From: Lytechinus pictus
Lineage: Eukaryota
Assembly (NCBI RefSeq): GCF_037042905.1
Contig: NC_087245.1
Coordinates: 20,028,001-20,092,000, forward strand
Direction: 5' to 3'
DNA length: 64,000 nt
Of the stretch, positions 1 to 64,000 are shown piece after piece. The notes beneath the pieces are model-generated. The model searched no databases. It was given only the letters and a program-made list of their open reading frames with translations, and was not told the origin of the DNA. The translations under genes were made by a program, and so were the position numbers. Numbering within the stretch: the first letter of the stretch is position 1; the number at the start of each line of letters is the position of its first letter.

Positions 1-427
1 GTGAATGCAAAAACGCATGCTCCACAAAAACCAATAAAGGACCACCCTGGCGTGAAACTGCCGGCCTCCTCAAATCATTTGCGGCGCACTTTGAAGAATG
101 GTTCAAAGCTATTCATTTTGGTGCCCTTTATAAATATTTGTCCAAGGTGCTATATCAGAGCACACTTTGCATCTGCTGCTTTGACTAGATTACTGGAACA
201 AATGTGATATTGACATCATTTCTCCTGCCCTTGACTTTGTGAGAGGTGGGTCATGGGGGCGGGGAAGAGACCACAGGGTACCTCATCGAAAAGAATAGAA
301 TCTATTTTTTAGAACCAAATATACTGGACTGGTTTTCAACCGCTTGATTAACCCCCGACACCTTTTGCGCCTGCTCTTGCACCGTAAAGGTCACAGGAGC
401 ATATGACATGGGTCTTGAATGATGCTC

Positions 428-745
428 TTAAAGGGAATGCACACCATGATGTCTTCAAGCTCGTTGATAGAGTGTTGCATCCGCTTTATTATTGCGGGGA
501 AAAGGCCGCTGGTCCTTTTAAAGAGAATGCACACCATGATGTCTTCAAGCAGGATGATATTGTAGCATTGGCTTCACCATTATGGGACTGGCCACCAGCC
601 TCGACGAATGATTTTACAGGGAATGTATTATGATGATGCCTTTGGCCTTGGTGATGTATATGCTGTCCATTGAGGTTGACCAATGATCTTGGTCTTGAAG
701 GAATGCACACTACAATTCCTTCAAGCATATCGCAGTATCCACTTA
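428..745. repeat. Decayed ~90-bp tandem repeat (about 4 units)
   Basis: ttaaag(g/a)gaatgcacaccatgatgtcttcaagc at 428-460 and 518-550 (period 90, 1 mismatch); degenerate copies near 613 and 696; the intervening segments are also weakly similar to each other. Confidence 0.7.
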
Positions 746-1861
746 ACATTCATGCTCAGAAAGTTTCTACAAATTGACATATAAACTTATCCAAGGACTG
801 ACTCTTGTAGACAAACAGATTATACAAATTTGATTGGTTTCCATTTCTCTCACTGCTTCCCCATTACTCAACCCTGGTTTTAAAAAGCCATCAATATCTC
901 GCCACTTGACATATAGAACCAGAAATGGTTTTAATTTATACAAATGCTTCTTGCATAATATCAACAATGCCACTGTGTAAAAGAAATTTAAATTTGTCCA
1001 ATAGTAATAGCAGCAATGAATAATCTATTCAGACGACAATGTGCATTCAAGATCGTCTTTCCACTTCACAGCCAGGGACCGTAAACCTATTCCGGGACAG
1101 CCTCTTTCCCATCCCTCCGCGTACCGATGTCGGTTCACCCTCAGCACGATTCCTCCATGAATGAAGAGCATGTTTTCTATGCTGATGAATGAGACACAAG
1201 GTATTTGAAGACTTTCCAAGACACTTCTTTTTAGAGAGAAGACACTGACCTATTTACCTTATATTACTTCAGTCATTCAGGGGCTCTGAATAGGAATGCA
1301 TTTACATATGATTATGACCCTAGTGGTGAAACCTGGTCCATCAAGTACAAAAAAGCCCTCGGTATTCGGCCATTCCGACATGCAGAGGACCTCCCTTTAC
1401 CCTTTACACTGCGCTCCCAGGCAACACAATTTGATCATGACTTTCATGTAGTGATGTAAGTACATCTGAGAAGCAGAGGAGAATCAAGCATATGAGAATC
1501 ATAAAGACACAAGCACTGCATCTAGGGTATAAAAATATAACCCGTCTGTTCCCTTTACCACCAGAGAAAAATGTATTCACTTCTCTAACAGTGAATGTTA
1601 TACTAATACTTCAATTATGAAAATATCATTGAATACTCATCTATTTTATGGAGAGGAGATACCCCAACCCCATCTTAATCTTTCATTTGATTTAAAGATT
1701 TTGTTCAAAACATAATGACCATAATGATAGCAGTATGCAAGTATAAAGCTGTAAGCTTCTTAAATGTTTAATGTAAAGTTTAAGTCCAAAGGAGAAAACA
1801 AGATCTACTTGCATATACCACCGTTGTCCTGATACTCTGAATGATGATTGATTTCAGTTGG

Positions 1862-2120
1862 TCTCTACACTCTCTCTCTCTCTCTGCAGTCAATTATCAT
1901 CTCCCATGTTTTGCTCTCCATCTAAACTTATTCTCTCTCATATACACCTTCTTCGACTTTCTCCTTGCCCTATTCATTTTTCCGACATCCAACTACACGT
2001 TATCCCCCCCTCTCTCTCTCTCTCCCTACCACTATCTCCTTCCTTGTATTCTTTTCCAACATCCATTTACATTTAATCCCCTCTTTATTTTCTCTCTCTC
2101 ACCTTCTCTCCATCTCTCCT
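1862..2120. repeat. (CT)n-rich low-complexity pyrimidine tract
   Basis: Several ctctctct runs; explains the L/S/F-rich ORFs at 1841-2153. Confidence 0.85.
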
Positions 2121-2130
2121 ATGATCAATG

Positions 2131-2252
2131 ACTCACCTGTTAGCCAGGGGTAAGGAAGGCAACATCAAGTCCAAGGCAGCCATGATGGAAGAAATGTGGG
2201 GAAAAGAGAGAAAAACAAAAACATTTCATTAATAATTTGCACATTATATGTT
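2131..2252 (-). other. Juxtaposed 3'/5' splice site (candidate recursive splice site), or the donor of a short alternative first exon
   Basis: Minus strand reads ...TTGCCTTCCTTACCCCTGGCTAACAG|GTGAGT (AG 2138-2137, GT 2136-2135); no other AG for ~113 nt upstream, pyrimidine tract and TTAAT branch-like motif. Confidence 0.5.
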
Positions 2253-3688
2253 CTCTGTCATGCATTATTAATGCGGATAAGAAGGATTTTTGCTTTCAAT
2301 CTGCATCAGTTTCATGTTCATCACAGAAAATGCATCTGAGTTATGTAGAGAGGTTAAAAACGCTTTACTAAGATACTCATGTCATAGGAATGTATGATTT
2401 AGAGGTTCCTATATCTTGTCAAGTTTAGTTCAGAAAATAAGATAATATTCATCAAATTACACTTGCATATATTGACTAGAAATCATTTAAAATCATAAAA
2501 TTGTTCACTATAATGACACAAAATATACAGTTTAAATAGAAAATGTTAATTTCTTCTACAATTCATTATCCCATTTCATCAAATTATTGCAAATTGATAT
2601 GGGGAAATGTCAAATTAATTATCTAGTCTGAAGACTTAATAGCCATCAATGAATCATTACTGATACCCTAAAGCAAAAGGCTGAAAATGAAAAAGAACAT
2701 CTACACACTTTCTTTATCCTTGCTTATCGATAAAGTGAAATACTACTTTCATAAATCACCTAAAATTAAATTTTCTTTAATACTGGATATTAATATTATC
2801 AATAATATAATAAAACATATTAATCAATAGACTAAAACAGCTGCAAATTCTTTTCCACTATTTCCTACTTTCTTCCCCAAAAAAATGTTTACTATCTTGC
2901 TAATGTAATGTATATTTTAACTTTAATGAAGAAAGTTCTTATTGGGTTGAAATCTTGTATGTGATTTAGGAACACTATCTTTTAACACAACTTCAAACAA
3001 TTTTAGTACAACAATTTCGAGGAGAAACATCATCAGGAAGAGAGACCTCTCAGCCAGTCTGCTAATTTGTCAAGTTCAACAATGTAACTCAATCCTATGA
3101 GTATACTTCATTGTCTTGGTTATAAGATTACAACATCTCGTTGACAGAGGTTTTTCCTCGCTGGTGGCCAGCCAGCCAAACGCAATCTTAAGAATCCAAG
3201 ATGACGCGGAAGAAAGGTAAACTGAAAGAGAAGCCGGGACCACAAACTGACACTATTCACTCACACTGATTGATTGGCAGCAGGGACCTTGATTAAATGG
3301 TCAATATTGGATAACACAACATCATCGGATATTAACTTCCACTTCTTTTATTTCAGTCGGGGAGTTTGGGGCTGCTGCGAAGACACCACATTTGCCTTCC
3401 GTTCAACGCGATCAGCACGTTCTCGGATTGGGTAAAACAAAAGTTCTCATGCAATGAGTTGTGGTAGTGTATACTAGCTCCACAAACTCTGACATTACTA
3501 GTCTTTCAAAAGTAACTTCTTCACTTCCTTTCGTTAGTCATGACTTACAAGATTTAAAGCTGAACAAAAGTGAATACTTATATTTAAGATATCTTCAAGA
3601 ATTTTTATTCTGGAACAAAAAGTTTGAAATGAAAAACTAAATTCCTTTTCTATTCAAACTACAAAACCAAAACAAACTCAGTCTTTAC

Positions 3689-4065
3689 ATCAACTCCAAA
3701 CTCAATAACTGATTGACTACATTCGAACAACCAACATGGCCAAAAGGAACCGAATCAGGTACATGCCCGGGAGAAAAACAATTCTGAAGCGTCAGACTAG
3801 TTGGCCTAAGCAAGAAGGATCGTGTGAGAGGCATTTTGGCAGGTGTTGGCTGCGATCCAACAGACAGACAGACAGGCCAGAATGAGCGCCACGCTAACCT
3901 AAACAGTTTCCCCTTGCTGACATGCTGTACAATCCTCATAGTCTTCCTGGACAGTCTTTTGATTGAAACCCAGCACCCGCTCCCTACCTTGGCACTCAAT
4001 TTGACATACATGTGCGGACATTCAGACACGAGAATGTTAATAGCATCAAAGAATGTTGATAGCAT
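3689..4065 (-). CDS. Possible coding alternative first exon (unidentified)
   Basis: 126-aa ATG-initiated ORF in a GC-richer island, ending at a weak phase-2 donor AT|GTAAAG; no recognisable domain. Confidence 0.15.
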
Positions 4066-7000
4066 TTAAACCGAACAAGAGGCCATGTTTTGTTTCCCTG
4101 TATAATGGAACATACAACCTATAGATGTCGAATGGAACTTTTTGCTCTTTCTCTAATATGCATTTTGCAAATGAATTATTCCTTGCCACAGCAGAAGATT
4201 GCAAGGAACACCTCATGAGGTTCATTAATTACTATACATCTGAAAAAATCATATTGGCTCTCTGCACGCAGACATGCTAAATTGAGTACAACAGTTTCTT
4301 ACATGTGGAATCTGTGGATCAATAATCAATTACATAAAACTGTCTATGGTTGAAATATGTATTTCTGCTAAGTCTGGCTCAATACATCTGAGTGATAAAC
4401 TTTCTAATTTGATTTGATGGACAGAATAAGCCAGTGTTATGATTGATGCATGGGGCACTGGGAAATTTACTCCCCCCCCCCCTCCCCCATCAAATTAGAT
4501 CTTGAAGGCAGCAATAGAGCCTTGCATGATTGCTATTGGTTTGATCATAAAATGTTATTTGAAATAAAACAATTTTAATGAAAACAATACTTTCCTATAA
4601 TTTGTTTAATCTGACTAAAATTTAAGTTAGATCATTCTTCTAAGTAACTTTTTAAAAAAGTAAAATAATCAGAGAAAATTTGATTGAAGGGGTGGATAAA
4701 CTGCAAACTTATGTGCTTGTGAAGCATAAGAATACCCCTTTAACTGCACAATATACCTTCATCCTCAAAATAAAAATTGGCAAAGGGGGATAAAATTTTT
4801 CATATTTACAGCATTCATTCCAGTTGTCAATCATTTCTATAAATTGAAGCCAAATAATATAAATTTGAGAACACGCATTAATAGCCCCGGTAACAGCCCA
4901 CTTCATTCCTTCTTTTGGTAAAAAAAAAGTGGCTCAAAATATGGCACTTTATTCAGGCAATAAGAAGAATAAACATTTTTTGTTTGCTTTTTAACTTGGT
5001 TAATAATTCTCATTTGATGAAAAGAGGGACTGGAAGCGTCTGTACTTGAAAAAGAAAAAAAAAGGAATTGAAGGTCCGAGGGGTAGGGATGCCTGGTATT
5101 TGATAATAGCCAAACTAGGCAGTCTCACAAATGTCACTTTCACTTTTAATAGAATAGGCAATGTACTCTACCTTTCCATAATATCACAAGGTAGAAGCAG
5201 AACTTTTTTCTTTTCTTTTTCTTCAAAAATTGGTAGTTATTTAATATACAACAAAGTTTAAATTTCAGATGAGTTCATTCATTACTGTTTTATGAACTAT
5301 TCCCTTTCAAACAAATCCAAACGGCTTTAAAAAAATAAATTTTAGATTAATGCAATTCGAAGGGATGAATAGTAAATTTCAAATACTTTTTAAAGTCTTA
5401 TTGAACAAAGCTGATTCATTTTCAGCAACATTTTTGTAGGACTTCATGGAAGCTTACTGCCACTCATTTATAATTCACCTAAACTTTTAGATATAATCCC
5501 TGTTTTACATTTGAAAATTAGCTTTTTGTTGCAATCTCAACATTTTCCTTACACCATTTCAGTTTTCTTTTTGTTTTCCTCCTCTTCCTCTCCTTCACTT
5601 TCCTAATGCACCCATAATCATTTTTCATCTTTTACTTCTCCTGTTCCCTCACTTTTCTTCTTTTTCTTCTTTTTCGTCTTGTCTTCTTCTTCTCACTTTC
5701 TAATCCAAATCCACTAGCGGTCGAATTACAGATCTCAACCGGGTCGTCTTAATACCAGCAGATACATATTCTGTTATGCTAAGAGATTACAATTCATGAA
5801 TACAAATGTGTGCAAACTAATTTCTCTCCATGTATTCAAGGATTTAAGATTATTAGGATTCATGCTCATACTTAGATTGACATAGAAATTGTGTTTACTC
5901 AGATAACTTCAGCCTTGTCCTTGAAAAATATCAATATTTATGCTCTAATTTGATACATGTACAGGAAAAATCTGTTATATTTCATCAGCCCTATTCTGAT
6001 TTTTTTTCATTTGAAGTGTATCCGGATTTGCTTGAAAAGGTCTGTTTATTCATGCATTTTATCATCTTATTTTCATTCATATATTTATCTACTATTTACA
6101 TACAGATATAAAAGAGCATTTTAGATACTAGTTATCTATGTTTAATTTGCACTCCCATTTCAATTTTGATTGTTCAATACTGTATTCCTTTGTCATATTT
6201 TTCAATACATTTTTATTTCTTTGCATTATATCAAAGAATAACAAATGACGATGAGGAGTAGGACAAGGAGAATGTTGACAATGATGAAGATGATAATAGT
6301 GCATGTGATCTGACAGAAATCTCAATAATGTTCAGGGACACTGTAAGCATTAAAATTCAATAATTGATTTTTTATTTTTTCATTCATACCTACAATTACA
6401 CAAATAGTTTTACATACAGCCTTGTAAAACAAATTCTTGTAACTTTACATTTAAACCAGCAAATCTCATTGATTTTCCCTCATATTATCTCTTTTCATCA
6501 ATAACAAAAATTGCTAATAGTATTCCACTTAAAAATTGTACTAGATAGAGAAATGTCTCCATGCACTCTACAGTGCTCTTCATCAATATATAAAATGCTG
6601 ACAGTACTTTCTGGAATATAATAAAATGAAAAGAGAAATGTCTAGTTATCCTCTTTCTACATCAATGCAATTTTGGGTTTGTCGCCATTGGAATATGTTT
6701 TACATGGACAACGAAAATTTGATGATTTGGGCATTTCACTGCTATAAGGGCATTCCCTATGCTAATGGAATGAGTTAAGGTCTATTTGACGCCAAAGAGG
6801 TGATTTCTTGAATGCGTCCTGCAAATAGGACTGGTGCCTCATAAAGAGCTGTTTTCTCTAATGACATGAATTCAATTATTCAAATGTTTGTGTACTGTCT
6901 GGTTAGCATTATCCCCACAGCCTAAGAATAAACATGATTAAATATAAATAGTTAAAGAAAAAAAAATTAAATATAATTGTCTGTATTTACAGAATCATAC

Positions 7001-7214
7001 TATTTTGGGGGAGCCAAAACAACTGTAAATTATTGGAAAGCTGTGAAGAAACAGAATATAACGATGGAGAATTCATGCATTTTCACTGCTTATGAACCAA
7101 GCATTCTGCATAATAAAAACTCAAAATTAACGATTTTCAAAAATGGGCTTTATAATGCTTCTCACAGGCCTGAATTATATGATGTCATTTTATGTCAACC
7201 AAGTGGAGATTATA

Positions 7215-7292
7215 TCTGTGAAGTGCTTAAAGACATTGTTCTGATGTATTAAGTGCTCTATAAAAAATGTTAATTATTATCATATCATTATC
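7215..7292 (+). mobile_element. L2-type LINE/SINE 3' end remnant
   Basis: tgtgaagtgctt...aagtgctctataaaaaatg followed by a (tta/tca)n tail; same architecture as the L2 3' end at 56130-56195 (tgtaaagcgcttt...aagcgctatataag(tta)n). Confidence 0.6.
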
Positions 7293-7709
7293 AGTCAGCG
7301 TTCAGGTGCATGTTTGTAGATCCATTGTATAGCTATTCTGTGAGTATAGCTAAATGTTTGGTATGATTTCCTTTTTGTCTTTTTGTCTTAACAATGACTT
7401 AGATATTTCAGTATAGTACTATGGAATGCTAAATGTACAAGGAGGGGGGGGGGGTGAGCCAATCATTTCTATGTTGTTTATAGGTTGAGCAACTGGTGTA
7501 TAGAGGTTGTGCAAAAACTCTCAATGTTACTACATTCCACCCGGCAATTGAAGGATGTTGCTGAAGAGAGAACGTGCCCAGCATGAGAAGTATGAATATG
7601 ACCGCACACCTCGGGGGCAAGTTACGCTATTAATATGGATCTTTCTTCTTACGTTCTAGAGTTAAGGGGGTGGCTGGACACCCCCACCCCAGCTGTCACC
7701 TTCAAGGGG

Positions 7710-7736
7710 AAGAGAGAGAGAGAGAGAGAGTGTGTG
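7710..7736. repeat. (GA)n microsatellite
   Basis: agagagagag agagagagag tgtgtg. Confidence 0.9.
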
Positions 7737-8339
7737 ATGTAGGAACAAGAGAATCGACAATGGTGCAAGGTTAATGACTTGCATCTCTTGACTCAAGAGG
7801 ATGCATCTTGGACAGATGACCACGTTCACGCTTTATCTTTGTTAATCTTTACCAATTACGCTTCGAGCTGTTTAAAGACGACCTATATGAATGGATTTGA
7901 GTTGTGTGAACACAGTTCCTGATCAAATACACAAGTATCATAAGAATTTTTCAAAGCATATAGATGTAACCAAATCTATCAAATGCATTATGAATCGATG
8001 ACCATGGCCCTGATACAGATCATGCCGAAGGTAAAAACACAGAATTATCTAATTTGTTGAATTGTGTCAAATGTCATGTTAAAAGAATAAATCTGTTTCT
8101 GTGTTAAGTATTATGACAGAAGAACATTTACACTTCCCCCAAGAAAGTGGTTTATCTTCCTGATATATTTAACAAATATTAAAGACATAGCCCATCTCTA
8201 GAATGAGGTATACACTTCAGGACAGGGGTCTTCCATCAACATTTGAATTTAAAAATTAATTTCAATAAAGCATACATCTTTCTCTCAATATGGCACACGG
8301 TATCTCTGGGATAGTATTTACTGGGTTGAAGACAATACC

Positions 8340-10340
8340 ATTAGAAATGGTGTGAACAGATCATAAGGAAGAACTGGAGATGATCTTGAACTTCATCATT
8401 GATGTAGGTCAGGTAACGCACCTCAAGTCTTTTTCCAGCCAGGCTTCAAAGCAATATGACTACCTTGTCTTTACCGAGTTCACCATGAATCCATGGTACA
8501 GGGTGTTTCAGAAAAGACAGAGGCTGTCATTTTCTGGAATCTTTAACTTTACCAATGATGTAAGTCAAAAAACACAATTGATTTTTTCCCAGCTATGTCC
8601 CAAGGGAAGGTTTGATGACCTTGTCTTGCTGACCATATAGCCAAGGATATCAGTACAGGGTGCCTCAAAATAGATGATGGCTACCATTTTCTTGAACATA
8701 TCAATAATGTAGGTCAGGGAACTCATCTCGGGTCTTTCCCAGCTATGTCTCAAGGCAAGGAGATATGATGTCTTTGGCACACTGGCCAAGGAGCAATGGG
8801 TGAAGTACTGGGTGTCCCTGAAAAGATGATTTCTACCATTCTTTTAATCTTGAACTTTCAACAATGATGTATTTATAAGAGATTGAGATTTGGTGGTCCT
8901 TTTCAGGACCAACATCTGCCAAAGAAAGATACATGGTGTACCGTGAAACCTACTACACTATTCTTCTTCGCCATGGAAACCTTCAGAAATTATATGTATT
9001 TATAAGTAGGTCAGAATGCACATCTCAGGTCTTTTGCCAGTCATGTCCAAAGGCAAGAAGATATGGTGACCTTGTCTCACCGACCATGGAGAGAGGATGA
9101 TATGTGCAAGGTGTTCAAGAATGAGAAACGCTTCCTTTATCTCAATCTTGATCACTTTCAACGATGTAGTTCACGGAAAGCACATCAGGGACTATTTTCC
9201 AGCATGGCTTCAAAGCTAGATCATGCGACCTTGTCTTACAAGGTGTCTCAGAGAAGATGAATGTTACTATCACCTTAGTCTTTAACTTCATCACTGATCC
9301 AGGTACCAGAAGAAGGATAATTACTTTGCCATGGAACAAAGGATGGGATGTACAAAGTGTCCCTTAAACGGCAACAGATTACATCATAACAATCTTGAAC
9401 ATCGATGATCCAAGTAAGGCTGCGTTTATCCTCAAGCCAGAATCATGATTTGAATCATGATTCAAAACACAAACATGAATCACAATATCACAGAATCAGC
9501 GTTTAGACAACTTTCATTCCGATGCTGTTTCTCCTCAGATTCGGGCCAATCCAGTGCGCATCACTAGTGCGCAGTTTGACAGAGGAAGTTTTTTGCACGT
9601 GTTTCGGCTCTTGAAAAAATCTCTTTGCTTCCAGAATTCAGTCTATATCTCATTTTGTTTACTTTTATCATAGGGTCCATGCTTCTATTCATCTTGTCGG
9701 TTTATCGAAAATGGTGTTCGGAAGTGAATTTCAGCGTAGATCCAATTTAATATTGACAGTGTTAAACTGAGATCATTGTCTGTCCAGTTAATTCATTTAC
9801 TAGAACTTGAAGTTGAAGACATGACCAAAAAATGAAAAGTAGTGGACGATGCGATGACCAACGCAGAACTTGAACATGACAAGAAATGCATGCATTGCAC
9901 ATAACCATGTACAAACACTGAGCATATAGAGCGCCTTGAGCTTGGCAAGAGTCAAACCGACACAGTGACATCATAGAATCATGATTCAAATCACGATTGC
10001 GTTTATACGACCTTTTTCGTTCGAGATTCTACAAAAACGTCTTTCCAAACGCCCCCTTTTCTGTGTTTCATGTTTGTGATTTGAAAGATGTTTATTTTCA
10101 CTTTTGACTAAACGCAATCGTGATTCTGCAGAATCATGATTTGAATCATGATTCAGATCATGATTCTAGGGTAAAAAAGTGGCGCATAAACGCACCCAAA
10201 GATATACTGAGAGAGGGATAATGACCTTGGCATGGAAAAAAGAGGATCAGGTGTACACAGAATCCAAGAAATCAAAGTGATTTCATAGTGTCAATCTTGG
10301 ACTTCATCAATGATCTAGCTCAGATAAATGAAAAGAGAGA
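8340..10340. repeat. Ancient degenerate ~150-bp tandem array, interrupted by a MITE
   Basis: Motif tcttgaactt(c)atcaatgatgtaggtcag recurs near 8384, 8540, 8690, 8848, 9146, 9279, 9393 and, after the MITE, 10295; cccagctatgtc has an exact 150-bp spacing (8588/8738). Confidence 0.7.
9418..10197. mobile_element. Non-autonomous DNA transposon, PIF/Harbinger-like
   Basis: TIRs ggctgcgtttat / ataaacgcaccc; flanks taa / aaa (degenerate TWA); subterminal palindromic gaatcatgattc repeats at both ends. Confidence 0.8.
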
Positions 10341-11074
10341 GATAATGGCCTTACATCATTTTTTAAGGTAATTAATTCTGTCATGAATGTGGCAAGTCAT
10401 AACTTTAAAAAAAATCTTGTTCATAGAGAGATGGCAAAATTGTAAGAGAGCTGACAGCTTTTGAATTTACTGTTAGCTGTCAAGTTTTCCTACGTACAAA
10501 AAATCAATTACCAATACACATTTGATACACAAATTCATTTGAACTATCATATAAAATGCATGTGCTCATTTTAACCGCTGTATTGCATCATTGCATATCA
10601 ATAGAAAGATACTTTATACAATAAACAATTTATTACATCCTCACAATGAAAAAGATTTTCCATTTCTTGGAATAAATCTATTAAAAAAATGAATTATCAT
10701 ATAAGATTTCCTGCAGATGAAACAGTCTGACAATTTTTCGATATTAAACTCAAAATTAATGACCAACTGATACAATGATTTTAATGCAAGATTTGTTAAA
10801 TTTTTTTCTTCAAAAATTTTATGCCATCATGAATATTTGAATATAAAGTGTATAAAACAATAATTTTCCCAGGACAGAGTTAGTCAAATTACTCATTTCT
10901 TTCACCGGATAAAAAAAAATATTCATTCAAAGAACAAAAAAAGAGAGTTGATCAATCTGTAATATTTATAGGCATCCATACATCAAATATCTTAAGGGAA
11001 ATATAAGCATTTCGCTGACACATTAATCTTGAAATCTTTCTTCTCCCCGAAGCTTTTCTTCAATGAGGTGAATG

Positions 11075-11088
11075 GTTACCATGGCAAT
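11075..11088. promoter_or_regulatory. RFX X-box-like motif
   Basis: GTTACCATGGCAAT, 1 mismatch to GTTNCCATGGNAAC, inside a GC-richer unique island. Confidence 0.35.
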
Positions 11089-12754
11089 TTAACTCTTTTA
11101 TCTCCCCATCACATTCCTTGAAGATCAGCAAATGTGAAAATATACATGAAAAATGAAGATTTCCTTGAGCGGCACCCTGCAGATATCAAAAGGCAATGAG
11201 GGCCATTTGGAACCTTGCTCCGTTCCCTGAAAAGTCATCTTCATCTCCATAATGAACACCTCATGTTCACCCTGCATCAACAGATCTCATACAACAAGGC
11301 TCGTTGCTCTGGACATATCTGCATAATTACTGCCATAACCTAGATAAACTAAGTCCCTGCAAAGGGACAAGACGAAGAATAGTCGCAACGCACCAAAGCC
11401 CCCCCCCCCCATGCCTTAACTCTCTCGATCCAGATATGGTAATCAGACGTCCTATTCGTAGACACAGACTGCATGTCATTAACGAGTCCTAAACATCAAT
11501 TTTAAAAAAGCGACGCTACATCAACACGACGGGAGAAATCCGACACCTCCAATGGAAGGATAGAGATGCATCACCATTTTGTTCCTTCCTTGTATCGGGG
11601 GAAAAAAGGCCTAAATTTACATCTTAAAGGTATTCGGTGACAAGTGATCAAATGCAATCATCGGGCTGCCTTTACTGGCACAAAAACTTTCATTTGCCAA
11701 AGGGATTAGTTGTTAATGCACATATCAACCCCAAGTACGCTACCTGAAGCAATTTCTTAGCCCCCATCATTCCGACATTGACATTTTGTCGTTGTTTCCA
11801 ATGGATGTTTCAAAATGTTTGTTGGCCGCAAGGTAAAGGTGCGCTTTTTTCTCAAGGGGTTTCATAATCATTGAGAGCGAAGCAAGGTTGTATAACATGT
11901 ATAACTGACTGACAAGATTAACATTTGAATTTGTTTTCCATCATTCCCCCAACTATTTTTTTGCATATATCTTTCTCGGCAACTACAAGCATTTTATTCA
12001 TTCAGCCCATGGAGTACTGTCGATTTCAAATGATCAAAAGATATAAACTATGACATTTTCAGTTTAATGGTAATCTCAGTTAGATGTTGAACTACTAAGG
12101 TAATCCCAGTAGCTTCACATGTAGAGTGGCCTGTATATTTCTCATGACATTTTGCATATTTTTGGAAAGTGTCAGATAGGTTGAATCTCACCAAAATTAC
12201 ATGGTGGGTGTAATAGACATGGAAAACTTACAAAAAATAAAAGAAAATCCTCGTCAATGGACTGCAGATACTTTGGAATTGATTATTCTTGCCTATATGC
12301 AATAGAACATTTTAGAAAATATATCATAAGTAAAGAAAAGAGAAAGAATCTGGCATAAAAATCTAGGTAGAGGTTCATTCAGATCTATGATTTGTGTTCA
12401 AATTATGTCATATCCATCTGATCAATGGTAATATAGGTCATGGGGGATGACTTTCATCAGAAATAATTTCAACAAGAGTTTTAAATCATACATCTCCACA
12501 TCCAGACATTGTGCCGGAACAAAGTCAGATTCTAAAGCTAAAGCTAGGTTGTTTCAGCAAGGGATGATTTCTGTAAGAATAATTTGTCTGTATTGATAAA
12601 TTTATACACATTATTTCAAATTACAGAATACTATCAATGACATAGCCGAGTAGCAATGTGAGCATTAAGAATGCAAGGATGAATCTGTGAAAATTTTACA
12701 TGAAACAGACATTCAATGTATTAATGAGTTCACATTAGAGCTGCAGTTAACTGT

Positions 12755-13126
12755 GGTTTATTTCTAATTTGTCCAATTGCCAACTCGTCTACTATCATTT
12801 GGTCTACTTTCATTTGGTCTAATGCCATTCCGTCTAATAACCAGTTAGTCCAATAGCCATTTAGTCCATATACCATTTGGTCTAATTGGACTTAAGTGTT
12901 AATTGTGCAAAATGAATGAAAATGAAGTGGATATTAGACCAACTGGTTATAAGGCCAAATGGTAATCAACAAAATGGTGATTAGACAAAGTGATGATTGG
13001 ACTAAATGGTTAATGGACATAATGGTCGTTAGACAAAATGCTGATGGACGGAATGGCATTAGACCAAATGAAAGTAGATCATGTGGTGAGTAGATGAGTT
13101 GGCAGTAGACGAATTGGCAATTTACC
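12755..13126. mobile_element. Foldback/TU-like palindromic transposon built from ~15-bp subrepeats
   Basis: Left arm units such as ccatttggtctaatg are the reverse complement of right arm units cattagaccaaatgg; GGT...ACC ends; 8-bp TSD ttaactgt / tttactgt. Confidence 0.85.
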
Positions 13127-13670
13127 TTTACTGTATGGTTACAGTATCACAGTAATCTGAGTGACTTAGTCAAAATTTAACTTATCAATGAAAATTATAT
13201 ATCTTTTGCATATTTTGATCTAAAAATGCATTGACTAAAGGTGATTATTTAACATGCAATTTTTCTGTAACTCTGCATCACGTCTATATATATATATTAC
13301 AAAGACTCGACTGTAATTTCCCAAACACACACACATAATAACACTGCAAACCGGGTTGATTTATATTTCTGTTAAATTTTATCATTAGATTTGGCTTTGT
13401 CATTTTTGCTGTAATTTGGTCATTGAATTGATTTCAATATATGCGCAAGGAGTCATGTTTTCCATGAAGGTCCATGAAATGCTGTGTTCCTCCCGAATCC
13501 CATGAATTTCACATCATTTTCCGTATCACATAGAACCGGGATCTATCTTTTCTAAAGATATGTCAGGAACAACATGGCATTTTCCACCGCAGGGTCATGG
13601 TAACAATCCTCTTCAGTAGGGAACAATTCACCTCCACAGGGACAATTCCAAACCCATTCATTTCATCTAC

Positions 13671-13705
13671 CAAAACCTGTGAAAGAAATAAAGAATAAAT
13701 TGCTT
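13671..13705 (-). other. Strong 3' splice site followed directly by GT
   Basis: Minus strand TTTATTCTTTATTTCTTTCACAG|GTTTTG; the downstream sequence is closed in all three frames within ~115 nt. Confidence 0.4.
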
Positions 13706-14395
13706 AAATAAAACTATTTGATCATCTGAAATCCCACAGGATCCATTCTTGCGCCAAATGCTTCAGGCAAACTAAGATTTCTCAAATCCATACAATTTTA
13801 ATCAAGTTGGTGAAAATAGCAGAAACTTGCAAATCCATAAATCCATCTGTACACACATAGGGATTTAGGAAGGATTACATGCTGATCACTATATTCAACT
13901 TTTTTATGGCAAATTGTATGCAACAATTCTCAAATATATCTGGGATTGTCATATTTTGTTCTTAAAATCTGCAGAAAGATAAAGTGACCTACAAAAGTTG
14001 GTTGGTGACTTTTAATGAGCCAACAATGACTGATCAGACACAGACAAGCCCATGACCATAGGATTCTTTTAACTCACAAACAATATAGACAGACTCTGTT
14101 TCAGAAAGATGAAGAAGGTACTCCAATGTTACACTTATATCTTTGCCTTGACAGTGAGCAGGCTGTCTGCTAGGTATCAAATATTTGAATTTTTAAGTTG
14201 CGTCTTGGTTTAAAGATGGCTTTATACAATATAAAGAAGTGATTATTGAAGACAGGTGACAAAGAAAATCAAACACAGCTCAAGATTCTGTAAGATCTAT
14301 AAAACAATCAAGTTTTGTTGATGAAATCATCAACATTCATCTAAATCATCCTACCAATTTTGTCTTTGAGCAGATAAGATGAATATTACTAAGAT

Positions 14396-14664
14396 CAGGG
14401 CCCCGTCTTACAAAATGTTACGATTGATCCAATCAATCGTAACTCTATTGAAATCCATCAGTGTCATAATTTTTAAATTTGCAACAATGTCCTTTGTAAA
14501 CAAAGAGAAGCACACTGAATTTTAAAGAAAACAATGAATGCATGAATATACATCATAATTAGAAAATATTTTGAACAAACATGCATAATAGATGTTGACG
14601 TTGCTGGCCATCCATAGTTGTGATTGATTGGATCAATTGCAACTCTTTGTAAGATGGGGCCCAG
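14396..14664. mobile_element. MITE with C(A/T)GGG ends and 2-bp TSD
   Basis: ~50-bp TIRs cagggccccgtcttacaaa...gattgatccaatcaatc / gattgattggatcaattg...tttgtaagatggggcccag; AT on both flanks. Confidence 0.85.
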
Positions 14665-17600
14665 ATTTAGATCTTACCTTCAAGAAATTACATTACAGAC
14701 AGTTGTATTGTGGAATAACAGTTCAGATAAACATACATGTACAATAAAATAGTTCTGACAGTGAAATAGTCCTAAACGGAAACTTTTGGGACCCAAATAT
14801 TTTCATAATTTGACACACTAATGCTAGAGATATCTACAACCTTATATTTAGTTTGTGCGAAACCTGAGAACAATGCTCCATTGCAATAACCCGTTCACAA
14901 ACTCATTTCAAGGTCACATCATCCTACTTCACAACCGAACCTACAAGTATCATCAACGAACACGGTTGCGCATGCATGCCATGGCGCCGAGTCCACCCTG
15001 GGGCGAATATGAGGTGTTTGAATCTTAAGAGGGGGCACTGGGATCACTTCTTTGAACTTGGCTCCAAGCAATTCGGTCCTCTCAGTCTAGGTGAGCAGAG
15101 CTATAATGTATTGGCCCCTTTACAACATATTTAGACTCGAGCAGCAGTTTGCGTCAACACTTACACTTGGTAAAGCATCCTTTCATTTGCATACTAGTTT
15201 CTCAATGGGTCAATGATGGGTGATTCCTTATCCTATTTCCCAAAGCTTCCAACATCTTTTCTTGTTCTTCTATTTCCCTCCTTATCGTCCCCATGAATAC
15301 CCCATTCATTATCTCAATTTCATTCAACCATCAGGGGAACATCAAACCCTTACCCTTGAGCTTATATCTCATTCATCATCTCCAATGTATCTCTTTGATC
15401 CACCATGATATACATTACTCACAGAAGACGCAACTAGCCTCAAGTTTTCTTTGATAATGGCCTGTTTTTGCATGAACCCATTACCATTTATAAATAATTG
15501 TTGGGGTCATTATTCCAAAAATAAATCAATGATACTTGCATTTCGGTTACTGCATTCTCCTGCATATCTCCTTCATTCTCTTGCCATAATCAGAGTCATT
15601 TCCAGAGATTTATCTTTTTCTCCCTTGCTAAATGAAAATAACCTTGAATGTTCTCCTTTTTACTTCTTTGTTTTTCGACTGCAAACAAACTCTTATTTGG
15701 TTATTGTTGCTTGTTTATCAACCTATGTCATGTCTTTCACCTGCATCAGCCCCCTCCCAACCCCACCACCTACTTACCTACATTTTTATGCCCATCTTCT
15801 CTCCTGACTCCTCTCTCCCTTTCTCTTTCATTTACTCTCTCAATCTCTTTTCATCTCTCTCTCTCAATCACTGTGATTTTCTATTTCTTCTATCCTTCTA
15901 CTTGATTCCATCTTTCATCAATGTGGGCTTAGAGCAATCATGTAGATATATTGTGAAATGTTTGCACAACCCTAACACTGTGAGCTGCCAGGCAGGGACT
16001 CGGGCCCAAATGCATCGACTCCACGCATACATACCTTGCATGCCTTTCAAAATATGACATAATACAGGGCTTGAACATCACCAAACAACTGGAGATCAAT
16101 TCACATACAACGATTAATCCCCTGATCATAGTGTGAACATTAACAACAGCATTTCCAGAAGACCTGTTCAAATGACAATGGTTACAGTTAAATACCATTA
16201 TGCCGACTGCAATTCATTCACATTACGACAGGCCAGCCATTTTTAAGAGAAAAACCCCAGAACTGGATAGAGAGGCATTATATTCCTACTTTCAGATGTA
16301 ATGATTACTCCACCAATAATCATGTGAACACTGCCCTTCCAAAGTACATTAATAAACAGAGCATCCAAGGATTTGGAGTTTGGTCATTGCAAAACTAATG
16401 TAGGTGTGTTTATGCACATCTAGGCACAAACCTGACATCGTTTAAAATTACCATCATCAATCTTGCATGAGAGGATATCATTATGTGCCAACTTGAAATA
16501 ATAGAAATACAAATTAGGTGTTGACTCCCTGATATGAGGGTTTATACTGCAACACCAATCTATCTCTTGGTTCACAATCAACATACCCATGACCAAGGTG
16601 GTAGAGGGATTAGAACCTGTCAAAGGTTTCCATAGAACCATTGTTTCCCCTGACTGCAGTACAACACCATTTGTCCTTGATTCCTAAAGCATTCATTCAA
16701 TAGTTAAATTGCAGGAAAGCTGCTATCAATCCAAATGTTATCAATCAAATGTCATTCTAGCCATCTGCATCGCTTTTAGAAAGCCAAGCACCGTCAACAA
16801 GGCTTCAAAAGGGCTAACAAAGTGATGGGCATTTGATCTCGTACAAGATGAAAGGCAAATTTAGCAAAGTGCACTATTCATTTCTCCTCGCGCTTATGGT
16901 CAGCGAAACGTTTCATTGTATAGACCACATCCTATGCTTGAGATTGTATAACAATAACGTAAAGTTAATGACAGTATGGGCTCTGAAATCATGATAATAA
17001 TAAAAGAGAGTTAGAAATGCATATGCAAATGTTGAGGATTTGAGGTCAATGATTCAAACTTAGTTTTCTACCTGAATGCAGATACATGTAAACTTGTAGC
17101 CAAAGTTCCCATAAAATTATCACTTGCCAAAACATTAATTCTACAATAGTCTTTACAAATGTTTGTGCAAGCAATGTGAATTGGTATATGATTCATATTT
17201 TTATTCAATCCCTTTTAAACAACTAGATACTCACTTTAGAACAACAACTTCTCATTCCAATGTAGAATTAGGTGGTGATGAAAGAATTTCTTAATTTCAG
17301 TGCATTCACATCTTAAGTAGATAGCTATATGAATTTGATCTCATTGCTAAGGTCTTTAGTTTCTATAAATACCACACCAATTACTATCTATGCATACTTC
17401 TGAATTATTTCAATTCATGATAATATGCAATGTCTTTTTACAGGTTCATAATGGTTTTATTGTGAATATCTATTCACAAACAGGCTATTTATATTCAGAT
17501 TTTGAATAATAACAAGACTAAAATGACTAAAAAATTAAATCTGGAACCCCTTCCAAAAAATTGTGATTTTTTGAGAGGGCTCCATGCTAACAATGAGAGC

Positions 17601-19148
17601 ATTCTGCTTTTGTATCTGTTCTTCAATGTAAAACAAAACAAAAATGCCTACTCCTCAGCCTCATTGTTTTTCCTACGAACCACCTTAAATTCATGTGAAG
17701 ATACATAGAGGAAAGAAAATATTGAATGACCTACAAATTCTTGAAGATGGCCACAAGAGTCTGGACATTTGAAACATCCTATGCATTTTCATTGTGATTT
17801 CTCTTCCAAGAAAGAGAAATCCCATAAAGAGGAGCTCCATCCCTTTCTGACTGCTAAAAGGATGTTAAACCAGACTGTAACATGGAGTTAACCCCCTTCT
17901 AGCTGTGAATGGTCCTTATTCTCTTTGCAGAGTCCTACATTCTACACCTCCTGCCTCAGAACCTCACTAATGCATAAGGCATTGTTTGGAGAGAGGCAAA
18001 AAGGGGTCTCTCGGGTACCTTCACGCAAACCGCTTTGCTTTTGAAGGACAACTTCATGTTTTCCCCTTGATTTAAAAGCCTTTTCCTTCCTATTTTTATC
18101 TATCTGGCTAGTCAACAAACCATGCCACACTTCCCTTTGGCACATTTTATCTTCCACCAAAATATATAATTTCCCTAAAATGTTTCACCTCAGTACTTTA
18201 AAGTTGCAATAATGTATTCCAAAACATCTGTGACCTTTGCAGGAGTGGGGTAATTTTGATTCTGCAACAAGTCAAACGGCAAAATATATTCTTATTCATT
18301 TTGTATTTTTCATTCCAGACATCGCTAGTATGCATCACAGGCTGGCATATTTCTATGACTTATGCAATGCAGGTAAATCACAAAAATCAATCAAGATTCC
18401 AAAAATGTCATTTAATAAAAAATAAAAATAAAATAAACACTTTTTTCTTCATCAGGTGAAAGACAGGAAAAGTAAATGACAAATGATCCAACCCGAGGAA
18501 TATAATCCCAATACAAATATTCTATGCAATGTACATCAGTCAACATTACAAAAAATATCACTTTTCCCCTAAAATGCAATGACTGATAACAACTTGCAAT
18601 AGTTTTTTTTTTTTAATTTGGTTGGGGAGGGTGCACCATCAATCTTTGTTTCTTCAGTTTATTTTTATTAAGCCTTAACCCATATTTTGTTATTATTTCT
18701 ATTTGTAAAAATGACAATACATCTATGATTTGGGAGCAGAATTTTTGTCATTTGTGCCTGATTACCTTTCCCTCTTTCAGCATGCAATGTTCTGTATAGT
18801 TTCTAAATCATATCTAAAACTGAATAAAGAATACTTCCCTCAAGAATTCATATCCCATGGACTACCGTATGAAACACTGTATAGGTGTTTCTCCATCATC
18901 CCTAGTTGCTGAATCTTGAGGGTTTATCTGCGATCAGCCGTATTTGAGGATATTTTAAAACCCTATCTGCATTGGCCTGTCCATTTTTAACTTTACTGAT
19001 GTTTATTTCACACATTTTTTAAACAAATTTCTGTCATTGTTCTTGTTGCTCAGTTGATACTGATGATTGTTATTATGAATTGGTGTAACTGAAAATCAAT
19101 AACACACAAAATATTGGGTGTTACCAAGCATTGGCACCTGGCACTCAG

Positions 19149-19445
19149 GGTGAATAGACATCCCGGATTTCAAGGGACAGTACCGCATTTCCAGCAATTT
19201 GTTCCACGTCCCATACAAACCTGCCTAGAATGCTGTTTTGTCACATATTTCATGGTTTTGAAGAAATTTATGTGAGAATATTAAAGCATTACATTTTTTC
19301 TCATATGCATAGCAGGAAAATTGAAAAAATGATGAAATGTTATATTGTTTTATGGATATTATGTCAAATCTAGCACAAAATTTGAGATTTGCACAGAAAA
19401 GGGACAAATTTTCTCTCTCTTGCTCCACTCGCTCGCAGCTTTTTT
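19149..19445. mobile_element. Decayed hAT-like element fragment
   Basis: Starts cagggtgaatagacatcccggattttcaagggacagt, resembling hAT-type termini; no matching right end found. Confidence 0.3.
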
Positions 19446-19493
19446 TACACTAATGACCTGACCTCGAAGTGTAAAGGATTTTGACTTTCCACA

Positions 19494-19580
19494 TCTGGGG
19501 TCCATTTCATAAAACTTGTTACAATCACAAATAATAACAATTTAAAGCTACTGAAATCCTTCAATTAGACTGGCTGATTG
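19494..19580. mobile_element. Left end of a CTGGG-type MITE (truncated)
   Basis: at|ctggggtccatttcataaaacttg resembles the termini at 14396, 25057 and 50189. Confidence 0.4.
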
Positions 19581-21151
19581 TGAAGTTGAACATACAATGG
19601 TATGGTACCATGCATGAATGACCCTGAGCCAAAACTCAAGTGCATCTTCACTTGTGAATTAGATGGATAATTTGTATTAAAAAAAAAAGAACATTATTTG
19701 GCAAAATAAGTCCAAATCTGACTCACATCTCCACTAATGATCTTGTATTAGCCATATACAAAATTTAAAACGGATCTTCCACAGGCAAAGAGACTGTTTA
19801 TATAGTATTATGCATCTCTAAGAACTATTATCATTTCATTATATCTGGAGATTGTTCTGACTGGGATAAAATCATGGAATAATTTGAAAACTTGGTCTGA
19901 TGGGGATGTGCCATAATTATGATAAACTGATAAAAAAGACTCCTGACTTATCCTGTAACACAAATCATTCTAAGATTTGTAAAATCCAAAACGGTGATTC
20001 TCTCTCTCTCTCAAAAGTCCCCTGTGATTACTGTAACATGGGCTTTAATGGCTCTCTGATTTAACTAGAAAAACAACATCAGTCATTCCATAAAGATGTT
20101 GAGACCCAAGTATCATTCATATTTTCTTTATATGCCCATTCATTGCTCCAGAGTTCATTGAAAAGAGTTCATTTACATTTGAAGATTGTATAATGTTGGT
20201 CAAAAGTCAATCGTAAAGAAGACAAAAACACAACATCACAAATGTAAAGAGTACAATATATAACTATTTTTTAAAATCTGAATTCTAAGAGAAATATAAA
20301 GAAACAAATATGGATTGAATACCAATGATTTTTTCCTTTATTAAAGGTACCATATAAGAAAATTACACACATGTTGAATTAGATTCTGAAGCATGAATTT
20401 CAAGTCTTAATTAATTTTTGGAATTATGAATTTCAAAAGAATCATAAAACTATATCAACTTCTTACTAAATTGAATACAGCAACACAACAATAACAACTC
20501 AGAATTTAGATGTCAGAATTTTCCCCCCAAATAAGAAAAGTCCCCTTATTTTACCTTAAAGATAAATCTGCATAACATCTCATGATACATATCACGAAAG
20601 TAAATTCAAAACAACTTAATCCAATTTCTAAAACCCAATTCTTGCTTTATTTCCCAATAGACACATATGAAATCATTATACAAACCTCAATACTGGACGA
20701 CCAAAAAAGGCAAACATTTTGTGGTTTGGCTTGCCAACATTTGGTGAATACTCCAAAGCGATCGATAATCAATATGATTAATTTTTGAGGCACAATTTTG
20801 GTCAATTTCACATGGGGTTTACGAAGGGGGGTAGTAAAACAAATAAAATTAAAATGGATTAAAAGGAGATACATTTTTAAAGAAAAAGATGACATGTCAT
20901 GTGGAAAAGTTAGTTAGAGAACATTAAAGTAGAAAGAAAAGACAGGAAAAGAGCTAAACAAGTTAAAAGGACCAACGAGTGGGTTTGTCAGAATAACGCT
21001 TTAAAGTAGGGCAGGAGAGGTGGTCTTGAATGATTTCTAAGAACCTTTTACCTTCCTAATTAAAAGTTAGACTCACTGTGGAACAAATAAATTGTAGTGA
21101 AAAAAGAAAGCAAATTAGCAAGGCAACAATAGTCAAAACTGACAAGTTTAC

Positions 21152-21180
21152 CTATTTATAATAACTACAAAGACATGGGG
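21152..21180 (-). other. Candidate 29-nt microexon
   Basis: ~115-nt AG-free pyrimidine-rich tract, ttcatttaattag|CCCCATGTCTTTGTAGTTATTATAAATAG|gtaaac; open only in phase 0 (PHVFVVIIN). Confidence 0.2.
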
Positions 21181-21451
21181 CTAATTAAATGAAAGTGAGA
21201 GGAAGGTATGAAAAAAGAAAGAATGGAGAGAGACAAGGGGTGAAGTGTAAGGCAAACATGACAACAATGATGAAAGCACACATAGTTAAATTTCAACTAG
21301 TTTTATGTCCAAACATTATGTGATCATTAATGTTTTTATTTATGGTCACAATCACACATTTCAATTTTCCTATCACTGCACATTTGTAAACAATGACAGA
21401 AAATTGTGTCCACTGATCCAGAATTATAAACACACACCTAACATCCATCCT

Positions 21452-21473
21452 CACACACACACACACACACACA
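21452..21473. repeat. (CA)n microsatellite
   Basis: cacacacac acacacacac aca. Confidence 0.9.
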
Positions 21474-22583
21474 ATCTTCTTAATCTGAAGAAATATAACC
21501 TTTCTTACATGGTGAATCAACAAAAAAATAATCTATTTAATTATGTAAGCTGTAAAGTGACAAGTTGACTCTCGTATGAGAAGTAGAGCAACACCTCCAC
21601 ATATCGGTATGTTGGTTACCGACATAAATTTTTAATCAACTGTGGTGTTTCACATGACTTTTTCATATCACTCACATTATGCATTTTTCTTTTTGTAGCC
21701 TGCGTCACTGAAATGAGATCTGAAATACGACATGATGAGCATTACATATCAGTTATTGAAAATAATTGATAAAAAGAAAAGTGAGCATTATTGTTGATCA
21801 TTTATCTATATATTTAATCATTAATAGATAATGTTCATACATATTTTATTCATGCATACAATTATATATGACAAATATATCCATGCTTTCAATCATTTTT
21901 AAAATATCTTCATTTACTCAATTATATGTCTTCATTTTTTTTTAAATAATTTTTTTAAGATCTTTCAAATTATTGTTTTTAATTCAATATCCATTTTACT
22001 TGGATGGTTTTATTAAACATATTTAATAAATTAAACTACATCTCTTTACAGTAACATGCAATATGAAAGAACTGAATTGCCATTTACAGTATAACACTTC
22101 ACATGTGAAGAATTTGCTGAAAATCCTTATCATTAAATAAGTATAATTTTTTTATTAATCCTGTTATTTATGGTTATGACTTTGACATTTACAGTAAAGC
22201 ACTATGCGCTTACATCACTTGGAAGCTATTCTTCATCGTACATGGAGAATATGTGCAAGAAAATTTTGCCAAATGTGGAGAGTTCTGTGATGAACAAAGT
22301 GCATCTGAGACTGAAATTAGTTTCTCTGACACAAAGAATAGAACACAATCTCAAAGATCTTTCTCTCTGACACCGACAAAATTCCATGATCAATAATCTA
22401 AGAATGGTAAGGAAAAATTCTAATTCAATGAACTCGGTATACATGAATCATAATTGTGTTTAGAACGTTCACTCTAATTCAAGAAAATCAGAACCCAAGC
22501 TCATCTATCTGAAACAACTGGTTTCAACCAATATCGCATTTGTTGATGCTCTGTTGGTTTGACGGCCGGGCTACAACGGCCAC

Positions 22584-22598
22584 CTGCCATGTCGAGCC
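22584..22598 (-). other. Candidate 15-nt microexon, or start of a longer exon
   Basis: ttcttttttgtgtcacacgttgattcttctgcag|GGCTCGACATGGCAG|gtggcc; good acceptor, weak donor, frame-preserving. Confidence 0.25.
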
Positions 22599-23918
22599 CT
22601 GCAGAAGAATCAACGTGTGACACAAAAAAGAACTGACATGAAGCCATGCCGCACATTCTTATTCCGAATTTCCTGAATTTCATACATATTTGTCCAACGG
22701 CCAGATTTACAATATTCATAGATTTTCTGGGGAGGAAGAAAACTTCAAAATTGTGAAATAAACACTTGTTTTCTCTTCTAGCCTGTTGAGACTTGCCTCC
22801 AAAAAGTGAAAAGACACTGACAACACATTGAATGTTTGCCTATGAAAAATTTACATTTGGATTTTACAGCCGAATTATATTCAGCATTCAGCGTCTTCAC
22901 GAGACAAGTATAAAGACTGGTTGAAATGAATGCAAGTGGCAAATTGGTATGACACTAAGATATTACAGTCCAAGCAACTTAATATGTCTTTGATATCAGC
23001 AAGGCATATCCAGATCCATTTCGCTCGAATAGAAATTGTCTTGATTTGGAATTTATAATTGACTATCATAATTATGTCTTATAATCATTTTAACTCTCAA
23101 AATTAGTTTCAAAATACTAATTCCAACCCCTCCAACTATTATATTCATCGTAAAATTTCATGTTATATAACCTAAATATTAATGTGATTTACACAAAACA
23201 TAATAAAAAATATACTGGTAAGATAAGAAGATAAATCAAGAAAGTTATCAATAAAGCATACAACTGGTCTTAATGCTGAAAGTGACAAAGGCTTTTTTTT
23301 TTTCATGTTTTCCAGGGATATAGTTAAAGTGTACCTGTTAATTGAGAGGGTTCTATTTATAGCAAGATAGGCCTCGAAGTGAACATTGCCAAAATACAAA
23401 GTAACCAAATCCAATCTTATTAGTACATGTTTCACTTAATTTCATTACAATCACAAGATAAGTCCACACACAACAAAAGTTTTAAGAACAGAAATTGTGA
23501 TTTTCTTTTCTTTCGTAAATAATACTCCACAATAATGGGAAAGACCTGATTTTGATAAGAATCCATACAATGAAAAATGATTGCTTTATAAATGTTTGTC
23601 CTATATTTCCTCATAAGAAAATGAATTATCATGAATAGGACAAGAGTATTCTCTTTCTGGGTTTGGTAGTCATACAATCGCCCCACTGATGTTATCAGAC
23701 AGTGCCGCAAGCAGGAGGCTTTTAAATCATATTTGTATTTAAGCTATTGAGTCAACACTAGACATAGAATCTTGGGACCACGATAAAAAATTTCATGGAC
23801 AAGAAAGGAGAAAGAAGGAAATATAGAAGGAAAAGGGATCTTAAATATGAAACACAAAAATATCACTCCCTGTTATAAATCTAGTTACGAGCTGGTCTGC
23901 GTTCTCATTTCTTGTTAC

Positions 23919-23980
23919 CGACTGGAAACCGCTGCAGGGCGTTTACGGAGCATTGTTGATATACAGCGAGTGGGCGACAT
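23919..23980 (-). CDS. Possible short alternative first coding exon
   Basis: ATG...MSPTRCISTMLRKRPAAVSS, then CG|GTAACA (phase 2), in a CpG-richer island. Confidence 0.15.
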
Positions 23981-24339
23981 AGGAGCTTCGTTTCGGAAAT
24001 GAAAATGTGCTACAGAGATGGGTAAACCGCACAACACATTAACATGTTCATTGCCACATTTATTTTGGTATACTGAACTAAACTGCATACAGAAGATGGC
24101 AAACAAAAAATAAGCTTGTTCCGATTTTCCCCTTCAATGATTTACATATTTGTTTGTCAGACGTATTAAATAGGAGATGAATATGGACTTGGATCAGATT
24201 CTATAAAATAGAAATGGTTATGTTTATCTTTTACCATTAAAATATTGATCAATTTAACTTTATATAGCCTACTATATACAGCAAAGGATTGAGTAATGTT
24301 ATGTGAGCTCAACACTTCATATTCATTTCCAAGCTCAAA

Positions 24340-24505
24340 TCAGCCTATTACATCAGCTTTTGCATTATACCATGAACTCAGTTCACACCTGGATGGGGAG
24401 TGCATGTTGACCAATATCTTGTCAAATGACACTGGGACTGTGGTGGGATTTGAACACAGGACCCTGTGATTATAGACAAGACTCTGAACCACTACACCAC
24501 AAGGA
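24340..24505 (-). mobile_element. tRNA-derived SINE (decayed)
   Basis: A box TGGTGTAGTGG (24499-24489), B box GTTCAAATCC (24455-24446), then a core-like segment tttgacaagatatt...ctccccatccaggtgtgaactgagt. Confidence 0.75.
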
Positions 24506-25056
24506 ATAGGGTAAATATAAATATTTACACACGTATACTGCAAGAGAAATTTGCAATCTACAAGTAAATAACTAATGACAATAAACAAGTTTCTTGCAGC
24601 AACTTTGAAGTGAACAAAAATTCAGAAATGGTATCACGATTTTAAGGATGAATTCAGAATTCAAAAAAAAAATCAAAACTACCCTCGCAAAAAAGAGAGA
24701 AAAATTGCACGAGGAAGGCATGACAGAATGGGAAATATTATAATTTAAAATGCAGAGTGATCAAATATTAATTAAATACATGCACATGTTGTAAAAATTA
24801 TAGCCAGTGCTGGAGCACAGAGAATATTCTATTGAATTATCTGGCTTCAAAATAAAAATATATGAGCGAGACCTATCAATAATCTATTTCTGACTTTTGA
24901 CCTACGCTCAAGAATTTAACCCCTAGCTTCCTGCCATATTATAGCCTTACAGGTTTTGGGATAAAGATTGCCTATTTCTCATAGGTTTTTCATGTAAATA
25001 CACATCAATGATCTACATTTAAAGCTGTCCATGTTAGCAAGGAATGTATAATAGAC

Positions 25057-25272
25057 CTGGGGGTGTTTCACAAAGATTTAAGTATGACTTAGAGTCGCAC
25101 TTGAATGTCTAGTTGTGCGCAGTATAAAAGGCATGGCCGCATTGGTCAGATCATGCCAAGAGGACGCGCACTACTGCATATTGATCAATAAGATTGTACA
25201 TTGCATATCATGTACGCGTCGTCTTTTAAGTGCGACTTAAGTCATACTTAAATCTTTGTGAAACACCCCCTG
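25057..25272. mobile_element. Hairpin MITE with C(T/A)GGG ends
   Basis: ~45-bp TIRs gggggtgtttcacaaagatttaagtatgacttagagtcgcactt / aagtgcgacttaagtcatacttaaatctttgtgaaacaccccc. Confidence 0.9.
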
Positions 25273-26984
25273 GCCTAATTTCATTTCTCATTTGCTTATT
25301 ATTCATCTGGATCATGAAAAAGCATCTTAGCTTTGTCCTTGCTTGGCTACTGATTGTTGCTGAAAAATAATGAACTGGATTTGAGGTGTTATACCATAGC
25401 ATTTATAGAAAGTATCATGCTTGTAATAGAACACATTTGAACCCTTCTAAAGAAGTACATTTCTCAGCTATGCTGTACACACCTTTACCTCAAACATTGC
25501 TCGATCATGCAAAATACACCGTCCAGTGAAACTGCAAAGAACTAGATTTGAAATGCTAATACATAAGCTTCTCCAGCATCCTATAAAAGTTAAGCCATTA
25601 TAGTATAGAGAAAAGCAAAGGAGAGCAATCTTCATTTTATGATTTTGTGGAGATTCGCTTACAGGAATATAAACCTCTTCTCATTTCCATTTCATCAATG
25701 AAACTGAAAAACTTTTAAAAATTAATCATGCATGAAAAAGGTTATTTTTTCAAGTTTATGATATTAAAGGACAATATTCATTCTCTTTTATATATAGGTG
25801 AGAGTTTATTTCAACCTTTCTCACATTCGTCCTAGTTAAAAATGCAGATGTCTTGTGGAATAAAATAAGTCTAAACGGCATACTGATAGGAATTAATTAC
25901 AGTTGCAATTGATAAATTTGAGTAATTAGTGATCCACTCCCAAATCTGCAAATTTAATAAGCATAGTTACCTCTGATTCATATAGCATTCGAGCAAAAAA
26001 AATGATACAAAGCTTTCTCACATGGTCTCTTATTTTTCTGCCTAATAAAAAGCGGGCTGCCCTTATTAAACCCAAGCCAAGAACATGGACTGTGGATGTT
26101 GATTTGGAATCATTCAGAAGATATCAAAAGCAAAAATTCAATCTTACAAAAATTGAAAATAAAGAGGATAGGACTTTGCCTTTAAAAGTTTAACTTACAA
26201 ACCACACACATTACAATCTCTACAAGTATCTCCTTAATCGGATAAAAACACAGGATAAAATCTCTGTGGTTGTCCAATAAATTGAAAAGGACTGTTCTCC
26301 AAGATGAGAATCATATCTCAGCGTGCCTTATCAACCCAATGTCTAGCATGTCACTGGGCTCAATATAGCATAAATATGGTTTTTCATAACATATTTGTTT
26401 CATGTTAATACATCTTTTCCTTGCTATGAACAGCTCTAGGGTACACATCTTTAGCCTCAATTCAGTCACCAATGCTTATGCCTATGAGCACCAAGTAGCA
26501 AATCCATTAAAAAAATCACACAAAATGGCATCTTCAAAACTTCAATTTAAATATAACTTCCACATTCAATTTAGTCTCAAGTCTAGATGAAAAATAGAAT
26601 CTAAAATTAAAAAATTACTTCTATTACTGGTAACACAATGTGTCTGAATCTAGTCTATGCCTTCCCCTCAAAGGCTCCGATTTCTTTTTCCTTTCTTTTT
26701 TGTTGTTGATGTTGTTAGGTCCTGGTCCATCCCACACAGCTGGAGCTTAACAGCGGGTCCTAGTTTGTATATGCCTGCCACTTTCAATAATTCTCCCCAT
26801 GTCAAGACGCACCCCCTTCAAACCTGTATCCTGCTGAGTTATGCTATATAAGCGGAATGTACCCAGTCTTTCAGCCCGCATTTTTTAAAGCCTTTCTCGT
26901 TCTTCGTCCTAGCTTTCTGTAGTTTGTTCTCCCCTCGTGTTAAGAATCTCCACCCTTCTTTTGCACTTTCCGTCTATCTATATA

Positions 26985-27515
26985 CAGTGCGTCCCAGAAA
27001 AAAGGAAACCAGGATTCCCATATATTTTTCCTTCACAGACAAATTAATTATGATATATCATTCATATCATCATACAATTCAATTATTCCTCTACATATTG
27101 ATGCCTATTATGTGACGAACACTTCACGCATTAATGAGCAAGACAATTTCGAATTCTTATATCAAAATCAGGTTGCGCAGAAAAATTGGAAAAGATTGGT
27201 TTGTGCTACGAAAAACATGCTTATTTGACAATTTGCTCATTAGCATTTCTTTTGTATTCTCTGTGAAGTTTCTCTCACTGAACGAGAGTGGATTCAGATT
27301 CATACATAAATTCCTGCGCAAAACGTTTCTGATGATAGGTCTCAATATTTATTGTTTGTAACCTGCCATGCGTGAATGATTTGCTAAGCTGTTGGTCTCA
27401 TATTAAAGATAAGATTCCATGTTTATCATAAGTATCATATTCATATCAAGAACATGTTTAATAATTGTGAAATCTAATTCTGAAAACGGGTTTCTTTTTT
27501 TTTGGGGACGCACTA
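26985..27515. mobile_element. Tc1/mariner-like MITE
   Basis: ta|cagtgcgtcccagaaaaaaggaaacc ... ggtttctttttttttggggacgcacta|ca; CAGTG-type terminus with TA target (right side mutated). Confidence 0.8.
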
Positions 27516-28760
27516 CATACATCAGTCCCCTGCTCCCACCAATCCATCTCCCCGCTTTTTGTACACCGTTGTTTTTTTTTCATGAAATTATTTTTTCCGT
27601 CTGATAAAAAAATTTAAAAAAAATGTTCCAAGCAATAAATTGATTTGGATATACATGTAAATGTGGAGGAGAAAAAAAAGGCAATTTTTAAACGTGTTTT
27701 TCATTACATACTAGATTTAATTACTTAAATCATACCACAATTAAATGCAACTGGTTAATTATATCAAACCACAAATCTCTCATTTTCATGGTCAAAATTT
27801 TACATTTCTATGTTCTTGTTTAAAGAATTCTTTGTCCCAGCATTATTTTATTGTCTCTCTGTGTCTCTCTTTCTCTCGCTAATACAATTATGTGTCTCCT
27901 TCTCTACCTATCAACATATCATGCCACTAAACTTCTCCCTTTAAAAATATATATCTTGACTTTTATTTGCAAAGAAATGTCAACAGGGAAAAGAGTGCAT
28001 CAACTTTTAAAAACTGCACAACTGCATTCACACCTCGACTGAGAGATCGCAAAAACATTTCCAATATTATTTGCATATTTTTCCTGCCGCTCGACCAGCT
28101 TCACACCTTTGATCGGCTAAAAATAAAATTTATTTTTTAATGCTTGTTTGACTGGTGGGTAGAGAAGTGTAAAAGGGAAATGCATAGATATGCAGGAAAA
28201 ACATGGATTGGTAAGACTTGTCTCCAGACTTTTCTTATTAGTGCATCTCCCTCACTTTCTTCCTTCATCTCTTTCTCTTTCTCATTCTTTTTATGCCCTT
28301 TCTTTCTCTCTCTCCACCTCAGTCTGTAGCAATTTTCTTTCACTCGTTCTCATTCTTTTCCTCCCTGATCCCTTCCGCTTTCCTGTCTCTCCAAATGCTA
28401 TATCTTACTCCAATATTTTACCTATCATCTTAACTCTCCATCAACATATGGCCTACCTCATTCTTACCCTCTTCCCTAAATCCAAGACCCTCTTCTCAAA
28501 CTCACATCTTCCATACCAGTCACTCCATTACTTTCCTTCTGTATCACCCCCCCCCCCTCCCCCTCCTCAATCCATTTTAAAAAGCTCTTCAACCCATTCA
28601 TCCCAGATACATTTATGCAAATTTTCTCATCACTGAAAACACCCCTGTAAAGCAGAAGCAGGAGAATCTCTCTCAAATCATATTTGTTGATTGCGAGAGG
28701 CACTGATGAAACAGACCAAGAGAACCCAACCTGTAACATTATCACTGGTAATGGTTTTGC

Positions 28761-29000
28761 CTGGGGTGGCAACATACATTCGCAATCATTTTCAGGTTTC
28801 CCCCTTTTCTGGGGTGGCATCATACATTCGCAATCATTTTCAGGTTTCCCCCTTTTCTGGGGTGGCAACATACGTTCGCAATCATTTTCAGGTTTCCCCC
28901 TTTTCTGGGGTGGCAATATACATTCGCAATCATTTTCAGGTTTCCCCTTTTCTGGGGTGGCAACATACACTCGCAATCATTTTCAGGTTTTCCCCTTTTC
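28761..29000. repeat. 48-bp minisatellite, 5 near-identical copies
   Basis: ctggggtggcaacatacattcgcaatcattttcaggtttccccctttt starting at 28761, 28809, 28857, 28905 and 28952. Confidence 0.95.
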
Positions 29001-30978
29001 TAACGGGGCTCAATGTTCAGAAAACTTAGGGCTCCAAAATAATGAGTTGTTTCATTACTATTCTGTAGCTGCTAGACATGATCTATTACAACCCATTTAC
29101 GGTATTGAAGTCTACAATGGTTTGAACCAATCAATAGAATGTGAGAGAGAGAGAGGGAAAGAAAAAGAAAATTCCTGCCAGTCTGTATGGAGGCACATTT
29201 TCATTGAATGGGGCAAAGATAAAATATATGCATTCACAACTTCTCATGTTGATCTTATAGTATTTACTCTTGACACAATATCCTACATGTACATCCGAGA
29301 CTCCTAGTTGGGAATAGAACCAATTCAAAGTGTACATATGACATAGTAACTATACCATAATACCATAATTATTGAAAATTGAAATAATTATTGCAATTAA
29401 ACAAATATCCCCTTGACCAAACCGATCATTTTAATATTGAAAAGGCAATTGCAGAGTAATGATGGAGATGAATGTATGTCATTTAATGATTAAACTATCT
29501 TCAGAGTCAAGACACATTTACCCCTTAAATCCCAATACTGGCACAAAATCTATACATCGTTCACTTAACCATAACCATAACACTAAAATATGAGAGCTGA
29601 TGGTCAACTCTGTACCGTATACCAAACACTGGGATCCACCTCAAAGCAGATGAATGCAGTAAACCATGGTCTTAAAGGGGTTTTACAAAGTTACAGTACA
29701 TCTTTTATAACTTTACTCCTTGAAAGGTACAAAGTGTCAACTTTGAAATGTGCCCCAGTGTATACACTGACATGGCAAACAAAAATAAACAAGAAGACTA
29801 ACACCACATTTATCTGAAACATTAAATACTTCAATCCACATCTTTTAAATTTTGCTTTAAAAACATAACTGAAGCTAAATGATAATTCAATTACCAAACA
29901 ACTTGAAATAAATAAAATTTGGGGCAGTTGTTGCAGGCATTGTGTAACCAGTATAAAATTAACGTTTTTTTTTTTTTCAATGTTGATAGATAATGCAATT
30001 TATATAATATATTGTGGTATCATTCTACTATTCAAATATAATTATCTCTCATCAACAGTAGACTATTTCATTTTCTTTTTCATTTTTAGGGAAACATTGC
30101 TTATATATTACATGAAAATAAAAAAAAAGATTATCTATGTCTACTCCTCAATGCCTATGGATTTACGACACATGAAATTATGACACATAACAGTTTTCGG
30201 GAGGAAGTTCAAAATACATAACTAGACAGATTGGACTTTGTAAGAAGACTTGCTGAATGCATTTATCAATATAATAACTACAGCAGAATCACTGCATTAA
30301 CATGTTTCTTTCATTGCAGTATGATTCATTTCAGAGTCTACGCCAGCTACGATGATGACCTTGCTCGACGCAGGTGTATCTGTCTCAGTCTTGTGTCATT
30401 TTGTGACACGTTTCTCGCTTTTCAGCACTGAAAATAAAGTGCATTGGGCAGCATCCAGATAAAAGCCAGTTAGACGCAGTCCGGTTGTTAACCCTAAGCA
30501 CATTTCACGGATATCACCGAACATTTCTAGCGGAAACTGAAAATATCTTTCAGCTGTATCTTTGTTAATGTTCAACTATTTTCTTTTTCTCCCTCTCACT
30601 CATTTTCTCTTTCCAATCCAATGTTATTGATTGTGTGCTATCTCTGAAAAAGAGTTATGACAACATGGTAAGCACTGATTGAAAAGAAAAACGTTTGTGT
30701 CACTGTACTATCTTTTGTTGCAAGCAAAATAAATGCTAAATTGATGTTTATAATTGAGACATGGTTGATTCCTGCCTCTCTCTCGTTCTGTTGCATGGTG
30801 AAATCCCGCTGCGAAGCTTCCATCACTCCAGCTGTGAAAGACCCTTTGATTAGCACATTTGGAAATTGGTTGCTTTTTCTGCAGTGTGAGGTATTGTTCT
30901 TTGCAGACGAAATCGCACTTCTACGGCACATGAATGTATAAAGGCGTGCTGCTGAGCTATTGTCTACTGACAGCTTAC

Positions 30979-31015
30979 TCCCCGTAAGATTTGACAGGAT
31001 GTTTTTCACTAAGAA
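30979..31015 (-). other. Candidate microexon with tandem acceptors (37 nt or 30 nt)
   Basis: ~103-nt AG-free polypyrimidine tract with TGC near its end, tctttag|TTCTTAG|TGAAAAACATCCTGTCAAATCTTACGGGGA|gtaagc. Confidence 0.45.
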
Positions 31016-34000
31016 CTAAAGAACAGAAAAGCAAGAGCCAGGGAGAGGATGATACGAAAGGAAAGAGGAGGAGGAGGAAGGGAGGAGAATAGATTTGAAA
31101 AGCAATGAAAAGAATAAACACTTGAAAATCAGAATCGCAATTATGGCCAGCAGTAGGAGAGCGTTCACGATTACACCACGGATCATTGACTAGGTACTTT
31201 TTTTCCACTATGCCATTCTATCATGTGAAGGAGACCAAAATCATGCTTTTGTGATGGCAAGTTCTCGAGCAAGCATCCATTATTCACCTGATTTCTTGTA
31301 GATTCTGCAAGCTGAGTGATCACATCTAGGGGAAGGGGGGTGGGAGTCACCATCAGATAAAGTTTTCTCTCAAAATCAAATCAAGTGTTCTGATAGCGGC
31401 AAATCTAAACCCAACAAATAAAAGTACAAATTGCCCCTTTTCCATATCGCCACATGACCACCCACAAGCCCCCTCCCCTCCCCCCCCCCACACATGCACA
31501 TGCTTCAATTTTTTCAGTCACCATGTTCAAGAAGCAGCGCCATCCAATGGAGCTGCCTAACATTTGGCTTTGGAGATGGGGGGCCCCTTCTATGCTAATC
31601 ATCTAGATATTTGTACACACATTTGACAAGGGTCCATTCCTGGTATTGTGGAGAAAATAGACTATTTTCCATCACTATCCTCCGTGCCCTTTTTTGTTTG
31701 CTACCGACTATTGCACTTTAAAAGTAAACACAATAACCCTCTATTTTGCTACCCCTATTTTCATTTCTATGCATCCTCAATCAAAGACATTTTTTCCCCC
31801 TCGATGGCTGGCATTGCTAAACATTCACGAATCAGTCGTCACCGGTGCAGTGTGTGGTTTATATGTATGAATGCAAGCCTGCTCTGTATGAGGCAAGCAG
31901 TTCGCGTCATGCGACTCGGCTGCTGCTGCTGCGCTGCATGGAAGTGGGTCTGTACCAAATATATGTAGGTAACTCAAGGCCATGTTGAATAGATAATGAA
32001 ATGATGCTCGTGATCTCTCCGCATACAGTTTGAACAATGTGGCAGATGCACTCCCTCAATGCAAGATGTGTGTATATGTCTTCCTTGTGACTGTCATGGA
32101 TGAATTGTATAAATGGCGAGGTGATGTCATGAATACATTAATCATTGTTGAATGTTGGTAAACTATTCAGTTAATACACAACTGTTGATCAATGCTGAAT
32201 AAAATTGGTCTTTCTTCAGAAAAAATAAGATTAAAACTGAAATCTTAATAAATCTTCAAATGACATATGACATCAGATGTACATGATATAAAAATACATA
32301 AGTGAAACCTCATTTCAATACTACAAATTATTTTCAAATCACGGTTGGTTTTGGGGGGGAGGGGGGGGGAATAAACCAATGTCAAAATCCTACTAATTCT
32401 GTATTTGTTTAAGATAAGATTTAAAGTTTGATGCTTGATTGATCTTTCTTTGGTTATTAAATTCAACTTTATTGGAATGGACTTTGCCTTTAAAGTCAAA
32501 TTAATAGTGACACTGACCTGATTTATCAAGCAGTGTGTAAAATTGGATATCATCATCATCATTGTATTGTAATAATCAGCTTTTTCATGTTCATAAGCAC
32601 TTCCATGCTAATTATGCAACATGAACTTAGAAGAGCAAAAAAATTTCAAATCTCATGATTCAGACACAGAGATAGTTGGTACAGGATAATAAATGATACA
32701 ATATATGATATAACACAAATCAAAGGAGAGGGGGAGGAGAAAGAAAAAGACTGTTGCTTTAAGGAAATTACCATTCCCTATCAATCACCACTGACGTACA
32801 GAATACATTGTAGCATATCATTGACGGGAACATTCTATTTACATTAGGCATTCAATACATCATAGTGTACATATTTGGGAAGTTATCTATATACACATGC
32901 TTTAATTAATTGGCAGTTTGGATTGATTGGAGAATGATTGGCAGCTGAACCGATAACCCTACCCGTCCATCTCATCAAGATTTAAGATCTACAGAATTAA
33001 TTGTCCTTTTTCAGTTTTTGAATATATATGATATCACGTAATGAAAAAAAAAATTGCTGGAAGGTTAAGTTTTTATACACAAAGCGCTTTCCCCCTTGTT
33101 CTTGACATGGAATGAAATAAAAACACACACCTGTTCAAAGGTCTCCATATCTGTACTTTTGAAATCTAGTCTTCAGTCATAAATATACCCAAAAATAAAC
33201 AGACAATCATACATATATAAACTGCTATTCATCATATAGGAAACATAATATCCTATCAATGCCACAAATTTCCTGACAATAATGTCATACATCATCCGAT
33301 CACGGCAGGGCGTATTTGTCATATAAGCTCCGTCATGTCATGAGAAGTTTGCCCCCGATCGGCAAATGTTGATTATAGACATACATATTAAACGAAGGTG
33401 TCCCGATTGGCACCCTCATCATAACACCCATTGTGAGGGTCCAACGGGGGAACAGCCAGCTATCTGGTTATATGCTTCAACGGTATTTGGTCTAAATAAT
33501 CACTCCATGTTTGATCTCGGTAGGCAGGAACACAGAAGCTAGGTTCGGAAAAAGGAAATGGATTCAGGAATAGGCAAATAGTACGACTGGATTGTGTTTG
33601 ACATGGTTAGAAAGTACACTGGTAGGATGACAAAAGAGCATGAAGAGGTATACGAGAAACTCATTTCAACCCCCACCTTACCCCCCCCCCCCCTCTTCCT
33701 CCTTTGACTCTCCAGCAGTAATACTGCACCCCTCTACACCCCCAACCCCAGCCAATTTTGAAGAACTCTGAGCTCTCAAATGTCACTGCCACATTACTTC
33801 AATATATTTGTCAGATTAAGTGGACAGGATTCTTCATTTAAAAAAAAAATAAAACTTCACATTAGATGCTTGTCAATTTTTTTCCCCATAAACCTAATGA
33901 TATAGAATTAGAAATGATCAGGGCAAATATAAGGTGTCCATCATAAAAACCGGTCAGAAAAAGTGAAATTTCTATTTTTCAATGCTTTCGATGCTGTCAC

Positions 34001-35098
34001 ATCATATGAAATGATTTTGTGGTTTGACGAAGATCTCTGGCAGAGAAAAAAAATCAACCCATTTTTAAAAATCTTGTTCATTAAAAACGTTGGATTTTAC
34101 CAAGGTTCTTAAAATGGATGTATGTCAACATATTCTGAACCTATGAATATTATTTAGCTGTCAGCTTTTCAGTCCGATTGATTTTTCCTCTCTTTTCATG
34201 ATTAAAATCAACAAAAATTCATTCATTCGTGAAGTGACAGAAAATGGACAGAGTAAAATTTACACACGAGGAAAGACATAGGGGAATTTATTATCCATAT
34301 AAATTTGAAAGATTGGAAATCTTTCCTACTTATCTTTATCTGGAATAGTACAAATAAGCAGACAGGGATCACGTATAAGATAAACCCTTCTCTGCGTTTT
34401 CTTTACAAATATCTCAAATTGCACATTAACTCCTGATCATAGATTTATCGAATCTGGGGGCGTTTTCTCAAGCTGTGCACGTTATGAACTATATGTGAAT
34501 AACAGGAATATTACACCATAATGGGAAGCTGACATTTTAACTGTTTGATTATACGTACCTTCACTTAAAAGAAAAATTGTAAGAAAAAAAATCCAACATT
34601 TTGTGATTGAAAACAGCTATTATTTGTTTCAGTTTCTTTTGATTCAATTTTACTCTTAATGATTTTCTGAAATATAAATATTTAAGGCGTGAAACTGTAC
34701 ATTCATGAACTCGTTATTGATTATTCAAATTCAAATGAACTATAAAAAATATTGAAATATCTGTTTTTGCTAGTTTTGCCTCTTGATCAATTAACTAAAA
34801 TTCACTTCATACATGATCAAAAATACTGGTCAAAATAATTTCACATGTGATTGAAATGCATATTTTATCCTGGGAGCATCCCTTCAAAATGACTGAAGGA
34901 TTGCCTAAACTTTGACAGCTGACATGTATATATTCTATTAAAAATAAGACAAATGACACGAGTGGAATATCATGTGATTTGGACAAGATGATACTATTTT
35001 TAATCAATTTTATGCTCACTATCCTTTGGCTAACACTGCTAATTTTAACATTTAATAATCATTTTAAGTTAAGTTATTCACAAATTAATTTAATTTAA

Positions 35099-35123
35099 TT
35101 ATATATATATATATATATATATA
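35099..35123. repeat. (AT)n microsatellite
   Basis: atatatatat atatatatat ata. Confidence 0.9.
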
Positions 35124-35158
35124 GGCATACATCCTACGTAAGGGTGAAGTCTATGAAT

Positions 35159-37150
35159 GGGTTTATTCCGTTATAATACACAATTAGACGTTAAGTCAAA
35201 GGTAGAGGGCGTTAAGGCGCATTGCGAACATTGAAAGAAGACAAAAAATTTGCCTTAACTGCAGAAAGATTATACATATATATATCAAACAAGCATAATA
35301 AATGTCATAGGGTGATCATACATTTTAACTCATGAATTGGTGTTTTCACACCGTTATCAAATTCAAAGAGTCTAAACTACTGTACATGAATTGAATGAGA
35401 AATAATGATAAGTATGAAAGACAATACTCATTTACGTTGAAGAAATCCTCATAAAAAAGAAGGGAAATTACCTTTTTCCTTTTTATGTGTGTAATAGATA
35501 CTTTCCAAAAATTTGCTGATGGGCAATTCCACAGGTTGATGGACATGAGCTTAAAAATTCAAATTCAATATTTTCTTGAATTTTTTAATACTTTAAGTCC
35601 TTCATGCTTGATAGTTTCAGGAACAAGAAATAAAAAGTTTATTTTCATATGTATACTTTAGAAAAAAATGGTCAAAAGTTGTGTCTTCCATTCTGTACCA
35701 AAATACAAGAAAAATAGTGAAAAATGAAATATGCCTTATTACCATTTTGTTATTGCAACAACATACCACTTTATATATTTCTGAAGTTTAGAAGAGTCAA
35801 ATTACCTAAAATACACAACAGCTTTTCAAGTAAATTTGTAGTACTCATTAAAAAATGAATATTGCAACTTGCTCAGGTGATGTAACGTGAGTAACCGAAA
35901 AAACTGACTTTGTTTTCTGAGAGAAAAATTCTTCACAGTTAATTGGTGGGATTTTAAATTCTCTTCCTTCAAACAATCTTTGACACAGTGATGACTAACA
36001 AAATCATTAAAAAGTACAATTTTTTATAAAAATGATGAAGAAAAACTGTAACGTGAGTAACTTTGTAACGTGAGTAACCATCATGTAATGTGAGTAACCT
36101 GTAAAAATTATGCAGTTAGGTAACATTTTCTGTGGGATGTCAAGTTTTAAGTCTCATGGTGAGTTGTGAAGTTATTTTTGATTAATTAAAAGCAAAATGA
36201 GGGTACACCTCTTTGATGTGACTCTTTGTTCATCAAAATATCAGTGGTCATACAATCACACAAAAAATTGAATATTAGTAGAAGTATTCACAATGCGAGA
36301 GTGCATTAGTAAGACTTGGTTTCAATTAACCAAACTTTAAAGAGTGTTCGAACAACACATTGAATGTCCTTACCTGTAACCCTATCTAGGCTGGGGTATT
36401 TTGGGAGTTAATATGGCCCAAGGGGGGGGGGCCTCCTAGGCCCCCCTTGAGATCTCGGCCTTTGGCCGCCCGATCACGCCGAAAATTTGCACGCAGGTTG
36501 TCTTGGACATAATCTACAATACTATCAGTAATTTATTTCATGCAAATTGGTATTAAGCAATTATGCTAATTTATGCATAATTAGTAAGCAAAATCATACT
36601 TTTCCCTCTTACTCCCTAATAAAGCTCCAATTGTTCCAATTTTTTGTATAAAATCTCTTTTTGATGTTCCTAGCAATGAATTTTACACACATTATTGAAT
36701 TTTTAATGACATTTGTGTTGTTAACCATACATGGACAAAATGTAATGTGAGTAACCGTAATGTGAGTAACCATATTATCTGCACCCCAAGTAAAAACCAT
36801 GTGTTCTTTATTTTTTTAATTATGTACAAAGTTTGTCTCCCTAATATACTTCTTTGAAATGGATATAATCAACTTTCATAAAAGCCTTGTATGAGGAGAC
36901 TTTTCACTTATGTCGACTTTTCATTTTATGCATGTCCAAATCATGTAACGTGAGTAACCGACACATTCCAAAGATTTGCCAGGAGCATAATAAAATTTCC
37001 CAAGTTTTGTTTTTATACAAAGGATAGTCAGACTGTGTACTTTGTTGTGATAAAGAGATGTTTAGTTCCTATCAATAATAATGGAGTTACAGCTCCAAGT
37101 ATGAGTCAAGGTGTCTCCAAATGTAACGTGAGTAACCGTGGAATAGCCCC
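35159..37150. mobile_element. ~2-kb non-autonomous DNA transposon with dispersed 16-bp internal repeats
   Basis: Imperfect TIR GGGTTTATTCC / GGAATAGCCCC; tgtaa(c/t)gtgagtaacc at about 35881, 36047, 36064, 36084, 36741, 36756, 36944 and 37122, all in one orientation, the last abutting the right TIR. Confidence 0.65.
36380..36720. mobile_element. piggyBac-like non-autonomous fragment nested in the 35159-37150 element
   Basis: gtaa|ccctatctaggctgggg start, abrupt GC-rich segment, ttaa at 36721; no right AGGG terminus seen. Confidence 0.4.
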
Positions 37151-37550
37151 GATGGAATTCTCATAAGTCATATACAATAAATCATTCAGAGAGAAAAAAA
37201 GATAAAAATGCGATGCTAAAACCATTATTGTCTAACATGAGCCACGTTCCTTTTCACATTAGTCATATGCTCCTGTGAGCGGTAATCCTTCATTTTCCTG
37301 TCATAAACGGAGACAAATTTACCTCTATGAAGAGACAGATCATACTACATACGAGGGTCCTCCACGGGCACCTCATAAGGCAGGGGACTTTGGGGACCTA
37401 CCAAGTGTTTGATGTTTCACAACTCCTCACACACTCGGCAAACACTGGGCCTAACAATCACCAAAGCAGCCAGTGACGCCACCAAAAGATGGCATCACGG
37501 CTCTCTGGGCTCAGGGAGAGCTCGCACAGATCATCGAGCAGGAGACTTAC

Positions 37551-37742
37551 ACTAGTGAATGAGCAGTGAAAATCCAGCCAGCCCTTTCTCACTGACCAGG
37601 TTTCCCTTGGGGTCAATCTATTAGGTGATGAATTTTGTTGCCTCACTCTTTTGGGGGGCTTCCGAGTAGGGGACTCTTTAGGGGTAGGTGTAAGAGGGTT
37701 TTCTTTTGCTTTGGCTACTACTTGTGGCAAGGGGAAATCGTC
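37551..37742 (-). CDS. Candidate 192-nt phase 0-0 coding exon of an unidentified host gene
   Basis: ttccgcaatttcag|GAC...AGT|gtaagt; 64 codons open in one frame only: DDFPLPQVVAKAKENPLTPTPKESPTRKPPKRVRQQNSSPNRLTPRETWSVRKGWLDFHCSFTS; GC-richer than flanks. Confidence 0.55.
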
Positions 37743-38122
37743 CTGAAATTGCGGAACACTAGAAATCACTTAGGATGTGGTTTGGTGTTATTTAATTGGC
37801 TTTTCATTGAATGAATTTTCAAATGCGTAAGGCAACTAAATAAGGGGGGTGTGAAACTTTGACAATTCCATGGAATTCTTTAAAATGTTCATAAATGATT
37901 CCCCCTTAAAATTTGAACATATATTAAAAAAAAAAAAAAAAAAGATGCAATGCACACTATGTACCAAAATAACAGTAAACCACAAATAAACTAATGTGAA
38001 TTAGACGATAATTCCTTATCATCACCTATTAAAAAAAAACGTAATAGATCAAAATATATATTATACAACTCAAACTATCAGAGAGAAAGCAAACAACAAA
38101 GGCAATAAGTAAAAATGTTTAA

Positions 38123-38725
38123 AGGTCAAGTCCACCCCAGCTAAATATTGATATGAATAAGTAAAGAAAAATCAAACTAGCATAACACCGAAAATTTCAT
38201 CAAAATCGGGTGTAAAATAAGAAAGTTATGGCATTTTAAAGTTTCGCTTATTTTTCACAAAACTGTGATATGCACAACTCAGAGACATGCAAATGAGTCA
38301 TGCGATGATGTCCATCACTCACTATTTCTTTTGTTTTTTATTGTTTGAATTATACAATATTTCATTTTTTACAGATTTGACCATAGGGACCGACTTGACT
38401 GAACCATATAGTAATAAACAATGCTAATTCCACATGTTCAGGGAGGAATTAATCACTGTTTCACTTGACAATGAGGAGAAAATTAGAATATTTCACATCT
38501 CATATAATAAAATACAAAAGAAATTGTGAGTGAATGACGTCATCAGTCTTCTCATTTGCATACCGACCAGGATGTGCATATAACTGTTTTGTGAAATTAA
38601 GCGAAACTTTAAAATGTCATAACTTTCTTATTTTACATCCGATTTTGATGAAATTTGCAGTGTTATGCTTGTTGGATTTTTCTCTTTTTATTCAAATCAA
38701 GTTTTCGTCGGGGTGGACTTGTCCT
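38123..38725. mobile_element. Kolobok-like non-autonomous DNA transposon
   Basis: TTAA|aggtcaagtccacccc ... ggggtggacttgtcct|TTAA; long subterminal inverted similarity (ttcatcaaaatcgg / ccgattttgatgaa). Confidence 0.9.
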
Positions 38726-39279
38726 TTAAGTCTTAATATAGGAGATGTGTTAAAGAATCTAATAGTGTACTCAACAATGAATATTGAACAAAAAGCTGCA
38801 TGCAATTCTACTCAATACTTTTTTCGCTATAAAATTAGAAATGCACTTCAGAAAATAAGCTCTTTTATATGATAACACTGCAAATGCAATAACTTGTTAT
38901 CAATCTCAAATATCATAATGAATACAACAGTTTGTGGTTTATAAAGTGGATAGAAGCATATTTTATCTCCCCAATAGAGTGGCAAATTTCCTCAGTCCCA
39001 TATGTCCCTTTTAATGTCTGGTGAAATATTTCATTCCAATATGATACCCTTATTTTTTGACTCCTCAATGGGCTGTTGAGATTCAAGTGGCAAAAAGGAG
39101 CCCCTTGTGTTTGCAAATTAATGTGAAACATACGAGATAGGTGCAGATTCTGGTTGACGCAAATATGGGGTTTCCCCCAATACAAAAAGCTGACTGGGAT
39201 ACCACAAAGCAAGATGTGAAAATACTAATATAAACCATGTTTGAAATAAAATGAAAATTAGTAGGAAAAAAATCTGTTA

Positions 39280-39367
39280 ACTCACCTGAATAAGCAGAAG
39301 ATTGATGAATTAACCAAAGTAACATGGAAGAGAAAAGAAGTAAAATAAAAGAGAAATTATGCAAACA
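39280..39367 (-). other. Juxtaposed 3'/5' splice site (candidate recursive splice site)
   Basis: Minus strand ...TCAATCTTCTGCTTATTCAG|GTGAGT (AG 39287-39286, GT 39285-39284); ~80 nt upstream without AG, with a long pyrimidine tract. Confidence 0.5.
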
Positions 39368-42300
39368 CTTATCACATGAATTAGAAATAAACAGTATATA
39401 TACTACACACCATTCAAATAAGCACAGCTACAAGAAATAGTTATACATGATGTGCAATGTTACACCAATCTTTTCTCAGTGATTCCTCAACACTAATAAA
39501 TATTAAACTGAAGCATAACACCAAAATATTCTTCGAGTTAACTCGAGAGAATCTCATATTTTTTTAAATCAAATTCATCAAGATTAAGAACACTAAAAAT
39601 CCTATTTCATGAGATATTAAAGTCTGAGGTTACCCCTACACGTACCTGTGAACCTATACACTTAATTCTTATTGTGAAAAGCTAAATGCTCAATTAACCT
39701 TGAATTAATATTACCATGATAATTAAAAGGTATACTATGGCATACTTCTCTCACATATATACAATTAGTAAGTATGTTATAATTTATAGGATTTTTTAAT
39801 AAATTCACATCACGTGTGATTAGTGTCACTCAAAATTGACCAATCATTTCATCTAGATGTATTTTCAAAAACTCAAACATTTGAATCTAAAATCCTATAT
39901 AGATAAAAAACTATGTAAAGTAGGACTCAATCTAGAGTTTGAATGGTCACTATGGCCGATATTTTACTTACACTCTTCCCAAATAACAAGAAACAAAACT
40001 TGAGAGCTCAAAATGACAACCTTCATCTTTCCACAACTTATTACTTGTTCGTTTAAAAGATGTTGTAACGGAAAATGGCAATTTAATTGAATTCAATTGA
40101 CCATTTTTTATATGAGGTGTAAAAATTGTTCATCTGTAAATATACTCCCACACAAGGCTGAATAAACATTCTTGTGTTCAAAAGGGAAACCTTAAACGCT
40201 CTTGACCATGGCCTTGAAGGATCTAATAATACAGGTAGAGTTAAATCTTCACCAGCCTGCATTTCAAAATTATCAAATTCATGTCTGATCCAGCAATTAA
40301 TTCATCCCAATTAGAACAATACCAAAATTACAAGTAATGAAGATGCAATTAGCAGGTAATTTGTGAGGTTTAGTCAATTGCTACACCAAACTCGACATAA
40401 GAAACCATTACAGGTTGGATATCAATGTGAATACAGATTATTGAAATCCATTGGGACCCACGAAATTTGCTATATAGCAAAACTTCACTGTTAAAGTTTT
40501 CCACACAGACATATGGAATATAACAGAATTGCATACACATATTACCAATATGAAAAAAATAATGAACTCGGGGAATATGAATGTAAACCAATTAGTCCTA
40601 ACTTGAATATTTTATACTACTTCATATAATCTGATATAACTGTCAGATTATCCAAAGAACAAACTAATATACTATCACCTCAGATACAGTTGCTACATTA
40701 GATATTATCAAATATCAAGAAACAGAATGAAATAACCATCACATCATTCCCTTAAATGTTTGAATTATCATTGTAGATGAATTAAATTAAATTTCTTGAC
40801 ATTTTTCATCAATATCATAATATTTTCCCCCAAATAACATCTAGGAATCTGGTCAATAATGAGAAAGCAACTTCATACGCATAGTTCAGTTCTGGCATTT
40901 TGACTGCAGGGACCTTTTTCTAAACCAAGCAATGTTTTCTAGGATAGGACACAATTTGATTATGGGCAAAGAAAGTCAAGGTCATAGACTATAAAGAAAA
41001 GGACCTCAATAATCACTGAATGAAATATTCATAACTACAGTATGTCATGGTGGGATAATACAGACTGTGTGCCTCATTCATTCAATATGAACACATACTG
41101 AAAAGAAACAAGGACAAAATCTATATCAGCAGGGCCTCATGGAAGTTTGATTCTCATTTCGTCCTTGGTTTTGATAATTACATGTATGAATGGATCTATT
41201 TTACTGTCCGGTAATAATGACACGCACCGCTGACCACGTTTTGAGGAGGTTATAAAGGGAGATGACAATGCAGTGACTTCAACCGTTTCCCCAACAATTA
41301 GCTCTAGAAACAGACCAATAATTGGCAGATAAATAAACAATGTTGACCATGGTGCAATATTGATGTGAAGTTCTTATTTGCATCAGATTCAAGGACTCAA
41401 TGATTAGTTTACTGCGATATTTGTGAATACTCTCATTTCCTTAAAACATCAATAATGAATCAACTTTAATTTTGTTTTTATTTTCACAATGATTTCTTAT
41501 ACAATAACTGTTGTTTCAGTCTAGAAGCAATTGTCCACTTGACTCAACATAGTATACATGGATTTTGTGCAAATTTCTTCGCCATTATACTATCTGTCAT
41601 GATTTCAGATGACAGAAAGAATCATGATTTTCTATGACATGTTATATGACAATATTTGTTTTAAGTTTTATTCAGACCACTACTATAGCAGAGTCATTGA
41701 CTTGTAGTAAATGTTGTTTTTTCCAACATTCATGTAGCAGTCTTGGGACTCTCTTATCTGACTGCTGGTTCCTTCTTGCATAGATTTTTATCAAGCCATT
41801 CCATGTAACTCGGAATGGCGTTCAGGAAAAAACACACAAAGAGTAATAGCCTATTTTAAGAATTTAAAACATTATGAATTGCATTTTTTTTTGGAAAAGA
41901 CAAATAAAAGATTTGATAATGATAGGAACTGATTTAGAGACATTATGGTGGAATTATATATAGATATGAATAAAAATATGATGAACACTGTGAGAGATAT
42001 CAAGGATACTAAAAATATACTGTTGTAAATTAGAATAATAAATAGTTTGTCACTGTGACTGTATGCATTACAACAATAGAAAAGAAAAAATGCAGAGTTC
42101 ACTTAAAATGAAAAAAAAAAAGGAATTGCAAGTTTATCCAAGAAAGATTGAACAAACAAAGATTGGGAAATCAAATGAGACTGAAATTGAAAACAGGAGA
42201 ATGAGAAAGGGGTGAATAGGATAAACAGAGAATATGAAGTGATTATTTTCAAAATAATTCAAATTAATGTATATTATTGAAGACTTCACAGCTTGATAAA

Positions 42301-42898
42301 TGTTTAATTTTGATGATAAATGCCTTGGCCTTAAATTTTTTTTTTATAAAGAATATGGAGAGGAGAGCAACTGAGGGGAAAGGGAAAAGAGGAAGAGAAA
42401 GGGGGGGGGGTCAAAGAGAAAAGGAGATGAAGGGATCTGTAACTGATAGACAGACATTGAACATGTCAGAAGCAATCAAAACTGTCCATATTTCAGTATT
42501 GTTATCCTTTTGTGCCCTGAAATACAGCAATGGTATTGACCTGAACTCCCCAAATGCCAAAGAGTTTGGAAAACATGAATTGAAACCGCACAAAATTAAA
42601 CCAAGAAGGTTGGTATATTCATTGGGGGGACAGGTCAGTTGGACCAACCTGCACACAGCTGATATATTTACTATCTACATGAACTTGTTGCAAGAACAGG
42701 CTTCAATCAGATGATGTCCCCAGGCGGAAGTGGCTGAAAGCAGATATTTTTTTGGTTGATAGGAATTGCAGATTTACAGCACGTTTGTTGGGACTCAGAT
42801 ATAATATTTTTCCAATTATGTATATTCAGAGGCAAAAATCACAAAAGATAATGACCCATAGCAATTCACACATGCATCTCTGCAATGAAGGTGATTAA

Positions 42899-43276
42899 AG
42901 TGATTGGTTAACATTGGTTTGACTTTAAAAAAATCTGAGCTAGAAGGTCACACTTGTCACATGTGTCTGTGATATGTTACAAAAATGAAGCCCAGAAAAA
43001 ATTGCATTCGAAAATAATTATTTAGTGCTTCAAAAATTGAAATAAAAAGTGACCGAAAACACAATCTTAATTTCATCCCATACACTTATGTGTACTATTT
43101 AGGCGTCTATAAGACGCCTATTTACAAAATCGGGGTTTGCCTTGTAGTTTTAGCTTTTCATTCTCAATAATGGTTGTTTTCAGGGTTTATTAGTTCTAAT
43201 TCATGCACTTGTACACATGTTTCATCTTGGTTTGAGAATTTTTTAAATCGGCTGCTCACAAACTTAAACAATACCT
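42899..43276. mobile_element. Kolobok-like MITE
   Basis: TTAA|agtgattggttaa ... ttaaacaatacct|TTAA; AG..CT ends, imperfect TIR. Confidence 0.65.
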
Positions 43277-44552
43277 TTAAGCTCCATAGTCAACATTCTC
43301 CTTCAAAATTGTACATTGTAAAAATAAAAGACTTTTCAACAATATTACCAATCAATATTGTGACTACAATCTAAAAGCAGGGGTGGTTCAAGCATTTTGA
43401 AACAGAGGGAGTGCAAAAAAGGAAATTTGAAAATAGAGGGGGTGCAGACAGCTATTTTCATACATTCATCTATATTATTTCCTATGTTCGATTGGAGATT
43501 CTCAAAATAATATAGAGGTGTGAGTCTTAAATCCTACATCCTGACCCAATTAGTATTTTTCATTGTACAAACTTTTTTGATTTACGATTTGAATTTCATT
43601 GATGAAAGATATACTTTAATCAACTACTTATTGCAGAGAACCCATACTTACAAGCTTTGCTTTCCAGAGGGTTCCCTCTTTTCATTTCTGTATATCATAT
43701 TTTTGTGTTTTGCCTTACATTGTAACTTTTGTTGAATTTTGGAATGAAAAGAATAAATGCAATCAATCAATCTGCCAATCAAGGCTACTGTACTCTCAAT
43801 ATCACAATAATTTATGGGAGCATCCAAATCAATTCAGCATGTGAAAAATCATAAAAGCATAGGGAATCAACATGTGAATGGCATACATGAAAAAAATACA
43901 TCTGTTTGAATATCTACTCTGTTGGTAATCATCTAGCATTTGAAATGGTACTTTGTTAGTGTTCCACAAAACTGGGAGGAGAAAAATAAATTCTGGAGAC
44001 ATATGTTGGCTGAAGAGTTATTAGTTATTTTACGATCATGATGATAAGTTTATGATTTACATAGACAGAATATGACACCTGTTTGATTCTATGGATCCAT
44101 CCATATACCAAGACAATATTTAATCTCTCTTGCACACCCTGTCTGCTTCATATCAATCAATCGATTCTTTTCAAAGCTAATCATCTGAGAAATTATGAAC
44201 ATTTTCATCCAGTGAGAGCTATAAAGGTCCTAATGCATGGAAGTCTACATAAAGCTCATGCCTTTCTGTCTCTGACATAAACAAAATGAGTCATTCTCTT
44301 ACAAGTGCAATAAACCTCATATTAATTTTGTGCAAGTTCCATCTGTCTAATATATTTTTTCTGTATCAGCTCAATAATAGACATGATCAATCAAAATCAT
44401 TTTATTAATATTCATATTCTCCAAGCATCATTTAAAGCGCTATTTTATTTTCCCACTTCACAAAATGTGTATTTTCCTTCATTGAGTTTTATCGATATTC
44501 TCATGCAGTAAATGCTACTTCCACCTTCTGTATTAATTCTAATATAGAAAAA

Positions 44553-44772
44553 TGGGTGGTGTTTTACAAAGCTTTCAGTGTAAATAGCAATGACATTTAT
44601 ATTTCAAACTTTGTGTGGTCAATACAAATATATAACATATTGATCACTGCATTGTTTGAATTATGGTCAGGAGACACACACTGCTGTGTATTTATCAATG
44701 AAATTATGCATAAAAATAACAAGAGCAGAATTAGCACTTTAAGTCACACCTAACTTTTTGTGACACCCCCCC
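44553..44772. mobile_element. Decayed MITE related to 25057-25272
   Basis: gggtggtgttttacaaag ... tttaagtcacacctaactttttgtgacaccccc. Confidence 0.5.
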
Positions 44773-46180
44773 CCCCTCCCCCGACATGTTACAATATGTA
44801 ATATCAAGAATATATTTTCCAGATCTAAACATTGCACTCAAACAAATTTATACCAAGATTACAAGAGACATAAAATATTAATGAGGATATTATTTCCTAA
44901 TAAAACAAGGCCACTGAAGTTAGCGTCTGCTTTAAGTTACTCTGCTTATGCAAAAATAGTTTAATGACACATTTCAAAGAAGTACATATAGAGGAAGGTT
45001 AAATGGGATCAATTACTATTTCCTAAATAATAAAAAACTCCTTGATTGATAGATGACTTTTTCATAATCTTGCAGAGAATGTATTCAACAGGAGTCTATT
45101 TATGTATTCAAGCTACAATTTGCTTTCCAGACATGAAAGAAAATAGAAAAGTAACAACAGTGACTTCTCTTGTCACATCCGGAATGTCAAGTGTTGGGTA
45201 CTTAATTTAGTCTGAATGTTTCAAGGACAAGATAACTTCCCTTTCTAAACTTTTGCAGGTATAAATCATATCCTAAATGTTGGAAAAGGGATTAAATATT
45301 TCACACATTGCAATCCTTTAAAAATTCTAATTCATTCAACTTGAAATTGAGGTAGACTGGTAGCCTTTGAAAATACAACTAGACAGGAATAGATGCATTT
45401 ACTCAAAACTATTTTTGAAAGAACTTAATTTAAGCATAATTCTGCCAGTAACAGCCCTACATTTGTGCGATTTAAAATACAATGCTGTAACAAACTATCC
45501 CTTTAGAGCTTATCCATATAATAGTCTCAAATCAAGAATTTGTTATGCAACAAAACAGTGACTTTCAGCTTCAGAATCCAAATACAAGCTCTTATTAATA
45601 GATGATGCTGATTCAGGGAAGGTGTTGTTATATGAGGTCATTCCTATACCACTTTAACCTTAAAAAAGTTCTGGTTCTTTTGACCTTTTAAAGATCCTCC
45701 TGTGATTTAAAGTCGGATGGATTTGATATATGTATTGACCATCCCATTCCAGTTTAGCATTAAGAATGAGGTGCAAAAGGATTAATTCTTCAAGGTTTGA
45801 CCATCATGAGTTAAATCACAGGATAAATTGATAAATAAAACAGAAAAGAGTTTAGCATGACTGATAATGCAATATGCACATATAAATCTTTCATTTTCTC
45901 ACACTATAAGGAGAAAAACACCATGCATACTTTAAGAGATGTAAGCCTATACATCAAGGACAAGTGATTCGTTACTGAAATACTGTTCTTAAGCCCATTA
46001 ATAACATTAACTGATTCCAGCTTATATATTAAAGAAAGTTTTCACTAAATCTATCACCGTCCCACTAATTGCTCTAATTCCAAATTCCCCCTTTAGATAT
46101 CTGGCTTTCCCTCTCTACATTGATATAAATTAAATGTACACCATGTATATTCTGCAGTGTAATTAAAGTTAAAAACTTTA

Positions 46181-46978
46181 ACCCCGGTTCTCAGTATACT
46201 TTCTTGAACTGGTTTCCTTTAAACCAGTCTAGGAAACCAGTATAGAAAATCGCTTTGCTAGCATCCCCATCACCATCTCCTGAACTGGTTTTCAGAACCA
46301 CTTCACGTAAAGTGTTCTTGTTGCTACGAGAACGCTCTCGGTGGGGTTACATGTTTTGTGCTAAATTTGAAACTGCAGCATAGGCATTCTACACACAGTG
46401 GCCCGTATTCTGAAGTCAGGTTTAACTTAGACCACGGTCTAACTCTGTGCTAAAATTATGGGGAACCAAAAATTCAAAAATTATGTTTATTCTGTATATT
46501 TCTTATGTTTACTATCTTGTTTGATTTTGCTTCCATAACGAAGAAAAATACTTCATTCATCATTCCCAGACAATTAAACAAACAATTTGGGTGCCGTATG
46601 AGTTAATAAATTGAATGTGTACTGTAAGGGATTTGTGTTCCAATTGGCTCTCCATAGTTAAACCACAACTTTAAACCAGGGTTTGATTTAAACCCGAGTT
46701 CAAAATACGGGCAAATGTGTAGAGCAACATGCCCAAAATGTGCAAAGATCACTTCCCGAAGAACGGTTGTGTCCTCACTTACGCTTAAATTGGTTTAATG
46801 AGGCAAAACAGTCTTGAAAACCATATCGTGATGTGGCTTTCCAAACTGGTTTGGAAGACCACTTAAGATCGCTTCCAAGACTGCTTAGAGCATCCCTATT
46901 ACACGTGAAACTGTACTATAAATTCTATTAATCTGGTTTCCACTAAACTAGTTTATGAACGTATATGAGAACAGGGTC
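46181..46978. mobile_element. Harbinger-like MITE (same family as 63206-63637) carrying a nested MITE
   Basis: TIR accccggttctca / tgagaacagggtc, flanks tta / ttt; internal identity with the 63.2-kb copy, e.g. gaagaacggttgtgtcctcac and cactaaactagttta. Confidence 0.85.
46396..46717. mobile_element. Nested MITE with CAGTG ends
   Basis: cagtggcccgtattctgaagtcaggtttaa ... ttaaacccgagttcaaaatacgggcaaatg; absent from the homologous position of the 63.2-kb copy. Confidence 0.85.
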
Positions 46979-47105
46979 TTTGTGACATGAATTTTCATGC
47001 AGATACAGAAGTCTTGCACCAACATGACCATGAAACAAAAGAAGTCTAACATGAAGAGAAAGCCCTCTTCCCTTTAAAAGACTATGTGATACAAGAGCTA
47101 CGCAC

Positions 47106-47282
47106 TTGAGATAATATATCACAGCCTGGGGCAAAGACTACTGAGAGTCTCGGAAATCTTGAGCCTTGAACGTAGCATGACATGCATGACCCCGTGGAAG
47201 AGGTCCTCGGTTTACGAAATTTTGGCACCTTCAGTGCGGAAAGCTTGTCACCTACTGTTTCCGAACAGTTACGAAGATACAT
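47106..47282 (-). CDS. Candidate alternative first coding exon (59 codons, phase 0)
   Basis: ATG at 47282, MYLRNCSETVGDKLSALKVPKFRKPRTSSTGS...DILSQ, then CAA|GTGCGT; X-box-like cluster 160-300 bp upstream. Confidence 0.3.
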
Positions 47283-47438
47283 AATCTAGTTTTTTACATG
47301 AGGTCAAAAAATCAGGTTGCAATGCATCGTTGGGCAAATATAGCAAAAAAGTACTACTCCTGCCTTTTTTAATGAACTTATGGATATTTGCAAGGTGAAA
47401 AAACCCGGCTTTATAATTCTCTGACTGCCATTCTGTTT

Positions 47439-47579
47439 CTGTTTATGGTAACTCCCATAGGAACTCAACTCGGCAGGACAGCATTTTGCTGGTAAACGCC
47501 AAGCTGGTATATAACCAATTACCTAGGAAACAATTTACGTCTAGGTTAATCAGTCATAGTGGCTGACCTTATAGGCAAC
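47439..47579. promoter_or_regulatory. Cluster of RFX X-box-like sites plus CCAAT
   Basis: ATGGTAAC (47445-47452), ATTACCTAGGAAAC (47518-47531), TAGGCAAC (47572-47579), CCAAT at 47515. Confidence 0.35.
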
Positions 47580-47589
47580 AGATATTACT

Positions 47590-47695
47590 CTCGGGCCTTT
47601 TTTTTAATCAAAGTGGAGACAATGGCAGAGAAGGGATTCAAACTCACAACCTTGCAATTATGAGTCCAATGCTCTAACCACTGGACCACACGACC
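47590..47695 (-). mobile_element. tRNA-derived SINE 5' head
   Basis: Minus strand ggtcgtgTGGTCCAGTGGttagagcattggac...gaGTTTGAATCCc: A and B boxes, no complete cloverleaf. Confidence 0.75.
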
Positions 47696-50188
47696 CATTC
47701 AATGACTGTCTCACATCAAGAATTTGTATCTTCATGAAGGTCTGGTTAGTAGGTATAAATTGTTTGAAAACTTATAGGACGCTAACAAATCAAACTTTAA
47801 AAATATTTAAACTTCACATTTTTATTTTATTAGAAGATACAAAATAGGAAAAAGATTTTATACAATTTCTGCATTTTCAAACAAATCTATCTCGTACCAG
47901 AGTTGTGTGGTGGTTTTAATTCAATATGTAAACAAATTCTATGTTGGTGAAAATGATATGTCAAACAAGAGTGAGCAAGAAAATACATTATTTGTTTCTC
48001 CACCCCTCTACCCCTCCCCCATACACACACATTAAAAAAGAAACCCAAGGGGGAATATATTTCACATCTATGAGTCCTCTGGTAAAAAATTGAAAATAAC
48101 AAATTCAAGAACAATGGAAGTTTATTTCATTTATACTTTTCTTAAATAGGTAATAATAACACAAAAATTCACGCTGATATCTCTACCTCTTCTACAGTGA
48201 AAATAACATACCTCTACCCAATTACTGCATGTTTTTAACAGCATAAAGACCTAAAGGTTAACAAACATCATCTGAGTGTGAGAAGGTCATATGTTGCATA
48301 TCCTTTAACCACAATACTAACAGCCTTCTAGCACATAAAAGATCTGGATTAAATTGACTGAGAGGAAACCATCACACACTTTTGCAGACATCCCCTCCAG
48401 TCTGCGCAGAATAACACCAGATTTGTACATCGCTGCGGAATGCTATGAAAATGCTGCCGAAAATCCCTGGCACGGCCAAATTGAAATCCAAACATTTTGA
48501 AGCCATGGAACCTATTACGGGGCAGGAAGAAGCCTCAGACAGTTCACATGCCCTCAGTCCCTCGCCAAATTGAAATCGGATACCAGGGAAAATATTTGGG
48601 TGAAGAGCAATCAAGATATATCAATATGAATATATTTTCTTTGCCCCACAACACCTTTCTTTCAATGTCTGCTTCTGACATTAACTTCAGCCCGAGTCCT
48701 GGACCCATAACAAAGTAGTACAGACTCAACAAGGATGGGTCTAGTCTAGCGATGGCAACCGTTAATGGAGCACAGAACCAAATGGAAGACTATTTCTGCA
48801 CATTAATTTGAAACTGACACCTGACAGTCGCGGATATAGGGCCACCAACAATACAAAGGGAAAATTTCGGAAAGTCAAAGACTGAACTTTCATGTTAACA
48901 ATATGAGGGGGGAATGAACACATTTTGACCATTTCTGACTAACACAGAATGAAGAATAGAAGTTATTGACAAATTTAGGAGTATTAAAGTAAGGCCATAT
49001 AGCTCACTAGGTACATGAAGTCATATTTCAGGTCTACAAATAGTCATGGTCAATAGTCTCAATCCTGGCTGAAAGCCCATAGGCTTTCTATGTCATAGAG
49101 GGCGATGTTTACCATCTTTAATTTACAGTGTGCCAACTTGGTTAGTTGGTTGCAACATGTAAAATATTCTTTTTTAAGTGCTTGCCTTACATAGCAAAAT
49201 CTGCAAAAGCAACATCAAACTCTGAATAAATGTCTATGAGTGATGAAAAACAACTGTGGGAGTGGGACAAACATTTGATTCGTCACAAGAAAACTCCCCT
49301 GCTAATGCCCTTTCGGTGGGCACACAAAAAAATTTAGACATGCCGGCAGGGTTGTTTCTTTCATTGCAGATACATTAGCTAATGAGTATAGTTTCCCTGT
49401 GATTAACTTTCACCTGAGAGCTGAGAAAACGTAAAGGTTAAGCGCCATTCGAAAAACGAAGACTGAAACTTGAGGCTGGTGGCTGGGGCAGTCAACAGGA
49501 ATGAAGGACTCATCTTCTTTTACCTCTAAAATAATGTACATGGTGAATTTTCAAGGGACTGTCATCTGAAAAACACATTTAATCATCCGAACCTTTAAAA
49601 AATTGAAAAAATACCTAGAAATTGCATTACAAGAAGTGTGTCCTAGTAGCCAGCAGACCAGTAATTTATTATTCAGACATTTCATCTTTATACAAACATA
49701 GTAACTTAATAATATGAAGATATCAACTAAAAACATCTATCTCTATGTGAAATTAAGAATATTCAAGAGCAGCAAAATAATGAACAATGACATTTCTCAT
49801 TTGCAAAGGCTCGACAAAGGAATCACCTACAGGTAGGTCCCATGCACAGTGAAATGAATTGATGTTTTAGTAAACCCATGACATCCATGTATTAAACAGA
49901 CTGTCTGAAGTTCAGGGGATGAATACTGTGAACTATATTGGATTTTTATTCTTACATGAATAACTGAACAGTGTATAGACTGTTATATCATGTCATCAAT
50001 GATTTATTATTAATACAATTGCAAATACAATCCATTTATCACTTTAAGCGCCCTCTCTCAGTAAAGTTATTCTTCTTGAGTACTCTTCAGTTCAAATAAT
50101 TATTGTATATAGACTGAATTATTATAGCCCTATACAGAATAAATATATATACAAAGATTATATGCTAAAACTTGACCCCTTGATAGAT

Positions 50189-50321
50189 CAGGGTCGCGTA
50201 ACACAAAAGTTAGCAATTAATCGTATTTTTATTTTCATTATTGATTGTACATTGTAGGCAATGCAATCAATTGCTTAAAATGTTCTACGATCATTGCTAA
50301 GCTTTGTGTCATGGGTCCCAG
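50189..50321. mobile_element. Short MITE with C(A/T)GGG ends and AT TSD
   Basis: at|cagggtcgcgtaacacaaaagttagcaattaatcgta ... tacgatcattgctaagctttgtgtcatgggtcccag|at. Confidence 0.8.
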
Positions 50322-53300
50322 ATGATTTTAGATTGCCCTCTCACATAACATGTGTTCTATAATATTTCATTTAATCTGTAAATAAATTTCATTCTTTAAA
50401 AAAAAGTCTGACAGTTCTTTGAACCCTCACCAGACAAACAAAGAAGAGAAACGCCACGTCTGAAAATTGCAGACTACTTACTCTCTAAACTAGTGATGCT
50501 AAAACCAGAAAAATAATTAAGACAAATCCAGAATACCATTCCGACTCAAGGCTTTGAGACTTGACCCAGTTTCCACAAGAAAAACACGTAAGAGACCAAT
50601 AATCATGACAACAAAAAGCAGGACACAAATCTTTAATATCATTCTTTCTATAAGCATCAATCACATTAGAATATCCAAGAAAATCATGCCTTGGAAAATT
50701 TACATATCATGATTCTTGACAACGAAGATGCCATATAATTTTTCAATGGAATTAACAGTCATCACTCAATCTTTTAATACCTGGTGATGCATTTGTGGCC
50801 AACATTTTCCAAACAAAAAAAACAAACCATATACAAAATATATCAAAAACTAAAACTTTTAAGAGAATGTTTATCATCACCCATTGAATAAATTTCCCTC
50901 GAAAAAAAATTATGTAACCTTCTTAATGCTGTTGAAATTTTTTTTTTAAGTAGAGAATTTTGTTTACAGATTTCTGGACCTTTTTTTTTTTTTTTTAGAT
51001 TATAGTTGGCTATACTTCAGACGTGGATGCAGTATAATCCTTTTAAAAAAATAAGACCACTACCAGAAATTACAAATAATTTCACCTTCTCTCATATATA
51101 ACATCAGTGGTTTATTTTAAGAGAGAATTCAAGACTATTCTCTGAAATTCCGCTTGCTATGATAATATTACAATGGTGCAAATAACAATTATGTTTTATG
51201 ATTCAACTACTCCCTAATTTCTTCTATTACAATTCCTTTGATACTACAAACCAGGCCTGGGAGACACAACATTGACGTCAAACCATCATAAATATACCAA
51301 ATGATGTTGAACTCAAAAGGTAATCAGTCAATGCAAATAAATATATGAATATATATGCATCTTCATCACAAAATCTGTCATGTTAATGACCTGATGATAG
51401 CTAAATTTTTTAACTAGTCTTCATGGAATAAGTATAGAATAAGATTAAAAGTAATACCAAGAAAAGGGAAATGCAGTCTTTGTTCCAAGAATGGTGGATC
51501 GATATGATAATCTGTTGTCATTGAACAAAGACAGAGAGGTCCAAACAGACATGCAACCAAATCACTCAGAAAAATTCTTTGTGAAAACCGGGCCTCGCTT
51601 TGTATTGGACAAAAAGGGGCCAACTGATTTGCCGAAGACTCAAATTCATATTTTATCTAACTACCAGGGGTGAAACAAGGTCGGCTCAGCTACTCTCTTC
51701 ATCTCTTGTCTATAAAAAGTACCTCAAACTAGATGACCAATGTCAATGACCTAGGCCTGTTTTTTTTACAATTTTCTCAAAATTTGCCTAATTTCCCATG
51801 CATATGTCAAAGGCCAAGTCAGAATTTAAGCCGAAGATTCATTTTCTACTATCCAAGCAGGCATTTTGAAGTCCTGTGCAGACTCCTGTTTTTTAACCTT
51901 CCATAATTGTTGATAGAATTTTCTTAGAAAGACAAATCCAATTAGATAATATCATTGCAATTTGGAACAATTTCATTAGATCTGAATGTTTCTTTTATCA
52001 GGATGATGTGTTAATAATAATTTTGTAGGTTTGCAATGTTACAAGGGAAACTGTTTTACAATCTAATCATAAAAACATGTAACATAACAATTATCACTTC
52101 ATAATCTCTTTGTATGTTAACAGTAGACTACATTAGAATTATATTTAAAAAAATAACAAAGCTGCAACTTCACTTGCTTTACTGTATTTATATTTATACT
52201 AAATACTCAATTTTGCTCCTTGTGCTGATTTTTTTATTGTTATTTTTCTTATTCTCAATGTTTATCTGCAGCTATTATGAGTGTTTAATTCAATGGTTTT
52301 GAATTGAATGGTTTACGGTAATTACAACATAAAAAACAATTAAAATTTAGTACAAAAATTATAAAATGCATAACTATTGATTAGTGCTTGCTCTAGTTGA
52401 GCCTAGTTCCTCACTTAAAAATATTCTATTTCAGTCTTAAAAATATATGAGTAAATCTTTCTTTGTATACATACATTCTAAATGCCTAAGATTTTAAAAA
52501 ATCAATTGAAGTGCTTGTTATTATTTAGGAATAACATAAATTTAGACCAAGAATGATTAATCAATAAGATTTATTTCCCATTCTATAAGATTTAGATTTT
52601 TAATCTTATTTTGGCATGGTCACTAATTACACTCTAAGGAGTTAAGAGTGTATACTACATAATACATTTTCATCTTCAAAATAAGAGACAGGAAAAAAAA
52701 TCTTACTATAAGTCTTCATAATTTATATGCAAAATATATCTCATTCTTTAAAAAAATATTAAAGTTTATTCTCTGAACAAAATTTGTTCAATTAATGCAA
52801 TGACCATCTTATTATTTCTCAAAATCATTCAAGATGCCATGAATAAAATACAGCTGACTGAATATCAAGACTAACCTCAGCTACCTGTGCGGCTTTTGTG
52901 AAAGGACTCATATTTCAAGAATGGTTATTCGAAATTAAGACAAATGTCATACCGCCCTGACTCAAAGAACCGTTGAAGTCTCATTCATTTTGCAAGTTTA
53001 GACCTGGCATTCCACATATCCATAATTGATGTTTTTCATCTAAATTCCACTACCTGATTGTATGCAATTGATTATTTAAGGGGCCTAGAATATAATATAT
53101 GTAAACTTATCTCTTTGGGTGTTTTTTTTTTCCATTTAGAAATTCAAAAGAGCTGTGCTGAGCTAGTAGTTTATAGTACCTTTAACATAATAGCAATCAT
53201 TATTACTTTTAAAATTATAGATCCTTCATGTTTTTAACATCAATGAGCTCTACAAATTTTCTTCTATGAAATTGAGAACAGTAATTTTTTCAATACATGG

Positions 53301-53569
53301 ACAGTAACTGTAATATAAAAATTGTCTAACTAAGATCCATCATCTTTGTTATTTAATTTTGATCTGAAACCAGGTATGAATATTATTATATGTGTATCTT
53401 CAATGATATGAGTAAGCTAATGTCACATCCCTACAATTTCTAATATATTTGTAATAATTATTTACAGCAATGATCATCTCACACACTAAGATCTCATTTT
53501 GTTATATTCTTGGAACCCCCAAAATATATAAATAAACAAAAACCTATGTGATAAAGTACAAAAATTATA

Positions 53570-53725
53570 TCTGTGGCATCATCAGTTCACTCCTTCATTT
53601 GAAGATAATATATTGCATTCAACAGTTATGACAATGCATAACTTTCTATTTTTCATCCGATTGCAAATTTCCAATGTAATTTTTATCCGATTCCAATGCA
53701 TTTTCAATGTTTTGCTTGTTTAATA
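53570..53725 (+). mobile_element. Decayed right-end fragment of the Kolobok-like family at 38123
   Basis: cataactttctatttttcatccgatt...caatgttttgcttgtt matches 38618-38672. Confidence 0.5.
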
Positions 53726-55339
53726 CCCCACTTCTCAGTATCCCTTCAATAAACTGGTCAATTAAAGAAATTATTGGCATTGAAACTGTCTGGTCAAGCC
53801 ATCAATCACAAGAATGGTCAATTTAGATTGCTATGTGATCTTAAACAGGTAATGTAAGTGGTCCATTCACGCCTCAGTGCTATATGGCATATAAAAAGCA
53901 TATCATTTAAAAATCAAATTTCACTTTTTTTGGGGGGGGTAAAGTTGCTTTAGATGTACACCACAATGAAACACCTACTTTCAGCTAAATTTTTACACAC
54001 AATCTATATTCAATTTGTTGGAATACAGCCATGTACGTGTACCCTTCACAGTTCACAAGACCAAATATTGATTGGAGTAGAAAGCATGGAAAATGTGTCA
54101 TCAAATTTATAAGCTACATTGTGAAAAACTCAAGATTACATGTAGAGTGTAATAAATTCATAGAAATTTAATCAAGATGAGAAAAAAAGTTCACAAGACT
54201 TTTCAAAATTTGCTTTTCCCAAAAAAGTTAACAAGGCTATGTCTAAAAATGAGGAGTGATGAAGCTATGAACTCATCTTTTTATTTTATATTTAAATAGG
54301 TCCTACTTCAAATTATATTTTAAAATATGCTGCGCCAAGAAAACTGTTAAAACATGGCTTTGCTCTACATGAACAGTATCATTAATCATGAGCGTTACTC
54401 AACTTTAATTTAAAAAGGGATAACTGAATTGTTGCAAATCTATCAAAGCAAACTACACAATTAATATATATTTTTAGACTAAAATTTGAAAAAATAAAAA
54501 GGATAACTAAACCAACAGCTCACCCATCAGTGTTTAAAACAGTTAAATAAAATTTTCATTTTATTTTTCTAAATTTAACTTCTCAATTCTATTTTTGTTT
54601 GGATTCAAAATACATGATACCTGTATATTTTATGTGATCGAAACAGTTAACCTCCCACATATGACAAAATGAAATAAGATTCAAACCGCACCTGAAGGGA
54701 GATACCAATGATAAATAATCAATGATCACAAACACTAGATGTTGACAGTCAAAGCAATAAATATTGCATTTCAATGCATATTAACACTTTTAGGTTAAAT
54801 AATGAATGGGACTGGAATAAATTGAGACGGAATGCAGACGGTTTGTTAGGTGGAAATATTATGTGATAGGACCATAAGATTTTGAAAGAAATCATATTTC
54901 ATGAATGCGGGGAAAATAAAACAGGCAAAAAAGGCAGGTTCTGTGGTTAATGAAGAAGCATTATACGGCATCAGAAGCAAATTCACTCCTTTTTTAAGTA
55001 TGGGATCAGCAACTTCACACATCTACACAAATTTGTAAAATCGCTCTTGAAATGGTTGTGAAATTTATACCCACCAGCTTACCAAAAATCTGGTTATCGT
55101 AAAAAAAAATTAACTCCATACGGTGATACAAACGGCCTATGTAATAACTACAAATAGAGATTGAAGACTCTTGGAAATACCAACGAGAATTAACCAACCT
55201 GCTTTCTTTAAACCACAAACTACCAAAGATAATATGATTGCAAGATAGTAAGTAAGATTAATTTTTTATTCTTGTTGTGGCAAGTGCAATTAAACCATTT
55301 GTTTCAACCACAAACTTTAATTTCAAAATTGTGTTACTA

Positions 55340-55815
55340 GGTGGTTTCAAACCGCCTCGATCACAAGAATCCCCGTTAAATTACGAGAACTTTTTTAGGC
55401 TGAAAAATACCCATTAATTATTCCTGCATTCACACCGCCCTGAAACATACCCTTCGGGATAAGTTCCTGAAGTTACGAGCATGCGCACTATGGTCTGATA
55501 AGCAGCAAGGCGCGAAATTCAAAATCACTAGCCCAGCAGCAACCCATGCACGGCGCCGCACCCAACGACACGCTGGGCTAAAAGTTCCCGTAATTTGCTT
55601 TCAGACCGCCAAAATACCCACGACCTTGGAAAAATCCCCGCGAAAGTTCTCGTAATTTCGCCAAGTACCTACTATTTATCGGGTATTTTCTTTCGGGGAT
55701 ATTACGCGTAGTTTGCTTTCAGACCGCCAAAATACCTGGTATTTTCTGATCGGGGTAAATTTCCCGATCAGAGAATACCTGGAACTGGCGAACTTCGAGG
55801 CGGTCTGAAACCACC
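55340..55815. mobile_element. MITE, Harbinger-like termini
   Basis: TIR ggtggtttcaaaccgcctcga / tcgaggcggtctgaaaccacc, flanked by ta on both sides; internal direct repeat tttgctttcagaccgccaaaatacc (about 55594 and 55712). Confidence 0.9.
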
Positions 55816-56129
55816 TACTGTGACAAAAAGAATTCAATCATAAATTAAAACAAGCTGGCATAGCTGTCAATAAGTATTAATGTTAGATAGTGCTGTTATC
55901 GATAACGTCTTTATCGCTAGTCCTGTCGATAATCGCTTGTTTTTCGCCACTTAGCAATATCGATAACCTTTCTCTCATTGTCGATATACCTGCTATTATG
56001 TAGGGACACAGTGATTATCTGCGATTTCACAGAATTCATGGAAACGGCCCGTTGAAAGTGGCTTTTCAAACGGAAAATCAAGGAAAACATATTATTCCTC
56101 AAACTGCACAGAACAGCATCAGAAATAAC

Positions 56130-57581
56130 AATAATAATAATAACTTAAACTTATATAGCGCTTTTCATGAAATCATATCAAAGCGCTTTACAATGTAGAA
56201 CATACAAAATATATTAACAAAAGTGAAATTAGAAATCATATAACTAAGAGAGGAAAAAGGACACTGTAAATGGAGCTATGTTGAAAATGCTTTCTTCATG
56301 AGGTATGTCTTTAAATTAGAATGAAATGAAGTGATATTTGGGATACAACGGAGGGAAGCTGGAAGAGTGTTCCAAAGACGTGGGGCAGAGCTTGAAAAGG
56401 ACCTATCACCAAAAAGTTTAGTTTTTGCTTTTTTGACTGTTAAGAAATTTTGATTTGCAGAGCGAAGGGATCTACTGGGAGTATATGCCTGGATTAATTC
56501 GGAGAGATATTTTGGAGCATGTCCATGAAGAGATTTGAATGTTAGGAGTAGAATTTTGAATTGTATACGGAATTTAATGGGGAGCCAGTGCAATTGTTTA
56601 AGAGTAGGGGTTACATGGTCATGTTTTTTTGTGAGGGAAACTAGACGGGCTGCAGAGTTTTGAATTCTCTGCAGCTTAGAAATATCCTTTTCTGGAATTC
56701 CAAGGAGCAGGCTATTGCAACTGTCAAGAAGTGAGCTAATAAATGCATGAATGAGGACTTCAGTGGATGACTTTGAGAGATATTTTCGAATTTTACCAAT
56801 TTTTCTTAGGGCGAAGGATGCTTTACGACAGATGCTGTTGACATGGGGACGCATTGAAAAGTTTTTATCAAACAAAACACCTAAGTTAGTAACCGTTTTA
56901 GAGGGATGTATATGAACATTTGCAATTTGAATTGGAGGTAGCTCAGGGGTATGTCTACGATGGGAAGAGATATGCAGAACTTCCATCTTGTTGTCATTAA
57001 GGAGTAGATAGTTCACAGTCATCCAGGAACGAATGGCACCAAGACAATCTTCCAGTTTCTGCAACATTCGGAGAGCTTGTCCAGACTTGAATGAGATATA
57101 TAATTGTGTGTCATCAGCATATATCATAGACGAGAATCCATAGGAATGAATAAGATCTTCCAACGGTGTCGTGTAGCATGTAAAGAGTACAGGCCCGATA
57201 ACCGAACCTTGCGGCACCCCCCATTTAAGTAGAGTTGGTTCAGATCGTGAGCCATCAATGATCACCTGTTGATATCGTCCAGTGATGTAAGAGTCAAACC
57301 ACTTTGCTACAGTCCCAGAGACACCAAATCGTGTTTTCAGCCTGGAAAGAAGAACATCGTGATCAACTGTGTCGAAGGCTGATGTTAGGTCCAAAAGTAT
57401 GAGAATAGCATCATCTCCGGTATCCAAAGCTTGTAGAATATCATCTTGAACACGAAGTAGCGCCGTTTCCACACTATGATCTTTTCGATATGCAGACTGT
57501 CGGGATGCGAGAAGGGAGTTTGCAGTAAGGTATTCAGTAAATTGATTTGAGACAACTCGTTCTATTACCTTACCCAAAAAA
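56130..57581 (-). mobile_element. 5'-truncated L2-clade LINE
   Basis: RT ORF, 3' UTR with aaagcgcttt...aaaagcgct stem-loop and (TTA)n tail; aaataac repeated at 56123-56129 and 57582-57588 (TSD). Confidence 0.95.
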
Positions 57582-57727
57582 AAATAACTCCCAAATCTCA
57601 ACAAAATACTAGCCACAAAACACGATCTCACCCTTACTTCGCTATTATTATACCGCAGTGGGGGTGAGATCATGACGATCCAAACATTGTGACTGCACTC
57701 TTTTTCATTCGATCGAATAAAAAACAT
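56276..57727 (-). CDS. LINE ORF2 reverse transcriptase plus C-terminal region, lacking the endonuclease; N-terminal ~49 aa come from flanking DNA
   Basis: Motifs QSAYR, LLDLTSAFDTVDH, GVPQGSVIGP, YADDTQLY, NLGV, and L2-typical RIQNSAARL, LHWLPI, APRLWNTLP; no stops; first in-frame ATG at 57727 lies outside the LINE. Confidence 0.9.
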   Translation of the reverse strand: MFFIRSNEKECSHNVWIVMISPPLRYNNSEVRVRSCFVASILLRFGSYFFLGKVIERVVSNQFTEYLTANSLLASRQSAYRKDHSVETALLRVQDDILQALDTGDDAILILLDLTSAFDTVDHDVLLSRLKTRFGVSGTVAKWFDSYITGRYQQVIIDGSRSEPTLLKWGVPQGSVIGPVLFTCYTTPLEDLIHSYGFSSMIYADDTQLYISFKSGQALRMLQKLEDCLGAIRSWMTVNYLLLNDNKMEVLHISSHRRHTPELPPIQIANVHIHPSKTVTNLGVLFDKNFSMRPHVNSICRKASFALRKIGKIRKYLSKSSTEVLIHAFISSLLDSCNSLLLGIPEKDISKLQRIQNSAARLVSLTKKHDHVTPTLKQLHWLPIKFRIQFKILLLTFKSLHGHAPKYLSELIQAYTPSRSLRSANQNFLTVKKAKTKLFGDRSFSSSAPRLWNTLPASLRCIPNITSFHSNLKTYLMKKAFST

Positions 57728-59679
57728 CACAAGCTCAATTTTAGCAAAGCGCCAACTAACGTAAAAGGTATCTTGCACACAGCCGTATGTTTAAGCCCAC
57801 TACATTAGAAGATGTACAGCACGATATCAAAATGGTGGATAAGCGACAGACGTTGACTGCTCAGAACGTTGTCCAAAAAGCCCCCAAATTATCGATAAAA
57901 CTTCATCCAACCCTAAAATAATGCTAATAACTTGAAAGGTGAGGATGTATTTATGCTAAATATGTTTGTTAAGATGTTATGTAGTCATTTACATCCGATA
58001 AACATGGATTTTAAAGCGTTCTTGGTACAAATGGCAGATACAAATTTTGACCAACGCGAGTATGTGACATCGCTATAATGCATAAAAAAAGTGTATTGAT
58101 TATGTTCTTTTGTCGATAGTCATCAATAACGGTAAGATGTTTTTAGCATGATATCGACAGAGAATTTTCTCAACGATATCAGCCCTAATGGCAGGGTTAA
58201 GGAAAATAATTGACAAATCCTTGGATGGAGTCTATCCCTGCCGGTACATTAGTATCTTTGGTTGGGATAAACATATTTCAAGATTCTGAGGAGAAGAAAA
58301 GGGATACATTTGTCAAATATTTGCCTGTGAAGTGGACTTGAAGCTCAAGCCTATCTGCAGATGGGTGTGGAGGGTATATTAGGGGTGCATGCTTCCGATT
58401 AGAAATAATCGTTGTGTGCAGAAAGCTTCAAATTGCACCCAGAATGTTCATGACAGGGGGTGAAGTTTAATCCCAAAGTACATTCTGAAAAATAAAAAGA
58501 ATCCTATAAAATGTTTCGGTACTTGAAGTTCGAACATTTCAAGAGTGTTAGGAAGACAGAATGGATCAGAATGCGCAACTATGTGTAGGACCAGCACTAC
58601 TTCAGGGAGAAATTGTTTTAGGAGTGGGTGGGAGAGAACCTTCATATATTTATATAAATCAAGAGGTCAATATCATACTCTGTACCTTTGAATGCTAAAA
58701 TTTTCTCTTAGTTGTACACTCATCCATCACTTTGTAATAAAAAGCAAAGCCCCCCCCCCCCGAACACATCAGATTGCTGTATCATGCATGATCTGAAATG
58801 AAAGAGATTGCAATTGAATGGAAAAAATGGTGTTGTTATAATAAGAATAGACTGATCATTACAACAAAATCAACATAGTAATCAGTTTCCATGACACAGG
58901 CAAAAGTAACAATATTTGTACAATGAATAGCACTATTTCCTCCATTATCACAGAATAAAATATTCCTACCACCCTTATAAACTGACCATGAATAAATCTC
59001 TAGGCCTAGCAATATGCACTTCAATTTAATTTCTTTACATTTCTGCCCACAAATATCCATCTGGATGTCAATTAATAAAGGTAACATAAAGGGGATGGAT
59101 TCTACTTGACACTGAACCTCCTTCCAGATCAATTGTACATCAAGTAGGCCTACAAGCAATTAATTCCTATTGCTCAACGACAACGCACCTACCCGCCCTA
59201 CCGACAAGACTCAAAGACGGAAAAGCACCTATTTATGTGAGAGTCCTTAATATTGACCTCCCAGTGCCACACATAAAACCTACTTCAATACAATCACCGC
59301 ATACACTTTACATAGCTGCACATGAAAATCACACACGACCTAAATACGCACCAACCCTAAATCGGTGGTGCTCGCTTCCACAACTATCGTCCTTGCCATG
59401 CACAACCTGTATAGAGCACCTTGATTATACAATAGGCAATCCAGAACAACATTGGACGATAAAATCTTGAATGATTCTTCGTTGTTTTAGGGAAGGCTAC
59501 ATGTACAGTGCTTTGTACTTAGCTCTTTATCAATGATTACTTTAATATCTGCAAATGATTAAAATCTTTGTGTGAGCCCTACGAAATTGTATATGTTTCA
59601 TATGATTATCTGCCATAGGCTTATACAAAAACAAAACAAAACATCAGCACGGGAAGCATAAAGGTATAGGCCAACTGCC

Positions 59680-59801
59680 CTTCTCTCTGCCTCTCTCTCT
59701 CTCTTTCTATTTCTCTCTCTCTAACTATCCCTCTCCATCTCTCTGTACCTCCATTTCTTTCTTTCTTTCTTTCTTACTTTCTTTTTTTTCTCTCTCTCTC
59801 T
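59680..59801. repeat. (CT)n/(CTTT)n low-complexity tract
   Basis: ctctctctct, ctttctttct runs. Confidence 0.85.
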
Positions 59802-60742
59802 GACCACTTGACCATGTACAATCTTATATCTTTCATCAGACACACAAACTCTCACTTGCCTGCTTATAGTTCATGAACATAAGCAAAGCATTAAAAAAAA
59901 AATATGTTGGCCTTGCTCTCAAACATGGGACCAGCTTATTCTACTTCCTCTAACTATATAAAAATATTGACCTCCTCTGGTCTTTCCTAGCAGCTAATTT
60001 GGGTCAAGGACACTTTCATTCCATAATTACATATTTTCTTACCACAAAACATAGCAATGGGCTTTCTATTATGCACTATAGTGCCTATCCAAGGTGTGGA
60101 GGATAAAACTGAAGATAGAGACCAAAAAAACGCAGTCAATAAGTGCCTTTTCTTGTTAAGATCATTTTAAATTCCATTCATCTCTCATGTGCATTACCCT
60201 GACTCCCGATGGTGAACAAGAATTCATCAAACGCATCCCAAATGATTCCTGCCATAGCCTGTTATCCAAGCATTTTACGACCAATTTTGTCCTAATTGCA
60301 AGGGTCAATTTTCATCCGCAGAATGGTACCCACTGGGCAGGGAAGCTTCTATACACTTGTTGTCTAGAAGTCTTTGTGTATGGATGATGATTCATGGGGG
60401 CTTATTCAATGATATAAAAATGCAAGAAAAAAGATAAAATGAATGATTCTAGTGATTACATATAACATAAAACAATTTTGTGTGTTAAGAAAGACATTAG
60501 CTAGAAGTTGTTATAATAAAACAAAACAAACACTTCACGTATGAAAATGCTTTTACAGCAGGACCCTGTAGTCATATAACATGATAATGCTGTCATTACA
60601 AAATAATACCATTCTATAACAATTAAATCCTGAACGCCAATAAAAAGTGGGCAGAAGGTCTAATTTTTGCAATCATATGGGAACGACTGAACTAGGGATT
60701 GAACCAATGACCCCATGTTTATTATAAAGTGGGTTCCCTACC

Positions 60743-60997
60743 CAGGGGCAGATCCAGGATCTTTCGAAAGGGGGTGGGCACAATTTCCAAATTCAACAAG
60801 CAAAAAAAAAAAGGTTTCAACCAAAAATTAAGGGGATTCCGTCAATGAAAAAATTTGACAAGCAAAAAAAGGTCTTCACTTTCGAAAGGGGGGGGCACAC
60901 TTCTGTTTTAACTGCATTTTTATATTACAAATTTTAATTTTAAAAGGGGGGGCACGGGCCGGCTGTGTCCCCCCCCCCCCCCCTGGTTTCGCCAGTG
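60743..60997. mobile_element. hAT-like MITE
   Basis: caggggcagatccagg ... cctggtttcgccagtg; 8-bp flanks tccctacc / ttccttcc; three aaaggggg(g)gcac subrepeats. Confidence 0.8.
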
Positions 60998-61073
60998 TTC
61001 CTTCCAATAACCTAACCCTACCCAGTGAAGCACAGAGTGGTACTTTGTGAAAGTGGTGGTAAAAGTTAAATAG

Positions 61074-61143
61074 AAGCAGCAGTAGCATCAGTAGTAGTTG
61101 TAGCAGCAGCAGCAGTCGAAGTGGAAGCAGATGACGATGATGA
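61074..61143. repeat. (GCA/GTA/GAT)n trinucleotide mix
   Basis: agcagcagtagcatcagtagtagttgtagcagcagcagcag...gatgacgatgatga. Confidence 0.8.
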
Positions 61144-61652
61144 TATAAGCATTTCATGGAAAATATGATGTTACCAACCAAACAAAAAAGGCAAATGTAA
61201 TGAAGCCCCAAGGAATTAAACAACATCTGGAACTAGATAATATTTGTTAGATTATTTTATATTATTTAATTTCCCAAAATATTATTTCTTATATCAATTA
61301 AAACAGTGCCCATTATACCTTTTTTACCAAATGATGGCAACCTTCTTCTTTGCCCCCTTCAGCCTCTCTCTCTCTCTCTTCACCTTCATGCCTAATCCCC
61401 CCCCCCCTTCACACCATTCTGTTGGTAATCATCTTTATTGTCTGCCCCATGTATCACTGACATTCTCAGCAAAAAAACACAATAGCATGTGTGCCACAGG
61501 ACATGCTTCACATAATCTATCCCCCTTTTGTACTGGTGTAAACGTTTGCCCCATAAAATCAAATCTATCATATCAAATTTGTCACTACAACAATGAGCTA
61601 AAAATCGTGACTTGAAGGAGGTAAAAAAATTAGCTCTCATACAAGGCCTGTG

Positions 61653-62057
61653 CAGACCTGCCAACCTCTAGGAATGAAAAACTGTATTCTGTGATTAAAA
61701 AAAATGTATTTTTCCCCAAAAAAAGTGTATTTCATAATAAAATGCTTGGCGCACTCGCTCATCGCGGCGCTCAAGCTGCATGCAAGCTAAAATGCGCACT
61801 GCTCTTGCAGACGAAAAAAAAAACATTAAAACATGTGTATATCTTCACCCTGGTTTGAACAAAATGATTGAAAAAAAAACAAGTTACCTGAAATTACATT
61901 GATCTAATAACCATATTTGTGCACGTTCTATGAAATAGAGACATATAGAGATTATTTTTCTCAATAAATTACGATTTAGTTTACAAAAAACGTATTTTTC
62001 AAAGAAAAAACGTACTGCCGTATTTTGGTTGCAAAAACGTACTGGTTGGCAGGTCTG
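61653..62057. mobile_element. MITE with perfect 14-bp TIR and 6-bp TSD
   Basis: cctgtg|cagacctgccaacc ... ggttggcaggtctg|cctgtg; subterminal aaaaa(c/t)gta(t/c) repeats. Confidence 0.9.
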
Positions 62058-63205
62058 CCTGTGGTATATGCGCAAACTTTAACCTCATTCGAATACATGA
62101 GTATCGACTAAAAAGGATCATGGAAATGAAAATTTACTTGCATAGTTTTCAACTCATGCCTCTGCCTGACGAAAATGACCATCTGAAAGCAAGAAACTTT
62201 GGCATAAATATTCTTTATGCTGAGTGAAGGCCAAAAAATGAACGCTAAACAACCCAATTAACAACAAGAAGCTCTGGCAAATATCTTTTGAAGGCTCTGT
62301 AAATATAGAGTCAACTTTTACACAATCATACCTTCTTAGAATTAATTACAACCACATGCTCAATATACTAACAAAGAGAGCCAACCACAATTACAAATTC
62401 CTTCCATCACTTTGACAATTCCAATAACAGGAATCCATATTACGGTTCATAAGATATGAAATCAAGATCAGAATCTAGATGATTGACCAATCAACCTAAG
62501 GGACCACCCCACCAAACATATTTTGACCAGCTTCATGGTATCAGATGCTTTCATACCCACAAATTACAAGAACTTATTCAGGCCTTACGGACTTTATAAT
62601 TGATTTGTGCGTTTCACACCCACCTGAATTGGATAAAGTTTCAATGGTTATCAGCCAGCAGGAAGACTCATTCATTCTTATACAAAAAAATAGGCCCCCA
62701 AAACAAATTCTTAACCTCATAATCATATCCACAGTTCTCGTAGTTTGCTTTCCCATTGCAAATATCCCTTTGACAGTAGGAAAATTCTTGCAAAAGTTCT
62801 CATAATTTTTGAAAAAAATAATTACTTGAGCATATTTTTTGGGGGATATCATTGATTTGCTTGCAGGCTAAACAGCTGACATTTTCTGATCTGAGTAAAA
62901 TTACCAATCGGAATATAACAGGTAATTTTTGTGACCAATTAGGTATGAAATTCCTTATTCATATCCAACTCACTGTATTTGTAGTAGGGATAAAAACTGA
63001 AAAATAAATAGCATAATGCAAGGTGCACATATCTGCAGTTGATGGTTTCCCCAATTACCTATTCCCCCCATAAAATACAGAAAAAATATATCTTACATCT
63101 TTATAGTACAAGGTTCATATAGTTAAAATATGGATTCTGTCAGTTACTTGCAATGCATCGTCATCTCGGCCCAGCATAAACATTTCTCACATCTGATGGC
63201 TACAT

Positions 63206-63637
63206 GAGGCCGTTCTCATTATGCTTTCTCAAACTACTTTACTGGAAACCGATTCAGGAAACCAGTGTGGAAGATCACTTTGCTAGCGTTCCCACTTGAT
63301 CACACGAAAGAGGTTTTCAAAATCACTTCGCATAAAGCGATCTTGTTGCTATGGAAACACTCTCAGTGGGGTGGCACGTTTCGCGCAAAATTCAAAACCG
63401 CAGCGTAGGCATTCAACACCTATCGTGTGGAGTAGCGCGCTCAAAATGTGCGAAGATCGCTTCCTGAAGAACGGTTGTGTCCTCACGCTAAAACCAGTTT
63501 AACAAGGCAAAGCGATCTTGAAAACTACATCGCGAGGTGGTTTTCTGAACCGGTTTGGAAGATCGCTTCGACCGTTCTCACTACACATTAAACTAGTCTC
63601 CACTAAACTAGTTTAGGAAGGTAGTGAGAATAGTATC
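63206..63637. mobile_element. Harbinger-like MITE with 3-bp TSD
   Basis: cat|gaggccgttctca ... tgagaatagtatc|cat; homologous to 46181-46978. Confidence 0.85.
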
Positions 63638-64000
63638 CATGATTAACATGGGCTGGTCAATGAGCAGTGTCAATGCAGTAACCTTGCCCCAGTGGACAGC
63701 TGACAGAAATCATATAACCTATAACATTCCTTGGTCAAGTATATTTATGCCAGTTCACTGCACTGTCAAAAATTTCAATATTCCAAAGGCAAATCCATAA
63801 TAATATCACTTCGCCATATCTCTAATACCCCTCTAGTACACCCCTAAGAGATTCTACGAACGTTAATTGCAAGTATATATCATTCCCTCAATAAAGCCAT
63901 CATTCATGGGCAGATCAATGAAGGTTCATTTGCGAAAGGAATCAACTCCATTTTCCAAGATAAAATTGTGATATCACGATATACTTTCAATGACTGATAA

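Follow-up and report, generated by a model that had tools for sequence, protein, structure and literature searches.

A probable recursive splice site in a giant intron of a sea urchin nuclear receptor gene

A tandem acceptor and donor motif, CTAACAG/GTGAGT (the slash marks the splice junction), occurs on the minus strand at positions 2138-2131 of the window (the whole stretch of 64,000 nt analysed here, G000:C1:20028001-20092000 of an 812-Mb genome), and is in our judgement probably a recursive splice site, or ratchet point, of a giant intron in a nuclear receptor gene. The site shows two features of known ratchet points, an AG directly before a consensus donor and a place on the sense strand of a long intron, and is the second of about five sense-strand acceptor/donor sites that follow one another at distances of 24-49 kb. 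Ratchet-type motifs in the long introns of sea urchins were already known; what is new here is a specific chain of such sites together with a probable splicing intermediate.

The acceptor AG closes a run of 114 nt devoid of any AG, the nearest earlier AG ending at 2253; the preliminary description of this sequence had already noticed the motif and its long AG-free tract, with a length of about 113 nt. The length alone is unremarkable, as 21 of about 3,600 minus-strand AG-to-AG gaps measure at least 100 nt. The combination of motif and AG-free zone is rare: two of the four minus-strand YAG/GTRAG matches in the window (2136 and 39285) pass a filter of at least 80 AG-free nt plus a pyrimidine-rich upstream 20-mer, compared with a mean of 0.005 passing sites in 200 local Markov simulations, and neither of the two plus-strand matches in the window passes the same filter, all with filter thresholds and site sets picked post hoc, after the site at 2136 was known. 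The strongest pyrimidine tract is not adjacent to the AG and is centred about 69 nt upstream of it, with a candidate branch point on its 5′ side (Table 1). The CTAAC that does adjoin the AG, at -7 to -3, stands too near to it to serve as a branch point, and was rejected as such on distance. Downstream of the site, a candidate cryptic exon would be closed by a competing donor; two of the five series sites carry an AG/GTRAG donor within 100 nt downstream, and the background for this motif at +20 to +100 is 38 of 4358 sampled sense positions.

Table 1. Features of the site at 2136, of the host gene and of the series of sites along its intron. Positions without prefix are those of the window; series sites other than the second were placed from sequence only.
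Feature	Position	Strand	Remark
AG-free zone, 114 nt	2139..2252	minus	5′ of the acceptor
Candidate branch point TATTAAT	2228..2234	minus	A near -93, just 5′ of the tract; predicted from the letters
Main polypyrimidine tract, displaced from the AG	2184..2221	minus	best 20-mer 95% pyrimidine, centred -69
Acceptor AG (CAG), candidate recursive site	2137..2138	minus	alignment of X2 record 10 begins at 2138
Consensus donor GTGAGT	2131..2136	minus	would be regenerated after an exon joins the AG; predicted donor use
Candidate cryptic RS-exon, 34 nt	2103..2136	minus	purine-rich, frame-shifting
Competing downstream donor GAAG/GTGAGA	2097..2102	minus	possible end of the cryptic exon; borders GA-rich sequence, may be chance
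Host intron, 219.5 kb	G000:C1:20110582-19891089	minus	cassette exon 2 to first zinc-finger exon; contains the entire window 1..64000
Exon 1	G000:C1, ATG 20129373, donor 20129168	minus	mapped from relatives' proteins
Cassette exon 2, 75 nt	G000:C1:20110657-20110583 (L023:8657-8583)	minus	mapped from relatives' proteins
First zinc-finger exon	from G000:C1:19891088	minus	mapped from relatives' proteins
First series site, TTCAG/GTGAGT	39280..39367; GT at 39285 (G000:C1:20067285)	minus	80 AG-free nt; 37.1 kb upstream of 2136
Second series site	2136 (G000:C1:20030136)	minus	
Third series site	G000:C1:20000801 (L004:2801)	minus	
Fourth series site	G000:C1:19964305 (L008:6305)	minus	
Fifth series site, donor GTAAGA	G000:C1:19940076 (L010:2076)	minus	

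The host gene contains a frame of 635 codons, located 166 kb downstream of the window, with 95% identity to a Lytechinus variegatus protein and with relatives in sea urchins, sea stars, a sea cucumber, crinoids and a hemichordate. These relatives carry the Pfam domains zf-C4 and Hormone_recep, and three of them are labelled NR1D-like by their sources; judged by sequence similarity, the host gene is an NR1-type nuclear receptor, and on the same grounds the source animal is regarded as a sea urchin. The bounds of the intron come from tblastn searches with the relatives' proteins on the window and 25 flanking loci, the flanking DNA comprising 200 kb downstream and 50 kb upstream of the window. 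Exon 1, exon 2 and the first zinc-finger exon all meet in phase 1, and the host intron measures 238 kb when exon 2 is skipped. A T>A skew on the minus strand extends throughout the intron. Exon 1, with or without exon 2, is joined to the zinc-finger exon in the protein models of six relatives (P0009, P0016, P0026, P0029, P0036 and P0038), and the relatives' models show no site-derived residues between exon 1 or 2 and the zinc-finger exon, which would agree with re-use of the regenerated donor. The first two exons of the gene, both of which end in AAG, are now linked to the zinc-finger exons over 219-238 kb.

Several other elements were observed in and around this gene. Exon 2, which is absent from some relatives' isoforms, begins with GT (AG/GTGGAA) after a 114-nt AG-free zone with a displaced tract, and may be skipped by re-splicing. 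An alternative first coding exon (L015:7440-7378, minus), 4.3 kb upstream of the zinc-finger exon, encodes 21 residues identical to two sea-urchin records. Within the intron, L004:4743-4618 (minus) matches the N-terminus of a predicted Strongylocentrotus model (P0015) but carries a stop here; either the model contains a mispredicted exon or the element is conserved and non-coding. About 17 kb from the host gene, in tail-to-tail orientation, there is another nuclear receptor gene (L021:5714-7934 and L020:1460-1645, plus). Two sea-urchin models of the receptor with 837 residues (P0014 and P0018) begin in the hinge exon, lacking the first exons and both zinc fingers, and their annotation is probably incomplete. 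The intron also harbours retrotransposon-type ORFs (window 56276-57790, minus, with Pfam RVT_1; and L003:3581-5740, minus, with 720 codons), and a tandem repeat of five 48-bp copies with 95% matches occupies window positions 28761-29001.

The five sites of the series carry a perfect GTGAGT in four cases and GTAAGA in the fifth. Over 238 kb, the motif YAG/GTRAGT occurs five times in sense and never in antisense orientation. Within the 219.5-kb intron and with no filter applied, these numbers correspond to 5 sense copies versus 1.86 expected from independence (Poisson P 0.04) and to 0 antisense copies versus 1.39 expected, whereas sense copies preceded by at least 40 AG-free nt are 4 versus 0.217 expected, and those with at least 80 AG-free nt are 3 versus 0.029. 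When the donor is relaxed to GTRAG the strand bias is gone (11 sense versus 13 antisense), and a further requirement of at least 40 nt free of AG and 60% pyrimidine leaves three such sites on each strand. The five sites split the intron into segments of 43.3, 37.1, 29.3, 36.5, 24.2 and 49.0 kb (CV 0.22), a spacing more even than random placement (P 0.0016; two alternative choices of sites give P 0.019 and 0.031), where the cut-offs and the sites, as in the motif counts above, were picked post hoc. The site at G000:C1:20010980 was left out of the main series and included in the second spacing test (P 0.019), and that at 15777 (TAG/GTAAGT), which has a purine-rich upstream region and only 16 AG-free nt, was dropped from the series. 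A further site in intron 1 (L024:160, minus; G000:C1:20112160), 1.5 kb before exon 2, reads CAG/GTAAAA after 104 AG-free nt and has a tract that adjoins its AG, unlike the series sites. Antisense YAG/GTRAG motifs with 41-72 AG-free nt occur at L003:6531, L003:8066 and L023:6215 (plus), and represent either the level expected by chance or parts of an antisense transcript.

Four sequencing runs were aligned to positions 1-7000 of the window. One of them, X2, is a set of contigs from a single run of unrecorded type, which differs from the window by 13 letters and one gap in 1,762 and probably derives from another individual of the same species. Letters 29-438 of its record 10 (438 letters) align to 1733-2138 on the minus strand and, besides the end, show just two differing letters (at 1822 and 1999, with GTGAGT intact) and a 4-nt insertion. 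Record 9 of the same set covers 1-1762, extends 2.4 kb past the window and overlaps record 10 by exactly 30 nt (1733-1762), so that the 28 unaligned letters of record 10 must lie 5′ of the AG, at the 2138 end. These letters have no joint elsewhere within 1-7000 and are absent from the 23 loose ends listed out of 66, and we therefore infer the partner exon. The ends of exons 1 and 2 are equal to the genome at -2 and -1 and differ from it at -3, so the alignment of either exon joined at the AG would stop at 2138, as is observed. The foreign letters would then be the end of exon 1 or exon 2, and X2 presumably is RNA. By reasoning, the fit is imperfect, since about 22 foreign letters would be expected if the graph also held junctions from the same donor to 39285.

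The depth of X2 changes at the same place. The two contigs that span 1-2138 have depths of 8.8 and 11.5; upstream of the site the depth drops to 0 in seven bins at 2341-3978, is small and patchy up to 5148, and reaches 4.5 in a contig that starts from 5224 with no foreign letters, all of these being flat averages with coverage holes that may stem from filtering and prove nothing. The bin at 2107-2340 contains only the tail of record 10, and none of the 16 pieces listed out of 65 covers 2139-2252. Record 10 and the change in depth appear to be the junction and the step expected of an exon-to-ratchet-point intermediate, following the criteria contained in excerpts of PMC6110457 and 10.1101/2024.12.11.627982. 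The preliminary proposal of a stepwise removal of a long intron has thus gained a good part of its footing, namely a 219.5-kb intron, an even sense series, and an apparent X2 junction with a depth step at the site. As for the other runs, X1 (organism A, with about 3-8% other letters) gave three long pieces, all downstream of the site and none over 2131-2138, and, with about a quarter of each run used, the raw RNA data of X4 and X5 (both organism A) yielded 61 and 57 reads, all aligned only in part and mostly at simple repeats. The depth of X4 and X5 at 2107-2340 is 0-0.01, a value obtained with no control exon and under an organism code other than that of X2, and hence uninformative. Run X3 (share 0.35), from the same study as X2, is left out of these figures. 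Among 24 rows listed for positions 1-6000, three contain the sequence and none of the three is recorded as RNA, which carries no weight in either direction.

A chance motif combined with an assembly or DNA artefact could also produce such a contig, whose end would correspond to a structural variant or a chimera, while the hole would reflect filtering or low depth. The unrecorded type of X2 and the small weight of its coverage holes would agree with this, as would the lack of a genome-wide excess of exact motifs, the similar presence of GTRAG-type sites in antisense, and the vicinity of a GA-rich simple repeat that draws stray pieces. However, the break falls at the predicted base of a contig that is otherwise almost identical to the genome over its 438 letters (2 letters and the 4-nt insertion), and the motif class is observed 3 times in the intron where 0.029 would be expected, and we consider such an artefact improbable.

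The position of the break also bears on whether GTGAGT closes an upstream exon, which could be an alternative first exon of small size (MAALDLMLPSLPLAN) or a poison cassette of 116/118 nt that begins behind the AGs at 2256-2253; altogether this seems very improbable. The preliminary description gave the ATG at 2183 and the phase-2 peptide MAALDLMLPSLPLAN correctly; an open frame of 15 codons exists, and several alternative first exons occur in this gene family, including the one that lies 4.3 kb before the zinc-finger exon. But the frame of MAALDLMLPSLPLAN ends in phase 2, whereas phase 1 is needed at the start of the zinc-finger exon, and a stop interrupts the phase-1 frame 8 codons before the donor. 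No N-terminus preceding the zinc finger in the relatives' proteins compared maps here, positions 2001-3000 are poor in CpG (o/e 0.14, versus 0.97 at the promoter region of exon 1), and the matching of record 10 ends at 2138, with foreign letters replacing 2139-2166. The first-exon alternative initially considered is therefore contradicted by the disagreement of phases and by a contig that lacks the upstream sequence, and both the first-exon and the cassette readings of 2139-2252 were set aside on grounds of phase and coverage.

Another alternative takes the AG as a real acceptor whose donor is not re-used, which would give rise to a long alternative last exon or to a dead-end product of exons 1-2 followed by about 11 residues and a stop, without the DNA-binding domain. 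The contigs, which show the first step only and run on for more than 4.5 kb past the AG, would suit this outcome, and, once joined in phase 1, the frame reads ESLIIGEMERR and then closes. It leaves unexplained, however, the presence of GTGAGT at four of the five sites (GTAAGA at the fifth) as well as their even spacing; moreover, the X2 coverage is 0 before the AG, as if most transcripts were spliced there, yet in relatives the full-length protein is made from exon 1. A dead-end acceptor would have a low probability. Two indirect searches in protein space for an exon joined to the site found no such form: among 11 candidates for short proteins with exons 1-2 and a site-derived tail there was one match, which corresponds to unspliced read-through into intron 1, and none of 12 candidates matched the plus-strand ORF spanning the junction.

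If site 2136 is a recursive splice site, removal of the intron would start with the donor of exon 2 (or exon 1) being carried to 39285, co-transcriptionally and in the 5′ to 3′ direction. The same exon would next be joined to the AG at 2137, with the loss of a 37-kb segment and, as both exons end in AAG, this join would recreate a near-perfect donor, AAG/GTGAGT. The regenerated donor would then be re-used toward 20000801, 19964305 and 19940076 (G000:C1), and finally toward the zinc-finger exon, so that the site would leave no base in the mRNA. The 34-nt cryptic exon would probably aid in the definition of the acceptor and then lose to the stronger regenerated donor. The first step alone has left a direct trace, the X2 contig; we infer the re-use of the donor, the order of the steps and the role of the cryptic exon.

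The position of the pyrimidine tract is a common trait of the series. In all five sites the 20-nt window richest in pyrimidines has its centre between -50 and -69, compared with -13 to -31 in eight of nine ordinary acceptors of the host and the neighbouring gene; the ninth is that of cassette exon 2, with its tract at -58, and a 6-nt microexon candidate has it at -59. As a background within the intron, the tract falls at -45 to -75 in 119 of 620 other AG-free YAGs with at least 40 nt (19%), and in 25 of 80 with at least 80 nt (31%). A displaced tract and a long AG-free zone are features of Srrm3/4-type microexon acceptors, and they are shared here by exon 2 and by the 6-nt candidate. Unlike Srrm3/4-type microexons, the series sites have an exon length of zero, and UGC motifs stand near the AG only at some of them. 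The microexon candidate itself, AG/TGAATG/GTAAGA (L005:3111-3106, minus; G000:C1:19991111-19991106), follows 71 AG-free nt with a T-run and TGC upstream, is one of four pattern matches and the sole one with a good donor, and would insert Val-Asn, exactly the two extra residues of the Strongylocentrotus isoform P0016.

On a genome-wide scale, the pattern Y12-N-YAG/GTRAGT was found 24 times, with no excess over a non-donor GTRTGA control (42) or the reversed pattern (28), and H26-YAG/GTRAGT 164 times, compared with 145 for GTRACT and 92 for CTRAGT, in counts that are inflated by repeats and with patterns neither of which is fitted by site 2136. The lack of a genome-wide excess indicates that the class is either uncommon or built without an adjacent pure tract, as at the series sites, and displacement of the tract would account for null scans that demand a tract beside the AG. 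A dispersed repeat ending in CCCAG/GTGA, on either strand, mimics weak recursive sites (L024:8955, L006:2966, L015:9558, L020:1029 and others), and genome-wide counts would need to mask its copies.

The site is similar to the ratchet points of Drosophila (Ubx, kuz, Bx, Ten-m), where a tandem acceptor and donor is found in a very long intron, with several per intron. Fly ratchet points, as described in excerpts of PMC8605326 and PMC6110457, further show a junction from the 5′ exon to the site, a saw-tooth step in coverage and, behind the site, a short cryptic exon that is out of frame and is skipped because the regenerated donor wins (PMC8605326, in excerpt); candidate counterparts of all three are seen here. 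The segments measure 24-49 kb here versus a fly mean of 9.1 kb in the excerpted literature, and the best tract lies 50-69 nt upstream of the AG here versus next to it in Drosophila, where the motif is strongly conserved. Like the vertebrate RS-exon sites (Sibley et al. 2015, as cited in excerpts of PMC8605326 and PMC6224609), the site lies in a long intron and is followed by a competing donor, here a candidate one, that would delimit a cryptic exon, but three of the five series sites differ from them in having no strong donor within 100 nt downstream.

The preliminary description knew of nothing of this kind in echinoderm-like genomes, a statement that has to be withdrawn in view of Shepard et al. 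2009 (PMC2773006, Table 2), who in the excerpted text report 0.540 versus 0.066 RP-site motifs per 100 kb in sea-urchin introns longer than 50 kb, an 8.2-fold enrichment. The present sites coincide with those in animal group, motif class and sense-over-antisense bias; as excerpted, that study contains motif counts only, with neither a named site nor RNA evidence, whereas here a chain is mapped (about 2.3 sites per 100 kb, by a looser rule) with a contig junction at one site. Annotated RS-exons of sea urchin have been scored computationally (PMC6224609, in excerpt). No RNA-level demonstration of intronic recursive splicing in an echinoderm was found in the open-licence PMC and bioRxiv literature as available in excerpts.

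Intronic ratchet points number hundreds in flies and about ten in humans (PMC8605326 and PMC6224609, in excerpt); the excerpted literature gives about nine or ten intronic recursive sites in total for human, and about five appear to lie in the single sea-urchin intron studied here. Whether flies retain the ancestral state hinges on the invertebrate deuterostomes, for which the literature found gives motif counts alone, and a chain of sites placed to the base, with a probable intermediate, makes this question testable. A broader proposal, which for the moment is rather doubtful, is that giant sea-urchin introns are cut by fly-style chains of zero-length ratchet points with an acceptor design of their own, microexon-like and possibly regulated by tissue. 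If so, the X2 contig would be, within the literature searched, the first sign at the RNA level that an echinoderm intron is spliced recursively. The microexon machinery would then recognise the ratchet points, whose tracts are set 50-70 nt back in an AG-free zone, and stepwise splicing might be turned on or off from one tissue to another. Finally, abundant ratchet chains would then be an ancestral bilaterian trait, largely lost in vertebrates.
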